A stretch of DNA of 63,046 nucleotides, the filler included, from Stramenopiles sp. TOSAG23-2 (lineage: Eukaryota), in the NCBI GenBank assembly GCA_900128395.1. It is 8 parts of 8 records of this genome, joined end to end, with 100 filler letters (N's around TTAATTAATTAA, not from the genome) between each part and the next. Parts side by side here need not be neighbours in the genome. Positions count along the whole stretch, not along the records: positions 53,274 to 54,820 come from LT652701.1; 7 more parts are not named here. The stretch is one strand, 5' to 3'. Within the stretch, counting starts at the first letter, position 1. Every line of letters begins with the position of its first letter. The notes beneath the pieces are model-generated. The model saw nothing but the letters and a program-made list of their open reading frames with translations. It was not told the origin of the DNA and searched no databases. The translations under genes and the position numbers were made by a program. Below are positions 1 to 63,046 of this stretch, in pieces.

Positions 1-369
1 TTCTTGCATGTCTCTCTCTCTCACTGTCCGGTGTTGGTTGCAAACATCTGTAATAATTATGAATAATCGGATATTATTATTACTATCCAATCTAAATAGT
101 CAGTTTGGTAACACGCTTCTTACAACACAACATATGGAAGAGCCAGAAAGCCTGCCCAGCTGGCCAGCCTGATATTATGATACCTGGTACTGTATCCTGG
201 ATATACTGTAGTATGATTCATTCATCAATATTCTAATTGCAACCAATTGTCATCAAATAATATACATATTAATATTTAAATTATTCTTTTTAGAAAGATA
301 TTCGATCATATATATTATACATATACATTATATACATGAATAGAGACGAACAGAGATAATAATAGCATC

Positions 370-2313
370 ATGGCAAATATCAACCCAGATGCACAAGCGT
401 GGACGCCAAATGTGCAAACAACTGCAACCACACCTGCTGTGCAACGTTTACAAGCTAGTAATGCAAATTCACCATATTGGAGTCCAGGTCAACAACAGCA
501 AGATATGCAACAAACAACGAGTGGTGACGGGAAAGCTAATTTTTCATCTTCGGCAGCAAATGGCGCGGTTACATTTGTTCCTGGGCGTGGAGTCTTGAAT
601 GCAGATGTTCAAGAATTTCAACCAGTGCAAACAACTTCGTATATGTCTTCTGGCAATGCTACTAATACAGCAGGAGGAATAATAAATTCAACAACATCTC
701 TTATGACAAATCAAGAAGCACCTATAAATTCTTCAGCAATGACTGGCAATAGTACCGGGGTTAGCGTAAACAGTAATATAACCATTGGTGGGACCATGAA
801 TGGTGCAAATAACACGACGCGAACAACAACCAGCAACAAATATGATAAAACAGCTGCAGAATTTCCTCAAGGTGGCTATGATCAGCTACTTGAAATGAGT
901 GATACACAAAATGGTGATCGTTTTTTAGCAGGTCCCGTTATTGAGGAAGCACCAAAGCGACGAAACATACGTTCTTTTTTTATGCCAAATAGAATGAGGG
1001 AAAGATTTTGGCACATGGACGCTGTATCACTAAGACAATTAAAACCGGACGATGAGGTAATAAAGGAAATACCGAAAGGATACCATTGCATCAATCCATT
1101 GGACATGGAAGGCAAGCCACGTGGTACAGCTGGTTCTTTTGGTTATCCATCATCTGTTTACAAAGTTGTATCGGAAAAGACAGGATTGATATATGCATTA
1201 AGACGATTTGATAATATCAAAACAAATCCTAAAGTTACACAACAAGTCTTGCAAATTTGGAATAAGACACGTGGTACGATGCACCCAAATATTGTATCTT
1301 TACGCTCCGCGTTTGTTCATCAACGTGCTTTGTTTTTTACCCACGATTACTTTGCTGGTGCAAAGACATTAAGAGACTGCTATTTGAATGGCCCTCATAT
1401 CCAACCATTGCCGGAGCCATTGCTATGGTCATTTATGTGCCAGCTTGTCACGGCATTGAGACATTTGCATTCAAGAAATTTAGCATGTCGTGTTTTAGAT
1501 CCTCGCCATATAATTGTTACAGGACCAAACCGCTTACGCATCAATTGCATCGGTATATTGGATGTATTGGAGGCAGATAGTAAAAAAACGATTGTCAAAT
1601 TGCAAGAGGAGGACATGTTTGCGATAGGACGTTTACTTCTATCTTTAGCTACTGCAAATACGATGGCTATACAAAATTTACAACGATCTATCGATTTTGT
1701 CATTTCTAAATATTCGGAGGAATTTAAAATTTTAATCTGTGGCTTATTGTTATCCAAAAAGAGACCTTCCGTATTTGAAGTTTGTACGCAATTTTCCGGT
1801 AGATTTCTTGGGGAATTAGACATGATGTACAAGCATAATGATGCAATGGAAAATGAAGTAAGGAAACAATTTGGCTGTGGTCGCTTGGCACGTCTATTGA
1901 TGAAACTTGGAATGATTAACGGTCGTCCAGAGCTTAGGATGGATAAGCAATGGAGTGAGACCGGAAATCGATATATTATTAAATTATTTCGCAATTACGT
2001 ATTTCATCAACGAGGAAAAGATGGAGAGCCTATGATAGATTTTGGCCATGTAATAGAGTGTTTAAATAAATTGGATGTTGGCATTGATGAAAAGATATTA
2101 TTAACAAGCCCTGATGGCAAATCGATTGTTGTCGCGTCATATCTTGAAATAAGACGATTGTTGGATGAAGCATTTATGGAATTGGTTTCAAATGCAAATG
2201 GACCTGGTGTGGAAGATGTCAACCAAATGTATCAGCAAGCACAAATTCAAATGCAACAAATGCAGCAACAGCAAATGATGATGGCACAACAAGGCATGTA
2301 TGGAGGAATGTAA
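370..2313 (+). CDS. PAN3: PAN2-PAN3 deadenylase subunit PAN3 (pseudokinase)
   Basis: Low-complexity N-terminus with PAM2-like motifs (NINPDAQAWTP, VLNADVQEFQP). Pseudokinase (FGYPSSVYK, HPNIVSLR, RLRINCIGILD) and PAN3 C-terminal knob (WSETGNRYIIKLFRNYVFHQ, LNKLDVG). Confidence 0.95.
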   Translation: MANINPDAQAWTPNVQTTATTPAVQRLQASNANSPYWSPGQQQQDMQQTTSGDGKANFSSSAANGAVTFVPGRGVLNADVQEFQPVQTTSYMSSGNATNTAGGIINSTTSLMTNQEAPINSSAMTGNSTGVSVNSNITIGGTMNGANNTTRTTTSNKYDKTAAEFPQGGYDQLLEMSDTQNGDRFLAGPVIEEAPKRRNIRSFFMPNRMRERFWHMDAVSLRQLKPDDEVIKEIPKGYHCINPLDMEGKPRGTAGSFGYPSSVYKVVSEKTGLIYALRRFDNIKTNPKVTQQVLQIWNKTRGTMHPNIVSLRSAFVHQRALFFTHDYFAGAKTLRDCYLNGPHIQPLPEPLLWSFMCQLVTALRHLHSRNLACRVLDPRHIIVTGPNRLRINCIGILDVLEADSKKTIVKLQEEDMFAIGRLLLSLATANTMAIQNLQRSIDFVISKYSEEFKILICGLLLSKKRPSVFEVCTQFSGRFLGELDMMYKHNDAMENEVRKQFGCGRLARLLMKLGMINGRPELRMDKQWSETGNRYIIKLFRNYVFHQRGKDGEPMIDFGHVIECLNKLDVGIDEKILLTSPDGKSIVVASYLEIRRLLDEAFMELVSNANGPGVEDVNQMYQQAQIQMQQMQQQQMMMAQQGMYGGM

Positions 2314-2761
2314 ACACATATCATATGGTTGATACACATGTGTGTTGTGTTGTGTGTATATTGTGTGTGTGTGTATGATATACGAACGTATCATTTTATG
2401 ATGACACAACAACTAAAGTTTATAAATATATATCATATCATGTGACATATCATATGATATGATAGCACCATAGATACATATGCATATTTTATACCGGTTC
2501 GTATAATTACGAGTAATATTTTTTATATTTATAATATTATACGAAGAGTATTATATAATACGAAGTTCGTATATATTATACGAAGCGTATAAATATATAT
2601 ATAATACCAATGTTTTTACATCTTAAAAATATTGGCACACTCTGTGGATTTCAATGAACTCTATCGCAATGTTAATATTCATTGTCCATCTTTCAGTTTA
2701 GTGAGATAGANNNNNNNNNNNNNNNNNNNNNNNNNNNNNNNNNNNNNNNATTTGTCTCAGT

Positions 2762-2828
2762 TATTGTATTCTTTCTGGAGAGTAGGAATTGTCATGAGTA
2801 AATTAAAAAATAAGTTATGCATTAATTA
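2762..2828 (+). repeat. Short dispersed repeat (~65 bp); other copies at 30463-30535 (+) and 44085-44130 (-, partial)
   Basis: Shared TATTGTATTCTTTCTGGAGAGTAGGAATT(G/A)TCATGAGTAAATTAAAAAATAA..TTATGCATT. Confidence 0.85.
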
Positions 2829-2876
2829 TACTATATATAATACGGAGTATAAAAATCCATATATCAATTTTTATTT

Positions 2877-3338
2877 TCAAGCATCTGGTTGTTTTTCACT
2901 ACCAGCTATGGATTTTGCAACTTCAGAACGTGCCCATTTGGTTGCATCTTGACTTTTTTGTCCAACCCAATCTTTAGCTTTATCAGCAGTTTCGCTTAAA
3001 CGTCGCGTACCCTTCTTTATTGCGTCATCAATATCATTTTGATGGGCTTTTAAATATGGTGCAACAAAATTTGCATAACATGCTAAGGCACCTCGATATT
3101 GTGGATGCATTAAATATACAAGAAAGACTAATTTTACAAGATAATAAAATGGTATGGTACCAGTCAATATATATTCACCAAAATATTCGAAAACTTGAAG
3201 GAACGAGTGTACGCACCAGTATGTAAGCCATTGTTTATCATCGTCTATACCTGGTGACTCTAACGCTTTGAAGGATTGGTATGCCGGGTATAACATACCA
3301 ATAAGAACACCAAGAGGTTTTGTGAATAAATTTCCCAT
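2877..3338 (-). CDS. REEP/YOP1/HVA22 (TB2/DP1) ER-shaping protein
   Basis: GMLYPAYQSFKALES..DDDKQWLTYW and IPFYYLVKLVFLVYL signature motifs. Confidence 0.93.
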   Translation of the reverse strand: MGNLFTKPLGVLIGMLYPAYQSFKALESPGIDDDKQWLTYWCVHSFLQVFEYFGEYILTGTIPFYYLVKLVFLVYLMHPQYRGALACYANFVAPYLKAHQNDIDDAIKKGTRRLSETADKAKDWVGQKSQDATKWARSEVAKSIAGSEKQPDA

Positions 3339-3817
3339 AATATACTCTTTAATGCCTGTGTTTACTTGTGTTGCGTGTCTATCTACAACAATACTAGAAT
3401 TGGTTTATAACTTGTTGCATATGTATACTATTATATTACTCTTTTATGCATCTGTATTACTTGCAGAATGCACTTCAAATTACTTTATATATATTTATTA
3501 CATAATAATTTTTTCGAAACCAGATTTACAACGTTGTTTTTTTCCGCAAAAGTTCCCATCATTATTTTTTTATATATAGCGATGATCAATAATAAGTATA
3601 AATTTCTATTAGTCTCTCTTTAACAGGTAATTAAGAGGGTGGTGGAGGATAGAAAAAACAAAAACATCATCAAAACGACTAAAGGGGCTGTAATAATTTT
3701 TTTTGTGGATTTTGAGTTGTTACCTGTTGTTACCTGGTAATACTACTTGTATATATTTCGAATAGGCCGTAGTGTTGTGTGTTGTGATGAAGATTATTAT
3801 TATATTATAATTACGTA

Positions 3818-3833
3818 TACCAGGTACCTGGTA
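3818..3833. promoter_or_regulatory. Palindromic TACCWGGTA intergenic motif (doubled here as TACCAGGTACCTGGTA)
   Basis: Exact copies also at 181, 3731, 13086, 20355, 48752 and 49230, all intergenic. Confidence 0.5.
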
Positions 3834-4010
3834 ATGTGCTAAATGCACTAATTATTATAATTTATTAGAATTCCTGGAATTATTGAATACAACTTAAACT
3901 TCTTTACCATGAATAATTAGAAAGCTGGAAAGGTGCAAAGTGTAGATATCCTGTGTGTGGACGTCTGAATAGTATATAATATTAAAACACAGCGTAAATA
4001 TAAAACTCAT

Positions 4011-4013
<3 letters not shown>

Positions 4014-4055
<42 letters not shown>

Positions 4056-4075
4056 ACATAATATATATATATATA
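4014..4075. repeat. Compound microsatellite (CT)n(GT)n(TA)n
   Basis: Directly visible dinucleotide runs upstream of the SET gene. Confidence 0.9.
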
Positions 4076-4154
4076 ATTGTGGAGCGAAAGACAATTATAT
4101 CTGATACTATATATTACGCATAAATATAATAAACACTCTGTATGTACATATGAA

Positions 4155-7100
4155 ATGATGGATTCTTATATCACCACCACCACCACCACCACCACCACCA
4201 CAAATTCTGATTCAACATCATCATCACATGGAAAGTTTATTTCACAAGGAAAATCATCAACAACAAATATGTTCAGAAAAAATTTAATGTTTAAATTTGT
4301 ATATAATAATATATATGGTAAATGCGATAATAAACTATTCGCAAACAAAAAGAAGGATAGGCTAAGGGGGCTACATATGTTTTGTTCTGAAAGAGAAAGT
4401 GGTGTACATAGCAAGTGGAAAGAAAATGCCTATGTTCAAGTCGTTGGAAATTATTTTGATAAAAATGCTGAGAGAATTCCCAATAGTAAACCAAACTTAC
4501 CTATCCCAGGTATATCAAAATTAAATGATTATTTATGGATTTGTAATAAAACGTGTTTCATAAAACCACCTGATCCAATTCAAGTCGATACAACTGATAG
4601 CACCTGGGTATATAGTTCATGGGTATGTTTAGAAAAACATCGGTTTGGAAAAAGGGAAAAGGCAGTATTTATATCAAATAGTGGCGTCAATATACATGCA
4701 TATATTGATTTTTGTGGTGAGGAAGGCCAGGCTCAATTTTGTGTCATGCAGTTAAACAATAGTATTGTAGCATATATGGAAGATGAAAGTTCATGTTTTG
4801 ATATATGGAAAGGCAGCGCAAGTGATTACAAGAATAGCAATACAAACAGCAACGATAATGATAAATACAGATGGTGTCATATTGGTGTTTTTAGCGCGAG
4901 TAATGATGGAACATATTTTTTTGTTAATGGAAAATTTGCAGGAAAAGCAGGATTGGAGTTGAATCATGCAATATATACGATTGGCAATGCTGCAAACTCT
5001 GATGTCTCTGCGGTTGGGAGAATAAATGATATTCGTATTTACATGTTTAAAACTATTAGTAATAACAAAAATTGGAAGGAAGAGTACGCTCGCCGTTTGT
5101 ACGATGATTACTTGTCTCAGGATAATGATCACATATCTGATGAAATTGTTGACAACAAGAAATCTGAAATGCATATTGAACCTCCATTTAATCATGATGA
5201 TGTTAGCAACAGCAATATGGAAGAAGAAGTTGTTGGAGATAAAGGTAATAATAAAAATAAGAAGCGGAAACATGATGATAATGATAACAATGACGATAAT
5301 TCAAATATTAATGATGTTAAAATAAGAAGGGTTGAACCAGCAACCTCTGAGGTTGAAGCGACAGGTAGTCATTCCAATGCAAATAACCATTTGCCTGGTG
5401 GTGAAAGTATTAATATTAATATTGTTAATAATTCAGAAAAGGATGATAATGGCAACTCGGCGCAAGAAGCTCGCAAACGTTGGATGGTGGAAAATCAACA
5501 ACCATCCGAGTTTGAAGCGACGGAAACCTCTAAGCAAAATGAAGGTATCAGCGATTCTAATAATTCTAATGATGATGATGATGATGACAATATGTCCGAT
5601 ATTGAATCTAGCAATAGTGATAGTGACAATTCAGATAACGAGGAAGATTTTAATGCAATGGAGGCTAGTAAAAAACAAAATATGTGGATTAAAGCGCAGG
5701 CTGATTCGAAATCAACAAGTGGAGAATCTAGTAGTATAAATACTACAAAAAAAACTGTAGTGAATGAGAATGAAGATGGTGATGGTAATAGCGAAAGATC
5801 TAGTACCATATCGCTACTTGACACAAGTGATAGTAGCAATAATACAATTGATTTTGAAGCCAGGGGAAATTTTGATGATGTCGTTCAAAGAGTAGATAAA
5901 ATGCAAGAAGAGCGACAGCAACAACAACAGCAGCAGCAGCAAAATACGATATCTGCGGAAAAAATTATACATGATAGTAGTGATGAAAACAATACCAGTA
6001 GTGATGAGGATGTGGATGAGGTGGAAGAAGAGGGTGATGAGGAAACTGGATTGAAGTATTTATATAGTGTCACAAATTTTGTAGAAACTTATAACAATAT
6101 TGTAGCTTCATTGAAACAAGTTATTGCAAAACATAGTAGTGAAAATAAAACTCCAAATAATGCACACGATGTAAAACCATGGAAACCATTCTTTGAAGAA
6201 TTGATAGCTAATGTTGGAAAAGGCTCGTTTATCAAAACAATAAAAGATATCTCAATGATTAATTATTATTCAAGTGCGGTTATTTATGGTCTTGTGCCAG
6301 AGACTTGGAGCATAGAAACGATGCTGAATGAAATAAACAGGAACATACTTGATCAGACATTTGCTGATCTTGAAAAATCAGGAAAGCTGCGTTTTATTTT
6401 ACAATTTGTAAAATGTTGCTTTGAATGGTTTATGAATGAATTTCAACATCTCGAGACATTGACAAAATCGTCGAACAAACTTGTTTTGGATAAATGGATT
6501 GAATACTGCAAAGAGAATCCACATTACAAGTGGTTCTATGACATTGTTAAAATTGAAAATGTAATTAAAAATGAAAATGGCACCCCGTTATTGTTTCAAG
6601 GCTTGAAAATGTGGGTTAAAGGTCCAAATGGAGAATGGGAAACGGATGTATGTTGCATCTGCATGGGAAACGACCAAGGTGCCATGACTACATGTGACAG
6701 CTGCTTCGATTCATATCATATTAAGTGCCTTGAACATGAAAATGTAGCAGCTGTCTTCTCAATACCTGGCGTAGAGGGTGTTGATTATGATGTTGCAACT
6801 CGAGATGATGAAAGTCAAGAAGTTGAAGTAATTTCTTCAGGCAGACATTCTGCAACTTCACCCGCGCTTAATAATGAAGATGATGATATGGGATGTACAG
6901 CTTCATCAAAGTGTAAAATGTGCAAATTTAATGAAAGTTTGCATTATGATGTGTTAACAAATAACTTAAAACAAATTCGCTACAAAATTGGAAGTGGAAT
7001 TGTATCACCATTCTGGCAGAATGTTACAAAAAGATATCATAAAAATAGCACCGACAGACCAAAACGTTTGTACAATGCTGTTCATTTAGCAGCGCAAGAA

Positions 7101-8429
7101 AATGGTTTGCATGCTTTGCAATTGATGTTATCGCCATTTCGATTGCTGGTTGAAAACAAAGGGACAGAACAATATATAAATAGGAATGATATTGTAACTA
7201 ATAATGCTGCTAGTAGTGGAGTTCCTAGTCGTAACAACAATAACAGTTGGCTGGATGTTTGCGATAATAATGTGTCTGTTCTTATGCCATTTTTAAAGAT
7301 GTATCATGAAGAAACGCATGAAGATGCTTTCAACATTAGCATTGACAACAGAAGTTTCAATGTAGCATGTCAGCTTCATTTATGGGGAGTAGGAAATACA
7401 GAAACTCTATTTGCACTTCAAAAGACTATGGCAAAAAAATCAAATTGTAATGACTTATCGTTGGGTATCGAACCAAATGTACCTGTATATGTTGAAAAAG
7501 TATATAGAGGCAATCATGACAATAATAATAGTACTACTACTACTACTACCACTACTACTAATAATAATAATAATAACAACAATACTGGTAGCAGCAGTTC
7601 CAGTAGCAATAGCAAAAATAATAATGATGCTAAAAACAATAGCCCCTCAATTGCTCTAAACTTTCAACAAAAAAATAACTTTTTGTACATAACAGAATCA
7701 TTGGAGCATCCAAATGTAATACCAGATTGGTTTTCAAAAGAAATGAAAGGCTGTACAAGCGAGGAAACATATTGTTGTTCTGCCAAATATCAACGGGAAA
7801 CTGTTGAAATTAGACAGAAATGTATGCAATGCCATGCAAGTTCACATCAAATTAAACTCAATTGCCATGAACTTTGTCGTTGTTATAAACCTGTAAAAAT
7901 TATTGAAAAACCTTTACTAGCACGACAGCAATCGTTTAAAAGCGAATGTTGTAGAAGATCAATGGCACGATATGGCACAAATGTCTTTTTGGAAGTGTTC
8001 CATACAAACACACCTCAAGGATACGCAGTTCGTACTCGTCAATTTATACCAAAAGGCCAATTTGTATGCTCATATATTGGCGAAATCATTAATGATATAG
8101 AAGAAGGGAAAAGAGAAAATCGTCACTACATTTTACAATTAGATGATGGGAGCAAACAGCGTACTGCCTCTTTGGTTGATGGCAGACGATACCGAAGTGT
8201 TTCATCCTTTATAAATCATCAATGTAAAAAAGGTGGAAATTTAGATCGTATACCTTTTCATGAATATCATTCAGACAAAGAATATCCACATGTTGGTTTT
8301 TTCGCCAATTGTGACATTGATGTTGGCCAAGAATTGACTTTTAATTACAAAAAAGGTACAAAAGGCAAACCATTTGAACGTTGCTATTGCGATACATGTG
8401 CACATAAATATGTGAATAAAACAACGTAA
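4155..8429 (+). CDS. SET-domain lysine methyltransferase (SUV39/G9a-like) with LamG-like, PHD-like and ankyrin-like regions
   Basis: First in-frame ATG is at 4155. SET motifs GYAVRT, YIGEII, SFINHQC, ELTFNY; post-SET CYCDTC; Cys-rich pre-SET; PHD-like CCIC..CDSC..YHIKC; ANK-like NAVHLAAQENG; LamG-like WCHIGVF..FFVNGK..GRINDIRIY. Confidence 0.8.
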   Translation: MMDSYITTTTTTTTTTNSDSTSSSHGKFISQGKSSTTNMFRKNLMFKFVYNNIYGKCDNKLFANKKKDRLRGLHMFCSERESGVHSKWKENAYVQVVGNYFDKNAERIPNSKPNLPIPGISKLNDYLWICNKTCFIKPPDPIQVDTTDSTWVYSSWVCLEKHRFGKREKAVFISNSGVNIHAYIDFCGEEGQAQFCVMQLNNSIVAYMEDESSCFDIWKGSASDYKNSNTNSNDNDKYRWCHIGVFSASNDGTYFFVNGKFAGKAGLELNHAIYTIGNAANSDVSAVGRINDIRIYMFKTISNNKNWKEEYARRLYDDYLSQDNDHISDEIVDNKKSEMHIEPPFNHDDVSNSNMEEEVVGDKGNNKNKKRKHDDNDNNDDNSNINDVKIRRVEPATSEVEATGSHSNANNHLPGGESININIVNNSEKDDNGNSAQEARKRWMVENQQPSEFEATETSKQNEGISDSNNSNDDDDDDNMSDIESSNSDSDNSDNEEDFNAMEASKKQNMWIKAQADSKSTSGESSSINTTKKTVVNENEDGDGNSERSSTISLLDTSDSSNNTIDFEARGNFDDVVQRVDKMQEERQQQQQQQQQNTISAEKIIHDSSDENNTSSDEDVDEVEEEGDEETGLKYLYSVTNFVETYNNIVASLKQVIAKHSSENKTPNNAHDVKPWKPFFEELIANVGKGSFIKTIKDISMINYYSSAVIYGLVPETWSIETMLNEINRNILDQTFADLEKSGKLRFILQFVKCCFEWFMNEFQHLETLTKSSNKLVLDKWIEYCKENPHYKWFYDIVKIENVIKNENGTPLLFQGLKMWVKGPNGEWETDVCCICMGNDQGAMTTCDSCFDSYHIKCLEHENVAAVFSIPGVEGVDYDVATRDDESQEVEVISSGRHSATSPALNNEDDDMGCTASSKCKMCKFNESLHYDVLTNNLKQIRYKIGSGIVSPFWQNVTKRYHKNSTDRPKRLYNAVHLAAQENGLHALQLMLSPFRLLVENKGTEQYINRNDIVTNNAASSGVPSRNNNNSWLDVCDNNVSVLMPFLKMYHEETHEDAFNISIDNRSFNVACQLHLWGVGNTETLFALQKTMAKKSNCNDLSLGIEPNVPVYVEKVYRGNHDNNNSTTTTTTTTTNNNNNNNNTGSSSSSSNSKNNNDAKNNSPSIALNFQQKNNFLYITESLEHPNVIPDWFSKEMKGCTSEETYCCSAKYQRETVEIRQKCMQCHASSHQIKLNCHELCRCYKPVKIIEKPLLARQQSFKSECCRRSMARYGTNVFLEVFHTNTPQGYAVRTRQFIPKGQFVCSYIGEIINDIEEGKRENRHYILQLDDGSKQRTASLVDGRRYRSVSSFINHQCKKGGNLDRIPFHEYHSDKEYPHVGFFANCDIDVGQELTFNYKKGTKGKPFERCYCDTCAHKYVNKTT

Positions 8430-8734
8430 TAATAATAATATAATAATAATAAATAATTAAATAATATATTATTATATTTATTATTATTAATACTTGATGA
8501 TGAATGGCCTTAACATAGCCAGATAGCACCTAAATAGCACTAATATTTTTTTATTATTTTTTTTTTTATTATTATTATTATTTTTATATATATTTATTAT
8601 TATTATTTATTAAAATATAAAAATTCAAAAAACAAACTATATAAATCTCTACAAATCTATTATATTTTATAGATACTTGAAAAGGTAATATTATATGAAA
8701 TGTAAAACATATTTCATGTAATAATTGTTATAGT

Positions 8735-9870
8735 ATGTCTAATGATACTACATCATTTATAAAAAAGTACCGCCAACGATTCATTAATCAATGGTTTGCA
8801 TGTGGTCCAGGAAGCTGGGATACTTTATTGGTCTCAAGAAATGAGATTGAACGTTGTAAAAAAGTTTTAAAAAATAATAGTCAAAATGTACATAATAATA
8901 ATCAATCTGACTTAAATTGGGCAAAGCATGTCAAAGAATGTGCGTTACACCCAGACACAAATGAACCGATACCATTTCCTTTTAGAATGTCAGCGCATGT
9001 TCCTATGAATACGATCTTACTCGTTGGTATGTTAGGTGCTACAACAAGGAATCAACATTTTTTTTGGCAAACTTTAAATCAAACGTTTAATGCATTTCAA
9101 TTTTATGCTAATCGAAATAAAAGCAATCATGTCAGCACAAAAACATTAGGTATTGCGACGGTTGCTGCTGTTTGTGGTGCCACAGGTTCTGTTTTTATAA
9201 TGGATAATTGGATGAAAAAATTGAAATCACGAAATAGATCTACATTAGCCTTAAGTATTTTAATGCCACTATTATGTGCTGGTTGTGCCAAGCCATTTCA
9301 AATTTCCATCATGCGTAAGTATCCATCTTATAAAAATAAAAGAACTCGTTTCTAACAAATTGCATTATTGCAACTGTATAATACATAGGGCAAGATGAAT
9401 TATTTCAAGGCATTAAAGTTTATGATACAAAAAATGAAGTTTGTTTTGGTCGAAGCGTTGTTGCAGGTCAAACAGCGGTTGGGTTGACAATATTAACTAG
9501 AATATTATACTTGATTCAACCAATGGTATTTCCTCCAATTTTACAACATTATTTAAAGAAGAGGAATATATTTAATAATGAAAAAGAAAAGAAGAATAAA
9601 TCATTAACAATGAAAAAAGGAATGAATGTTCGAAGTACAGTAGCGCTTAACATTATCAATGTCCTATTTGTTGGTTTATGTAGTGCAGTAGCAACGCCTA
9701 TGTGCATTGCATTGTTTGATCAACAAAGTTCAATACCATTGCAATATTTAGAAAGAGATGTCCAACAAGCTGGCAAGAATTTTTATTGTGATGATAAGTT
9801 GCATAATGATGATATTCAAAAGAATGATAAAAAGAAGGAATTCTTTGCCTATTTCAATAAAGGCTTGTAA
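8735..9870 (+). CDS. Sideroflexin family mitochondrial carrier; 2 exons (8735-9314, 9389-9870)
   Basis: HPDTNEPIPFPFRMSAHVP, FWQTLNQTFNA..YANRN and terminal FNKGL. GTAAGT...CATAG intron 9315-9388 restores the conserved MRQDELFQGIKVYD. Confidence 0.92.
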
Positions 9871-10459
9871 CTGCTATATACGACGTATGCTATATATATA
9901 TATATATACGTAGTGCTATATATATATATATATACGTAGTGCTATATATAGGTGGTGTGACTTTTTCTGACAAAAAGAAAGAAATGGAAATCAATATATT
10001 TATTATTCTGAATTATACCCAACCTTTTTGCCGCGGGCTTGGTGCCTGTAAATAATATAAACGCCGATTAATTTAAGTACCAATACAGTATACTAATTTA
10101 TGTAAATGTGATATTATAGTAAAATATTGGATATGTGATATGTACAAAACAAATCGGATATTCTCATATATTCATCAAAATTACTATTGGTTATATTTGG
10201 ATTTTTTGTAATAGTGCTATATATTATTAGGCACTTAGTACACAAGATATTTTATTAATAATAATTTATTGATGAATTTATTGTCATAATAATTGATTAG
10301 TTTCATTATTAGTTTCATTATAGTGTATTCCATTTATGGTACATATATATAATTTACGAAAACCACTTCTCCTTGGTATATTATTGTAGTACGTATATAT
10401 ATATATACACCAATACAACATTAAGAACAACAATTGAATTGTAATAATATCAGTATATC

Positions 10460-12010
10460 ATGGCGTCGAGGAATAAACAACATGATAAAATATCAACGTT
10501 GACCTTAACGATGATTATATATTTTGGTGTCTGTGGCGGTCCAATAGGTTCAGAGCCATTAATTGGTACCCTCGGGCCTGCAGTTGGCCTTGTTGCTATT
10601 ATTATCTATCCTATTATATGTGGTGCACCTCAATCATTTATAACAGCAGAATTTTCCACAGTTTTTAAAGGAGAAGGTGGGTTTTTGAGCTGGGTACATG
10701 CTTCCTTTGGCAATAAACGCTTATTAAAATTTTGTGCATATATGAATTATATTTGTATGGTTTGCGACGCTGCAGTGTATCCAGGTTTAGCAATTACATA
10801 TGCTTCCACTTTGTTTCCTGAACTTTTAAATTTATCATGGATAACAGCTTATGTCTACAAATCAATCTATACGATTGTCTTATTCGGTCTTTTATTACTT
10901 GGCATTCGTCCAGTTGGTGTAGCGTTAAATGTATTACTAGCATTGGTATTATTCCCATCGTTTTTGTTATTTATGTTTGGTATTTTTCAAGTTGATTATA
11001 CTAAAGATAGAAGTCATAATGTCCAGCCAAAAACTATTGATGAAGCAAGCCATAATATATTTTATTTTTTAAATGTCTTAATTTGGAATTACTCTGCATT
11101 TGATCAAGTTTCCTTAGTTAGTACAGAAGTAGAGGATGCTGGTCGGCAATATCCACGTGCAATAAGTGCATCATTAATTTTAGTAGTTTCTACATATATT
11201 TTTCCATTATTTGTTGCTGGAGGAGTGACTGAAAATTATACAGATTTAACAGAAGGCTCGTTGCCTAATGTTGGTTATCAAGTTGCAGGACTATGGTTAA
11301 AAGCCATGTTATGCTTTGGAAGTATTTTTAGTGCCATGGGTTTATTTATGATAACAAGTTATGAAGCAATATTTTTATGGGCTGGTATGGCAAGATTGAA
11401 ATTATTACCCCAAAATTTTACATCTACTGAACGAACAGATACAGGTATACCAAGAGTAGGTGCAATAATTACTTTTGTTTTATTGATTTTTTTCAATACA
11501 TATAATTTTGAAGAAATTTTAACATTTACAAATACAGCTGGCAGTGTCTGTGTTATTTTACAATTTGCTTCAACCTTAATTTTAAGAGTATATCATCCAA
11601 GATTAGATCGTGGATATAAAATCCCAATCGAGTCAAATGTCTGGTATGCCATTATTTTAATTCCAACGTTTGCAATTCAAATTTTCTACGTATGTTATGT
11701 GATAGTAAATCAATTATCATCTTTAGCGAAAGGTGATAAGAATGTATCAAATGATGTTTTCATGATATTGAAAAGTATATTAGTTGTTGCACCAGTTTGT
11801 TTTTTTATAATACAATTGGCATTGGAAGTTATAAAAGGTGATTATGGACGCGATGAATATTTAGAGGATGCTATATTTACAAGTGCCGTAATGGAGCATA
11901 CCCTTTTAACAAGTGATAATACATCTTTGAAACAAACAGATCAATTATTATTAGAACATGATGATAATGATGATGTACATCATAGTAGAGGTAGTTTCGG
12001 TGGGATTTAA
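10460..12010 (+). CDS. APC-superfamily amino acid/polyamine transporter (PUT/LAT-like)
   Basis: YFGVCGGPIGSE, GGFLSWVHASFG, IWNYSAFDQVS..EVEDAGRQYPR motifs; about 12 hydrophobic segments. Confidence 0.88.
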   Translation: MASRNKQHDKISTLTLTMIIYFGVCGGPIGSEPLIGTLGPAVGLVAIIIYPIICGAPQSFITAEFSTVFKGEGGFLSWVHASFGNKRLLKFCAYMNYICMVCDAAVYPGLAITYASTLFPELLNLSWITAYVYKSIYTIVLFGLLLLGIRPVGVALNVLLALVLFPSFLLFMFGIFQVDYTKDRSHNVQPKTIDEASHNIFYFLNVLIWNYSAFDQVSLVSTEVEDAGRQYPRAISASLILVVSTYIFPLFVAGGVTENYTDLTEGSLPNVGYQVAGLWLKAMLCFGSIFSAMGLFMITSYEAIFLWAGMARLKLLPQNFTSTERTDTGIPRVGAIITFVLLIFFNTYNFEEILTFTNTAGSVCVILQFASTLILRVYHPRLDRGYKIPIESNVWYAIILIPTFAIQIFYVCYVIVNQLSSLAKGDKNVSNDVFMILKSILVVAPVCFFIIQLALEVIKGDYGRDEYLEDAIFTSAVMEHTLLTSDNTSLKQTDQLLLEHDDNDDVHHSRGSFGGI

Positions 12011-12129
12011 AATTTTAATATTTATAAATATATACGAGTCGTCGTATCATAATTATTAAATTCTTATATGATATCTAGGCCAAAACACACACACACACTC
12101 TCTCTAATACGAATAACTACACTTCTCTT

Positions 12130-12540
12130 TCATTTCTTTTTTATACCTTTCTCTGCCTCACGTCCTAGTGCTGATAAAAATTTCAGTGGTGTGAAAGCAT
12201 TGACAAAGATACTTGCAAATGAATATAAAAAAGAAGGTGGATTTTTAATTACATTGGTATTGTTGTTATTATTAACGGAATTTATGTATTTTTCAGCAAA
12301 ATCGACAACTTTGGAATCTTTTAAAAATATATACATTTCAGCTGGCTTTTCAATTGCCGAACGGACGACATATTGTATATGTTTCTGGTCATCTATTGAT
12401 TTAACATGCAATTTTGTTTGTTCTAAAATCCGCTTATATACTCTTGGCCAACCATAGGCAGATGCAGTATTATAAACGGTTAATGCAGATAATTTTTTCA
12501 AAACGATTCCACCTAATAAATATCCCGCTGGGAAGACCAT
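12130..12540 (-). CDS. Hypothetical protein, 136 aa
   Basis: ATG-started ORF with protein-like composition, an A-rich leader, and a poly-Asn patch like neighbouring genes. No recognised domain. Confidence 0.55.
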   Translation of the reverse strand: MVFPAGYLLGGIVLKKLSALTVYNTASAYGWPRVYKRILEQTKLHVKSIDDQKHIQYVVRSAIEKPAEMYIFLKDSKVVDFAEKYINSVNNNNNTNVIKNPPSFLYSFASIFVNAFTPLKFLSALGREAEKGIKKK

Positions 12541-13205
12541 ATTGTTTTTCTTTTTAATTGTTTGTAGTTGTTATACATGCAAAACGATAAACTTCTTTTC
12601 CAATTTCTATAAATTTTTAGTAAAATCAAGCTTATATATAGTATAAGGTGCTAAGCTGGTTTAGGTTATGGTATAAGTATTATAGTATTTATTTTGGATG
12701 GCACAACAACAGGTGCTTGTGCTTCCCACTTGCCAGCTTGTGCGTTGCTTGTGTGAGATTGCTGGATTGTTGGGAGGCTATTTTCAATTTCCCACCGGGA
12801 AAATAATACAGGTATTATAGCACGACGGTACAGTATAGAGAAAAACCCCCAGGAACAGGAAAATTTGTTAATTTTCATTATTTTGTACTTGTTAGTATAT
12901 CTAGATACTGTATTGTATAGTATTGTGTAGTGTAGTACATACATACTCCCTATATAACCAGCTAAAGTTATTGCCACAGGCCACAGTCCACCAGTCCAGC
13001 AGTGTCAATCATCAAAAAAGATATGTTTTACGTGATTAATTAAACGCAGTTAAACAGTGAGATGATGCACATAATAATACTACAGTACCTGGTAAGGCAA
13101 CTAAGCACATAATATAATAAATTATTATTTTTTCTATTTTTTATATTTTTTATATATCTTTTCAGTAATATTAATACATGGAGATATAAATACAAATAAA
13201 AGAGC

Positions 13206-13985
13206 ATGAAGATCATGACGAAAACCTCATCAGCATCATTGAAAGCAAAATTTAAGTATTGTTATAAAATTAAAAGGTCAAACAATTATCAAGCAGTTTT
13301 TAAAAACAAAGGGAAACAAATTTATGTTGGTACATTTGATTCAGTCTTAAAAGCAGCTATTGCAGCAGATTATAAACGTGTTGAACTAGGTTTTGATAGA
13401 AACAAATTAAATTTTCCTGAAAAATATGAAATATATCAACGAGCCATTACAAATGAAACGACTTTGATACCTAGCGGTAAAGATGAAACTAATGATATAT
13501 ATAAATTCCGCCCAAGACCAGTAGATCTAACAAAAAATGCAAAATATTTCAAGGTTACGCCAGATGGAAAAAGAAGATATTGTGGCGGTTTTGTTCCCCG
13601 GAAGTGTAATAATAAAAATGGATATAAAGGTATTCATACTGTTGCCAAAGGATCTATTAAAAAGGGTTATTATATTCAGATTTGGCAGCATGGCAAAACA
13701 ATTAAACTAAAAAATAACCATTATAAAAGAAAATTGGATGCAGCAATTGCATTTGACATTAATACCATTCGTTTAACTGGTAGAGGCAAAGAGTATTTAA
13801 ACTTTCCAGAAGAATATCAGAATTATATAAATAAGATAAAACATTCAACAGAAAAAGAAGAAAATGGAAATGTGGAAGGAAGTAAACATTCAATTCAAGA
13901 CGAAGTTGCGCAACAATCTTTTACTGATGATGGTATGCAAATGAAAAGTAAAGGTAATAATCGGCGTGTGTCTGTAGCTCTTTAA
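13206..13985 (+). CDS. Protein with two AP2/ERF-like DNA-binding domains
   Basis: YQAVF..GKQIYVGTFDSVLKAAIAAD..LNFPE and GYKGI..YYIQI..DAAIAFD..LNFPE match the AP2 pattern (YLGxFxxxxEAAxAYD...LNF). Confidence 0.82.
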   Translation: MKIMTKTSSASLKAKFKYCYKIKRSNNYQAVFKNKGKQIYVGTFDSVLKAAIAADYKRVELGFDRNKLNFPEKYEIYQRAITNETTLIPSGKDETNDIYKFRPRPVDLTKNAKYFKVTPDGKRRYCGGFVPRKCNNKNGYKGIHTVAKGSIKKGYYIQIWQHGKTIKLKNNHYKRKLDAAIAFDINTIRLTGRGKEYLNFPEEYQNYINKIKHSTEKEENGNVEGSKHSIQDEVAQQSFTDDGMQMKSKGNNRRVSVAL

Positions 13986-14433
13986 ATTGATATATATATA
14001 TATATAAATACAAACAATTAATACAATGTGTGCATCTTTTTTCTTCTTTTCTATATTTTCGGCCTCTATGCTAATAGATCTAAAACCTCATACGCGCGGA
14101 GTATCATAAGTACTATATTCAAAAAATATATTTAGAGCTACCGTGATGTTAATGTGGTTGTTGTGGTTGCTTTGTGAGCCTTATGGTATAGTATAGCCAG
14201 ATAGCCTTTTGTTGGTAGCCTTGTTTGATTTTTTCGAAAGCACAATAACAATTTTTTCTAAATTTGTGCAATTATAATATATTATAACATTTTTTATTGT
14301 GTTTTTTATTTGAAATAATTCGATTTCGATTTTCGTATAAAAATTATTAATTATATTATCTCATTATCTCTATATATATATATATCATACTGTATATTTT
14401 TAATATACCTGTTGTGTTTTTATAAAATTAAAA

Positions 14434-16379
14434 ATGGACATAATTCTCTTAGAAGCAGCTGCAAAAGGTGATTATATGATGATAGAGAAACTCGTAGCTA
14501 CTGGAGAATCGAGGATAAATTTTAGAGATCCAAATAACGGCTACACGGCTTTACATTTTGCATGTGCAAATGGGCATCTTGAATGTGTCAGTATTCTACT
14601 TCAATTAGGAGCAGATCCATCCGCCTCAACTGGAAGTTCTGCATTTGGTTATTTAACACCTTTACATATAGCCTCACAAGCTGGTTTTGATGATATTGTT
14701 AGTCTATTATTGCATCATTCATCGGATGTAACAGAACCGGACAGTAATAATAATACTGCTACAAATGTTGCAGCGACAATGGCTGTTTCATTGAGGAACG
14801 AAATAGAAGCAAATAGACGGAGAGATTGTGAAGTGGTACTTCGAGTTCAAGATGATCCAGCAGACTTGTTCAAACATTTTGTTCCACCAAAAAATATTCA
14901 ATCGAATGTAGAAATAGAAAAAGATTTAATTGTTTCAATTGAATGTGGTGGTTCAAGTAGAGTTCAATCTAGTTTTGGACTTGCCGTCTCTCAAAGAGGA
15001 ACATTGTGGACTTGGGGTATAAATGATAAAGGTCAAGCCTTTCGTGGGGTAGATATAACAACTAATTTCAAAAAATGGAGAAGAAGTGAAGTTTTACGTA
15101 CACATCATCATCGTGTCGATGCAATATCGTGTGGCACTGAACATAGTCTAGCAATTATAAGTACAGGCCACATCGTTGGTTCCGGTAGTTCGTATAATGG
15201 ACAACTTGGTATTGGAGATGCACCTCCAAAAGTACGAGAACCGATTCCGATCGATTTGACTATGCGAGCAGCATCTGTTGCATGTGGAGCATTTCATAGT
15301 GCTATTATATTGGAAAATGGCGTCACTTTGGTATTTGGTTTAAATCGTTCAGGGCAATTAGGTATTAATAACACTGTGGATAAATTAGCACCAGTGGAGG
15401 TTCCTATATTTTTACAAAATAATATATTAATGAAACGTGTTGTTTGTGGCAAATCGCATACATTATGGATCGATACAAATCATAATTTATGGGCTGCTGG
15501 CAGAGGTATTTGTACGGGGCTTGGATCTGGCGATACAAACGAATTGTTAGCACAAATGATTCCAAATTTTAAAGCAATAAATATAGCCGCAGGTGAAGCA
15601 CATTCAATGGCTATTGAAGATACAAAAGAGCGACAATTATTCACATGGGGCTTCGGTGGATATGGTTGTTTAGGACATGGAGATAGAAGCGATAAAAAAG
15701 TTCCTAGGCATGTAACAATGTTTGCTGATAAAAAAGTAGCTAGGCGATCGAGTTTAGTAAACATTGCAGCTGGTGCAAAGCATTCTATTGTTTTAACGAA
15801 TTATTGTGAAGTATATGTGTTTGGTGAGAATAATTTTGGACAACTTGGACGCGGAGATCGAAAACCGATGTTACTACCCAAATTGTTAACATCGTTACAT
15901 CAATATTTACCAGCTAAACCTATTTTAATTTCTGCTTCTGGCTTTCATTCATTAATTGCATTGTAAGTAAATTCTTTCTTTTCCCTTCCATACATATCAA
16001 TATATCCTCTATTTTAAATATTTGTGATATTATTAAACATATGGCAGTAGAAATATTCTCTAACCTATATACCACTGTTTCATATATGTATATATAATAC
16101 ATCATATTATAAATATTAATATTATTACGAATTATATGCTTTCTATTCCACAGGACCGATGGAAAAATTTTACATTTTGGTAATGTATCAAAAGTAACTG
16201 AAGTTAGAAGAATGAATCCTGACAAACTCTGGCCAACTGAAATGCTGGCACCTGAAGATGATAGTGATACAGAAAGTGAACGTACTTCTAAAGAGAAGAA
16301 AAAAACGAAGGTAATGAATCATTTAAAAAAAGTAGATATGAAAATAAAGAAGACGATGAATGATGATGGGATGTTGTAG
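14434..16379 (+). CDS. Ankyrin-repeat plus RCC1-repeat protein; 2 exons (14434-15962, 16154-16379)
   Basis: GYTALHFACANGH and TPLHIASQAG ankyrins; multiple RCC1 repeats (SCGTEHSLA, ACGAFHSA, WGFGGYGCLGHG). GTAAGT...CACAG intron 15963-16153 restores the RCC1-like HSLIALTDGKILHFG; stop at 16379. Confidence 0.88.
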
Positions 16380-16935
16380 AGATGTGGTGGGGTGTGTGTG
16401 TGTGTGTGTGCGTAGGTTAGTGTATTACGTTATATATATTTTTAAAAAAATCAGAATTTTTATTCTTGCTGCCTAAACTAGATAGAGACGTTTTACGTGT
16501 TTTCTCTCCTTTCCCGCGTCATTTTTTAAAAACAAAAATACTCTCTCCTCAAATTTACATTTTTTTTACACAGAATTATTTGTGCATACCTGGCATAATA
16601 ATTTTTTTTGTATATTTTAAGTAATGCAACTAATGTAAGCCGTAATTATAGATATGATGTGTGTTGTCAAAGTTTCTTCTTCTTGTTTTGTACAAATTTT
16701 TAAAGAAAAAACTTATCATTCCAAATATATATATATATATATATGAGTATATTTATATTTCATTATGAGAAATATAGATCTCTTACATATATACAATATA
16801 TATAATACACATCCATGTGTGTGCAGTATAATATACAGGCCGTAATAATATGATACGATGTCATCATGATTTTACAAGCATATATTTTTATTGGTTGAAT
16901 TTATACAACCATATAAAAATATATACTTAACGACA

Positions 16936-17436
16936 TCATCCTTGTGCTTTAAAGTCAGACATATCCATGGATGCAACTGGCTCTCCTAAAAAGCCTAAGT
17001 AAGATATGGATGTGATATCGTCGCCATTATTTTCAGGGATAAAAACTGAAATATTATCAACAAACTGATAACGTACAAAGGTCAAAGGGATAACCGCTCC
17101 ACTAACTAACGCTTGCGGATCAAGTTCTATCATTTCAGTTGCTTTTTTTTCTTCAGCATCGTCAAAGCCCATTTCAGTCGTGTTTATAAACAATTTCACA
17201 GAAGTTGGTGCAGACTCTGCATTTGGACATTGTATTTTTAATGCAGACAATTTCACTGCAGCTTTGAATGGTAGTCGAAATAATAACTGTTCGTCTGCGT
17301 CAGAACTACAAAAACGGTCATCACAGTCGTTCAAAACGTTCACATGCGGAGCATTATCGTCTTCATTTAAGCAACTTGTATTTACATACAAATTCGATGC
17401 AATTTGTACATGATGTTTTGGTATTACACCAGCCAT
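16936..17436 (-). CDS. PITH-domain protein (proteasome-interacting thioredoxin C-terminal domain)
   Basis: CLNE, SDADEQLL, APTSVKLFIN..GFDDAE, FVRYQFV, ISYLGFLGEP motifs. Confidence 0.88.
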   Translation of the reverse strand: MAGVIPKHHVQIASNLYVNTSCLNEDDNAPHVNVLNDCDDRFCSSDADEQLLFRLPFKAAVKLSALKIQCPNAESAPTSVKLFINTTEMGFDDAEEKKATEMIELDPQALVSGAVIPLTFVRYQFVDNISVFIPENNGDDITSISYLGFLGEPVASMDMSDFKAQG

Positions 17437-17878
17437 AGTCTTTATTTTATTATTTTGTATATCGTTTCTACGCGTAATAAAATGTTTGTAATATAATAGT
17501 ATCGATATGTATATGTATATCGTATATGTATATAGTGGTGGTTATGTTTATAGAAAATGTTGGTTTTACAGGATGATTATATGCCCATTATAAACAGTGT
17601 TATTTGGTGCTTTCTTTTGATATAAAATAAATTCAACATTTTTTGTATTCCAGGTATTCTTTTTTACATTCCCAATTCCCATTCATTTTTTAACTGACGA
17701 CAGTGATTGATAGGGTGGTGTTTTAGTATAGAAATTAGTATAATAGGGAACGAAGGATTACGCGGGACGCGGGGACGTCCTCGTAGGGATTAGACGTATA
17801 GATAGAATAGAGGCGATGAAAAAAATGAATTTAAGGCTTATTTTTTGATAAATAATATAGTAACAATTAATATAGTGT

Positions 17879-19891
17879 CTATTCTCGATAACGTGGTGAA
17901 TTGTAACCAGCTTCATCTTTCACATCATCATCATCATCATCATCATCTTGCTCTGCTTCTTCTTTTTGACCTCTATCCCCATTGTTCTTTTTCTTTTTTA
18001 AGAAACTAGGCTTCCATGATTTACGTGGTTTTTTTTTCATGGAAGTATTACCTGTATCATTATTGTTGTTGTTGCTATTATCAGCATCATCATCATCATT
18101 ATTATTATCCTCATTATTATCTTCCTCGTCATTATTTTTACCACCGCCGCCACCATTGCCACCTTTCTCGTTTTTTTTATTACCAAAATTATTAAAAATT
18201 CCATATACAGAACTATCTGCCATTTTTTTATCTAAGCTAGATAAAACAAGTGCAAATGCTTGTACAGGGCTTAATGGATATCGAACATCCAATGTAAACA
18301 CGTCTTTATCTACACGTCCGAATTGCAAAACAGTTTGTTCCCCTGTCAAATCACAAACTAATTGGAAATTTTTCACAGATGATTGTGTGACACGTCCATG
18401 AAAATTCAATACATGACCACCGGCTTGTTCATCCCATTTTGGGCGTTTGTTTTTTCCACATATCAAATTTTTCGTATTTCCATCCTTGTATTGTTCTCCG
18501 ATTTTATCTTCAGGTTCATTAAATGCTTTCCAGTCAAAACCTGGTGTGGGTATAACAAAATTTATTTCTCCAGGTCCCATCTTATCATATGAACAGAAAA
18601 TAACACCAAGTTCCCTACGAATACTTTCTTCTGAAGAAACATCTCCAGGTCTCATACCATGGTCATAAATGTAATATTCTGATCCAGTATAATTTCCACG
18701 TAATTTTCCTAAAACTAAATTACTTGAACGATCAATTTCATCCTCATCCAATGTCATTAAATAATAATTGCCTTTGCGGCTTTTCGATGAGATTCTTTGA
18801 CCCATCATCATAAATTCACTGCTTCGACTACCTTTACCCATTTTCCCATCAGTATCCGTATATACACGATATATTGGCTGGCCTATTTTTTTCTTTTTCC
18901 TTTCAATATAAAATTGTGTTGGTTTTTCACTATATTCTCTACATGCACGTGTTAACCAGCGTCTCATATGATCTGGATCCAAGACTTTAGGCCCTTCCTT
19001 CTCTTTTTCTTTCTTTTTCTTCTTTTTTTTCTTTTTTTCACTTTTTTCTTTTTTTGGCTGGTCATTGTTATCACTATTATTATCATTTTTTTTAGATGAT
19101 TTTTTAAGAGAAAAACGTTTAAACATACCACCTTTTTTTTTCTTATTATTATCATTATTATCATCATCATTATCACCACCATCATTATTTTTACCTTCAT
19201 CACCATCATTATTATTGTTGTTGTTGTTGTTGTTTTTACGCCGTCGAAACTTCTCATCTTCCTCAGTATCATTATTATTCTTTTTTTGCCCTTCCTCTTC
19301 CTCATCAGAGGATGAAGAGGAGAAACCACGTGCAGCTGATTTATTATTGAAACCATGCTCACCACCAAATTCAGCTTTATGCAAATCCTCCATAGTTGTT
19401 GCAGAACTATTAGAGGTTGTCCTTTTGCGTAAACCAGTGCTACCGTTGCCATAATCCCCCGAATCACCTATGCTGTAGTTTCTTTCTTTCCCAAAATTAT
19501 CGCTTTGGCGCTTTAAATCATCGTCATCAGCATTTTTAGTTCCAAATCCCCCACTTTTTGCTGTATAACGTCTTAACTCAGTCATATCATTATCATCATC
19601 GTCGGAAGAAGATTGTTCTTCTAACTCTGCCATCATCGCATCAAGTTGAGCTTTTTTTTGCCTTGCGCGAAATTCTTCAAGATTGCTTGTGTTTTTCATG
19701 GGTGATGGCCGTGATCCTATACTATTACTACGATTATTAGTATCCCGGTCTGACATTTTGCCTTCAAAATTATCGTGATTATTATTAGTAGTATTAGTAA
19801 TTTTATTATTTAATTTTTGTACATTTCCACCAGATACTAAACGTGAACGTCTTTTATTTGGTTTTTTCTTTGGTAATTTATATCCTTCCAT
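17879..19891 (-). CDS. Tubby-like protein
   Basis: LGKLRGNYTGSEYYIYDHG, PKWDEQAGGHVLNFHGRVTQSSVKNFQL, LQFGRV..FTLDVRYPLSPVQAF; long charged low-complexity N-terminus. Confidence 0.95.
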   Translation of the reverse strand: MEGYKLPKKKPNKRRSRLVSGGNVQKLNNKITNTTNNNHDNFEGKMSDRDTNNRSNSIGSRPSPMKNTSNLEEFRARQKKAQLDAMMAELEEQSSSDDDDNDMTELRRYTAKSGGFGTKNADDDDLKRQSDNFGKERNYSIGDSGDYGNGSTGLRKRTTSNSSATTMEDLHKAEFGGEHGFNNKSAARGFSSSSSDEEEEGQKKNNNDTEEDEKFRRRKNNNNNNNNNDGDEGKNNDGGDNDDDNNDNNKKKKGGMFKRFSLKKSSKKNDNNSDNNDQPKKEKSEKKKKKKKKKEKEKEGPKVLDPDHMRRWLTRACREYSEKPTQFYIERKKKKIGQPIYRVYTDTDGKMGKGSRSSEFMMMGQRISSKSRKGNYYLMTLDEDEIDRSSNLVLGKLRGNYTGSEYYIYDHGMRPGDVSSEESIRRELGVIFCSYDKMGPGEINFVIPTPGFDWKAFNEPEDKIGEQYKDGNTKNLICGKNKRPKWDEQAGGHVLNFHGRVTQSSVKNFQLVCDLTGEQTVLQFGRVDKDVFTLDVRYPLSPVQAFALVLSSLDKKMADSSVYGIFNNFGNKKNEKGGNGGGGGKNNDEEDNNEDNNNDDDDADNSNNNNNDTGNTSMKKKPRKSWKPSFLKKKKNNGDRGQKEEAEQDDDDDDDDVKDEAGYNSPRYRE

Positions 19892-20647
19892 TTTTTTAAA
19901 CTAAGAATACATATATTTTATATTTGATATATTTAATTAATTATCAGTTCGTATATTTTTGTGTGTGTATGTATCTATGTACAATATGTTCAATTTTTCT
20001 AGCATGCAACGTGCAAAATAGTGTATAAATCTATGTGGCCATTTTAATTTGTATAACGATCTTTTTCTTAAAGCTTTCTGGCCAGCTGGCTTTCGCACTT
20101 TCCTGTGGCTTTTCAGCTTTTCTGGCTTTTCCAGTTTTCCAGGCTTTTCTGGCTTTTCAATGCATAGTTTTATTTTGTCGCACGTTTCTATAGCCAGGTT
20201 AGCATCAGGGTTAGTACTGTATTACGTAGTCTATACGCTTTAGCTTTATAAAGTACTCCGTCGCTGAAGTGAAGGCTGGGAAGGCAATTTTTAATTTGCG
20301 AAATTTAAAAATTCTTCTGAATTATAATATTTTTTGTTGTTCTTACCGTATTAATACCTGGTAGTACAATAAGTTTATTGCACGAATTAGACAAGGGCAC
20401 CGTGTCTTTTCCATGTCAGACGGGAGATGGTATCATTATATTCTGCCAATTGTAACATAATCCTCTTATTATTATACACACATATTTCATAACCACTTAT
20501 TGACACTTTTCAATGACACCACTGCGGATATCGTGCGTCTTAAAAACAACAGGATACAACAAAAAAAAAATAGAAATTTCACCATATATAATATACTAAA
20601 CAAGGATCTATAAGCAACCAGAAATTAAAAGCATTACGTTAACAGCA

Positions 20648-22341
20648 ATGGCGGGCCAATTAACAGATATACAAGCGGAAGATGAAAACAAAACTAATTC
20701 ATTAATTCCAAGATCGAAAGATACAATAGCCGAAAAGGCCAAATTAGTCTCATTCTGGTTTGCCATTTTCACTCCAGGAGTTGTGGAAGCAGTGTACAAG
20801 AATACAATGTATTTAGACTACTATGGTGCAAATCCTGCAGCATACGGATTGTTTACAGTTTTGCTGTATGTTTGGGCGTGTGCGGCAAACATTTATATGG
20901 GACAATTGATAGACTCGATACAGGTATTGCCTGGTGTATTTCCTGTAAGTAAATTTTTATATTTCCGTAAATCTAATATAATATATCTCTCTAACAACAC
21001 ATACTGTAGCCTGAGAAGTGGGGTCGCCGTGCACCCTGGATACTAGTTTTCCTGCCGCTCTACTTCATAATAACATTCCTTGCTTTCAATCCCAATTTGA
21101 GTGGTAAAGAGCAAGTTGGGAGAGTTGCAACAGCGTGTAGCGTTGTAATATACGGTGCGAATGAAACAGCCCCTACCTGTGCGGAGCTGAAGGCTGCAGC
21201 AAGTTCAGGTTCAAGTAACGAAATGAAAGTTGGTAATATTGAAATTTATTTCTTTTTAGTTTTTGTTTGTTTCTCTCATATTCAAAATGGCTTGTATCAA
21301 TCGTTTTTTGGGAGTTTACCAGAAATTTATCAAAATCCACAAGAAAGGGGCCAAGTTGGGGCATTTCTTGGGATTTTTGGTAATTTAAATGCTTTAGTCA
21401 TTGTACTTGCAATTGCATTTGTATTTATGAGGGATACAGTCAACGGCATGGGGATCTTTGCATTGTGTGCGATTTGCTTATTAGTTTTCTCATATCCAGG
21501 TTTGATGCAACTGAAAAAAGCGAAGTTTAAACAACAGAATATGGGTGGTTTAACATCAAATTTAAAATCTATCTGTAAAAGTCGCGCCTTACAAGTTTAT
21601 TTGGTATCACAAGTTTTACATTCCATGTCAAATATTGGAGGCTTAGTGCTTCTAATATTTTGGTTAACGCGAGTAGCTGGATTATGTATTGCCGATGCAT
21701 CTGCGTTCATCGGTTTGGCTGGACTAAGTAGATTAATGATTGGCATTTTTTCGATACCATGTTGGAATTGGCTTTTGACCAAAAAAAACTTTCATCCAAG
21801 AATAACAGTATGTTTGGCATATGTTATATCAAGCATTTTAAATTGCTTGTTACTTCAAGCCAAAAATCACCAACTCATTCTGATAACCGCTGCTTTCACG
21901 GGTATAACATATGCACAAAACAATCTATCCAATAGAATGTTCATTGGGTGGATAGTTGATGATGATACACGTATACGATATAAGGAAGATGGTGTCGTTG
22001 TAAGACGTGAAGCTTTGATCCAAGGAACCGTCAGTATGCTAACTAATATGGCATATTTTTGGGGTGGAATATTATTGAGTTGGATGGCAGCAACAGGGTA
22101 TGAGGGAACGTTGCCAACGAGGTGCTTACCAGAAACATCAATTAACTTTATACACTTTGGAATTTCCATTTTAACACCAATGACAGGTTTATTAAGAGGG
22201 ATTGTTATATTCTTCTTTCCAATTCGTGGGGCAGCATTTAAACAATTAGAAGCTGATATTACAGAAATAAGAAATAAATCTGAAAGTTATAAGGAAGAGC
22301 AAGGGTCTAATAAAGTAATTCCAGCAGTAGATGGTGTATAG
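20648..22341 (+). CDS. MFS_2/GPH-family sugar or lipid:cation symporter-like; 2 exons (20648-20944, 21010-22341)
   Basis: GTAAGT...TGTAG intron 20945-21009 joins the two ORFs in frame and gives GQLID...KWGRRAPW. Also LPEIYQNPQER and IVDDD..RREALIQG, typical of the family. Confidence 0.85.
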
Positions 22342-22669
22342 ATGTTTAGTGATGCTTTTGTACCAGTAAAAAGGCCAGGTAGCAAAATTGGCATATTTTC
22401 GGCCTCTATGAATTGTCAAAAATTTTGACTTCATTTTCTCCTTTTTTATACACATTTTAAAAAGAGGGGCAGATAAAAATTATCTAATTTTATTACAATC
22501 AGATATGTAAATGTACACATTTGTTTCTTCTTTTCTAAATTTATGTGCGTATTTTAATTTATTACCAATTTAATAAAAACATTCACACTCTCTTTTACGT
22601 TTGGTAAATAAAATAGTTTACGTAAAACAACCAGTTTTGTTTTGAGAAAATTTAACAGGGAGAAAAAGC

Positions 22670-23644
22670 ATGAAAGTAATCACCTTTGTTCTTCTTGCAA
22701 TATTTGTATTATTATGTATGCAAAATAATTACATTGTGGATGCTGGTAATATTAGAGGAACACCATCCAATACTGAAGAAGATGTATCACCAACATCTAA
22801 TGCAAAAGGTATTAGCGATTTCAGACCTAAACCACATTCACCAGAGGATGTTACTGAAGAAAATATTAGAAACAAACCAAAAGATGCAACATTAAGTGCA
22901 GAGCCTAATGATCTTGATGAAAATGAAACTATAACACATGAAAGCAAGCTGAAAGGCAATGGTAAAAATAATAGCACTACTAATGAAGATAATCAAATGT
23001 CAGAAGCAGATGAAATCGAAGCCCGTATGAAAGATACAGATATGATGCGTCAATTTGTACGTGGACATTTAGATAATGTGAATAACTTAATCCAGTCAGA
23101 ACATGATCGCCTATCGAAGGAAAAAGAAGAGAGGAAAAAGCGGGAACAAGAAGAACGCAAGCAAGCATTAGAGGCGGAATTACATAATAGTGTCAAATTG
23201 CATACATATGTAAACCGTCTCAAGAAACGTAGGAAACAAATCAATAAATGTTTAGATATTATTCATGGTGGTGCTGATAAGTTGTATTGGGATTTACGTA
23301 AACGATTTGCGCGTATCCCAGCAGGTTCAGTTTGCCTCGCATTGAAAAAAACGAAATTTCCACATATCCCGATTGTTGGATTTAAAGAGGATTTATTTCG
23401 TAAATATGTTGGATGGGAACCACCAAGTGATGGTTCTACAATTATATATTATGATGCTGTAAAAACACATTTATTCCGTTGCATGTGTGAAGAAGCTGAT
23501 TTAACACGATTGCATACGAAATCTGTGGTTGCTGCTTCAATGAAACAACCTGTAGATAACATAGAAAATATGGCATCAAAAGAAGCTAATAAAATAGTCA
23601 AGGAAATGCAAGAAGAGGAGCGATATACGCAGAAGAAACAGTAG
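22670..23644 (+). CDS. Hypothetical secreted protein with coiled coil
   Basis: Signal peptide-like MKVITFVLLAIFVLLC..; E/K/R-rich coiled coil; C-terminal region with 4 Cys. No family recognised. Confidence 0.7.
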   Translation: MKVITFVLLAIFVLLCMQNNYIVDAGNIRGTPSNTEEDVSPTSNAKGISDFRPKPHSPEDVTEENIRNKPKDATLSAEPNDLDENETITHESKLKGNGKNNSTTNEDNQMSEADEIEARMKDTDMMRQFVRGHLDNVNNLIQSEHDRLSKEKEERKKREQEERKQALEAELHNSVKLHTYVNRLKKRRKQINKCLDIIHGGADKLYWDLRKRFARIPAGSVCLALKKTKFPHIPIVGFKEDLFRKYVGWEPPSDGSTIIYYDAVKTHLFRCMCEEADLTRLHTKSVVAASMKQPVDNIENMASKEANKIVKEMQEEERYTQKKQ

Positions 23645-24172
23645 GGAATTACTATGATACACAGCAGTAATCATTTAAGAACAAATCTAAAGATTTTAAA
23701 TGATATTATGTCATAAATATTTTATATAATAAACAAAGTAAATATTATTTAAACATCATATAGATGATGGTTAAAATGTAAAAAGTTATTCGTAATAAAA
23801 TATTTTACTTCCCCGTGGTAAATAATATGCTCAAAATACTCAATCTCAAGAATAATATTTCTATGATATGAGCATATCCTACGATCGTACGAACTATGAT
23901 GATATCATATGTACATATAGTGAAGCTCTAATGCACGTCTGCAAAAACTAATATTTACTAGACCCGCGTATATAATATATATGGATACCCCCACAAGCAC
24001 GAGTAAGTTTCTATCCTTCCGCGCGCACTTGTTGAACGCGCTGGACGTCGGGTTCATTTTATATATAAAAAAACAGGGGTATCAATGATAAAAAAATACG
24101 AGTTTTGTAAAAAATATGTTACGAAAAACGTAAAATATTTTTTTTTATTTTACTCCGCGTACTATCTTCATA

Positions 24173-26530
24173 TTATAACACGCAATTTCCGTCCTCGTCC
24201 TCTTCATCGACAACAACAATTTCGACACCATTTTCATCATCATCATCTTGATCATCCTCGTACACACCATTTCTATGTCTAACAAGCCTCAAATCATTAC
24301 TCATATCTGTCTCTGCAATTCTATTTAAATCTAAAGATCGTTTGTTCCGTTTATCTTCCATTTCTTTTTTAGCATGATGTTTTCTAGTAGCATTTTGTAC
24401 TATAAATGCTGTCATATGAAAATATGCTAATAACAATGCACTGTGTAGATGTACTCTTGCACGATAACATCGATAACCACATTGAATAATTAATGCAGCT
24501 GCATTCTGCTGTTTCAAAAATATACGTTTTTTGATGGAAGCCCTTAATAAAAACTTTCTTGCACTTTTCTGGATTTTCTTTATAGCATGATGACGAAAAA
24601 TCCATGGTTCAACATCATCTTGATTTCCTTTGAAACCCATTGGCATTAACAATCCGCTCTCTATGTAAGTACGATCTTCCGGTCTATCACCTTTATATGT
24701 ATCTCTAACATGTCGATCATCGGCATAATTTAAAATTAATGCATCATTACTAAGTACATTTAAACGTTCTTTTCTTAAGACATTGTCAACAAATAATATA
24801 CTTTTGTATCTACGATAGGTACTTTGTATTAAACTTGCTTTTTTAGCACGTTTTGTTTGGTACATTTTCCATTCAGTTTGTATTTTATGTGCTGCTGTCC
24901 ATTCCTTAAATATTTTTAAACGTCTTTTATATATTTGCCTTCCAAAATAACCACGGACTATTGCCTGGACACGCGTAAAATAATCTGCTTTTCTACACAC
25001 ATATACCAAATGGTGCCTGTAAAGTCGTAAATAATTACGCCCAGCTCGTTTTATTTTATAATCTTTTTCTCTTCTGTGAGCTAGAAATTTACTAAGTCCT
25101 CTAGCTAATTTGTTTCTATTCTTCCAATGTATGTAACTAGCCAAACGTTCTGCCGCTAATAACTTTTGTTTCCATTTTAAATGTTTACGAAATGCTCGTT
25201 GTAAATGTTTAATTGCCCATAGTCTATTTTTTTTGTCCATGATAAGTTGATGTGCACCTGTCATTCCGTGCATAATTGCTCTAGCGCATAAATTTGCGGC
25301 AAATTTTTTTGTATCTTTAATTCGTTTTGCCTCTTGTTTTAGCCAATGTCTATATAATTCCTCTTGGAAGAAGTTTTGTCCGCGTCTAATCTCATTGCCC
25401 CAATGCTTTCCATCATGATCAATATCAATTAATTTAGCAACAGCTGCTTCTAACTCGTATATATTTTTCATATCGTCAAATGACGTAATTGATAAAAATG
25501 CTGACGATGGCGATGTGGTTGACTCTTCATTTACTCCGTGGTCTTCTTTTCCCCCTTCTTTTGCATAACTATAATCACCAGATAAAATAGCTTCAATATC
25601 ATGCCTTTTGTTAAATACATTTACAGATGCAGTTGGGGATAATGGTTTATTTAAATCACGAGCGTTGCTAACAATGCTACTGCTATTTGGAACTACGAAG
25701 GAAGATGATGAGTTGACAAAATCGTATTTTTTTTCTAATCTACTTTTTGCTTGGGTTACTTTGGTACATAAACCTGCAAGTGAACGAGCTGCTTGAATTT
25801 TTAATTGCAATGGAACTTCCTCGCAGTCATCATCTGGCCATGCAATAGCATTTGAGACCACATTATTTTTATTGCTCTCCGCTACGTACGTAGCAGGATC
25901 AAATGGAAATGCATAAGGCTGCCCGTTTTCTAAAACTGCATCTAATTGTTGTTTTTGTCGACGGCGTATAGGTGATTTATTTGCATGTTCCAAAACAAAT
26001 GAAAAACGTTTTGGTAATTGCTTTGGTGGGACATTAGGTGCAGTTAATTTCCCCTTCAATAAAAGAGGATTGTCTATCAATGGGACATATTTCTCAATCC
26101 AATTTTCCAATGGACGAGGCAACGCTGCAATAGTAGCGGCTAAATCATAACATGATTTGTATGAATAATCTATACCACGCCATAAAAATATAGAATCTAA
26201 TTCTTTGTCAGATGCGGGGGATAGATTAATTTCGCTTTTGCTATTATAGCTTTTATTAGCTTTGTTTATTACTCGTATACCATATTGCCACTCACGTAAT
26301 TTTGCACTAACATGCATCGTTTGCAAACGTAATACTAATAATGAGTTAATCAATTGAATAACATCATTCAATCGAAATTGGTTATCTATTTCTTTTCTCA
26401 AATATTGTGCATGTCTTGTGTGTAATGAATGTACAACTTTTTGAATATCAACTAACGATTTTTCCCTATTTTGAATAGCTTGAAATACTTCTGATTCCCT
26501 TCTCATCTGTAATTGTTTTTGTTTATTCAT
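24173..26530 (-). CDS. Multi-IQ-motif (calmodulin-binding) protein
   Basis: Repeated IQ-like motifs: LQRAFRKH, VQAIVRGYFGR, IQSTYRRY, IQKSARKF, IQCGYRCYRAR. Confidence 0.78.
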   Translation of the reverse strand: MNKQKQLQMRRESEVFQAIQNREKSLVDIQKVVHSLHTRHAQYLRKEIDNQFRLNDVIQLINSLLVLRLQTMHVSAKLREWQYGIRVINKANKSYNSKSEINLSPASDKELDSIFLWRGIDYSYKSCYDLAATIAALPRPLENWIEKYVPLIDNPLLLKGKLTAPNVPPKQLPKRFSFVLEHANKSPIRRRQKQQLDAVLENGQPYAFPFDPATYVAESNKNNVVSNAIAWPDDDCEEVPLQLKIQAARSLAGLCTKVTQAKSRLEKKYDFVNSSSSFVVPNSSSIVSNARDLNKPLSPTASVNVFNKRHDIEAILSGDYSYAKEGGKEDHGVNEESTTSPSSAFLSITSFDDMKNIYELEAAVAKLIDIDHDGKHWGNEIRRGQNFFQEELYRHWLKQEAKRIKDTKKFAANLCARAIMHGMTGAHQLIMDKKNRLWAIKHLQRAFRKHLKWKQKLLAAERLASYIHWKNRNKLARGLSKFLAHRREKDYKIKRAGRNYLRLYRHHLVYVCRKADYFTRVQAIVRGYFGRQIYKRRLKIFKEWTAAHKIQTEWKMYQTKRAKKASLIQSTYRRYKSILFVDNVLRKERLNVLSNDALILNYADDRHVRDTYKGDRPEDRTYIESGLLMPMGFKGNQDDVEPWIFRHHAIKKIQKSARKFLLRASIKKRIFLKQQNAAALIIQCGYRCYRARVHLHSALLLAYFHMTAFIVQNATRKHHAKKEMEDKRNKRSLDLNRIAETDMSNDLRLVRHRNGVYEDDQDDDDENGVEIVVVDEEDEDGNCVL

Positions 26531-26559
26531 GTATATTATTTTTTCTTTTTCTCGTGTAT

Positions 26560-26659
26560 NNNNNNNNNNNNNNNNNNNNNNNNNNNNNNNNNNNNNNNNN
26601 NNNTTAATTAATTAANNNNNNNNNNNNNNNNNNNNNNNNNNNNNNNNNNNNNNNNNNNN
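26560..26659. other. Artificial contig-joining spacer N44-TTAATTAATTAA-N44 (also 53174-53273, 54821-54920, 56468-56567, 58114-58213, 59759-59858, 61403-61502)
   Basis: Identical 100-nt structure seven times; the 12-mer gives stop codons in all six frames; genes are cut at these points. Confidence 0.95.
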
Positions 26660-26660
26660 T

Positions 26661-29600
26661 CATCGAGCTCCTGTATTATCGTACCAATGGCGTTGGTCCT
26701 TATCTGATTACACTGGAGGTGACAAAGTTGCATGTAATGTATTTTTTATCTGGGAATCCATACGCCCATTACTTCGTGGTGCGGCAACATATTGTGTTAG
26801 TGATGAGACTATTTATAATCCAGCTGAATTGACCTCATTTGTTGAACGCCATGGGGTAACTGAATTCTTATTTACTCCGACATTGTTTCAAAATGCAATT
26901 TCACAAATGTCAAAAAAGCAAATTGCACAGAAATTAAAAACATTACGAACAGTTTATTTTAATGGTGAAGTTTTATCAAAGGAAGTTGCAAGGCGTGCTA
27001 TTGAATACCTTCCAAATGTACGTTTTATTAATGTATATAGTATCTCTGAATGCCATGAAGTTGGGGCCATTGATATCTCAAAATTAGATTTAAATGATCC
27101 CCCAACTGGATTTTGTCCAGTTGGTCACCCAAATCCATTGACTCCACCATATATTTTAGATGAAGCTTTGAATCTAGTAAAAGATGGTGAAGCTGGAGAA
27201 CTCTATGTTTCCGGTCCATTGCTTGCTCGTACATATTTAAATTTGCCAGAAAAAACATTGGAACGATTTCCAACAAGTCCATATAAGCAGGATTATGTTG
27301 AAGGTGGTGATAATCGTATGTATAGAACTGGAGATCGTGCTAGAATGTTACCAAATGGAATGATTGAAATTCTTGGCCGTTGTGCATTTATGGTTAAAAT
27401 TAGAGGTTACTCTGTTGTACCAGGTGCAATTGAGGTTGCATTATTAGATGCAGTAAATTTGGAAGCTTGCGCAGTTATTGCTGATGGGGCAGAAGGAACG
27501 GAGAAACGATTGGTTGCCTTTTTAGTTAGGAAGACGACTGGAAAAGTTACGGATGTTGTTCCATTGACTGAGGAAGGATCTCCTAAGTTGGCAGCTTTCA
27601 ATATCAATAAGACGACAGGAGCATGTAATGATATTCGTACGATAATGAAAGCTCGCCTTGCTCATTATATGGTTCCATCTGTTTACATTGAAGTCGATAA
27701 ACTTCCTTTGAACATCACGTCAGGAAAATTGAATGTAAAAGCATTAAATGCAATGGCTGAAAAACAAAGAAAAGCCATTTCAAATCCAAATGTAACGGAT
27801 AGACAGCATAGGGTAGATGATAACAAACGATTGGATATGTTGAAAATGTCATACCAATACATGAAAATTCCTGACGATGCTAGTCTTGAAACAGTTGAAT
27901 ATGCCTTGTTAATGGCATGGGAAGGGATATTAGCTTTGCCATTTGGAGCAATTACTAGAGAGGATGAATTTCTTGCTCTAGGAGGGCATTCCCTATCCGC
28001 AGCACGCCTTGTGAATACTATTGAAAGTATGTTTGGAGTAAAATTGCCAGTGTCACAAATTTTACAAGGTATAAAAGTAAAGCATCAAGCACGCGATATT
28101 GTAAGAGCATTAGATATTAAATGTGGAAGAAGAAAGGTTGCACCTGTTAAAAAAGGGGCTGCTCAATTGTTACAAAAAGTTATGGATTCAGCAACTATAC
28201 CAACATTGAGTGCAACCATGGTGAACAATTACATGAGTGAATCTAAAACTACCAAAGTCGTCCCAGATTTAAATAAATGTAAGCAAGTTTTTTTAACAGG
28301 TGCAACTGGATTTTTTGGTGCGCATTTATTATTTGAATTATTAATGGCTGGAGTGGAAAAAGTCGTTTGTTTAGTAAGAGACCGTGGAAGTGATCGTGCT
28401 GGCAAAAAGGTGCTGGTGGAAAATTTGAGATCATATGGACTTTTACGTCAATTAGGAAATACAGGTGTGGATAGAATTGTTGCAATTACTGGTGATTTGA
28501 CAAAAGTAGGGTTTGGCGTGGATGGTTTGTCGTATGAGGGAGTTTTAATGAAATCGGATGGAATTGTTCATTGTGCTGCATTTGTATCATTGGTAGAAAC
28601 ATTTGAAAATCTAGTATCAAGCAATGTTCAAGGAACAAAAGAAATGGTTAAACTTGCTGCTGCGATTAAAAGTGAAACTGGTGTATCTCCACGCGGGGTT
28701 TACATTTCTACGAATGGCATTTTTCCATTAAAACGTTTAAATATGAAAGATTTTCAACGCGTTAGTGTTGAAAATTGTAATTTTAACAATTTACCATCGG
28801 CAATGATTTATGGCTATAATGGTTCGAAAGAGACCGATGCTATTTCATCGATGTGCAATGGATATGGTTTATCAAAATGGGCTGCAGAAAAAATTGTTAC
28901 TGATTCAAGTGAAGCATTTGGGCTTGCATTTTCAACTTTTCGTATGGGTAATCTTTCACCAAATAGTAAAACTGGCCATAGCAATCCACTTGACTTTCAA
29001 TGTATGATTATACGAGGTTGTGATAAAGTTGGTGCTGTTCCTGTTGTACCAGAATGGCGAATTGAGGGAACTCCTGCGGATATAGCAGCACGTAACGTTG
29101 TTAGCTTATCTTCAACACATCAAACGGGAAATAAGATCTCCCATATCGTCCAACCTAATCATACACCATGGTCACAAGTAGTTGCTTGGATGGATGAAGT
29201 ACGTTTGGAGAGAAAATTGCCGAAATTGAAGCAAATAGCTTGGGATGAATGGCGAAATGTTGTCAAAGATATTGCTAAAACATCCGTAAGCACTACAAAA
29301 TTATTAGGCTTAATCGATTTGCTTCCTAATGGTGGTGTTGAGTATCTAAGTTGCCAACCATATTTAGAATGTAGCAAAACATGTATGGATTCAGACGATA
29401 TTGATAAATATAATATTTCAACAGCATCGTTAAAATTGTTTTTAAATCGATTGAAAATGCAAAAAATGTTTTCAATCAAGACGAAGAAAGTTGGAAATAG
29501 CGGTGGGAGTACTGAAGTCAAAACAGCTTCTATTGCTCAAACGATCAGGTCATTGGAAGGCAAAGTTGCCATTGTTACTGGGGCATCATCAGGTATTGGA

Positions 29601-30299
29601 CGTGGTATCGTCGTAGAACTAGCACGTGCCGGTTGCAATGTAGCTCTTGCAGCAAGGAGGTTGGAACAGCTAGAAATATCTAGAAAATTAATGTCAGAAG
29701 CTTGCAGTAACGGCACTGTTGAAACAGTATGTATTCCAACAGATGTAACAGACAGAGAAGCGATGATAAATTGCGTTGCGATTACAGAAGAGACACTTGG
29801 GCCAGTCGATATTATTGTAAATTGTGCTGGTGTGATGTATTTTGAAATGATGAAAAATGTTCATTGGGATGATTGGGAACGAACTGTTAATGTAAATTGT
29901 AAAGGACCAATGTATGGAATAGGCGCAGTCCTTCCTCAAATGATAGCGCGGGGTAAAGGTCACATTATCAATATTACATCTGATGCCGGTGTAACTGCAT
30001 TTGCTGGATTAGGTATATATAGTGGATCAAAATTTTTCGTAGAAGGCATGTCAAAAGCATTACGTTTAGAGACGGCATCTACAGGTATACGTGTTACTTG
30101 CATTCAACCAGGTAATGTAAAGACACCGTTATTAGCTACTTCTACTGATCAAGAAGGAATTAAAATGTATGGTGAGCCTAGCGGCGCTAAAGTATTGGAG
30201 CCAGCTGATATTGGGCGTGCCGTTGTATATGCAGCTACACAACCAGAATGGTGTGCTATAAATGACATTTTAGTCGAGCCACGTGAGGAGCCAACGTAA
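26661..30299 (+). CDS. NRPS-like A-T-R-SDR enzyme, glycine betaine reductase ATRR-like (5' truncated by contig end)
   Basis: Frame is open from the contig edge (HRAPVLSY..DKVACNVFFIWE..RPLLRG). A-domain motifs GELYVSGP, YRTGDRAR, VKIRGY, SGKL; T-domain LGGHSL; thioester reductase FLTGATGFFG, GYGLSKW; C-terminal SDR TGASSGIG, YSGSK. Confidence 0.9.
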   Translation, partial: HRAPVLSYQWRWSLSDYTGGDKVACNVFFIWESIRPLLRGAATYCVSDETIYNPAELTSFVERHGVTEFLFTPTLFQNAISQMSKKQIAQKLKTLRTVYFNGEVLSKEVARRAIEYLPNVRFINVYSISECHEVGAIDISKLDLNDPPTGFCPVGHPNPLTPPYILDEALNLVKDGEAGELYVSGPLLARTYLNLPEKTLERFPTSPYKQDYVEGGDNRMYRTGDRARMLPNGMIEILGRCAFMVKIRGYSVVPGAIEVALLDAVNLEACAVIADGAEGTEKRLVAFLVRKTTGKVTDVVPLTEEGSPKLAAFNINKTTGACNDIRTIMKARLAHYMVPSVYIEVDKLPLNITSGKLNVKALNAMAEKQRKAISNPNVTDRQHRVDDNKRLDMLKMSYQYMKIPDDASLETVEYALLMAWEGILALPFGAITREDEFLALGGHSLSAARLVNTIESMFGVKLPVSQILQGIKVKHQARDIVRALDIKCGRRKVAPVKKGAAQLLQKVMDSATIPTLSATMVNNYMSESKTTKVVPDLNKCKQVFLTGATGFFGAHLLFELLMAGVEKVVCLVRDRGSDRAGKKVLVENLRSYGLLRQLGNTGVDRIVAITGDLTKVGFGVDGLSYEGVLMKSDGIVHCAAFVSLVETFENLVSSNVQGTKEMVKLAAAIKSETGVSPRGVYISTNGIFPLKRLNMKDFQRVSVENCNFNNLPSAMIYGYNGSKETDAISSMCNGYGLSKWAAEKIVTDSSEAFGLAFSTFRMGNLSPNSKTGHSNPLDFQCMIIRGCDKVGAVPVVPEWRIEGTPADIAARNVVSLSSTHQTGNKISHIVQPNHTPWSQVVAWMDEVRLERKLPKLKQIAWDEWRNVVKDIAKTSVSTTKLLGLIDLLPNGGVEYLSCQPYLECSKTCMDSDDIDKYNISTASLKLFLNRLKMQKMFSIKTKKVGNSGGSTEVKTASIAQTIRSLEGKVAIVTGASSGIGRGIVVELARAGCNVALAARRLEQLEISRKLMSEACSNGTVETVCIPTDVTDREAMINCVAITEETLGPVDIIVNCAGVMYFEMMKNVHWDDWERTVNVNCKGPMYGIGAVLPQMIARGKGHIINITSDAGVTAFAGLGIYSGSKFFVEGMSKALRLETASTGIRVTCIQPGNVKTPLLATSTDQEGIKMYGEPSGAKVLEPADIGRAVVYAATQPEWCAINDILVEPREEPT

Positions 30300-30436
30300 T
30301 ATCTACGCACGTATACGTAATAGTGTGTGTAAGAGAGAGTGTAAAAAATATCTTGTTTTTCAATTTTTGAATATAAAAATTACATGTGTTATTTATGCAT
30401 ATCATATCATTACCTCTCGTATCATACGACGTCTCG

Positions 30437-30468
<32 letters not shown>

Positions 30469-30652
30469 ATTCTTTCTGGAGAGTAGGAATTATCATGAGT
30501 AAATTAAAAAATAAAAGTGTTATGCATTTTAATTAAAAATTTTATATATTTTTTGTACCGCACACAAATGATATCAGAGGCGTTTATTACAGTTTACAAA
30601 AACAATTTTTTTGCATCGTTATTCTATAATATATGATAGCACAATATCTCAC

Positions 30653-31332
30653 CTATCGCATAGAATGGGGCAATGGTGCTATCAATATTAAGACTATACA
30701 AATTAATTTAAATACAATATATGACCATAGAATAAAATCGTAGCTGGTGGATGAATCACGTATCAATCCGCAATATAAAGGTCCAAATCCGACGAAAATA
30801 TGTGTCAATGTTAATTGAATTGATAGCTTTTTTGATATTTCTTTCTTAGAAAAAATAGTGGAATATGCTACACCTGTAAGTAAATCATTGATTCCCATGC
30901 CAGAGCCAAATAACATAGAGTAGGCGCATATTGAGCCGAATGTAGTTCCATACTTTAAAAAGAAAATTGCTCCTATGCCTAAAATTAATGGCAATATCAT
31001 AACATATTTTAAAGCAGTTGATGGAATACGATCAACAAAAATTCCCACAACTGCCACAACAAGCATCGTAACAAATGAACCTATTACTTGTATATCTGCA
31101 ATTTCATCTAATTGCAAATTGGCTTTTGATGTATTTAAAATATCAACTAAATAAAATTGGATGCCACACCATGCAAATTCAACGCTCGATTGAGCAAATA
31201 TCAAACTCCAAAATAACAATGTACGTAATGTTTCTTTATATGATAACATTTTGTATCCATCACGCGTTAACTCATCCACCACATCATCAGTGTTGTTTAT
31301 ATTTGCTAATGGTGGAGAGGATGAAGCAGTAT

Positions 31333-31367
<35 letters not shown>

Positions 31368-33208
31368 GGGTGTATATCTTCTAAGCCTAAATCTGGATGC
31401 AAATGATATTTCACTGGGTCATCTCTTAATAATAATAGAACTACAAATAGTAATGTAAAAATCATCATTCCTAATGCAATATATGCACCACGCCATCCAT
31501 ATGATATTATTAAAACTGCTACTAATTTTTGTACCACAATCATGAAAAAAGAAAACGATACAACTATTAAACTTGCTTTACCACGATAAAATTTAAACCA
31601 TTTTGCAATAGATGTTGTTCCAGACAGTACAAGCATTCCTGGACCAAGCAACCTCAAAACAAAAAATCCAATACCAAGAAATAACCATGAATTGACTAAT
31701 GAAACAGACATGACCGCAAATGCAAATAATGGTGATACAAAAAGTACGACTGTAAACTGGCCATAAAGATGGAGTAATTTTCCAACAAATGGTAATATGA
31801 ATGCTGTTAAAAAAAGTGAAACAGCCCACATCACTGCCAAAGAACTTCTCGATAAATTTAATTCTTTTCTAATATCTGGTAAAAAAAATGCCCAACCAAA
31901 CGTATGCCCCGGAAACGATGCTAAGATTAAAATACAACAAGCAATCAATTGTTGTAAGCCTGCAATTTTAGAATAATATTTTTGATGCTTTTTTTGTTCA
32001 ACATCTTGCCCAATTATTATTGTTGATGATGGTATACAGAATAATGGAGGGAGACAAAAATTCTTCCTTCGACTTGGTGTTTGTAATTCTTCACCTTTCA
32101 CTTCTTCATCTTCTAATTGATACAATGTTGTATAACCCATCGAATCGTATCCAACGTACCCATCAGATTGATTCATTTGCGATGGATGTTGTGATTGTCC
32201 ATGCTTATAAAGTTCATCCACATTGCTACTCATAATATTCCATGGTATTAAACTTTTATCTAATTTCGTACAACATATAACTTTTAAATTACCACAATAT
32301 CCTTTATTATATTTATTATGGATTCGTAAACCACTATGTTTATCAATATATGTACCACGTAAATTTTCATTGGTTGTTTCACCATGACATATTAAATAGC
32401 AATTATGATATACACATAATGTTGTAATCGGTATGACAAAGATGATTGTAAGTAAAAATGCTACAGTTGTTAATATATGTTTGACGAAAAAAAAAGTCAA
32501 TATATACAAAATAATATTCTCTGTTGCATTATTATTATTATTATATTTGCCATTTGTTACGGCATCATAATATTCCAAATATAAATCGAATAGACAAATG
32601 ATTAAAGATGCTATACATAATATAGTTATGGACGTTATAAATATTAAAAAATATTTATAATTTCGTTTTCCAATATCCACACCAAGCCATACACAATGAT
32701 GATCAAATGTTTCCACGCATACATCACACATTTTACAATGTCTTGCTCGTTCATGACGAAAATGTTGGCAACGTTGGCACCACACTTGGTTTTTATTACT
32801 ATTGTCTACATCAGAGGATGATGATGATGGTAATAACAAAGAATTGGACGTATTTGGAGAGTTTCGGTGTTGTTGTTGATGATTATTATAATTTTGAAAA
32901 AATGTTGGCCGAGGTATAATACCTGGTTCAATAAATATTGTCAAAAATAATGAAATGATAGTGATGCATGATATGATTGGAAAAACAATATTTAAATAAA
33001 TCAATGTTACCATATCATGCATAATAGCTTGGCTTTTATTTACATTTATATTGTAATATTTTGGTATTAAAAAAATGGATTCATAGATACATACAAATAA
33101 TAAGGATAAAATTGTAAATGGTAATAATTTTGGTGCATCATTGCCTAATATAATTTTACCATTGCATAGAAATCTATTTGCACCTGGCCAATTTTCATAC
33201 AAACGCAT
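30653..33208 (-). CDS. DHHC palmitoyltransferase fused to an MFS transporter
   Basis: Single 851-aa ORF. ERF2/ZDHHC9-like N-terminus ([15 protein letters not shown]), Cys-rich DHHC domain ([16 protein letters not shown]), TTxE (TTNE). C-terminal half has about 12 TM with MFS motifs ([32 protein letters not shown]). Confidence 0.85.
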
Positions 33209-33216
33209 CTTCTTGT

Positions 33217-33458
33217 CGGTTGTTCTTATATGTCGCTTTCTTCAGTATGATTACTACTATATACAGATGACCGTTGTAAGTATTATTAATAATATGACAA
33301 GTAATGTTATATTATATCTGAAGATAATATCTGAAGACGGTTGTTCTTATATGTCGCTTTCTTCAGTATGATTACTACTATATACAGATGACCGTTGTAA
33401 GTATTATTAATAATATGACAAGTAATGTTATATTATATCTGAAGATAATATCTGAAGA
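33217..33458. repeat. Perfect tandem duplication, 2 x 121 bp (likely assembly artefact)
   Basis: The unit starting CGGTTGTTCTTATATG occurs at 33217 and 33338. Confidence 0.9.
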
Positions 33459-33998
33459 ATATTTTTATACTGTAGTATATATATTTTTTTTTCCATTTCA
33501 ATTCTTCTAATATGTACAGACCAATTATCAATCCTAGACTAGCTACCTATATACTGTATAGTACTCAATACTCCTATTAAATCCGGCTAAATCCTTGCCT
33601 GGCTTGCCAGTTTAAGTTGCCAGCTTGCATAACTTAACAGGGAATAGCATTAAAATAGAATTAGCAGGTAATTAGCAAAAGCGTTAGATAAAAAAAATTT
33701 TTTAGAATTTTGATAGGCAGTCATTTTTTCATTACTGATTAGTCTATTAAAAAATCAAAAGTCCAATCCTCACCACCAATTTGTTCTTTGATATGATTGG
33801 AAAATATGGTATAGGATGAAATAGCATTGCCCATTTTTTAAAACGAAAGACTAAGATAGTTTTACCAAATTAACACTACACATTATAGCGCGTGCAATAT
33901 AAGAAAATATATACATGCGCGTGTAAAATTTATTATATCGATACACACACACGTACAAACACCAAATAGTGAATACATATATACATACAAGATACATA

Positions 33999-34659
<661 letters not shown>

Positions 34660-34885
34660 ATTTTTTATATGGTGTTGTGTTAATAATACAATTAGGATTT
34701 TATAAGAGTATATAGGCATATATGTAATATTTGAAGAGGTATATATTTGTGTATATGTGGACAAATGTTAAATTTACGTCATGTAGAATTTATAATTTGC
34801 TATATATATATACACCTATGTATACAGTAATAAAGGTTTTGATTGATGTGTAAATTTTATCATACATAATATATAACGTAAAAAG

Positions 34886-35103
34886 ACAAAACTGTATTAT
34901 TTATAAAAATAAAAAAAAGAAAGAAAACACAAAAAGTATGACATACGACCTGTACTAAAATGTTATCATATCATATATGATATGGGGCATATTCACAAAA
35001 CTGTATTATTTATAAAAATAAAAAAAAGAAAGAAAACACAAAAAGTATGACATACGACCTGTACTAAAATGTTATCATATCATATATGATATGGGGCATA
35101 TTC
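34886..35103. repeat. Perfect tandem duplication, 2 x 109 bp
   Basis: ACAAAACTGTATTATT...GGGGCATATTC occurs at 34886 and 34995. Confidence 0.9.
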
Positions 35104-35181
35104 TGTCGTATCATATGATATCATATTTTATCAAAATATTAATCTCAATAACCACATGATGGATCTCTCTCTCTCTCTCTC

Positions 35182-38100
35182 TTACTCCGTTAAATACATC
35201 ATTTGACTTCCTCCTTCCAATAATTCAACAACATTTTCTCTACTTAAATATAATGATTCATCTTGATCTTTATATCGACTCCATATTTTATTATGTTTTT
35301 CCAATATCTTATTTGTTTTCATAGACGTTCGATGATTACGAGATAAACGTTTTATTTTCTCTACTTAAATATAATGATTCATCTTGATCTTTATATCGAC
35401 TCCATATTTTATTATGTTTTTCCAATATCTTATTTGTTTTCATAGACGTTCGATGATTACGAGATAAACGTTTTAAAATCGATACACTAAACACTCTTAA
35501 ATGTGTACCATAATCGATTTGATCATCCGCATCATTGCTAAGATGGTATTGCTTTTGATATGCACCACTGCTTTCCCATTCTAAATAATTAATCAAAATT
35601 TCTATAAATTCTGAATTTACAATTTGACGCATTAACAATTCAATATCATTTCCTATAGTTATCATACGTTCAATTAATGCTAAACATTGAGATGCTATTC
35701 GAGAATTTGGGGATGCATTACCTAATGTTTTTGATGATGCTGGCAAAGTGCTATGTAGCAACAGTAAAACTGCTTGTAAACCACTACTTATAGCAGCTTG
35801 TTCTACTGCTACGTGACTTGTACACATAACCATAGCATTACGCAAAAAACATTCAATGAAAATTAAATTGTCATTATTGCCAGCAAATGTTCCAAGCAAT
35901 TTTAAAAAATCGCTTATGATACCTAACGTAGCAATTTCATCGATGACATATGGATAATTTTTCAATAAAACCACAAATGCTTGGCAGGAGAGGACGAACG
36001 ATTTCATTTGCGAGGAATCCAACATAGTTTTCTTCATTGTTTCAGATAATGCACGTGCAAATCCAATTGGATCAGATAATGCTACCGTCATCGTACTTCC
36101 TGGATCTTGTAAAAAACGCTTGACAAATACACCATACACAACAAATTTACCATAATGCAATGAGTAATTTAATTGAAACTCATCTTCCCCAGGCAATTTC
36201 CACTTCATAGATGTCATACCTTGTAATTCTCCATCTTTTGCAACTTCTGATTTTAAATGTTCCAATGCCATTCGTAACTCTTCGCGGCATGTACCATCCC
36301 ATTGCAATTCAGGTGTATCATGCAATTTATCAAATTCATTTGGTACCCTTCCAGACATTGTCTTATCACATACCAATTTCAACAAAGGCATTGGTAAGAT
36401 TCGCTCTAATGATACTTTCGTGTTTTGAACTCTATCAACTCGCTTTTCCAAAATATGGGCTAAAATGGAAGCACATGTTATTCGTGCTTTTAATGAAAAC
36501 ACATTCACAACCGTAATATGCAATAAATCAACAATTATGCCAGCATCTACCATTAATATACTAATCGATGCATTTCTAGATAATAAATCTAATAATAGTA
36601 AAATCAATTCTAGTGTAAATTCATATACATCTTGTTGTTGCTGCATGTCATTGCTCATATTATTATTGTTATTATTATTGTTACTACTACCATTATTATG
36701 GTGATAAGCGGAAATGCTGTATTTTCTCATATGCCCGATCATTGCATATAATACAGATATATATTGGCTAACAATTTGTTCCACGCAAAATTTATACGTA
36801 GACATTTCATCTAATAACAAATGCAACGATTGATAACCTAAAACATTTAATACATTTTTCGTTATGAATAAATATTCTAATAAATCCTTGGTAAATTTTT
36901 CTATATTTATTCCTTTAAGACGTTCTTCTTGTTCTACAAATGGACGTAAATAAACATCGCCAACAAGTACCTGATTTCTCAAAATATCATGAGAAAATCC
37001 TTTCACAGAATTTAATTCTTTGTTGAATATATCTATATCCTTTTTTTCTTCTTCGTCATCGTCGGAATCATCGGAATCATCGTTCAAGAAATTTGAGACT
37101 GCTAATTCATTTGCACGATTATCCACGTAATCAACTACTTTACCACGCATCTCGCGATTCCAAATTAACCTCGGGGTAAATGCTTCTGAATGAAGTAACA
37201 GCATGCAGTTTTCAATCGATGTTGAACCTTCTTCAGCACCTAAAAGGTTTGCACATTGATTGACAAGTGGCCTTGTAACCAAATGTTCCAATGCTTTACG
37301 TGCATATTCATGTTCAGAATCCCACACAGCGCCAACTTGACCTGCTGCACGATATCCAGAAAGTGCAAATAACGTTTCAACAGCTGATTTAACAAATTGA
37401 ACATTAAACCCTTCTTTGCTGATTTCTTTTCCTAAGGACCATGATAACATTGAAAAGAATAGACCTTTCTCCAAGAAAGTGGATCTTTCTCCTTTTGTAC
37501 CATGAAATGCAAAATTTCTACCAGCACGAAAGGAGGCTTGTAACACTGGAAATTCCTTTGAAGACGTTAACGATTCATGGATTGCAGCAACCGCTAGATA
37601 CGATGATGCAACTGCTTTTCTTCCAACATCTGTTAATGAAAATGCTGATAATGCTATCATGCAGCCTTCATATAGAGACTTTCTAGAATCATCACCTATA
37701 GCAGTTCGCAAGGCGCGAATAATAACGTCAAATCCGCCCCATCTCATCAATTCCTTTGCATTTCCAGCATGTGTCGCAGCTGTGCATGCCATTAAACGAA
37801 CGGCTAGGCCAGATAAATTTGTAACAAATTCAGATTCTTGTTCTACAATATGCATTAAACTGTCATACATTGGATATTTAAATTTCTCTAATATTTCTGG
37901 GCTATTAGAATACAAGACAATTTGCGCTTTCAAAAGCAAACTTAAGTTTATTATATCTACATGTTCATCTTGGTGTGTGTTCAAATATTTATCAACTGCG
38001 CTAACATCTGCCTTGGAGACTCGTCCATCAATAAAGAGTATCATACGTTCATATGCCTCATTGATTTTTTCAAACTTTTCTTTGCCAACAGAAGGATTTC

Positions 38101-41100
38101 GATCTGGATGATACAAACGCGCTAGTTTAAAATATGTTTTGCGTAATATTTTTTTGTCCAAAGCTGCTACCTTTGCTTTTGTCGATATATCTAATCCTAA
38201 AATTAATGACGCTTCCGTGAATGACATAGTATCATCGCCTTGAGCCTTTGTCTTCTCCGTCCGCCAAGCATCCAACACGGCACGTAATAATTCTACAGGA
38301 TCATGAATTTTCCACGATGGAAATTTCTCAAAATTGCATAAATTTCGTAAATAATATCCACAACAATACATTTCTTCACTGAGTTGTGGATAATGTATTG
38401 GTGGTATTGGATCGTAATGATAAAAAAAAGCTTTGTTGCTTATCTTATCTGCATTTTCGTTATATCCTGTCATAAAATTACTTTTGTTGTTGTTGACCTG
38501 TTTCGTGGAAAAGCTTAAAATCGATTTATAATAATCTCGCACATGCTCTTTTAATTGAGATACCATGTATTGTCGCATTTCCGGAGACCAAATGGCTTCT
38601 GGTGTATCATAATCACCAACAAGGATCGTTGCAAATTCCTGATAGCTATGCGTAGATAAAAAACAAACTAACGCATCTGGTAAAATAAATGATAAATAAC
38701 TTTTCTGACCATTGCGTCGTAAATTATTTTTCAATGGAAAAACTTGATGCTCGTGTGTCATTTTTAACAAACATGATATTGCCTCTACCGTGCGTGTCGC
38801 ATTACCATCGTAAATTAATGCAAAGTAGAAAATTCCAGTCAAATAAAGCTTTCCAATAACAGACGCATTGTTTTCTATTATTATAGCAATCAAAGTTGCT
38901 GCTTGGCCGACAATTTTTTCATCACGTGCTAGTAAACATGAAGCAATAATAGGCAAAAGCGCTTTGCTACATAAAATAGTTCGCACAGTTGGAAGTGGCC
39001 AAACCGATGCATTGTTTTTAGGATTAAATACACTATGCGATGCGCATAATCCACGTAACGTCTCTAAAGATCTTGATGCCATCATACTTTCTGGACTACC
39101 TGCCTTTGCACTTGGAACCACACGTAAAATTCTAATACAAGCATTTAAACCATTTGCGTCAACAAAATTATCAATTTCATATGGGAAATATTTACCTAAA
39201 ATTTGTATTGCACTTAGGGTTTTTGAAATAATACTAAATAAATAATCGGATGATCCACCAGATCCGCTACTGCTATTATTAAGATCATCTTCCATGTCAT
39301 CATCCACATCGCTATTTTCATGGAGATAAAATCCATGATTTTCCGCAGCATTTACTTCAATAAATTCAGATAATGATGAAAGTAAATCCCCTAGTGTATT
39401 TAACGCCTCTCCGACACGTGTTGCTGCTAATGCATCATGGTGGAAGGAAACAAGCACCTCTAGTATCGAAAGTAAAGTCCCAAGTGTTTTGTTTTTTACA
39501 TAATTAGTATGAATATTTTTTACAATCTCTTTTAATACGCCATTATGAACCATATGAAATAAATATGGTGTTTCTAACTTTTCGATTGGAAAATCTCTCG
39601 CCGAATGACGCAATGATAGCATTGGTGCTAAAAAATAATGTCCAATTTTCACAGCTTCCTCATGTGCTTTATATTTAATTTTAAATTCTTTGTAATTCCA
39701 AGTTACATAATCGATTTTTCGTTTTTCCCTTACTGTAGTTGCAAGTAGGCTATTGTTCAGATCATTAGCGTTCTTCTTCCCGGTGCTTGCTGGTTTTGTA
39801 ATATCACTTTTAGCAATAGTAGATTTTGTTGAAATATGTATCGATGTTGCACGACCTTGTTCCAATGATTTGATTTCATTTTCCAAGCGTATACGAAGCT
39901 CCTTCCTACATGATTCATTCCACACTAATTTTGCATGATAATGATCATGTTGCAATGCTAAGAAAAATCTTTCCCATTTTGGTGCTAAGTCTGTAGCCAT
40001 GCCTTCCCCTGGAAGTGGCGACGATGAACGACCATTTGTTACTTCAGTCAATATGTTATAAAATACATCTGGTAATATATTAGATAAAATTGACAAACCT
40101 TCTTGAAAATCGTCCATCCATAACGAAAACATGAAACGACTTTGTTTGCGAATACGCTCATTTCTTCCAAAAAGTGCACTATGGAAATGAGACAAAGCTG
40201 TGCCGTCGCACAATACATCGTATCTTAATTTTGAAACAAAATCAATGTTTGTATCATGATCAGCATAAATGAGCTGATTGGTCGAATTGGTAGTGATTTG
40301 CCTTGGTGGTGGTGGTCGAAAATTTTTATTATTTTTAGATGATATTACAATTTCACGCATAATCAACGCTGCTAAATCATTTATTGATGGCGCATCAAAT
40401 GAAAAAAGGCCCATTAATATGCTATGATCTGCTAATAACTTCAATATTGTTTCCCTCGATCGTGACGGAGTATTTGTATTTCTAGGTGATATTTCACAAA
40501 TCAATGATGAAAATAAATCAAGTACATTATGTACAATTAAAATGGATGCGTTGTTATTTTTACTGAGAGTCGATTCGTTTTCATTTTCAACATTACCATT
40601 ATTATTATTATTATTGCTTTTATTGCACGAATTTGATAGTAGCTGGATACAAATACGAATTCGTTGAAACGACATCAATTCTTCACGTCTATGCTTTTCA
40701 GCATAATTAATTCGTTCAATTTTATTTTTATTGGTACTACTACTTCTGCGCCTTTCCTTTTTGTTGCTATTATTATTATTGTCATTATTATTCATATTAT
40801 TAGTATTGCTGTTACTATGTTTTACAAAATCAGAATCTTCTCCAGCAATTGTAGTACCGGGGAGCATCAATGACAATGAGGCATCGTCAAAAATTACCAT
40901 ACGTTTCAATAATTGTAAGATATGATATATCAATAGTGAGCGTGATGGGCCGTTATCAATACAGCCATTATTATAGGAAGATGAGATTGTATTACTTTTA
41001 CTTTGCCCTGCTGCAGACAGAATGCGAAAAAAACGATTAATCATTACTACCACATTTGGTATGTCTAAAAACGATTCAAAACCATTAATTGCAGAGAGTA

Positions 41101-42688
41101 ATAATTCAAATGCATGCATTAAAAAAACTACATCTTTCGCCCCATCAACAAAACTAGTAGAATTGATTTGTTGCGCTAAAACGCTCATGCAATTACATAA
41201 TGCATTTCGATCTTCAAAGGATGTTACACCACTTGCTTCACAGTTACTTGCAAGCAATCTTGCCATATCAACAAGCACATAATGCATTGCTCCTAAATCA
41301 TCCCTATCGCTTCTCGCCTGCAAAGCAACAATTGATGCTATTTTTCGAATAAATACACCTTCCGCCGCTGCTCTATGTGCATAAAAAACTTCACTATTTT
41401 TATATTTCATAGTTGAATTATTCAAATTCGTATCGTTTAATGCTACCACACGAGCGTTTAACAACATGCGGCACATATGTATATCGCCAAGATATATACG
41501 TAATGAATTATTCTCCAAGTGATGTATCATACCACTTAAAACATCATCTCTATTCATGCAATCATATTCTACGAACGTATCTTCATATAAAATAGTGAAT
41601 CTGGAATTGCTCATACTCGAACATACTATTGCATATATACGGGAAATTTTAAACCAATTAACTAATAAATGTTTCTCTAAATCAATATCACCTAAATAAT
41701 CATCCATTAAGACTAATGAACAATTTCCTTGCATTTGTTGCACCGGGGATAAGCGTTTACTAGGTGATAAAGAAGATGAACCTGATGATGGATTGCTGCC
41801 GGTGTTATTAGTATTATTGCGGTTGGAACCCGTGGTTGCTGAATAAAAACGCTTTACACGTGTTGCAGGAAAAGTTGCAAGTGGTAAATGTTTACCAATA
41901 CGTGGACCTGATCTTGACCAATCATAGACATTTAAATAATCATCCGTATTAATATTTGTACTTCCAACATTGCTTGTAATCAAAAATCCTGATTTTATCA
42001 AAAGTGATTCAATTGAAATTGATTTTACATGTCCTTGATCTTTCAATAATTTAAGGCCGACTAAGTTCATTCGATTTTCCATTTCATTTATCATTTCATC
42101 CCGTCGAGTAAATGCTTCAATAATATATGTTGAACCAGATGAGTCAGTTATTGCTAATGCATTTTCTAAATCTTGCACAACTGAAACGTATTTTATATTT
42201 TCAAATGGTATATTAAAGTAGCTAATATTTGCATCGTTTTTATTTTTCCCTTCTATTGATCCTATTTTTAATTTAATGTTAAGTTTTACACGTTGTTTTA
42301 ATATATCTACTAATTCACTATTAAAATTGATATCATCATTTTCAACATCTCCACTTGCTTCTTTACGAAATTTCAAAACATCTGCTAATAACCTTGATCT
42401 CATAGAGCATGATAATGTCCATTTCGTCGATTTACGTACGGACCATGAGGAATTATTATTATTCATTTCAATGGTGAATTCATCTTCATTATTGACATTA
42501 GGTTTGATCTCTTTAATATCGCTTAGATTCCATTTCTCTTTTACAGTTGGATCAACCGTTGCTGCATCAAAAATTATAATACTGGTTTCATTGATACCAA
42601 AAATAAAAGCAGACTTTCCAGTCATCCATGAGTGTAAAAATATTAAATATTGTTTATTAAATTTAACAAACAACTGGAAACATTGCAT
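35182..42688 (-). CDS. DNAJC13: RME-8/DNAJC13 (GRV2) endosomal J-domain protein
   Basis: N-terminal HSWxxK-like motif, IWN-type repeats (LVWNESCRKEL, AIWSPEMR, LIWNREMR), central J domain (YFKLARLYHPDRNP). Removing one copy of the 121-bp duplication at 35233-35474 gives the C-terminus ..SRENVVELLEGGSQMMYLTE* ending at 35182. Confidence 0.88.
35233..35474. repeat. Perfect tandem duplication, 2 x 121 bp inside the RME-8 3' end
   Basis: ATTTTCTCTACTTAAAT... occurs at 35233 and 35354 and frameshifts the last codons of RME-8. Confidence 0.9.
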
Positions 42689-42761
42689 TCATAATCAAAT
42701 CAATCAATCCATCAACAATTACATATATTTATTCTATAAAACGCACACACACAATAAAAAT

Positions 42762-43649
42762 ATGGCATCGTCCCCTAACAAACCAGCAATGGAACCGATT
42801 AAAATGCAAACAACAAAAGCAGTTTCGGCACTTGTGAAATATGTAAATGGTAAAAAAACTAGTAATAACTTATTTGAGGAGGATACCTTTGTAACTTTAA
42901 TTATTACATTAAGACGTACACCAGATAGTGGCAAAAATAAACCAATACGCTTGACAATCCCACATTCCTTGTACAATTCCGAAAGTGGTGATTATCAAAT
43001 GTGTTTATTTGTCAAAGATAAGGACGCATCTAAATTAAAACAACGTTTTGAAGCAACTCCAGTTACAGGATTGACACAAGTTATAGGTTTACAAAAATTA
43101 CGTACAGATTACCAACAATATAAAGCAAAGAGAAAATTATGTAGTTCATATGATTTGTTTTTATGTGATGGTTCTATTTTACCAATGATGACGAAAGCAT
43201 TAGGAAAAGAATTTTTCAAAAAGAAAAAGCAACCAGTACCAGTTCGTTTAGAAGTGAACAATTTAAAAAAAGAAATTGGACGTGCACGTGATGCAACTTA
43301 TATGTATGTAGGCTTTGGTACAGCTTTAGGTATACGTTCAGCACGGCTATCATTTGATGAAAATCAAATAGTTGAAAATATCATGGCAATTATTGAAGGT
43401 GCTGGTGAAAAAGTACCAAGAAAATGGAAAAATATACAAGCAATGCATATTAAAACACCAAATTCTGTTGCTTTGCCAATTTATAATAAATTAGAAGCAG
43501 ATGAAGAGGAGGATGAAGAGGAAGAAAAAGAAGTGAAAAAGAAAGAAACTGTATCCAAAAAACGTAAGAAAAAAGATGATGAGAAAAAAGATGAGAAAAA
43601 AGAAAAGAAAAAAAGCAAGAAAAGCACGAAAAAGAAAAGTCGTCGTTGA
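42762..43649 (+). CDS. RSL1D1: Ribosomal L1 domain-containing protein (RSL1D1/CIC1/UTP30-like)
   Basis: KPIRLTIPHSL, CLFVKD, RKLCSSYDLFLCD, LGKEFFKKKKQPVPV, WKNIQAMHIKT..SVALPIY; K-rich tail. ATG at 42762. Confidence 0.9.
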   Translation: MASSPNKPAMEPIKMQTTKAVSALVKYVNGKKTSNNLFEEDTFVTLIITLRRTPDSGKNKPIRLTIPHSLYNSESGDYQMCLFVKDKDASKLKQRFEATPVTGLTQVIGLQKLRTDYQQYKAKRKLCSSYDLFLCDGSILPMMTKALGKEFFKKKKQPVPVRLEVNNLKKEIGRARDATYMYVGFGTALGIRSARLSFDENQIVENIMAIIEGAGEKVPRKWKNIQAMHIKTPNSVALPIYNKLEADEEEDEEEEKEVKKKETVSKKRKKKDDEKKDEKKEKKKSKKSTKKKSRR

Positions 43650-44395
43650 ATGTAGAGAGAGGTGAAAAAATGAGAACGCGCAGGAGAGGAAAATATGATA
43701 TTCGTATTATATAATATTAAAAAAGCATATATACATCATATATAAAAAAAATTTTATATATATAAAAAGTAAATGCAAGAAAAGCACGAAAAAGAAAAGT
43801 CGTCGTTGAATGTAGAGAGAGGTGAAAAAATGAGAACGCGCAGGAGAGGAAAATATGATATTCGTATTATATAATATTAAAAAAGCATATATACATCATA
43901 TATAAAAAAAATTTTATATATATAAAAAGTAAATTAAAAAGAAAACTAAAATATTTACAATTACGTGGGATCATATTTTTTTCAAAATGTCTGTTTTACG
44001 GCGTAGTCCTATCACATTGTAAACTACGAAGTATGTGCTTTCATCGCTTCATGTCGGGACACCGTGAATTCAACTTAATATATTTAATTAATGCATAATT
44101 TATTTTTTAATTTACTCATGATAATTCCTAAGCAAGAAAAGCACGAAAAAGAAAAGTCGTCGTTGAATGTAGAGAGAGGTGAAAAATGAGAACGCGCAGG
44201 GGAGGAAAATATGATATTCGTATTATATAAAATATTAAAAAAGCATATTTTCATAAAAAGTAAATTAAAGAAAACTTATAATATTGACAATTATCATATT
44301 CGTATTTTTTTCAAAATGTCTGTTTTACGGCGTAGTCGTATCACATTGTAAACTATGTGCTTTCATCGCCTCATGTCGGACACCGTGAATTCAAT
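43615..44395. repeat. RSL1D1 3' end repeated: 2 x 160 bp perfect plus a diverged third copy from 44132
   Basis: GCAAGAAAAGCACGAAAAAG occurs at 43615, 43775 and 44132. The third copy has many small indels and extends to GACACCGTGAATTCAA. Confidence 0.85.
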
Positions 44396-44465
44396 TTATA
44401 TTATTATTCATCCATGTTAATATCATATCATACTATAATACACACACACACACACACACACATAT

Positions 44466-46991
44466 CTACGGATCAATATTTTCAATGACAAGACCTAATT
44501 CATTTTCCCTTACAAATCCATTAAAATGATTCGATTTTAAATTATTTAAATCAACAAAATTACTTCCAGAAATATGATAACCACAACGATTTAAATATGG
44601 ACGTACAAATTTAGAAAGTTCGTCCAATTTTTGTTCATATACATCAACAGTTGGCATTTCCGCTATATTTTCATCTTCTACTACTGTATTTATTGATGTA
44701 ACATCATGTTCTTCTAACCATTCAATTACTTCCATGATTTTCTCTTCAATACGTTCCAATTCATCATCGGTCAACTTATTTTTAACTTTTTCATTTGAAA
44801 TACTGCTATCATCACCTAATAATTTATTATTCACTTCAAATGCAAATTCATTTAAATCATTTCTTGCTTCAATTAAACGTTTCTGTTTACGATCTTCCTC
44901 CCTATTTTTTTCTGCATCTTTTAACATACGATCAATTTCATCATCTGATAATTGACCTTTATCATTTGTAATAGTAATTTGATTGCGTTGTCCAGTGGAT
45001 AATTCTGCTCCATATACAGTTAGCAATCCATTTGCATCCACATCTAATGTTACTTCTATCTGTGGCACACCACGTGGCATTGGTGGTAAATTGCTAATTG
45101 TAAATTCACCTAATTTATTGCAATCACGTGTCATTTGACGTTCACCTTCAAAAATTTGTATAATAACTGCATCTTGATTATCTGTATTAGTAGTAAATAC
45201 ATGTCGTCGTTTAGTTGGCACCGTCGTATTTCTACGTATGACTTTCGTCATGATTCCCCCAGCAGTCTCCAATCCAATACTTAATGGTAATACATCCAAT
45301 AATAACAAACGTTGTGTTTTCAAACTAGCTACTCCACTTAAAATAGCTGCTTGAACTGCTGCACCATATGCCACTGCTTCATCGGCATTTATTGCTTTAT
45401 TTAATTCTTTTCCATTGAAATAATTACTTATATTTTGTTGTATTCGTGGTATCCGTGTTGATCCACCAACAAGAACAATTTCATGAATATCGTTTTTAGA
45501 CATGCCTGAATCTTCTAAGACTCTTTTCACAGGTTCCAACGTCCGTTGAAACCACTCTTCGCAAATACTTTCCATTTCAGAACGTGTTAATTCAAATGAT
45601 AAATCAACGCCTTGGAAAAAAGGCTTCACTTCCACCATTGCTTTCAATTCCTTTGATAATGCTCGTTTCGCACGTTCACATGATGTGCGTAAACGTCTTG
45701 ATGCACTTGGATTATTAATTGTTGGATCTGGCAATGCTGGGTTTTCTCTTCGAAACTTTTTAATAAAATAATCCATTATTAAATTATCAAAATCTTCACC
45801 ACCTAAATGTGTATCACCTGCAGTTGCTTTCACTTCAAATATACTATTTTGTACACTTAATAATGTCACATCAAATGTACCACCACCTAAATCAAAAACG
45901 ATAATATTTCGTTCCCCACGCTTATCTTTCACAATATCTAAACCATATGCAATAGCAGCTGCGGTCGGTTCATTGATGATTCTTAAAATTTTCAATCCGG
46001 CAATTGCACCTGCTGCTTTTGTCGCATACCGTTGTGAATCATTGAAATATGCCGGTACGGTAACTACTGCTTTTGTAACTTTTCGTTGTAAATATGATTC
46101 AGCTATTTGTTTCATTTTATATAATACCATCGAAGAAATTTCTTCTGGTAAATAATATTTTTTTTCATTATTGTTATTTTTATTGTTAATTACTTGTATG
46201 ATTGGTAGATCGGTTGTGACGTTTGATTTCGCATTGTTTTTGGTGGATGAGGATGCCGTGGTGGTTTTTGTGGTGGTGGTGGTAGAGGTGGTGGTAGAGG
46301 TTGAATTATTAGTATCACTATTAGAAAGGGAAGACGAAGAAGAATTGAATAACCCAGAATCAACAACATCGAATGGCCAATGTTTACAATCTGATTTCAC
46401 AATTGGGTCAGATAATCTTCGTCCAATTAATCGTTTTGCATCAAATACTGTACATTTTGGATATATAGCACATTTACTTTTTGCTGAATCTCCTACTACA
46501 GTTTCATTATTTGCAAAGCATACATAACTAGGAGTTGTCTTGTTCCCATTTTCATTGGGAATAATTTCAACACGATCATTACGCCATACACCACAACAAG
46601 AATATGTTGTCCCTAAATCTATACCTATTGCAATATCATCATCATCATCGAATTTATTATTATTATTATTATCTTCTTCCTTCAAGGAATTTGATAATAA
46701 TTCTTGTTCTGCAGGGGTGACTACTATTGGTGTTCCGAAGCCTAAATCTTTTCCAGATAATGCCAAAACACCTTGACATTTCTCCATATCCTCTTTAACA
46801 AATGTAATTGTAACATATGATTTATCATTTGCTATTTGTATTGTTTCAATGTTTCCAAATGATTCAAAAATTTGCTTTATAATTTCTTGTGGTAAATTTT
46901 CAGGGAAACCAGCTGCATTGTACATTCTACCATTGTTGTCCGTTGCAGTAGTAGTAGCAGTAATGTCTTCTAATTTTCGTTTCTTAGACAT
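44466..46991 (-). CDS. Cytosolic-type HSP70 with N-terminal RRM-like extension
   Basis: [54 protein letters not shown], substrate-binding domain and lid. About 120-aa N-terminal extension; ends IENIDP, not EEVD. Confidence 0.92.
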
Positions 46992-47489
46992 TTTATTTTT
47001 ATTTCGCTATAGTTTATATAATAAGTCTTGTGGTTTTTTTCATTTTCTTTCTATTGGTTTTGGTAATTTGTTTTTTTTTTGTTATTTGATATTTTTTTTG
47101 TGTTTACAAATGTGTGTATGCTGGTATGTGTGTTTTGTTGCATACATTGTATTCGATGATGATTTTATAAATAATTAGCATAAGAAATTGGAAATCCTTA
47201 AAAACAATTACTAAGAAAAATAAGGTTAAAAGTATCACGCATCTCTCTCCTCTCAATCAAGGTCTGATACGAGGTACCCAGGTATAGTAACATGTACAAC
47301 CAAATACCATGTTTGTATTACACATCACCCTTGCAATGCTTTTTTCAACTCTGCCTTCTCTTTTGCATCTATTGGTTTTGGTAATTTGTTTTTTTTTTGT
47401 TATTTGATATTTTTTTTGTGTTTACAATATGTATAAACACGTGTGTGTTGTGTTTTGCACTTTTGTTGCAATTATTATTGTGTTGATGT

Positions 47490-47829
47490 GCTAGCTCTTA
47501 TTCTGTAATGTGTAGTATACATTGTCCGTTTTTTTTACACACACACCTCAATATTCAAAGATTTTCACTAAAATTTCACACACACATACATTTACCCCTC
47601 TATTTGATATACAAACATTAAAAACCTACATGCCACACACATATATGGCGTTTCACAACGCTAGCTCTTATTCTGTAATGTGTAGTATACATTGTCCGTT
47701 TTTTTTACACACACACCTCAATATTCAAAGATTTTCACTAAAATTTCACACACACATACATTTACCCCTCTATTTGATATACAAACATTAAAAACCTACA
47801 TGCCACACACATATATGGCGTTTCACAAC
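47490..47829. repeat. Perfect tandem duplication, 2 x 170 bp (left end of the TIR element)
   Basis: GCTAGCTCTTATTCTG... occurs at 47490 and 47660. Confidence 0.9.
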
Positions 47830-48610
47830 CGTTTCATTTGAGCGATACTGATAGGGTTAGAAATAGGGTTTTTTGAATTAAGTCGACATTTGTCCGTTTT
47901 TTTTATCTCAAGTGTATATATGTATATTTGGGTGTGTATGATTTAGATAAATGTTTTCTAATGCGTGTCAAGTAACAGAAAAGTACTTCGTTTGAATGAA
48001 ACGGATATATATTGATGAAGTTATGTGTATTGCAAGTGTGTGTGTTTTTGTGTTTTCTGTATTTTTTCAGATTGATCAAGGCCGGGAAAAATAGAAAACC
48101 ATTCCAACCCTAATGTTAACACTTACTATAGTGTTATGTAGTGTAAATTAATAATATTAGCCTATCACATCGCTTACCAGCACTCTAAGGCGGATATTTA
48201 CAAGCAAAAAGTCACTAATTCCACACACACACATATACCTCATTTTTACACACGAAACATAAAATTTAAAGATATCTAGTTGTACATATATTAACTAGGC
48301 ATGTATTGGGACATTATTATGCACTTTCTGCAACAAATAATGCTGCAATTTGATTGGTAGAAAAAAAAAACGGACAATCTTGTATTCAAATTTGAATGAA
48401 ACTGACAAAAGTTAAATTTTTGTATGTCCTATTTTTCCATTTTTGACTTGATTTGGAAAAAAACAAATATCATATTCAGAAAATTCACGTCGAGTAGATT
48501 ATCATTTTGGATTTTTTTATTAGATATGAATAAATTTAACAGTCTCAAAATGGAAAAAACGGACAAAAGTCGACTTAATTAAAAGAATCGACTGAATTCA
48601 GAATAAGAGC
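47494..48610. mobile_element. Non-autonomous TIR DNA transposon (MITE-like), TA-flanked
   Basis: TA|GCTCTTATTCTG ... CAGAATAAGAGC|TA terminal inverted repeats. Internal 27-bp inverted motif AATTAAGTCGAC(A/T)TTTGTCCGTTTTTT (47876-47902 vs 48554-48580) and repeated TTGTCCGTTTT boxes. No credible ORF. Confidence 0.7.
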
Positions 48611-49434
48611 TAGCTGGCTAGCTAGCTATAACCAGGGCACCAGGCTAATGCGCATAAACGGACAAAAGTCGACTTAATTAAAAGAATCGACTGAATTCAG
48701 AATAAGAGCTATTCGTTTTTGATGTGATATCATTTCAATTATAGCACTGTATACCAGGTATTATAAACTGTAAATAATTAGCATAAGAAATTGGAAATCC
48801 TTAAAAACAATTTAATTTTTTGATATCATCGTATCTTGATTGTATTTCTAAATTCTGTTTAACCAATACATGTTCCCTTTCTCTTTGCATCCATTCCGGT
48901 AATGAAATTTGTGGTAAATCATCGCAGTATACCAATGGCACACGTGGTTTTTGTTTTTTTCTTCGTATCATATTTAATATATGGTCAAGTAATTATTATA
49001 AGTATTTATTACTTTTTTATTTTATAAACTCTGCCAATGTTTATAATGCTGATTAAAAGCTTTGGATATTGAAAGATAAATAATATAAAAATATTAGTTT
49101 TCAATAATATATACTAGGTTCTATAAATATATCTATTAGTAATACTATTAATGCATCAAATGAATATAATTATTTGTTTCAAGAAATGTTTCTATAATCG
49201 TATATTTCCGGATATGCACTTGTCAAATATACCAGGTACTTCAACGAATAGGTGGGAGAAAAATGTGAACGAGCAGGCAATACCTTAAATTCTGAAATTT
49301 GGTTATTATTTTTTTATTTTATCAAAAAGTAGTAAAAAATACTCTTTCAAAAAATAAGCTTAAAATATATACCGCACACAAAACAATATTGATATTCAAG
49401 ACCGTATCTCCTCTTTCTCTATTATTTTTTAAAA

Positions 49435-51963
49435 TTACTCCTCTTTTATTGATGAGGGTGGAGGTGGCACAGGCTGGAGAATTAACAAAACAATTTCTCT
49501 AGGAGTTAAACTTAAATGAATCTTTACTTGATTCAGAGGGTAGATCCCAAGCAATCGTTTCTTTCCTTGCCCATTATAAGCTGGAACCCATGTTACTTGG
49601 CATCGATTCTTAGATGGCTGAGGTTTAATTCCATACATCTCCAAATCTAATACAATATCAATTTCAGCAGGAACATCCCTCATAACTGTTGTGATCGTAA
49701 CAAGAACGGAATCACCATCCATACTCCTCCATGCGCTAGACATGACTGCTGGGAATATTAATCCCGTCACATCATTTTTGCTTCCTCCTTCATGGGAACC
49801 ATGCCCTCGAGGGTGGTTAGGGAGCCGTGTCACTGTGACGTGATCATTTGTACCGTTTATTTTCAATTTCAAGTCACGTAATGCAGATCCATGATTAAAA
49901 TAATCAGCTGCAACACTTTTCGCGGAGGAGAGTCGCTGTAAATACAAAATTTCTGCATTGTATTCCGTGTCCATTAATAAGTCAAAAATATGGTTTTGAG
50001 GGTGGTTGGATCGCCCACCTAAAGAAAACCATCCCAATTGTGCCCCAAACATAAGTTGATTAGCAACCTTTGCTGCAAATACATTTGGATCTGGTAAGAA
50101 ATCACTACGATAAAACATGGCGCCTACAAAAAATACGTAACCTCCGTAAACTGACTGAAAAGCAGGGACAATCATCTTCCCACTACCAGCTTTCCTAGGA
50201 ACGTACGGTAGATCGCCACCAGCAAATCCTACCAAGGTGAGAAACATATTAATCCCCGCTAAAAATGGCTCCGCATTGCTCTCTGTCAAAATTATTTTAT
50301 TTGGCCCAGCTTTTGCTCGTACTGCATCCAGCATCTGTTTGTAACCATCAACCCAATGATGCCCTCCCCCAACCGGGTGTCCATGGGATTTATCCCAACA
50401 TGGTCTTGGACCAGCAGCAGCAATTTGATCGATATACACCCCATCTGTCTTGTAATTATTGACGATCCTGTCCACAACATCTGCAATAGTATTTTGCCAA
50501 TATTTTGTGTGCGGGCACATGACTGCAAACACTGCTTTTGATCCATATGACTCATTGTATAACAGCAAAGATTTGCTACTGCTGTTTAAGATTGCAGGTG
50601 TTGATTTTGCCGCTGCATGTTTTGCCTCTCCACCTTTTGCTACCCAACTCTTTGTATCTTGGTCAAAAATCCTACCATTAATATAAGGAGCCACACGAAC
50701 TCCTAAAGCTTGAATGTCTTTTAATTTCTCTTGAAATTTTGAACGAACTGGAAAATATTCTGGATAATGTGTATCAAACCCGCATGTAATTTCACTGCTG
50801 CAATTAGAATAATTTGAACCTTTTACATACCCAAGTGTATCCCATTCGTACCAATGCAATCCCAATTGGTTTTTTCCCAATCCGAATCGCTCTGAAATTG
50901 CTTTTACCCGATTATAGACTACTTCTGGATCTCCCCCCGTTATGTTAAAGATATCGTTATCTTGCCAATGTGTGTTGATCCAAGTCGTCATGTCAAATGC
51001 CCAGCTTGGAATTTGATCCATTCGTTCTGCCATGCTGCCTTGCTTTGTCCAGTCAGCAGATTTTAATGCCCACCTTCGATAAATTTGAGCAGCGTCCCAC
51101 CAATCGTTTTCAAATACAGATATGACAATAGGCCAGTTCGGCTCGTAATTAATACCACCTTCCCCAGCGTTTGGAACGATAGCTTGTATTTCAAAATTTG
51201 CATGTGTACCCGTGCTAGATACTTGGCAGCCAAATCCTTTTGAAGAAGCTTTGGGATCATGTGCCGCAACATACACACCAAATACATCATCATCACCACT
51301 CCCGATGTAGCTTTTCGAGACCACTGGACCATACGTTGCAAGATATTGCATTGTTGCTTGTGGGTACATACCACTAAAGGATTGAGGTGGCCGGTGAATA
51401 ACTCCAAATCCAACATTTTCAAACAAGGTAGACTTTCCATCAGCATTAAGAATTATACATCCAAAATTTATTTTCCAGTCCCAGACTCCAATGTTAGATA
51501 ATGGTTCGACGAATATAGTTGGGACCAACTCTAATTGTCCTTGCTCCACTATGTTAAACAAAAGCTGCACGTTTATATATTCTTTGCTGCTACTATCATC
51601 TACAACTGGGACTTCAAAGTGAAGTTTCAGGTTTGTGTCATTTTTATAAGTGACTGTTTGAATTATATCTTTATCACTAGATGTCAAATTATATAGATAT
51701 TTAGAGAAGTTTGTTACAACAGAAATCTGCCAAAGTGGTGGTTGTGTTTTACAATCTGCTTCAATGAGAGATGGAGAATAAATGCCAGGACTAATAACCT
51801 TTTTTAGTGCTACGATGGAACCAAATGTGTTTGTGTTTGTATCGATATTAATAGATACAGAAATATCTTCATCACTTCCTACCCATATTGATGATTGGGA
51901 AGAACATTTCACGACCCAACAAAAAGTGGCAAGCAATGCCAACACGCCGTGAACATATAACAT
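49435..51963 (-). CDS. Secreted glycoside-hydrolase-like protein (DUF6259-like)
   Basis: Signal peptide; TIM-barrel GH-like motifs LHWYEW, FDTHYPEYFP, APYINGRIFD, AVMCP, DGVYIDQIAAA, C..HGHPVGGG, TESNAE. Confidence 0.72.
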   Translation of the reverse strand: MLYVHGVLALLATFCWVVKCSSQSSIWVGSDEDISVSINIDTNTNTFGSIVALKKVISPGIYSPSLIEADCKTQPPLWQISVVTNFSKYLYNLTSSDKDIIQTVTYKNDTNLKLHFEVPVVDDSSSKEYINVQLLFNIVEQGQLELVPTIFVEPLSNIGVWDWKINFGCIILNADGKSTLFENVGFGVIHRPPQSFSGMYPQATMQYLATYGPVVSKSYIGSGDDDVFGVYVAAHDPKASSKGFGCQVSSTGTHANFEIQAIVPNAGEGGINYEPNWPIVISVFENDWWDAAQIYRRWALKSADWTKQGSMAERMDQIPSWAFDMTTWINTHWQDNDIFNITGGDPEVVYNRVKAISERFGLGKNQLGLHWYEWDTLGYVKGSNYSNCSSEITCGFDTHYPEYFPVRSKFQEKLKDIQALGVRVAPYINGRIFDQDTKSWVAKGGEAKHAAAKSTPAILNSSSKSLLLYNESYGSKAVFAVMCPHTKYWQNTIADVVDRIVNNYKTDGVYIDQIAAAGPRPCWDKSHGHPVGGGHHWVDGYKQMLDAVRAKAGPNKIILTESNAEPFLAGINMFLTLVGFAGGDLPYVPRKAGSGKMIVPAFQSVYGGYVFFVGAMFYRSDFLPDPNVFAAKVANQLMFGAQLGWFSLGGRSNHPQNHIFDLLMDTEYNAEILYLQRLSSAKSVAADYFNHGSALRDLKLKINGTNDHVTVTRLPNHPRGHGSHEGGSKNDVTGLIFPAVMSSAWRSMDGDSVLVTITTVMRDVPAEIDIVLDLEMYGIKPQPSKNRCQVTWVPAYNGQGKKRLLGIYPLNQVKIHLSLTPREIVLLILQPVPPPPSSIKEE

Positions 51964-52562
51964 CGTCTAGCTGTTAAAAGTTGTCCTTCTTTTATATATA
52001 TGTATATTTGATACTAAATTTACTTTTACAATTATTATTTTCTACAATAATACCAATATCCGGATACGAGAACTTTTAAAATATCTTTTCAAATAATATA
52101 CAGTACAGGTACATGAGTATAAGTATTATACATATAATTTCAATAGTCACAGTTCTAGTTAGCCGCCAATATTAGTGTAGTAAATTTTCATTCATTCTCT
52201 TCAAGTTTTTCTATATTTTATAGAATATAGAGCGTTAATTTAAGGTATTAATAGTCTATTTTAGTTCCTCCATCAAAACTTAAACTCTTTTCACGAATTT
52301 AAAATTTTTAAAATAAATTCGTTGAAAACAAAATGCACAAAAATGGGATCTTTTTTCAGCTACATTTCACGCCTCACATATTATCATGATGGTATACTGT
52401 GTGATGTGTACCCTGTAACAAAAAGATCGTATTTGTGTTGTTTATATATATTTATATTGGCACCTGTACATATACATACAACATATATAATACATGGGAA
52501 TTGCCACAACTTACAGTATATATACAAGAACATAACAATTAATTATACAAATAACAACACAG

Positions 52563-52809
52563 ACGCAAAAAAAGCAGTTTCAAAGGTATTCATAATACTG
52601 TTAAAAATGATCCATTTGCAATGATGAAAGCTACTAAATTAGCATCGCACCATGGTATATGGCAAGAAGCAAAATCAATGAGACCTGGTGATATGTCCTT
52701 CGTTCTTGACAATCGTGTTAAACCAAAAGTGTTACCTAGTGCAAAATACACACCATTTCCACAATCGTATCCAAGCAATTCAACATTCGGCGTTTCATAC
52801 ATGGTGTAA
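52563..52809 (+). CDS. Possible small ORF or terminal exon of an unknown gene
   Basis: The 62-aa ORF 52621-52809 has coding-like composition. Its frame stays open upstream to a CACAG acceptor-like site at about 52562. No homology recognised. Confidence 0.3.
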
Positions 52810-53273
52810 AGCGGGGTGATATGGTGAAAAGGCGATGAATACCATGTGTGTGTGTGTGTGTGTGTGTGTTGGCACATATCATACTTGAGATACACATTTT
52901 ATGATGTATCATACACTCGTATGATATAGTATGTGTGGCGCAGCAATGAAAGCTCGTCTATTTTATATATAAAAAAGAAAAAGAGTGTATATTACGTAAA
53001 ATAATACGTGTACGTGAATATGATGTATGAAGAAGGATATTCGCAAAAAAAAAATATAATTTATATATGACAGCCGAAAAGATCAAAGGTGCCGATTTTA
53101 CACATAGGATAAAATTTGTACTCTTAGTATATTAATCATATTTAAAAATTACTTTTTTGTGCACAAAAATGCANNNNNNNNNNNNNNNNNNNNNNNNNNN
53201 NNNNNNNNNNNNNNNNNTTAATTAATTAANNNNNNNNNNNNNNNNNNNNNNNNNNNNNNNNNNNNNNNNNNNN

Positions 53274-54820
53274 GTGTACAAACAATAATAATGTTATTGA
53301 CGTCGGGAAGTATTTATTATTACATGGTGGTAAAGAAATCGATTTTAATCAAGGCAAAGCAGATTGGCCGAATGCAAAATTACTAATTAAAAAATATAAA
53401 AAAGAATTTCCAGACGGTATGCCATTAGTATGTGCATGTGAAAAAGGACGTTTTGAGGATGTGAAATTATTGATTACAGGTTATAATGATGTCTGTATAT
53501 TTCACTCAAAATATTTATAACATTTTTGTGTGTAGCCGTGTAGCCCTCCCTTCTCTCTTCTAGATCTTCTCGTTTTTTTCTCTCTGTCTTTTTCTATGAT
53601 CTTTCTACTGGATGTGAAAGTATTGATGATTACAGGCTATAATGATGTGAATGGTAGTAATGGTAATAATAATAATAATATGGCATTGAAAGAATACGTG
53701 AATCAAGTCGGTAAAGATAGTGATGGTGATGAATTTACACCTTTAATGATAGCTGCATACGGCGAACATTTCCAAATAGTTAAATATTTAATTGAGATCA
53801 TTTATCCACATGCATCTAAAGTAGAAAAGAAATATTATGTAGAATTTCCAAAAGGTACGCCAATAGTATGTGCATGTGAAAAAGGACGTTTTGAGGATGT
53901 GAAATTATTGATTACAGGCATTTTTGTGTGTAGCCGTGTAGCCCTCCCTTCTCTCTTCTAGATCTTCTCGTTTTTTTCTCTCTGTCTTTTTCTATGATCT
54001 TTCTACTGGATGTGAAAGTATTGATTACAGGGCGTAATAATGATGTGAATGGTAGTAATGGTAATAATAATAATATGACATTGAAAGAATACGTGAATCA
54101 AGAAGGTAAAACTAGTGGTGGTAGTTCTGGATGGACACCTTTAATGATAGCTGCAAGATATGAACATCAAGCAATTGTTGACTACTTGGTAGATAATGCA
54201 TACACTGATGAAACTGAGATATTTAGGAAATATAAAAAAGAATTTCCAGACGGTACGCCATTAGTAGTTGCATGTGAAAAAGGACGTTTTGAGGATGTGA
54301 AAGTATTGATTACAGGGCGTAATAATGATGTGAATGGTAGTAATGGTAATAATAATAATAATATGACATTGAAAGAATACGTGAATCAAGTCGGTAAAAC
54401 TAGTGATGGTGATGATCGTACACCTTTAATGGCAGCTGCAAGATACGAACATTTCCAAGTAGTTAAATATTTAATTGAACAAGGTGAAGCTGATCCTAAT
54501 ATTGCAAATAGTGATGGATTGAATGCATTACATTATGCAGCACGTAATAACAGAACGAGTACTGAGTTGATTGAGTTGTTATTAACTCATATGTCTCTTG
54601 ATAGTATTAATAAGAAGGACGACGAGGAAGAGACTCCCCTGGACGTGGCATGTGAATGGTAGTAATGGTAATAATAATAATAATATGACATTGAAAGAAT
54701 ACGTGAATCAAAGAGGTAAAAGTAGTGGTGGTAGTGGATGGACACCTTTAATGGCAGCTGCATACTACGAACATTTCCAAATAGTTAAATATTTGATTGA
54801 ACAAGGTGAAGCTGATCCTA
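53274..54820 (+). CDS. Ankyrin-repeat protein module array, fragmented (frameshifted, partial)
   Basis: Four copies of MxLKEYVNQxGKxSxGxxxTPLMxAAxxEH and three of EFPxGxPxVxACEKGRFEDVK, in different frames and interrupted by a duplicated non-coding insert. Confidence 0.75.
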
Positions 54821-54920
54821 NNNNNNNNNNNNNNNNNNNNNNNNNNNNNNNNNNNNNNNNNNNNTTAATTAATTAANNNNNNNNNNNNNNNNNNNNNNNN
54901 NNNNNNNNNNNNNNNNNNNN

Positions 54921-56467
54921 TAGATTCAACCATTTTACAGGAGATTTTTTATTTTTTTTAATTCCCGGAAGTAATTTATGAAGATGGTGATAAAGAAGAT
55001 TTAAACAGAAAAGAGTTATTGAAATATTTACAACCAGACATTAATCAGCACTTTGGTGAGTTTTATAAGGTAACGTTTCCAGCAAACGAAGCGTTAGGTG
55101 TTGTGATGGCACCAAAGCCAAATGAAGAAAAGGGACAAAATGGCGTAAACAACAAAGAAACGACTAGTGATGGTATTCAAAGATCTATCGTAGTTAAAAC
55201 AAAATCATTATGCATTGGTCGTGGGTTACTGACAAAGTTTGATGAAGTATCAATTGTTGCTATGAAGCCTGAAACTCGCAATAAATCGTTTAAAGAAATT
55301 GTTGGGTTATTGCGTGCAAGATCACAAGATGAGCCTTTAACTGTCATTTTTAAGCGCCATAAAGAAAATATATTGCTACGCAAAGCTGTATATAAAACAT
55401 GTTTTGCGTTATTTAAAGAAGTTTGTTTATTATGGAATAAAATACCAGCATCTTCTGCCAACAATATTCGCGTGCACGTACAAAAGATTCTTCATGAAGA
55501 AAATACTGCTGCTAAAAACGGTGATCAGGATATAAATAATAATAATAATAATAATAGCAATAATATTGAGGATAAAGAATTTGGTGATCGTTTCTTTGAA
55601 GCAATCCAAGCTAATGATCTAAAAGCTTTATTCTTTTACCTTGCGCCGACAACTAAAACCGATAGAAGTGATATTGAAAAGACAGTAAATCGTTTTTCAA
55701 GATTAAAGAAACACTTGAACAAGATTATGACAAATTTAAACATACAAAGTAATGGTGTTAATAGTAATCATCATGAGAAATCCATCAACAACAATGGGAA
55801 TGTTAATATTAACAACATCAATAACAATAGTAGTAATAATAATACCAGCGCTACAACAACAGCAGCAGATACAGCAAGAAACAAAAATGGGCCGATTTCT
55901 ATTGCTGCAGCTGCAGTGACTACGGCGACAAGAACAAACAGCAATCGTCAATCTGGTAAAACAACATTTCAAGCAAATACCGTCGATGATACGAAACGGA
56001 AATTTTTACAGATTAGAAGAGATAACATCCAAACTCCATCGACTCAAATGCATGAAAATAATATGGAACCAGCGCATACTCAATATTTATGTGTTGGAAA
56101 TATACCGGTATGCATGCCGCAAGTTGGATTATATGTATGGGCCTTTATGAAAGATCAAAATCACATACGTAATCTCGGTTTGCCAACGAATACTCCCCAT
56201 GTTACGATTGGTTATTACCGTGCTTTGATTATTGGCATTCAACAGAATGGAAGTGCTATACGCTTGCATTGGATAAGTTTAGGTCAAAATAAGCGTGATG
56301 AAAATTGGTATGATGCTAAGACATTGCGATTGTGGAGACCAGCACCAAGTCCAATTGCTTTGTATACGTTTTTACGTACTGAAGGGAGACATATGATTCA
56401 ATTATCAGCCGGGGAAAAGCGTCAAATGATAGGTCATTTCAATTCAATGCGTGGCGCTCTCCAACAA
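54921..56467 (+). CDS. Hypothetical protein fragment, possible degenerate PDZ-like domain
   Basis: Long open frame truncated by contig ends. YKVTFPANEALGVVM...SFKEIVGLLR..PLTVIFKR resembles PDZ start and end; poly-Asn linkers. Confidence 0.6.
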
Positions 56468-56568
56468 NNNNNNNNNNNNNNNNNNNNNNNNNNNNNNNNN
56501 NNNNNNNNNNNTTAATTAATTAANNNNNNNNNNNNNNNNNNNNNNNNNNNNNNNNNNNNNNNNNNNNT

Positions 56569-58113
56569 GAGGGTGGCAAACCGTTATTAACTAATGAAAA
56601 TGATAATAAAATAACTGTAAAAGAAGAGGAAAAAGCTTTTCTACTGTTTCGTCGATTAGGCACAGTAGCTGCTGATGATGTCGGTATCACGCATAAAAAG
56701 GCATCAAAATTATTACGTAAATTTAAAGAAATCGAAAAGAAAAGGTTACGATCAAAAGCTCGTCAAAGTAGAGGTGTTGATGAAGATATAAGTTGGTATG
56801 GTAATAATGATAAAAGAATATTTGAGGATAATTATACTAACAATGATATTCACAGCAATTTTGAAAATGGTATTGGTGCCGATGATAGGAAGAAAAGGAT
56901 CGCTACAAATGCACGAAATGGTAGAAAGAAACGGAATAGTTTGTTGAGCAAACGCCGCAAATCAAATTTAATGAAGAATGGTAATAATAATAGTAATAGT
57001 AGTAGTAGTAGTGGAAATAATGTTAGTTTTAATGATACATTTGATGTGATGGATATTGAACCGAAACGAAATAATGAAAAGAATAAACATGAAAACAATG
57101 GTTCTAAAAAGTTAGACAGCGTAGCAACAACAATCACTACACAACCAGTAGCAAATGTTCCACCAAAAGAAAGCAAAGATACAAAGATGAAAACATCTAT
57201 TGTTGTACCAAAACCAATTGGTGTAAAAATTATGACTCCATTAGATACAATGATGGACAAAGCAATATTTAGAAGTTTCCGTGAAGGACCTCGTTTTTGT
57301 AATTTAATTATGGATGCATTAAATCAAGGTTGTAATGCAAATTTTGTTCGATATCAAGCAGACAAGACTACCGCATTAATGGCAGCTTGCTTGCATGGTC
57401 GTGGTGATATCGTGATTCGATTGATCGAATCCGGTAGTGATATGAAATTACTTGATAATGAAGATCGCAGTGCAGTTGATTTTGCAAAGATTGGCAAACA
57501 TTTTGATATTGTTACCGAATTAATGCAATTAGGAGGTCTTACCGGAGCAGAAATTGTTCGACAACGAAAGGAAGCCGAAGAGAAAAGTCAATATGTATAT
57601 GATTATTATTACCTAAAAGGTGTTGCAGCTGATGATGTGAATAACAATAGTGGTAATAAAGACATGAATAACAGCAATGGTATGGATGTAGGATCTTCGA
57701 ATACGACAATAAACAGCAACCAGGACAATAATATCACATCATCAACATTTTCTAATTCTGCAATTTTAGATATAACAACCAAATATCAAAGTAAATTTTT
57801 AAGAGCTGCAGATAGTAATAGCTATGTGAGTTATGAAAATGCGGAACATTTGTTTTCTGATGCAACGAATCCAAAAGATCAATACTTTGGTTTGGAGGAA
57901 TTTCAATATGAAAATGATGCACATGATTTAAGCGAATTAGAAGATTCAGACGATAGCAATGCTGAGAATTATTTTGAGAATGATTATGCTGACAGCGATC
58001 CTGGTATTTTGTTCACATCGGAAGAGGAAGATGATAGAGAAAATCAATATCATGATGATTATGATGACGAACGATGTATTATTATGGATGATGGTGATGA
58101 TTATTATTATTGA
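56569..58113 (+). CDS. IWR1/SLC7A6OS-like RNA polymerase II nuclear import factor with ankyrin repeats (5' partial)
   Basis: Frame is open from the contig edge (LLFRRLGTV). Ankyrin TTALMAACLHGR..SAVDFAKIGKH; IWR1-type motifs YVYDYYYL and EDSDDSNAENYFENDY. Confidence 0.7.
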   Translation, partial: EGGKPLLTNENDNKITVKEEEKAFLLFRRLGTVAADDVGITHKKASKLLRKFKEIEKKRLRSKARQSRGVDEDISWYGNNDKRIFEDNYTNNDIHSNFENGIGADDRKKRIATNARNGRKKRNSLLSKRRKSNLMKNGNNNSNSSSSSGNNVSFNDTFDVMDIEPKRNNEKNKHENNGSKKLDSVATTITTQPVANVPPKESKDTKMKTSIVVPKPIGVKIMTPLDTMMDKAIFRSFREGPRFCNLIMDALNQGCNANFVRYQADKTTALMAACLHGRGDIVIRLIESGSDMKLLDNEDRSAVDFAKIGKHFDIVTELMQLGGLTGAEIVRQRKEAEEKSQYVYDYYYLKGVAADDVNNNSGNKDMNNSNGMDVGSSNTTINSNQDNNITSSTFSNSAILDITTKYQSKFLRAADSNSYVSYENAEHLFSDATNPKDQYFGLEEFQYENDAHDLSELEDSDDSNAENYFENDYADSDPGILFTSEEEDDRENQYHDDYDDERCIIMDDGDDYYY

Positions 58114-58471
58114 NNNNNNNNNNNNNNNNNNNNNNNNNNNNNNNNNNNNNNNNNNNNTTAATTAATTAANNNNNNNNNNNNNNNNNNNNNNNNNNNNNNN
58201 NNNNNNNNNNNNNATTTTTGTACTCTTTTTCATTTTATTTATAAAAAAAATACGAAAAAATATATTCGTAAAATTTTAATAAAATACGAAGAGGTTCGTG
58301 TGCATTTATTTTTGAATTTTTCTTTTTTAATATTATTTTTTAATAATTTTAAATTAATATATGTCGGCATATAAATTTTTTAATAATAACCTCTCCTACC
58401 ATAGTTTACCAATTTCCTTTTTAATTTAACAAAATTATACACAAAAGATACAAAATATTCGTACACGCACC

Positions 58472-59758
58472 TCACTCTTTTTTAGGTGTATATCCAATGT
58501 GTTTTGTCCATACATCAATAGGTGATGATTGAATAGGTTGAAATCCAACTATTTTCTTTTCATGTAATTGTTTTATTTCCTTTTGACTAAAACCAAGACG
58601 TTTTAACACTACGACTGTTTGTTCCCCGGGCTCAGGAGCAGCTTTCTCTGGACCAACAATGTTCGTTTCTGTTGGCCCAATATGAAACGGAGTATTTACA
58701 GTTTTAAATGTACCAATATGAGGATGTGTGATTTCAGCAACTGCACCAGCTGCAAGTGTTTGCTTGTCATTTACGTATTCTGGCAAAGTAGCAACTGGAC
58801 CAATCGTTAAATTACAGTCTCTTAAACGATTTACCCAATAATCATATGGCTTTGATAAAAATATCTGTTCAACCTCCATTTCTGTTGGCCAATTAGCCTT
58901 ATCTTTCCATTCCAAATGATTTAATGCTTCACAAAATCTTGGCCAATATTGCTTTTCAATTAACGGGAATATTGGCATTAACAATAAGATATATCGATTA
59001 TCAGATGTACCATACATCCGATTTAATATAGCAACTGGATTTCTCAATTTCAGTTTTTGCTCGGGTGTCCTACGCGCTCTTCGAGGTGGCTGTTTTCCGT
59101 CAGCTAAAGCATTCGCCATATCCATAGCTAATATCCAAGACGCATTTCGTAACAATGAACTTTCAACTACTGTACCTTCACCGGTTTTATTTCTCAATTG
59201 TAATGCAGCTAAGATACCACTTAACAATGCTAATGATGTTGGCAAATCACCCATACCAGTACGATAAAATGTATCTGGTGCTGTACCATCCTCACCCATT
59301 ACAGATAACAGGCCAGCTTTCGCGTAAAATACAGTATAATCAAAACCTGTATTATTTCTTTCCTCTCCGCGACTACCATAGCCACTCATTGATGCATATA
59401 TCAATCGTGGATTTTTAGACATCATAGTTTGTGCATTGATATTATATTTTTCAAGTCTTTCTGGTATTAAATTAGTTAATAAAATATCAGCACGTTGTGC
59501 TAATTTATATAAAATTTCTTGTCCTTCAGGTTTATTGATTGCTACACATATTGAATTTTTTCCCCGGTTAGCTACTTGAAAACCATAATCAATTTGTTCA
59601 CCACGTTTGACTGGTTTGCCAGTTTCAATATGCATTGGTTGTGCAAGTGTATATCGCATGGAATCTCCTGTCTGTGCTTCCACTTTGATAACAGTGGCGC
59701 CACAATCTGCAAGTATTGCTCCAGCGGCGGGCCCGGCAGCCCAATTTGCAACTTCTAT
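58472..59758 (-). CDS. Class III CoA-transferase (CaiB/BaiF family), 5' partial
   Basis: Frame is open to the contig edge (IEVANWAAGPAAGAILADCGATVIKVE). NRGKNSI, NPRLIYASMSGYG, GFDYTV, catalytic-Asp region GMGDL, APEPGEQT. Confidence 0.92.
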   Translation of the reverse strand: MEVANWAAGPAAGAILADCGATVIKVEAQTGDSMRYTLAQPMHIETGKPVKRGEQIDYGFQVANRGKNSICVAINKPEGQEILYKLAQRADILLTNLIPERLEKYNINAQTMMSKNPRLIYASMSGYGSRGEERNNTGFDYTVFYAKAGLLSVMGEDGTAPDTFYRTGMGDLPTSLALLSGILAALQLRNKTGEGTVVESSLLRNASWILAMDMANALADGKQPPRRARRTPEQKLKLRNPVAILNRMYGTSDNRYILLLMPIFPLIEKQYWPRFCEALNHLEWKDKANWPTEMEVEQIFLSKPYDYWVNRLRDCNLTIGPVATLPEYVNDKQTLAAGAVAEITHPHIGTFKTVNTPFHIGPTETNIVGPEKAAPEPGEQTVVVLKRLGFSQKEIKQLHEKKIVGFQPIQSSPIDVWTKHIGYTPKKE

Positions 59759-60858
59759 NNNNNNNNNNNNNNNNNNNNNNNNNNNNNNNNNNNNNNNNNN
59801 NNTTAATTAATTAANNNNNNNNNNNNNNNNNNNNNNNNNNNNNNNNNNNNNNNNNNNNTGTTTAGGTGATCAGTATACGACTTTTAGGTATTGGTTTCAG
59901 CTTTGTATATAATGGGAAAGTGTATAAATGGCATTCGTGTGAGTGTATGTTGGTGTTGAAAAATAGAGTGAGAGGTCCCGTCATGTACGGGTATGACCCC
60001 GCAGTGCTGAGTAGTGCTAGCATCTCTAACCCTAACGTAAATGATCAAAATGCACGATATTTTTAATAAACATGGTTCTACTAATAAGCTCCCCAGACCA
60101 CGACCTACAGACGTTGTATACGTAATAAGTAACGGATATACAACGTTTCAAGGTCTAATATTCATAACTTCAATGAAAATGTTCAACCTTTCATGATTTT
60201 CACCATTTCGATGCAAAAGTGCTCTAATACTAACTCCATGCTAACGTACGATTAAAATTTTTTTTCCAGCACTTTTCTTTAAAAACATAATTATACACGT
60301 AAACTCTCGGAGAAAAGTTAAATATATCACCTACCATATAGAAACTACGACATTTTATCAAAATTTTTTATGTTGCATGTTTACAATGAAGATTTCTAGC
60401 TCTCGTTCAAATTTATGTGAATGAAAATCGATTTGGAATTTTAGGCCTTTTTCAGGCATGTTCAAATTCATTGCAAAATAGGGTATAGTTGACACAATAT
60501 ATCTCGACTCAATCAAAATATTAATACAAAAGTAGTATCGATTATCATTTCTACATGTATAGAGCCAAATCTAAGAGTAAGTTGATGACAACTGAGTGAC
60601 AGGAACATACTTTACTAACGACGTTTCAATTGCATGTCAAAGTACCCTTACTATGCTGTAGAACGATATATGTCCATCGAAATCACTATCCCCTGTACTA
60701 CTTGTTGGACGTTGTTCCTCTATTGCTTTGGTATGTATAAACGTGGGTGATAATGTTACATCGTTATTATCATTATATATATTGCTGTTGTTATTATCTG
60801 TTGGTTGATCTATTGGGTCTAGCGTTTCATGTAAATGTAATATTTATTTTGGTTGGAG

Positions 60859-61402
60859 TTTAGAGATACAAGTTATATATATAAAGAAAGGATTTGCTAG
60901 TTTATATGACTTCAAAATGTTGGGAATGATGTTTGGAGACGTAATGCAAATTTTATATATCTGATGAAATTTCTCAATTTTCGTACCCACTTTGGCGGAA
61001 CTTTTAAAAATGAAAATAAAATTGGCAAAAATATTTGTGTTTGAGGTGTTATAGAAATGTAGTATAAAGTTGGTAGTCTAATTTACATAATTTTGTTAGA
61101 GTACTTAAAACTATAGTATAGAGATTTTTTGTAATATTTAGAGATACAAGTTATATATATAAAGAAAGGATGTGGAAGTTTATATGGCTCCAAAATGTTG
61201 GGAATGATGTTGTGGGACATAATGCAAATTTTATATATTTGATGAAATTTCTCAATTTTTGTACCCATTTTGGCGGAACTTTTAAAAATGAAAATAAAAT
61301 TGGCAAAAATATTTGTGTTTGAGGTGTTATAGAAACGTAGTATAAATTTGGTAGTCTAATTTACATAATTTTGTTAGAGTACTTAAAACTATAGTATGGA
61401 GA
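60859..61402. repeat. Imperfect tandem repeat, unit ~278 bp, running into the contig end
   Basis: TTTAGAGATACAAGTTATATATATAAAGAAAGGA occurs at 60859 and 61137; copies differ by scattered substitutions. Confidence 0.85.
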
Positions 61403-61502
61403 NNNNNNNNNNNNNNNNNNNNNNNNNNNNNNNNNNNNNNNNNNNNTTAATTAATTAANNNNNNNNNNNNNNNNNNNNNNNNNNNNNNNNNNNNNNNNNN
61501 NN

Positions 61503-63046
61503 CTACCGCTAGAATCTGTTTCCCCTTCTTCAATTTCTTTTTGTGGCCGTAATTCTGCTGTTGGTGCTGCGTTTAAAACATCTAATAATGCCTTCCAATT
61601 AAACTTATTTCCAGCCCATTTTAAAAACAGTTTTAAATCTGTTTTTGAAACACCACCAATTGGATTTACATCTGCACTACTGCAATCATATTTTGTGAAA
61701 TAACCACGTAATGCCTCATCAACGTTGGCACTGCCTAATACTAATAAAAAGCCACTTCGTTTGCCTTCACTACGAACCCATGGTAACAATTGCGCAATTT
61801 GATATGCATATACCATTCGACTACGGGCTTGTATGTTTTGCAATGCTAAATCTTCTGAATATGTACCACCATTTATAACAAATTTGGCTCTTTTACTTGT
61901 CATCGTTTCGAATACATTTTCAAACGCTTCTATTATTGGGTTCATATTTGCATCGCAATGATATACACCAATTTCATCCGCTAATTGTTTTGCACGACTG
62001 CGAGTTGCATTGGAGCTATGTGTAGTTCCCATAAAGCATGTATGCATTATACGATTAGCAAATTCTTTCGCAGTTGGTATTTGTTTTTTCGCAGTATTAA
62101 AATCATCTTCTTGAAACCCACATATACGTGCAACATCTTTTAACACTGGATGATTTAAATTTTTTTTATCTGTATTGTTATTGTTACCAATACAATTATT
62201 ACATTCATCGATAACCATTTTACACATAATACCAACAATAGCACATGTAGAAGCACTATCTGCACCACCACTTAACGGTAATAAAAATCCACTTGCGCCA
62301 GAGCGTCTTAAATAATCCCATAGCCAAGATGCAGGTCCATATCCAATTTCTTCTTCTGGAATATGATAAGATGGTGATTCCATTGGCCGGGTAATTTGTT
62401 TTATCATATTATTATTATTGTTATAATTATTTGATAATTTACATAAATCTATGTCGCATGAAACACGTGGTATTGGATTCTCAATCAATGCAGCTTGATC
62501 ATTTCTACTACCAAATCCACTACGATATGTTTGCACATTATCTAAATTAACCGTTGAAAATACAACTTCAACATCATTCATAGAAAATTGAGAACCTTGA
62601 GCTAATAATGTACCATTTGATACTATCATTGAGCAACCATCAAAATATAAACGTCCACCATCACAACCTTGTTGATTGGAATATAAATATACCCCACCAC
62701 ATTTTGAAGTTGCACCTAATATTAGATCAATTCGCACATCCAATTTCCTCAGTTGATGATGAGAACCAGAGCCATTGCCAATAATTTCCGCTCCATTTAA
62801 TGTTAACATTGTATGTGGACTGTTTGAAACAAATAATTCTTCACACATTTCACATGTAACAGTTGCATCATTCATTTCTACAATACCAATACCGAATGGT
62901 ACGTACCTATCCTTTGACTGGGTTATTTTTCTTATAAATTCTGGTAATTGAAATTGTTCCATTGGGCGTGGATTTGATGGTGTCCATTGGTATGCAGCGA
63001 AGTATCTGCGCTCGCGATAATTTCCATCATTTGCTAATATGAGAGA
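61503..63046 (-). CDS. NADSYN1: Glutamine-dependent NAD+ synthetase (partial at both ends)
   Basis: LANDGNYRE, catalytic CEEL, GSGSHHQLRKL, YLYSNQQGCDGGRLYFDG, LPLSGGADS, LQNIQARSRM, GYFTKYDCSSADVNPIG, PTAELRP. Confidence 0.96.

What the first reader, a model, noticed from the sequence alone, without database searches (positions are those of the whole stretch)
26661..30299. ATRR-type (A-T-R-SDR) glycine betaine reductase candidate in a non-fungal-looking protist
Seen: adenylation, GGHSL carrier, thioester reductase and a second SDR reductase in one intronless ORF, with no condensation domain in the visible part. Known: this A-T-R-R layout defines fungal ATRR, which reduces glycine betaine to choline by two successive 2-electron reductions. 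The A-domain stretch HRAPVLSY..ACNVFFIWE..RPLLRGA matches my recollection of that family. Inference: the organism may convert the osmolyte glycine betaine to choline, a little-recognised route in protists, or act on a related betaine or sulfonium acid.
Basis: partly seen in the sequence, partly recalled or inferred. Interest (0 to 1): 0.7.

Follow-up and report, generated by a model that had tools for sequence, protein, structure and literature searches.

The report
Betaine-reductase-type enzyme gene, marine protist
This is a real, expressed gene of an uncultured marine protist for a four-part enzyme of the family that turns the osmolyte glycine betaine into choline in fungi, a family already known from protists, but its true substrate is open because a diatom relative was reported to act on tryptophan.

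Summary
Window 26661-30299 (+) is one open frame of 1212 codons with a partial adenylation domain, a GGHSL carrier, a thioester reductase (R1) and a short-chain reductase (R2). Its 5' end is cut by a contig boundary, not by an internal gap: the window is a string of contigs joined by N/TTAATTAATTAA spacers. A 99% identical metagenome contig (L001) and protein (P0002) supply the missing 208 residues: 1420 aa, no condensation domain.

It aligns end to end with a fungal protein named glycine betaine reductase ATRR (37% identity). All catalytic motifs are intact. It keeps three of the four published betaine-cage residues; the fourth is Trp-to-Tyr. In a tree it lies in a non-fungal clade beside diatom enzymes. 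RNA contigs from three poly(A)/oligo-dT marine RNA libraries cover it without introns.

The function is inferred. The nearest tested relative, diatom PtNRPS1 (43% identity), was published as a tryptophan-to-tryptophanol reductase (PMC13194791). I rate glycine betaine to choline at about 0.55. ATRR homologues in protists were already reported in 2019, 2022 and 2026, so this is a new member of a known kind.

The parts
26560..26659 (.). Contig spacer (44 N, TTAATTAATTAA, 44 N). It marks the end of one contig and the start of the next; the gene's first 208 codons lie beyond it and are not in the window.
   Evidence: 7 identical spacers in the window; N-terminal 208 aa of P0002 has no match in the window, only E>1 hits.
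26661..30299 (+). Partial coding sequence (codons 209-1420 of the full gene, plus stop TAA at 30297-30299) of an ATRR-family A-T-R1-R2 carboxylate-to-alcohol reductase.
   Evidence: It is 99.3% identical over 3809 nt to L001, which holds the whole 1420-codon gene.
26661..27731 (+). Adenylation domain, C-terminal two thirds (from just after core motif A3 to the A10 lysine). Contains YRTGD at residues 221-225, GRCAFMVKIRG at 239-249 and SGK with K356.
   Evidence: AMP-binding 28-193, AMP-binding_C 257-351; TIGR01733 residues 29-272.
26742..26753 (+). Cage residues F28 and W31, in the motif NVFFIWE. They correspond to F201 and W204 of the fungal enzyme.
   Evidence: residue names from 10.1101/559534.
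26955..26957 (+). Y99, at the position of the third cage residue W270. This is Trp in 92 of 92 fungal-side rows; on the protist side it is Tyr 17, Phe 9, Leu 3, Trp 1.
27057..27059 (+). E133, at the position of the anionic pocket residue E304.
27906..28067 (+). Carrier (thiolation) domain. The phosphopantetheine serine is S444 in LGGHSLS (nt 27990-27992).
28284..29456 (+). R1, thioester reductase domain. Contains TGATGFFG at residues 546-553 and catalytic Y735 in YGLSK (nt 28863-28865), which aligns with Y814 of A. terreus P0079 (Y811 in the A. nidulans paper).
   Evidence: (TIGR01746, residues 542-932, below cut-off).
29562..30296 (+). R2, classical short-chain dehydrogenase (aldehyde reductase). 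Contains TGASSGIG at residues 973-980, AARR at 997-1000 and catalytic Y1120 in YSGSK (nt 30018-30020), which aligns with Y1181 of P0079 (Y1178 in the paper). It is the best conserved domain: 56% identical to the fungal R2.
30300..30337 (+). Probable 3' untranslated end. RNA contigs of two studies stop at 30330-30337. This is a weak hint only.
   Evidence: table 8 (X14 record 4, X17 record 15).

Best explanation
The ORF encodes residues 209-1420 of a single-module NRPS-like enzyme of the ATRR family from an uncultured, AT-rich marine protist.

Proposed mechanism, by homology with the enzyme dissected in Aspergillus nidulans:
1. The A domain adenylates a small carboxylic acid with a positively charged head group, most likely glycine betaine. 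The head group would sit in a pocket of F28, W31 and Y99, next to E133.
2. The acid is loaded as a thioester on the phosphopantetheine arm of S444.
3. R1 reduces the thioester with NADPH to the aldehyde, using catalytic Y735.
4. R2 reduces the aldehyde with a second NADPH to the alcohol, choline, using catalytic Y1120.

Shown here: the domains, the intact motifs, the family placement, and the presence of the sequence in poly(A)/oligo-dT RNA libraries. Inferred: every chemical step, and above all the substrate.
For: - Architecture A-T-R1-R2, with no C domain in the full-length 99% twin.
- All 120 listed relatives have E <= 4.1e-204 and carry the reductase and SDR domains. Named ones are diatoms at 39-42% and fungi at 36-38% identity, among them 'Glycine betaine reductase ATRR' P0083.
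- One collinear BLASTP alignment to P0083: 452 of 1220 columns identical.
- Tree of 53 rows rooted on an A-T-R module of a large NRPS. The window joins P0002-P0005 (SH-aLRT 100). This group is sister to the diatom-side clade (100), and both together are sister to the fungal clade (99).
- Cage: F201, W204 and E304 are identical, and W270 is replaced by Tyr, which is still aromatic.
- A nine-position pocket string reads VFWYNVEVK. It differs only at the Trp/Tyr position from the fungal-side variant VFWWNVEVK, found in 5 of 93 rows.
- All catalytic and cofactor motifs of A, T, R1 and R2 are intact.
- R2, which in the fungal enzyme needs the substrate's positive charge, is the best conserved domain: 56% identical to fungal R2, against 45% for A and 29% for R1.
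- RNA contigs of three poly(A)/oligo-dT RNA libraries from three studies cover 24-29 of 30 bins with no joints.
- Labelled betaine enters choline lipids in ocean communities, where protist atrr transcripts occur (PMC9321204, passages).
Against: - No assay exists for this protein or for any member of its subclade.
- Identity to the tested fungal enzyme class is only 37-40%, outside the >60% band of fungal orthologues.
- The cage Trp270, invariant in 92 of 92 fungal-side rows, is Tyr here. On the protist side it varies Y/F/L, so a strict three-aromatic cage is not conserved in this clade.
- The nearest experimentally studied relative is P0012, inferred to be PtNRPS1 (43% identity, sister subclade). 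It was reported to convert L-tryptophan to tryptophanol, with knockouts losing tryptophanol (PMC13194791).
- RNA-library contigs do not strictly prove transcription; the tool itself gives this caveat. The one DNA run laid covered only 3 of 30 bins.
- The A. nidulans sequence itself was not in hand. Residue numbers were mapped through A. terreus P0079.
Confidence: 0.55

Rival explanations
1. It is an orthologue in function of diatom PtNRPS1. The A domain takes L-tryptophan (or another aromatic acid), and R1 and R2 reduce it to tryptophanol, a signalling molecule, rather than making choline.
For: - PtNRPS1 is the closest studied relative. P0012 fits 11 of 11 residue-number pairs given in the paper, and is the only one of 390 stored proteins to fit 6 or more.
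- P0012 is 43% identical to the window protein over its whole length and lies in the sister subclade.
- The paper reports in vitro product identification by MS/NMR, and loss of tryptophanol in CRISPR knockouts.
- Both proteins lack the fungal Trp270: Phe in P0012, Tyr here.
Against: - The residues invoked for tryptophan binding (Y70, E88, Y91, F214, F215, W217, E319) are conserved just as well in fungal betaine reductases, so they do not mark a different specificity.
- No acidic residue replaces the canonical alpha-amino-binding Asp; the motif NVFFIWE is identical to the fungal one.
- The published assay was an end-point reaction: 0.5 mM enzyme, 10 mM substrate, 12 h. The text contains no occurrence of 'kcat'.
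- The authors' own earlier hydroxamate assay rated aromatic amino acids poor substrates, and they state that other substrates are possible.
- In the passages and the Discussion that I read, no assay with glycine betaine is reported. I did not read the supplements.
- The window's pocket string is one change from a fungal variant and two from P0012.
Confidence: 0.17
2. It has the same chemistry but a different small onium acid of marine plankton as its physiological substrate. An example is dimethylsulfonioacetate, giving sulfocholine, because the pocket is widened by Trp-to-Tyr.
For: - Fungal ATRR already reduces sulfobetaine about ten times more slowly than betaine.
- Dimethylsulfonioacetate is an osmolyte of marine phytoplankton (PMC3721227).
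- Phosphatidylsulfocholine occurs in diatoms, and its sulfur comes from sulfur amino acids (PMC4483651).
- Position 270 is Y/F/L throughout the protist-side clade.
Against: - This is pure inference; no paper in the library links the two. A search for 'glycine betaine reductase' together with 'sulfocholine' found 0 papers.
- The other pocket positions are as in the fungal enzymes.
- Fungal ATRR is strictly size-selective: it rejects DMSP and beta-alanine betaine.
Confidence: 0.15
3. It is a LYS2-type alpha-aminoadipate reductase, a generic carboxylic acid reductase, or a secondary-metabolite NRPS-like enzyme unrelated to betaine.
For: The LYS2 model TIGR03443 and the MxcG model give partial hits of about 257 bits. 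The best PDB sequence matches are ordinary NRPS A domains such as LgrA.
Against: - TIGR03443 scores 257 bits against a cut-off of 1030.
- LYS2 and CARs lack the fused SDR R2, by established knowledge of those families.
- The 120 best relatives are all ATRR-type.
- The window falls inside the ATRR clade relative to an A-T-R outgroup.
Confidence: 0.03
4. The contig is a fungal or other contaminant in the assembly, not part of the protist.
For: The assembly is a chain of unlinked contigs and shows at least one probable chimeric join.
Against: - Composition is the same as in the rest of the window: 29-40% G+C in every 2-kb bin.
- The protein is 36-38% identical to fungal ATRRs.
- Hsp70 and RME-8 on the same contig have only unnamed marine relatives above 61% and 32% identity respectively.
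- The same DNA occurs in marine metagenomes and metatranscriptomes: 20 of the 24 listed runs hold it, from 15 studies.
Confidence: 0.02

Closest known systems
ATRR, NRPS-like glycine betaine reductase of Aspergillus nidulans and other fungi (Hai, Huang & Tang 2019; preprint 10.1101/559534: passages and the middle third read)
   Same: - A-T-R1-R2 order with no C domain.
- End-to-end collinear homology (37% identity to the named fungal ATRR P0083).
- Identical NVFFIWE motif with F201 and W204; E304 kept.
- Catalytic Tyr of R1 and R2, the Gly-rich NADPH motifs and the AARR motif all kept.
   Different: - Identity is 37-40%, against more than 60% among fungal orthologues.
- Cage residue W270 is Tyr.
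- The protein is about 140 residues longer (1420 aa against 1273-1280), with longer linkers.
- It lies in a separate non-fungal clade.
- Activity is untested.
PtNRPS1 (Phatr3_J47104) of the diatom Phaeodactylum tricornutum, reported L-tryptophan-to-tryptophanol reductase (Zhao et al. 2026, PMC13194791: outline, passages and Discussion read; supplements not read)
   Same: - Same architecture.
- 43% identity to P0012, which I infer to be PtNRPS1 from 11 of 11 residue numbers.
- Same larger protist-side clade.
- Both lack Trp at the fungal position 270.
   Different: - It lies in a sister subclade, not the same one.
- Position 270 is Tyr here and Phe there.
- Two further residues named in the paper differ: Y84 is F here and Y91 is F here.
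- The window organism has no close named relative and is not shown to be a diatom.
MiATRR of the root-knot nematode Meloidogyne incognita (PMC11050029: passages read)
   Same: A non-fungal A-T-R1-R2 homologue, assigned as a betaine reductase by homology. That paper also accepts pocket differences from the fungal code: 5 of 10 positions differ.
   Different: It is an animal lineage. Its evidence is yeast tolerance and RNAi phenotypes, not enzyme assays. No nematode sequence was in my alignment, so its relation to the window protein is not measured.
LYS2 (alpha-aminoadipate reductase) and bacterial/fungal carboxylic acid reductases (A-T-R)
   Same: An adenylation-thiolation-thioester-reductase core, and the need for phosphopantetheinylation.
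   Different: They have no fused SDR R2 and stop at the aldehyde. The LYS2 model scores far below its cut-off (257 against 1030 bits).

Membership tests
ATRR (A-T-R1-R2 glycine betaine reductase family, broad sense) | Domain order A, T, thioester reductase R1, SDR aldehyde reductase R2 in one polypeptide, without a condensation domain | tested here: met
   for the window part. for the full-length 99% twin P0002: AMP-binding 36-401, NAD_binding_4 753-1020, adh_short 1176-1373, nothing N-terminal of the A domain.
ATRR (A-T-R1-R2 glycine betaine reductase family, broad sense) | Full-length homology and tree placement with named or characterised ATRRs rather than with other A-T-R enzymes | tested here: met
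   one alignment of 1220 columns, 37% identity, to 'Glycine betaine reductase ATRR' P0083; inside the ATRR clade relative to an NRPS A-T-R outgroup. There was only one outgroup, and no LYS2 or CAR sequences could be fetched.
ATRR (A-T-R1-R2 glycine betaine reductase family, broad sense) | No Asp/Glu at the alpha-amino-binding position of the A domain (PheA D235 equivalent) | tested here: met
   The motif NVFFIWE is identical to the fungal ATRR motif. That the D235 equivalent is the Val of this motif rests on my recalled numbering of PheA. The paper states only that the Asp is not conserved.
ATRR (A-T-R1-R2 glycine betaine reductase family, broad sense) | Cage residues F201 and W204 and the anionic E304 | tested here: met
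   F28, W31 and E133 of the window protein. Numbering was mapped through A. terreus P0079, in which positions 201/204/270/304 read F/W/W/E.
ATRR (A-T-R1-R2 glycine betaine reductase family, broad sense) | Third cage residue W270 | tested here: not met
   Tyr (Y99) in the window. Trp in 92 of 92 fungal-side rows; Y 17, F 9, L 3, W 1 in the 30 protist-side rows that have a residue there. Tyr is still aromatic, so a cation-pi cage remains possible.
ATRR (A-T-R1-R2 glycine betaine reductase family, broad sense) | Catalytic Tyr of R1 (Y811) and of R2 (Y1178), and the Gly-rich NADPH motif of R2 (G1036) | tested here: met
   Y735 in YGLSK, Y1120 in YSGSK, and TGASSGIG at 973-980. Their roles come from the mutants in 10.1101/559534.
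Fungal ATRR orthologue group (strict sense) | More than 60% identity among orthologues and placement in the fungal clade | tested here: not met
   36-38% identity to fungal members. The window lies in a separate clade with SH-aLRT 100.
ATRR (A-T-R1-R2 glycine betaine reductase family, broad sense) | ATP- and NADPH-dependent reduction of glycine betaine to choline | not testable with these tools
   This needs an enzyme assay.
PtNRPS1-type tryptophanol synthase (Zhao et al. 2026) | Pocket and nearby residues named in the paper (Y70, Y84, E88, Y91, F214, F215, V216, W217, F285, E319) | tested here: inconclusive
   In P0002 these read Y, F, E, F, F, F, I, W, Y, E: 6 of 10 identical. The same residues are about equally conserved in fungal ATRRs, so they do not discriminate between the two functions.
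PtNRPS1-type tryptophanol synthase (Zhao et al. 2026) | Same orthologous subclade as PtNRPS1 | tested here: not met
   P0012 lies in the 26-row diatom-side clade. The window lies in the sister 7-row clade. That P0012 is PtNRPS1 is my inference.
LYS2 (L-aminoadipate-semialdehyde dehydrogenase) | Score above the curated cut-off of the equivalog model TIGR03443 | tested here: not met
   257.4 bits against a cut-off of 1030.1.

The most novel reading that the evidence does not exclude
The marine protist branch of the ATRR family (this gene, its uncultured relatives and the diatom enzymes) has lost the invariant fungal cage tryptophan. It may have shifted to another onium acid of the plankton, such as dimethylsulfonioacetate, and so make sulfocholine, the head group of the long-known but biosynthetically unexplained phosphatidylsulfocholine of diatoms. 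In that case neither published activity (betaine to choline, tryptophan to tryptophanol) would be its main role.
Probability: 0.1. Interest if true: 0.7.

Novelty: new member of a known kind. Interest (0 to 1): 0.35.

Why it matters
Glycine betaine is one of the most abundant osmolytes in the sea. Its direct reduction to choline would feed membrane-lipid synthesis in grazers and algae without the methylation pathway.

This gene shows that a lineage of uncultured marine protists with no close named relative carries an intact enzyme of this family, and that the sequence is present in poly(A)/oligo-dT RNA libraries. That extends a distribution already noted in the literature.

Its main value is as a test case. 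The two published activities for the family disagree for the protist branch: betaine in fungi, tryptophan in a diatom. The pocket of this protein is one residue away from some fungal-side variants. One side-by-side assay on this clade would settle what thousands of marine atrr transcripts are being counted as.

Tried and rejected
- Own genome search: no genome is held for this window. A PPTase, choline and betaine pathway genes, and the 5' end could therefore not be sought in the organism.
- Earlier scan notes by place and by sequence: nothing found.
- The listing of cluster members, to name the unnamed relatives: the query could not be made because the database was off. The taxa of P0003-P0011 and of the 50% representatives stay unknown.
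- Representative search: 139 of the best 150 were multimodular NRPSs of 4,355-7,864 aa, which score by summed A domains. Only 11 single-module ATRR-type representatives appeared. No LYS2 or CAR came out, so the tree has a single outgroup cut from P0297.
- PNAS version of the discovery paper: not held. Its SI figure with the 10-residue code was not seen.
- Taxonomy from Hsp70 and RME-8: neither gives a close named relative. Hsp70's named hits are mostly oomycetes at 56-59% and RME-8's are land plants at 25-32%. The lineage remains unplaced; 'stramenopile' is only a weak lead.
- DNA run X3 laid on the gene covered only 3 of 30 bins despite a word share of 0.92. It gives no independent DNA confirmation. 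A bin without cover is not evidence of absence.
- L004 and L005 (37% relatives on 338-404 kb contigs, about 52% G+C, fragmented ORFs) look like ordinary fungal-type loci and were dropped.
- Structure prediction was not run. The tool returns no coordinates, so cage geometry could not be measured.
- Conserved gene neighbourhood: the true neighbours in L001 are an alpha/beta hydrolase upstream and an MFS transporter, a methyltransferase and a DHHC protein downstream. They give no functional clue that I could defend.


Full report
WHAT IS THERE. The + strand frame that starts at 26661 is open for 1212 codons, to the TAA at 30297-30299. Pfam finds, in order:
- the last 166 positions of the AMP-binding profile (residues 28-193) and a weak AMP-binding_C match;
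- a PP-binding domain (residues 416-469) with LGGHSLS;
- NAD_binding_4 (residues 545-812);
- adh_short (residues 968-1165).
NCBIfam's thioester-reductase domain model covers residues 542-932, at 188.4 bits against a cut-off of 213.35, and its amino-acid adenylation model covers 29-272.

THE MISSING 5' END. The sequence just upstream is not an ordinary gap. It is 44 N, TTAATTAATTAA, 44 N. The same spacer occurs seven times in the window. The window is thus a chain of separate contigs: 1-26559, 26660-53173, and then pieces of about 1.6 kb. The gene begins at the first base of its contig. The IQ-motif ORF to its left is not a neighbour.

No genome is held for the window, and the missing N-terminus is not elsewhere in the window. 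It can be read from relatives:
- P0002 is 99% identical (11 differences in 1212 residues) and has 1420 residues.
- L001, a metagenome contig, is 99.3% identical over 3809 nt. It carries the whole gene at 6001-10263, with the ATG after about 550 nt of AT-rich spacer.
- P0002 has AMP-binding from residue 36 and nothing before it, so there is no condensation domain.
- One RNA contig (X14 record 1) runs 132 nt past the contig start.

FAMILY. Of 1292 database proteins with E <= 0.001, the best 120 were listed. All have E <= 4.1e-204 and the same set of domains. After the 99% twin come unnamed environmental proteins at 62, 57 and 54%. Then follow a block at 39-44% whose named members are all centric diatoms (Thalassiosira, Cyclotella), and then fungal proteins at 36-38%. 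Among the fungal ones is P0083, named 'Glycine betaine reductase ATRR'. BLASTP against P0083 gives a single alignment from the first residue to the last but one: 452 of 1220 columns identical. By domain, identity to P0083 is 45% (A), 27% (T), 29% (R1) and 56% (R2). The LYS2 equivalog model reaches 257 bits against a cut-off of 1030.

A search of 1.84 billion cluster representatives returned 150 best hits. Eleven were single-module ATRR-type proteins. The other 139 were giant multimodular NRPSs that score through many A domains.

TREE. I built a quick maximum-likelihood tree (LG+G4, SH-aLRT only) of 53 rows: the window, P0002-P0031, 11 named fungal proteins, 10 representatives, and an A-T-R module cut from the NRPS P0297 as the sole outgroup. 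I left out the other 79 fungal-side hits for speed.
- The window groups with P0002 (100), then with P0003 (99), and then with P0004 and P0005 (100).
- With P0006 and P0381 this forms a 7-row clade (92).
- That clade is sister (100) to a 26-row clade holding every named diatom.
- The resulting 33-row clade is sister (99) to the 14-row fungal clade.
- Four long-branched representatives (P0354, P0280, P0253, P0269) lie nearer the root, and the tool warns that their placement is unsafe.
The protein is thus a member of the ATRR family in the broad sense, but not of the fungal orthologue group.

ACTIVE SITES. The discovery paper names F201, W204 and W270 as an aromatic cage, and E304 as the nearby anion, for the trimethylammonium group. 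It names Y811 (R1), Y1178 and G1036 (R2) as catalytic or cofactor residues, each tested by mutation (10.1101/559534). I did not have the A. nidulans sequence. In A. terreus P0079, positions 201/204/270/304 read F/W/W/E, so I used it as the ruler.

The window protein has F28, W31, Y99 and E133 at these columns. Across the alignment of 131 ATRR-type rows:
- F201 is F except for Y in 2 rows.
- W204 is always W.
- E304 is E except for D in 4 deep-branching representatives.
- Position 270 splits the family. It is W in 92 of 92 fungal-side rows. That set is P0031-P0121 plus P0249 and P0315; only some of these are named, and all the named ones are fungal. In the 30 protist-side rows that have a residue there it is Y 17, F 9, L 3 and W 1.

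I also read a nine-position pocket string, at positions chosen by my recalled mapping of the PheA specificity code onto motifs A4, A5 and A10. The window gives VFWYNVEVK. Fungal-side rows give VFWWNCEIK (68 of 93), VFWWNVEIK (11), VFWWNCEVK (7) and VFWWNVEVK (5). The window therefore differs from one fungal-side variant only at Trp/Tyr.

All other motifs are intact: YRTGD, GRxxxxVKIRG, the A10 lysine, GGHSL, TGATGFFG and YGLSK in R1, and TGASSGIG, AARR, NCAG and YSGSK in R2.

EXPRESSION AND HABITAT. Of the 24 listed public runs, 20 hold the stretch or part of it, from 15 studies. They are marine or seawater metagenomes and six RNA libraries. Two small runs may be the source of the assembly and do not count.

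I laid three poly(A) or oligo-dT RNA libraries from three studies and one DNA run. RNA contigs cover 29, 25 and 24 of 30 bins at 95-100% identity, with no joints, which is consistent with an intronless mRNA. Contigs of two studies end at 30330-30337, about 35 nt after the stop; this is a weak hint of the 3' end. The tool warns that contigs from RNA libraries do not prove transcription. The DNA run covered only 3 bins.

THE ORGANISM. The window is eukaryotic, with genes for Pan3, a SET-domain protein, sideroflexin, Tubby, RME-8, Hsp70 and a DHHC protein. Its 2-kb bins have 29-40% G+C, and the ORFs are long and mostly uninterrupted. Hsp70 and RME-8 lie on the same contig as the gene, and neither has a close named relative:
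- Hsp70: a 100% twin, then nothing above 61%. Named hits are mostly oomycetes at 56-59%.
- RME-8: 99, 46 and 45% to unnamed proteins, then land plants at 25-32% over at most 40% of the query.
It is not a fungus. Its lineage stays unplaced.

WHAT IT PROBABLY DOES. By homology, the enzyme adenylates a small acid, loads it on the carrier, and reduces the thioester to the aldehyde in R1 and the aldehyde to the alcohol in R2. Each step was shown for the fungal enzyme.

For the substrate, glycine betaine is the best-supported candidate:
- The pocket is almost that of the fungal enzymes.
- Tyr can still give a cation-pi contact.
- R2, which in the fungal enzyme depends on the positive charge of betaine aldehyde, is the most conserved domain.
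- Field work shows betaine carbon entering choline lipids where protist atrr transcripts are present (PMC9321204, passages).

THE COMPLICATION. A 2026 paper reports that PtNRPS1, the A-T-R1-R2 homologue of the diatom Phaeodactylum, converts L-tryptophan to tryptophanol, and that knockouts lose tryptophanol (PMC13194791; outline, passages and Discussion read). The eleven residue numbers given there fit P0012 at 11 of 11, and no other of the 390 stored proteins at 6 or more. I therefore take P0012 to be PtNRPS1. It is 43% identical to the window protein and lies in the sister subclade, closer than any fungal enzyme.

Several points weigh against carrying that function over:
- The residues invoked for tryptophan binding are equally conserved in fungal betaine reductases.
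- The assay was an end-point reaction with 0.5 mM enzyme and 10 mM substrate for 12 h, and the text never mentions kcat.
- The authors' earlier hydroxamate assay rated aromatic amino acids poor substrates.
- I found no betaine assay in what I read.
- The authors themselves allow for other substrates.
The conflict is real and cannot be settled by sequence. I give betaine to choline 0.55, tryptophan or another aromatic acid 0.17, another small onium acid 0.15, and the rest to other readings or none of these.

NOVELTY. The family and its presence in protists are in print:
- Boysen et al. 2022 attribute marine atrr transcripts mainly to dinoflagellates, stramenopiles, haptophytes and Amoebozoa.
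- Zhao et al. 2026 list diatom and Tara stramenopile homologues.
This gene is a new member from an unplaced uncultured lineage. The one feature worth carrying forward is the clade-wide loss of the fungal cage tryptophan. A bolder reading, dimethylsulfonioacetate to sulfocholine, rests only on side activities and metabolite reports. No paper in the library holds both 'glycine betaine reductase' and 'sulfocholine'.

EARLIER SCAN NOTES. These describe bacterial single-reductase relatives of ATRR and an Ostreococcus fusion protein in other genomes. They are unchecked leads, were not tested here, and did not change this reading.

Noticed in passing
window 26560-26659, 53174-53273, 54821-54920, 56468-56567, 58114-58213, 59759-59858, 61403-61502: The window is a chain of contigs joined by 44 N + TTAATTAATTAA + 44 N, a spacer with stops in all six frames. 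Gene order across these points is arbitrary. After 53273 the pieces are only about 1.6 kb each. A different 39-N gap lies at 2711-2749.
   Followed up: yes
window 30653-33208 (-), junction near 32060-32066; L001 10710-16038: The 851-aa ORF that seems to fuse a DHHC palmitoyltransferase to an MFS_1 transporter is probably an artefact or a deletion. In the 99% identical contig L001 these are separate genes of 386 and 494 aa. Between them lie 2.77 kb that hold a 316-aa methyltransferase gene. The window joins the DHHC C-terminus to about residue 27 of the transporter at a short shared AT-rich string.
   Followed up: partly
window 30476-30516: A roughly 40-nt stretch in the intergenic region after the gene attracts very many unrelated contigs: summed depth of about 16,400 in metagenome run X3, with loose ends on both sides. 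It is a widespread short repeat or low-complexity element. A (TA)n run lies just before it, at about 30440-30466.
   Followed up: no
window 44466-46991 (-): Divergent Hsp70 with about 270 extra N-terminal residues; the profile match starts at residue 273. Apart from a 100% twin, no database protein exceeds 61% identity.
   Followed up: partly
window 35336-42688 (-) and 42276-43649 (+): A 2450-aa RME-8/DNAJC13 homologue whose nearest named relatives are land plants at 25-32% identity. Its ORF overlaps by about 400 nt, on the opposite strand, the start of a 457-aa ORF with a ribosomal L1 domain. One of the two starts is probably miscalled.
   Followed up: no
window 49435-51963 (-): An 842-aa ORF with a strong DUF6259 match (E 4.9e-71) in a eukaryotic contig; function unknown.
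   Followed up: no
L001 4035-5441 (+) and 12545-13495 (-): The true neighbours of the gene in the intact contig are an alpha/beta-hydrolase-fold protein 560 nt upstream and, downstream on the other strand, an MFS transporter followed by a small-domain methyltransferase. I could not argue a link to betaine or choline for any of them.
   Followed up: partly
proteins P0253, P0269, P0280, P0354 (representatives): Deep-branching A-T-R1-R2 proteins with Asp instead of Glu at the E304 position and Cys instead of Asn at position 272. Two of them have Ile or Val at position 270. This is possibly a further subfamily with another substrate; their taxa are unknown.
   Followed up: no

What the first reader, a model, noticed from the sequence alone, without database searches (positions are those of the whole stretch)
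53274..54820. Ankyrin-module array with mosaic, almost entirely non-synonymous variation at DARPin-type binding positions
Seen: four copies of one module start at 53680, 54075, 54363 and 54685. Their framework DNA is nearly identical (TTGAAAGAATACGTGAATCAA, GGTAAA, ACACCTTTAATG, GCTGCA, GAACAT), but whole codons change at a few sites: VGKDSDGDEF-TPLMIAAYGEH / EGKTSGGSSGW-TPLMIAARYEH / VGKTSDGDDR-TPLMAAARYEH / RGKSSGGSGW-TPLMAAAYYEH. The variants are patchwork: I in copies 1+2, R in 2+3, the D-rich loop in 1+3, GW in 2+4. No single duplication tree explains this. Known: the beta-turn before TPL and the two residues after AA form the ankyrin binding face randomised in DARPins. Inference: a recombining, diversifying family of recognition proteins (candidate protist anti-virus or anti-parasite receptors). 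Caveat: this short contig may be a chimera of paralogues, which would still imply a multicopy variable family.
Basis: partly seen in the sequence, partly recalled or inferred. Interest (0 to 1): 0.75.

Follow-up and report, generated by a model that had tools for sequence, protein, structure and literature searches.

The report
Hypervariable ankyrin gene family, chimeric contig
The four ankyrin modules are real pieces of a very large marine-protist gene family whose target-binding residues change unusually fast, but the 1.5-kb contig that strings them together is a patchwork of different gene copies, not a true array.

Summary
The finding covers one whole 1547-bp contig of a draft, AT-rich eukaryote assembly. 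The four modules are there: the 21-mer occurs 4 times exactly, against 0 expected, and Pfam calls ankyrin repeats.

The contig is not colinear with any real gene. A 124-nt non-coding piece from another locus sits at 53492-53615 and recurs at 53919-54013. At 54651 public contigs continue into the normal C-terminal cap, not into module 4. The within-contig "mosaic" therefore cannot be interpreted.

The family-level inference holds on independent DNA.
- 149 relatives were found in metagenome contigs and 77 loci were kept.
- They lie next to tubulin, LSm and TOR-like genes, often as tandem gene pairs.
- About 22 codons on the beta-hairpins and first helices have pN 0.49-0.54 against pS 0.18-0.19, with the site set defined in one subfamily and tested in the other.
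- The rest of the ankyrin domain has pN/pS 0.7-0.8 and the N-terminal domain 0.4.
- In subfamily B, N-terminal and ankyrin relationships are uncoupled (r 0.03 against 0.71-0.76 within regions), which indicates recombination. PHI was equivocal.

Function is inferred: variable recognition adaptors, possibly tied to ubiquitin ligases. The F-box assignment is unproven.

The parts
53274..53491 (+). Piece 1: end of an ankyrin repeat plus the 'ANK-B' repeat (..KKEFPDGMPLVCACEKGRFEDVKLLITGYNDV), reading frame 2 of the contig.
   Evidence: Translation. A 404-nt contig from an RNA library covers 53275-53446 with 6 differences (record 9).
53492..53615 (.). Foreign, pyrimidine-rich non-coding piece of 124 nt. 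It is joined to the ankyrin sequence at GATGT-type microhomology on both sides. It looks like an intron but is not one.
   Evidence: In two runs it is an internal, 0-difference part of longer contigs (793 and 1427 nt) whose flanks are unlike this contig. Two other runs, which hold the family, show zero depth here (tables 2, 7, 8).
53616..53918 (+). Piece 2: module M1 (VNGSNGNNNNNMALKEYVNQVGKDSDGDEF-TPLMIAAYGEH..) and the following ANK-B repeat.
   Evidence: Colinear with L026:1609-1911 at 88.7% identity. The same linker (EIIYPHASKVEKKYY.EFP) occurs in the 505-aa ORF of L026.
53919..54013 (.). Second copy of the 3' 95 nt of the foreign piece.
   Evidence: 100% identical to positions 30-124 of the first copy. 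With the shared downstream bases it forms a 107-nt exact repeat (D5). One run's contig reads straight from 53919 to 54040 with only CATG between, which is the uninterrupted gene form (tables 5, 5c).
54014..54651 (+). Piece 3: module M2, ANK-B, module M3, the third ankyrin repeat and the start of the fourth (TPLDVA). This is the only stretch that looks like a natural two-module gene fragment.
   Evidence: Colinear over about 54008-54651 with 7 loci (L026, L072, L012, L011, L019, L018, L045) at 76-82% identity. M3 is covered by 0-difference contigs.
54652..54820 (+). Piece 4: module M4, attached out of frame. The reading frame of piece 3 ends in EW** here.
   Evidence: Contigs of two runs go on after 54651 with 17 other letters that read as the family's normal C-terminal cap (table 7). 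None of the 30 best alignments to related loci passes 54659. Frames are shown.
53686..53706 (+). Framework 21-mer, copy 1. The other copies are at 54081-54101, 54369-54389 and 54691-54711.
   Evidence: 4 exact matches against 0.00 expected.

Best explanation
The 1547-bp contig is a chimeric walk through several paralogues, plus one unrelated non-coding piece. The paralogues belong to a very large nuclear gene family of an AT-rich marine picoeukaryote.

A typical member is an intronless gene of 280-315 codons with these parts:
- a lineage-specific helical N-terminal domain with an F-box-like motif;
- a four-repeat ankyrin cassette that includes an Asn-rich loop and the invariant MTLKEYVNQ stretch;
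- a C-terminal cap.

Some members carry 2-4 tandem copies of the two-repeat module. Others fuse the cassette to a RING finger, a ubiquitin domain, a kinase or a MYND finger.

About 22-24 codons, on the beta-hairpin tips and at first-helix positions of repeats 2-4, are kept different between paralogues by diversifying selection. This is the ankyrin target-binding face. The surrounding framework DNA stays nearly identical, most likely through exchange between paralogues.

Shown: the chimerism, the family, the location of the variable sites, pN greater than pS at those sites, and the uncoupling of the N-terminal and ankyrin histories.

Inferred: the proteins are germline-encoded variable binding adaptors, probably substrate receptors that hand bound proteins to the ubiquitin system. 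Their targets evolve fast and could be proteins of viruses, parasites or prey.
For: **Chimerism**
- The foreign 124-nt piece has other flanks in two runs and no depth in two others. Contigs continue past 54651 into the normal cap.
- The foreign piece is reused identically.
- Colinearity with 25 of the 30 best locus alignments stops at 54644-54659.
- The frame breaks at that join.
- No run holds more than 0.32 of the contig's words.

**Family size and nuclear context**
- 465 proteins at E<=1e-3 among 889 candidates.
- 149 relatives among 251 matched stretches in metagenome contigs, with 77 loci kept and 29 of them sharing one record prefix.
- 16 loci hold two or more family ORFs.
- Flanking genes include tubulin, LSm, a PI3K/FATC kinase, an AAA ATPase, Arf and SLX1.
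- Loci have GC 0.32, like the window.
- No relative was found in viral contigs.
- 144-823 contigs per run are at least 95% alike to the 1.5-kb stretch, including 222 in a poly-A RNA library.

**Selection**
- 22 columns defined as variable in subfamily A give, in subfamily B, pN 0.488 against pS 0.187. pN exceeds pS in 555 of 561 pairs.
- The reverse test gives 0.535 against 0.180, in 28 of 28 pairs.
- Other ankyrin columns have pN/pS 0.70-0.82 and the N-terminal domain 0.41-0.43.
- The bootstrap interval of pN(V)-pS(N-terminal) is 0.12-0.29.
- The signal holds for the 6 variable columns away from gaps, with ratios 3.2 and 4.8.
- The closest pair has 6 synonymous and 10 non-synonymous differences in the framework. 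Its 24 variable codons have 1.2 synonymous and 20.8 non-synonymous differences.
- Variable sites are enriched in Tyr, Trp, Arg and Asp.

**Structure**
- The ankyrin part is modelled at pLDDT 89-98.
- The best solved matches are DARPins, at rmsd 2.4-3.0 over about 151 columns.

**Recombination**
- Distances in the N-terminal domain and the ankyrin framework correlate at r 0.03. Random halves within each region correlate at 0.76 and 0.71.
- Synonymous divergence in the ankyrin framework is 0.108, against 0.286 in the N-terminal domain.
- Association between variable sites decays within a few codons.

**Link to ubiquitin**
- RING-H2 fusion in P0193 (zf-RING_2 E 5e-13).
- Ubiquitin-domain fusion in L072 (E 7e-22).
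- F-box-like is the top Pfam family for the isolated N-terminal domain, in 9 of 28 members with best E 0.0012.
Against: - **F-box not established.** All Pfam F-box scores are below the curated cut-offs (16.1 against 24.3 bits). In full-length proteins only 1 of 17 matched, at E 0.055. None of 10 divergent family-like proteins matched at E<=0.1. None of 30 distant relatives of the N-terminal domain matched at E<=0.01.
- **Ubiquitin link is thin.** The RING and ubiquitin fusions are single proteins.
- **Recombination evidence is uneven.** PHI gave 0 of 500 for all codons, but this is confounded by linkage within codons. It gave 31 of 500 without the variable codons and 478 of 500 for third positions. 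Subfamily A, with 8 genes, shows no uncoupling (r 0.88).
- **Mixed sources.** The sequences come from several assemblies and metagenomes, so orthologues, alleles and paralogues are mixed.
- **Method limits.** Nei-Gojobori counting is crude for codons with several changes, and no likelihood site model was run.
- **Chimerism is not read-level.** It is inferred from assembled contigs of public runs, not from raw reads. A real, rearranged pseudogene locus is not excluded.
- **Expression.** RNA-library contigs do not prove transcription (note).
- **No ligand, partner or phenotype is known.**
Confidence: 0.7

Rival explanations
1. The contig is a faithful copy of a real locus: a rearranged, decaying multi-module pseudogene into which a short repeated element inserted twice.
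For: - Multi-module genes are real in relatives: 3 modules in L072 and L019, 2 in L011, L012 and L026, and 4 in P0003.
- A short mobile element would also show other flanks elsewhere, as seen.
- Assembled contigs drop rare variants, so their silence is weak evidence.
Against: - The sequences on the two sides of the first insert are different paralogues that overlap by about 30 nt of gene sequence. That is not a target-site duplication.
- The longer contigs run through the piece without branching in two runs.
- The piece has no depth in the metagenome and the RNA run, although both hold the family.
- Two runs read on from 54651 into the normal cap.
Confidence: 0.12
2. This is an ordinary expanded ankyrin family. 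The variable positions are merely unconstrained surface residues drifting neutrally, and the conserved framework reflects recent duplication.
For: - In all ankyrin repeats the non-consensus positions are the exposed ones.
- Among the four window modules, pN/pS is about 1 (0.73-2.88).
- Marine protists often have many ankyrin genes (general knowledge).
Against: - Neutral drift gives pN about equal to pS. Cross-validated sites give 2.6-3.0, with pN above pS in 555 of 561 and 28 of 28 pairs.
- pN at these sites also exceeds the highest synonymous divergence in the gene (interval 0.12-0.29).
- The closest pair has 20.8 non-synonymous changes in 24 codons, at a framework pS of 0.032.
- Trp and Tyr are enriched at these sites.
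Confidence: 0.07
3. The diversity is made by a programmed process, not by selection on ordinary mutations alone. One possibility is templated micro-conversion that copies one or two binding-site codons at a time from other paralogues, as in chicken antibody genes or lamprey VLRs. Another is targeted mutagenesis.
For: - Differences between the closest pair average about 2 nucleotide changes per changed codon. They are scattered site by site, not in blocks.
- Variable sites are nearly independent beyond 3 codons.
- Framework synonymous divergence is 2.6 times lower than in the N-terminal domain, as expected if the cassette is a conversion substrate.
Against: - No enzyme or template element for such a process was seen in the 14 flanking ORFs scanned.
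- By eye, the variable codons of the four window modules differ at all three codon positions, unlike adenine-directed mutagenesis. No formal test was made.
- There is no evidence of somatic variation.
- Strong selection plus ordinary gene conversion suffices.
Confidence: 0.08
4. The genes belong to a giant virus or an intracellular symbiont co-assembled with the host, as in viral ankyrin expansions.
For: - AT-rich DNA and intronless, tandem ankyrin genes resemble giant-virus gene families.
- Three loci carry a D12 adenine methyltransferase next to a family-like gene.
Against: - No relative was found in 2.9 million viral contigs: 4 pattern matches, none confirmed.
- Neighbours are tubulin, LSm, a TOR-like kinase, Arf and SLX1.
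- GC and Asn-rich style match the window's contigs, which encode Pan3, SET, Tubby, RME-8 and HSP70.
Confidence: 0.03

Closest known systems
[quoted passage not shown] 2014, PMC4986451; abstract and passages read)
   Same: - A near-identical repeat framework with a few hypervariable positions under positive selection.
[quoted passage not shown]
- Repeat exchange within and between genes, read as a way to diversify non-self recognition.
   Different: - No NACHT or NB-ARC domain was found in any family member scanned.
- Diversity lies mainly between hundreds of small paralogous genes of 280-315 aa, not between repeats and alleles of a long array.
- The N-terminal domain is different.
- The host is a marine picoeukaryote, not a fungus.
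Expanded, positively selected F-box substrate-receptor families of nematodes and plants (for example PMC8120010 and PMC8665587, search listing and abstract starts only; Thomas 2006 is recalled and was not read)
   Same: - A large lineage-specific family of small adaptor proteins.
- A conserved N-terminal module plus a fast-evolving C-terminal binding domain.
- Tandem clusters.
- A proposed role in targeting pathogen proteins for ubiquitination.
   Different: - The F-box is not demonstrated here; Pfam scores are sub-threshold.
- The binding domain is an ankyrin cassette, not FTH, FBA or kelch.
- The variable sites are far more sharply confined.
DARPins (designed ankyrin repeat proteins; the design positions are recalled from Binz et al. 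2003, not read here)
   Same: - DARPins are the best structural matches of the cassette model (rmsd 2.4-3.0 over 151-153 columns, TM 0.66-0.69 on the target).
- Variation is confined to the beta-turn residues before TPL and the residues after AA, as in the synthetic libraries.
   Different: - This is natural and germline-encoded.
- Repeat 1 carries a long Asn-rich insertion and a fixed MTLKEYVNQ helix.
- The hairpin of repeat 2 is 2 residues longer.
- Position 10 of the first helix and the C-terminal tail also vary.
Ankyrin plus F-box proteins of poxviruses (PRANC) and Legionella AnkB (PMC2790608, search listing and abstract start only)
   Same: A small protein that joins an ankyrin binding domain to a ubiquitin-ligase recruiting motif.
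   Different: - In poxviruses the F-box-like motif is C-terminal.
- Those proteins come from pathogens and act on host proteins.
- No hypervariable paralogue repertoire of this kind is known to me (recall).
- No viral relative was found here.

Membership tests
Ankyrin repeat proteins (Pfam clan Ank) | 33-residue repeats that match the ANK profiles above curated thresholds | tested here: met
   - Window ORF 53994-54659: Ank_2 at 114.1 bits against a cut-off of 27.3, Ank at 97 against 21.1.
- All 17 of 17 aligned family members match ANK profiles.
Ankyrin repeat proteins (Pfam clan Ank) | Helix-turn-helix plus beta-hairpin stack | tested here: met
   - The model of P0015 has pLDDT 89-98 over residues 111-281, apart from the Asn loop.
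- Foldseek finds 406 matches at E<=0.001, and the top ones are designed ankyrin proteins.
F-box proteins (SCF substrate receptors) | An F-box domain recognised above the Pfam gathering score | tested here: inconclusive
   - In the isolated N-terminal domain, F-box-like is the most frequent family (9 of 28, best E 0.0012), followed by F-box (8 of 28). Scores are below cut-off: 16.1 against 24.3 bits.
- In whole proteins, 1 of 17 matched at E 0.055.
- 0 of 10 divergent members matched.
- 0 of 30 distant relatives of the domain matched.
F-box proteins (SCF substrate receptors) | Three-helix F-box fold | tested here: inconclusive
   - The N-terminal model has mean pLDDT 67.1, with three short helices followed by a long one.
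- Foldseek finds no match at E<=0.001. Six of 39 weak rows are F-box proteins bound to Skp1, at E 4.2-9.5.
- VIA-align's best Z is 5.4, to unrelated helical proteins. An FBXW8 complex ranks 30th at Z 4.2.
- The profile search against PDB sequences gave one unrelated hit at E 0.33.
F-box proteins (SCF substrate receptors) | Binds Skp1 | not testable with these tools
   No Skp1 of this organism is in the window or the loci, so no complex prediction was run.
NOD-like receptors with hypervariable ankyrin repeats (fungal type) | A central NACHT or NB-ARC nucleotide-binding domain | tested here: not met
   No NACHT or NB-ARC was found in the window ORFs, in 17 family members, in 6 long ORFs or in 8 long relatives. 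In one search, NACHT appears only in distant fungal hits of 26-32% identity.
NOD-like receptors with hypervariable ankyrin repeats (fungal type) | A conserved repeat framework with positively selected sites on the concave face | tested here: met
   for the sites and pN/pS. The position in the repeat follows and from the passages in PMC4986451.
Diversity-generating retroelement targets | A reverse transcriptase with a template and variable repeat pair, and adenine-specific changes | not tested
   No formal test was made. None of the 14 flanking ORFs scanned is a reverse transcriptase. By eye, the variable codons of the four window modules differ at all three codon positions.
Giant-virus or poxvirus ankyrin families | Encoded on a viral genome | tested here: not met
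   In viral contigs, 4 stretches matched a pattern and none encodes a relative. The neighbours are cellular housekeeping genes.

The most novel reading that the evidence does not exclude
An uncultured marine picoeukaryote keeps a germline repertoire of hundreds of natural DARPin-like binders. Their 22-24 contact codons are continually reshuffled by very short templated conversions between tandem paralogues. The binders work as interchangeable substrate receptors of ubiquitin ligases, through F-box-like, RING and ubiquitin fusions. Together they would form an intracellular immune system against viruses, parasites or ingested prey. This would be a third independent invention of a repeat-protein recognition repertoire, beside plant and fungal NLRs and lamprey VLRs.
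Probability: 0.2. Interest if true: 0.85.

Novelty: new variant of a known kind. Interest (0 to 1): 0.6.

Why it matters
Little is known about how free-living unicellular predators and algae of the ocean recognise viruses and parasites.

Here a compact gene family concentrates very strong diversifying selection on the known binding face of a well-understood scaffold. That gives a concrete, clonable candidate repertoire. The variable sites are known, the fold is predictable, and related sequences abound in marine metagenomes and metatranscriptomes. Population tracking and binding screens therefore become possible.

It also shows that the design principle of DARPin libraries exists in nature outside fungal NLRs.

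My six literature searches found no description of this family. Several MAST-4 genome papers among the listings show 0 occurrences of 'ankyrin'. I do not know that this organism is a MAST-4.

For the scan itself there is a caution. Short contigs from such families can be assembly chimeras, and patterns inside them must be checked against reads.

Tried and rejected
- **Whole genome.** None is held for this window, so genome-wide copy counts were not possible.
- **Cluster look-up.** The look-up for source names was switched off and was not repeated.
- **Earlier notes.** There are none for this genome or this sequence.
- **Intron reading of 53492-53638.** GT..AG ends can be drawn for the first insert. 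I rejected the intron reading because the piece belongs to another locus and is absent from the RNA and metagenome contigs.
- **PHI recombination test.** It was significant only with all codons, which is confounded. Otherwise it was not significant. I therefore rely on the distance-uncoupling test and say so.
- **F-box tests.** Whole-protein Pfam, a profile search against PDB sequences, Foldseek, VIA-align wide and bridging through 30 of 61 distant relatives of the N-terminal domain gave no significant support.
- **Protein atlas.** The nearest clusters are generic ankyrin clusters. One is an 'F-box domain-containing' fungal cluster and one is a poxvirus OPG189 cluster. These are leads only.
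- **Viral contigs.** No relative was found.
- **Rfam on the window.** No match at gathering thresholds.
- **Parts of the contig without cover** in the four runs laid, for example 53950-54001 in all four and 54158-54209 in three. This is no evidence either way.
- **Organism.** I did not try to name it beyond 'AT-rich marine eukaryote found in small size fractions'. The third homology search was left unused.
- **Rows dropped before counts:**
  - two-module genes L011 and L012, dropped from subfamily A (8 of 10 ORFs used);
  - ORFs with N or without a stop, dropped;
  - alignment columns with under 70% occupancy, dropped;
  - column 339, dropped;
  - L066_+12 and L071_+1342, skipped by my pattern;
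  - only 28 of the 42 N-terminal stretches were put into alignment A3.
Full report
**1. What the window is**

The 63,046 bases are a string of separate contigs. They are joined by runs of N around the linker TTAATTAATTAA, and after two long pieces come 1.5-kb contigs in order of size. The finding is exactly one such contig, 53274-54820 (1547 bp).

The long contigs have GC of about 0.32. They carry long, mostly uninterrupted ORFs with eukaryotic domains: Pan3, SET, Tubby, RME-8, HSP70 and DHHC. No whole genome is held, and no earlier notes exist for this genome.

**2. The observation**

- The framework 21-mer occurs four times without mismatch, against 0.00 expected.
- A 171-nt repeat has four copies.
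- Tandem Repeats Finder sees a 398-nt period.
- The quoted peptides are right, and the repeats are ankyrin repeats.
- Among the four modules, synonymous against non-synonymous differences are 1.5-8.5 against 13.3-28.5. pN/pS is 0.73-2.88. This is suggestive but far too small to carry the claim.

**3. The contig is a chimera**

Laying the contigs of four public runs on it gave no record that spans it.

- *Foreign piece.* The stretch 53492-53615 looks like an intron. In two runs it is an internal part of longer contigs (793 and 1427 nt) with no differences, and their flanks are unlike the ankyrin sequence. The seawater metagenome and the poly-A RNA library hold the family in hundreds of contigs, and both have zero depth there.
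- *Reuse.* The last 95 nt of the same piece recur identically at 53919-54013, while the coding DNA around the two copies is only 73-81% alike.
- *Different paralogues.* The gene sequence before the first insert ends in ..ITGYNDV. After the insert it resumes about 30 nt further back in the gene, with different letters. The two sides therefore come from different paralogues.
- *Join at 54651.* Contigs of two runs continue with 17 letters that read as the family's usual C-terminal cap. The window contig jumps into module 4 and breaks the frame, reading EW**.
- *Colinearity.* BLASTN against 77 related loci agrees. Seven loci are colinear with 54008-54651, and L026 is colinear with 53611-53919. None of the 30 best alignments passes 54659.
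- *Joins.* The joins lie at 3-5 nt of shared letters such as GATGT. I take this to mean chimeric molecules or a wrong walk through a repeat graph. That is inference.
- *Coverage.* No run holds more than 0.32 of the contig's words.

**4. The family**

A protein search found 465 relatives at E<=1e-3 among 889 candidates, many from marine metagenomes of small size fractions.

A typical member has these parts:
- an N-terminal domain of about 120 residues;
- the repeat TPIVCACEKGRFEDVKLLITG;
- an Asn-rich loop and MTLKEYVNQ;
- a hairpin and TPLMxAAxxEHFQIVKYLIEQGEADPNIA;
- xSxGxNALHxAAxxN..ELIELLLTHMSLDSINKK;
- xxxGxTPLDxAYxxNxSPIxQxIIxLIRSKGGK.

A scan of metagenome contigs found 149 relatives and kept 77 loci. 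Of these, 29 share one record prefix. Two subfamilies gave 10 and 34 complete ORFs.

Genomic context:
- Sixteen loci hold two or more family ORFs.
- One locus has genes of both subfamilies side by side.
- Neighbours are tubulin, LSm, a PI3K/FATC kinase, an AAA ATPase, Arf, SLX1 and phosphoglucomutase.
- The loci have GC 0.32.
- No relative was found in viral contigs.

The family is therefore nuclear and dispersed, with tandem clusters.

Multi-module genes are real: L072 and L019 have three modules, and L011, L012 and L026 have two. The linkers of the window's pieces 2 and 3 have direct counterparts in L026 and L072.

**5. Where the variation lies and what it means**

Entropy profiles of the two subfamilies coincide. 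The variable columns are these:
- the residue after EFP;
- five positions in the hairpin before TPLM;
- first-helix positions 10, 13 and 14 of repeat 2;
- the matching hairpin and helix positions of repeats 3 and 4.

In ankyrin repeats these positions form the hairpin fingers and the inner-helix groove that contact targets (passages of PMC4986451). From recall, they largely coincide with the positions randomised in DARPins.

The model of P0015 is confident over the cassette, and its best solved matches are DARPins.

To avoid circularity I defined the variable set in one subfamily and measured it in the other.

| Site set and test subfamily | pN | pS | Pairs with pN > pS |
|---|---|---|---|
| 22 columns defined in A, tested in B | 0.488 | 0.187 | 555 of 561 |
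| 22 columns defined in B, tested in A | 0.535 | 0.180 | 28 of 28 |

- The remaining ankyrin columns have pN/pS 0.70-0.82 and the N-terminal domain 0.41-0.43.
- pN at the variable sites also exceeds the largest synonymous divergence in the gene, with a bootstrap interval of 0.12-0.29.
- The result holds for variable columns far from alignment gaps, with ratios 3.2 and 4.8.
- The closest pair of genes differs by 6 synonymous and 10 non-synonymous changes in about 290 framework codons. In its 24 variable codons it differs by 1.2 synonymous and 20.8 non-synonymous changes.
- Variable sites are rich in Tyr (10.5% against 3.5%), Trp (7.1% against 0.2%), Arg and Asp.

**6. Recombination**

In subfamily B, pairwise distances in random halves of the N-terminal domain correlate at 0.76. 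Random halves of the ankyrin framework correlate at 0.71. Between the two regions the correlation is 0.03, and contiguous halves correlate less than random halves.

Synonymous divergence is 0.286 in the N-terminal domain and only 0.108 in the ankyrin framework. Association between variable sites fades beyond three codons. Together these point to frequent exchange of the cassette, or parts of it, between paralogues.

Against this, PHI is significant only when all codons are used, and that test is confounded. It gave 31 of 500 without the variable codons and 478 of 500 for third positions. The eight genes of subfamily A show no uncoupling.

**7. Mechanism**

The most likely working is a germline repertoire of small binding adaptors.

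A link to ubiquitin ligases is suggested by three observations:
- a relative with the cassette fused to a RING-H2 finger (P0193);
- a ubiquitin-domain fusion (L072);
- F-box-like as the top, but sub-threshold, Pfam family of the isolated N-terminal domain.

The F-box is not established. Whole-protein scans, a PDB profile search, two fold searches and bridging through distant relatives gave nothing significant. The N-terminal domain is narrow in distribution, with 61 proteins at E<=0.001 among 1.84 billion representatives.

Other fusions exist: a kinase, a MYND finger, coiled coils and an XK-related domain. They show that the cassette is a portable recognition unit. Targets are unknown.

**8. 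Comparison and novelty**

The closest described system is the set of highly conserved, positively selected ANK, TPR and WD repeats of fungal NLRs (PMC4986451). This family lacks the NOD domain, and it spreads its diversity over many small genes.

Expanded F-box families of nematodes and plants are the closest functional analogy (listing and abstract starts only).

I did not test whether it is related.

Six literature searches found no description of this family. The library lacks most subscription journals.

I rate it a new variant of a known kind.

**9. Verdict**

- The modules and their variable codons are real.
- The array is an artefact.
- The family-level interpretation is supported by independent sequences.
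- The function and the F-box assignment remain inference.

Noticed in passing
window 1-63046: The window is a concatenation of separate contigs joined by N-runs around TTAATTAATTAA. From 53274 onward the contigs are 1547-1544 bp long and sorted by size, so neighbours in the window are not neighbours in the genome.
   Followed up: yes
window 26829-30299 (+): A long ORF combines AMP-binding, PP-binding, NAD_binding_4 (reductase) and short-chain dehydrogenase domains. This is an NRPS-like carboxylic-acid-reductase architecture with an extra SDR.
   Followed up: no
window 30653-33208 (-): One ORF joins a DHHC palmitoyltransferase domain to a major-facilitator transporter domain. This is an unusual fusion if it is not an artefact of reading through a gene boundary.
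   Followed up: no
window 49435-51963 (-): An 842-aa ORF with a hydrophobic N-terminus carries DUF6259 (E 5e-71) and a weak GH66 match.
   Followed up: no
window 52848-52870: A (GT)n microsatellite lies in the intergenic DNA at the end of the 26.5-kb contig.
   Followed up: no
L017:2209-3132, also L022 and L029: A D12-class N6-adenine DNA methyltransferase (E 1.4e-45) lies directly downstream of a divergent family-like ankyrin gene in three loci. L023 has an Mrr-type restriction-endonuclease domain and L056 a C5 cytosine methylase beside family genes.
   Followed up: partly
L072:196-2583; P0193; P0237; P0213: The hypervariable cassette is fused to a ubiquitin domain (L072), a C-terminal RING-H2 finger plus a long canonical ankyrin array (P0193), a protein kinase (P0237) and a MYND finger (P0213).
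   Followed up: partly
family loci, joint alignment (subfamily B): Synonymous divergence in the ankyrin framework (0.108) is 2.6 times lower than in the N-terminal domain of the same genes (0.286). The bootstrap interval of the difference is 0.13-0.24.
   Followed up: partly
family C-terminal tail (KANxxDENGRxVGxGNGDLN[HD]): Many subfamily B members, and some others, end in a conserved Gly/Asn/Asp-rich tail with its own variable positions. Its role is unknown.
   Followed up: no
window 56941-58113 (+): The neighbouring 1.5-kb contig encodes a different Asn- and Asp-rich protein with one ankyrin pair (Ank_2 E 8e-7). It is not a member of the family studied.
   Followed up: no
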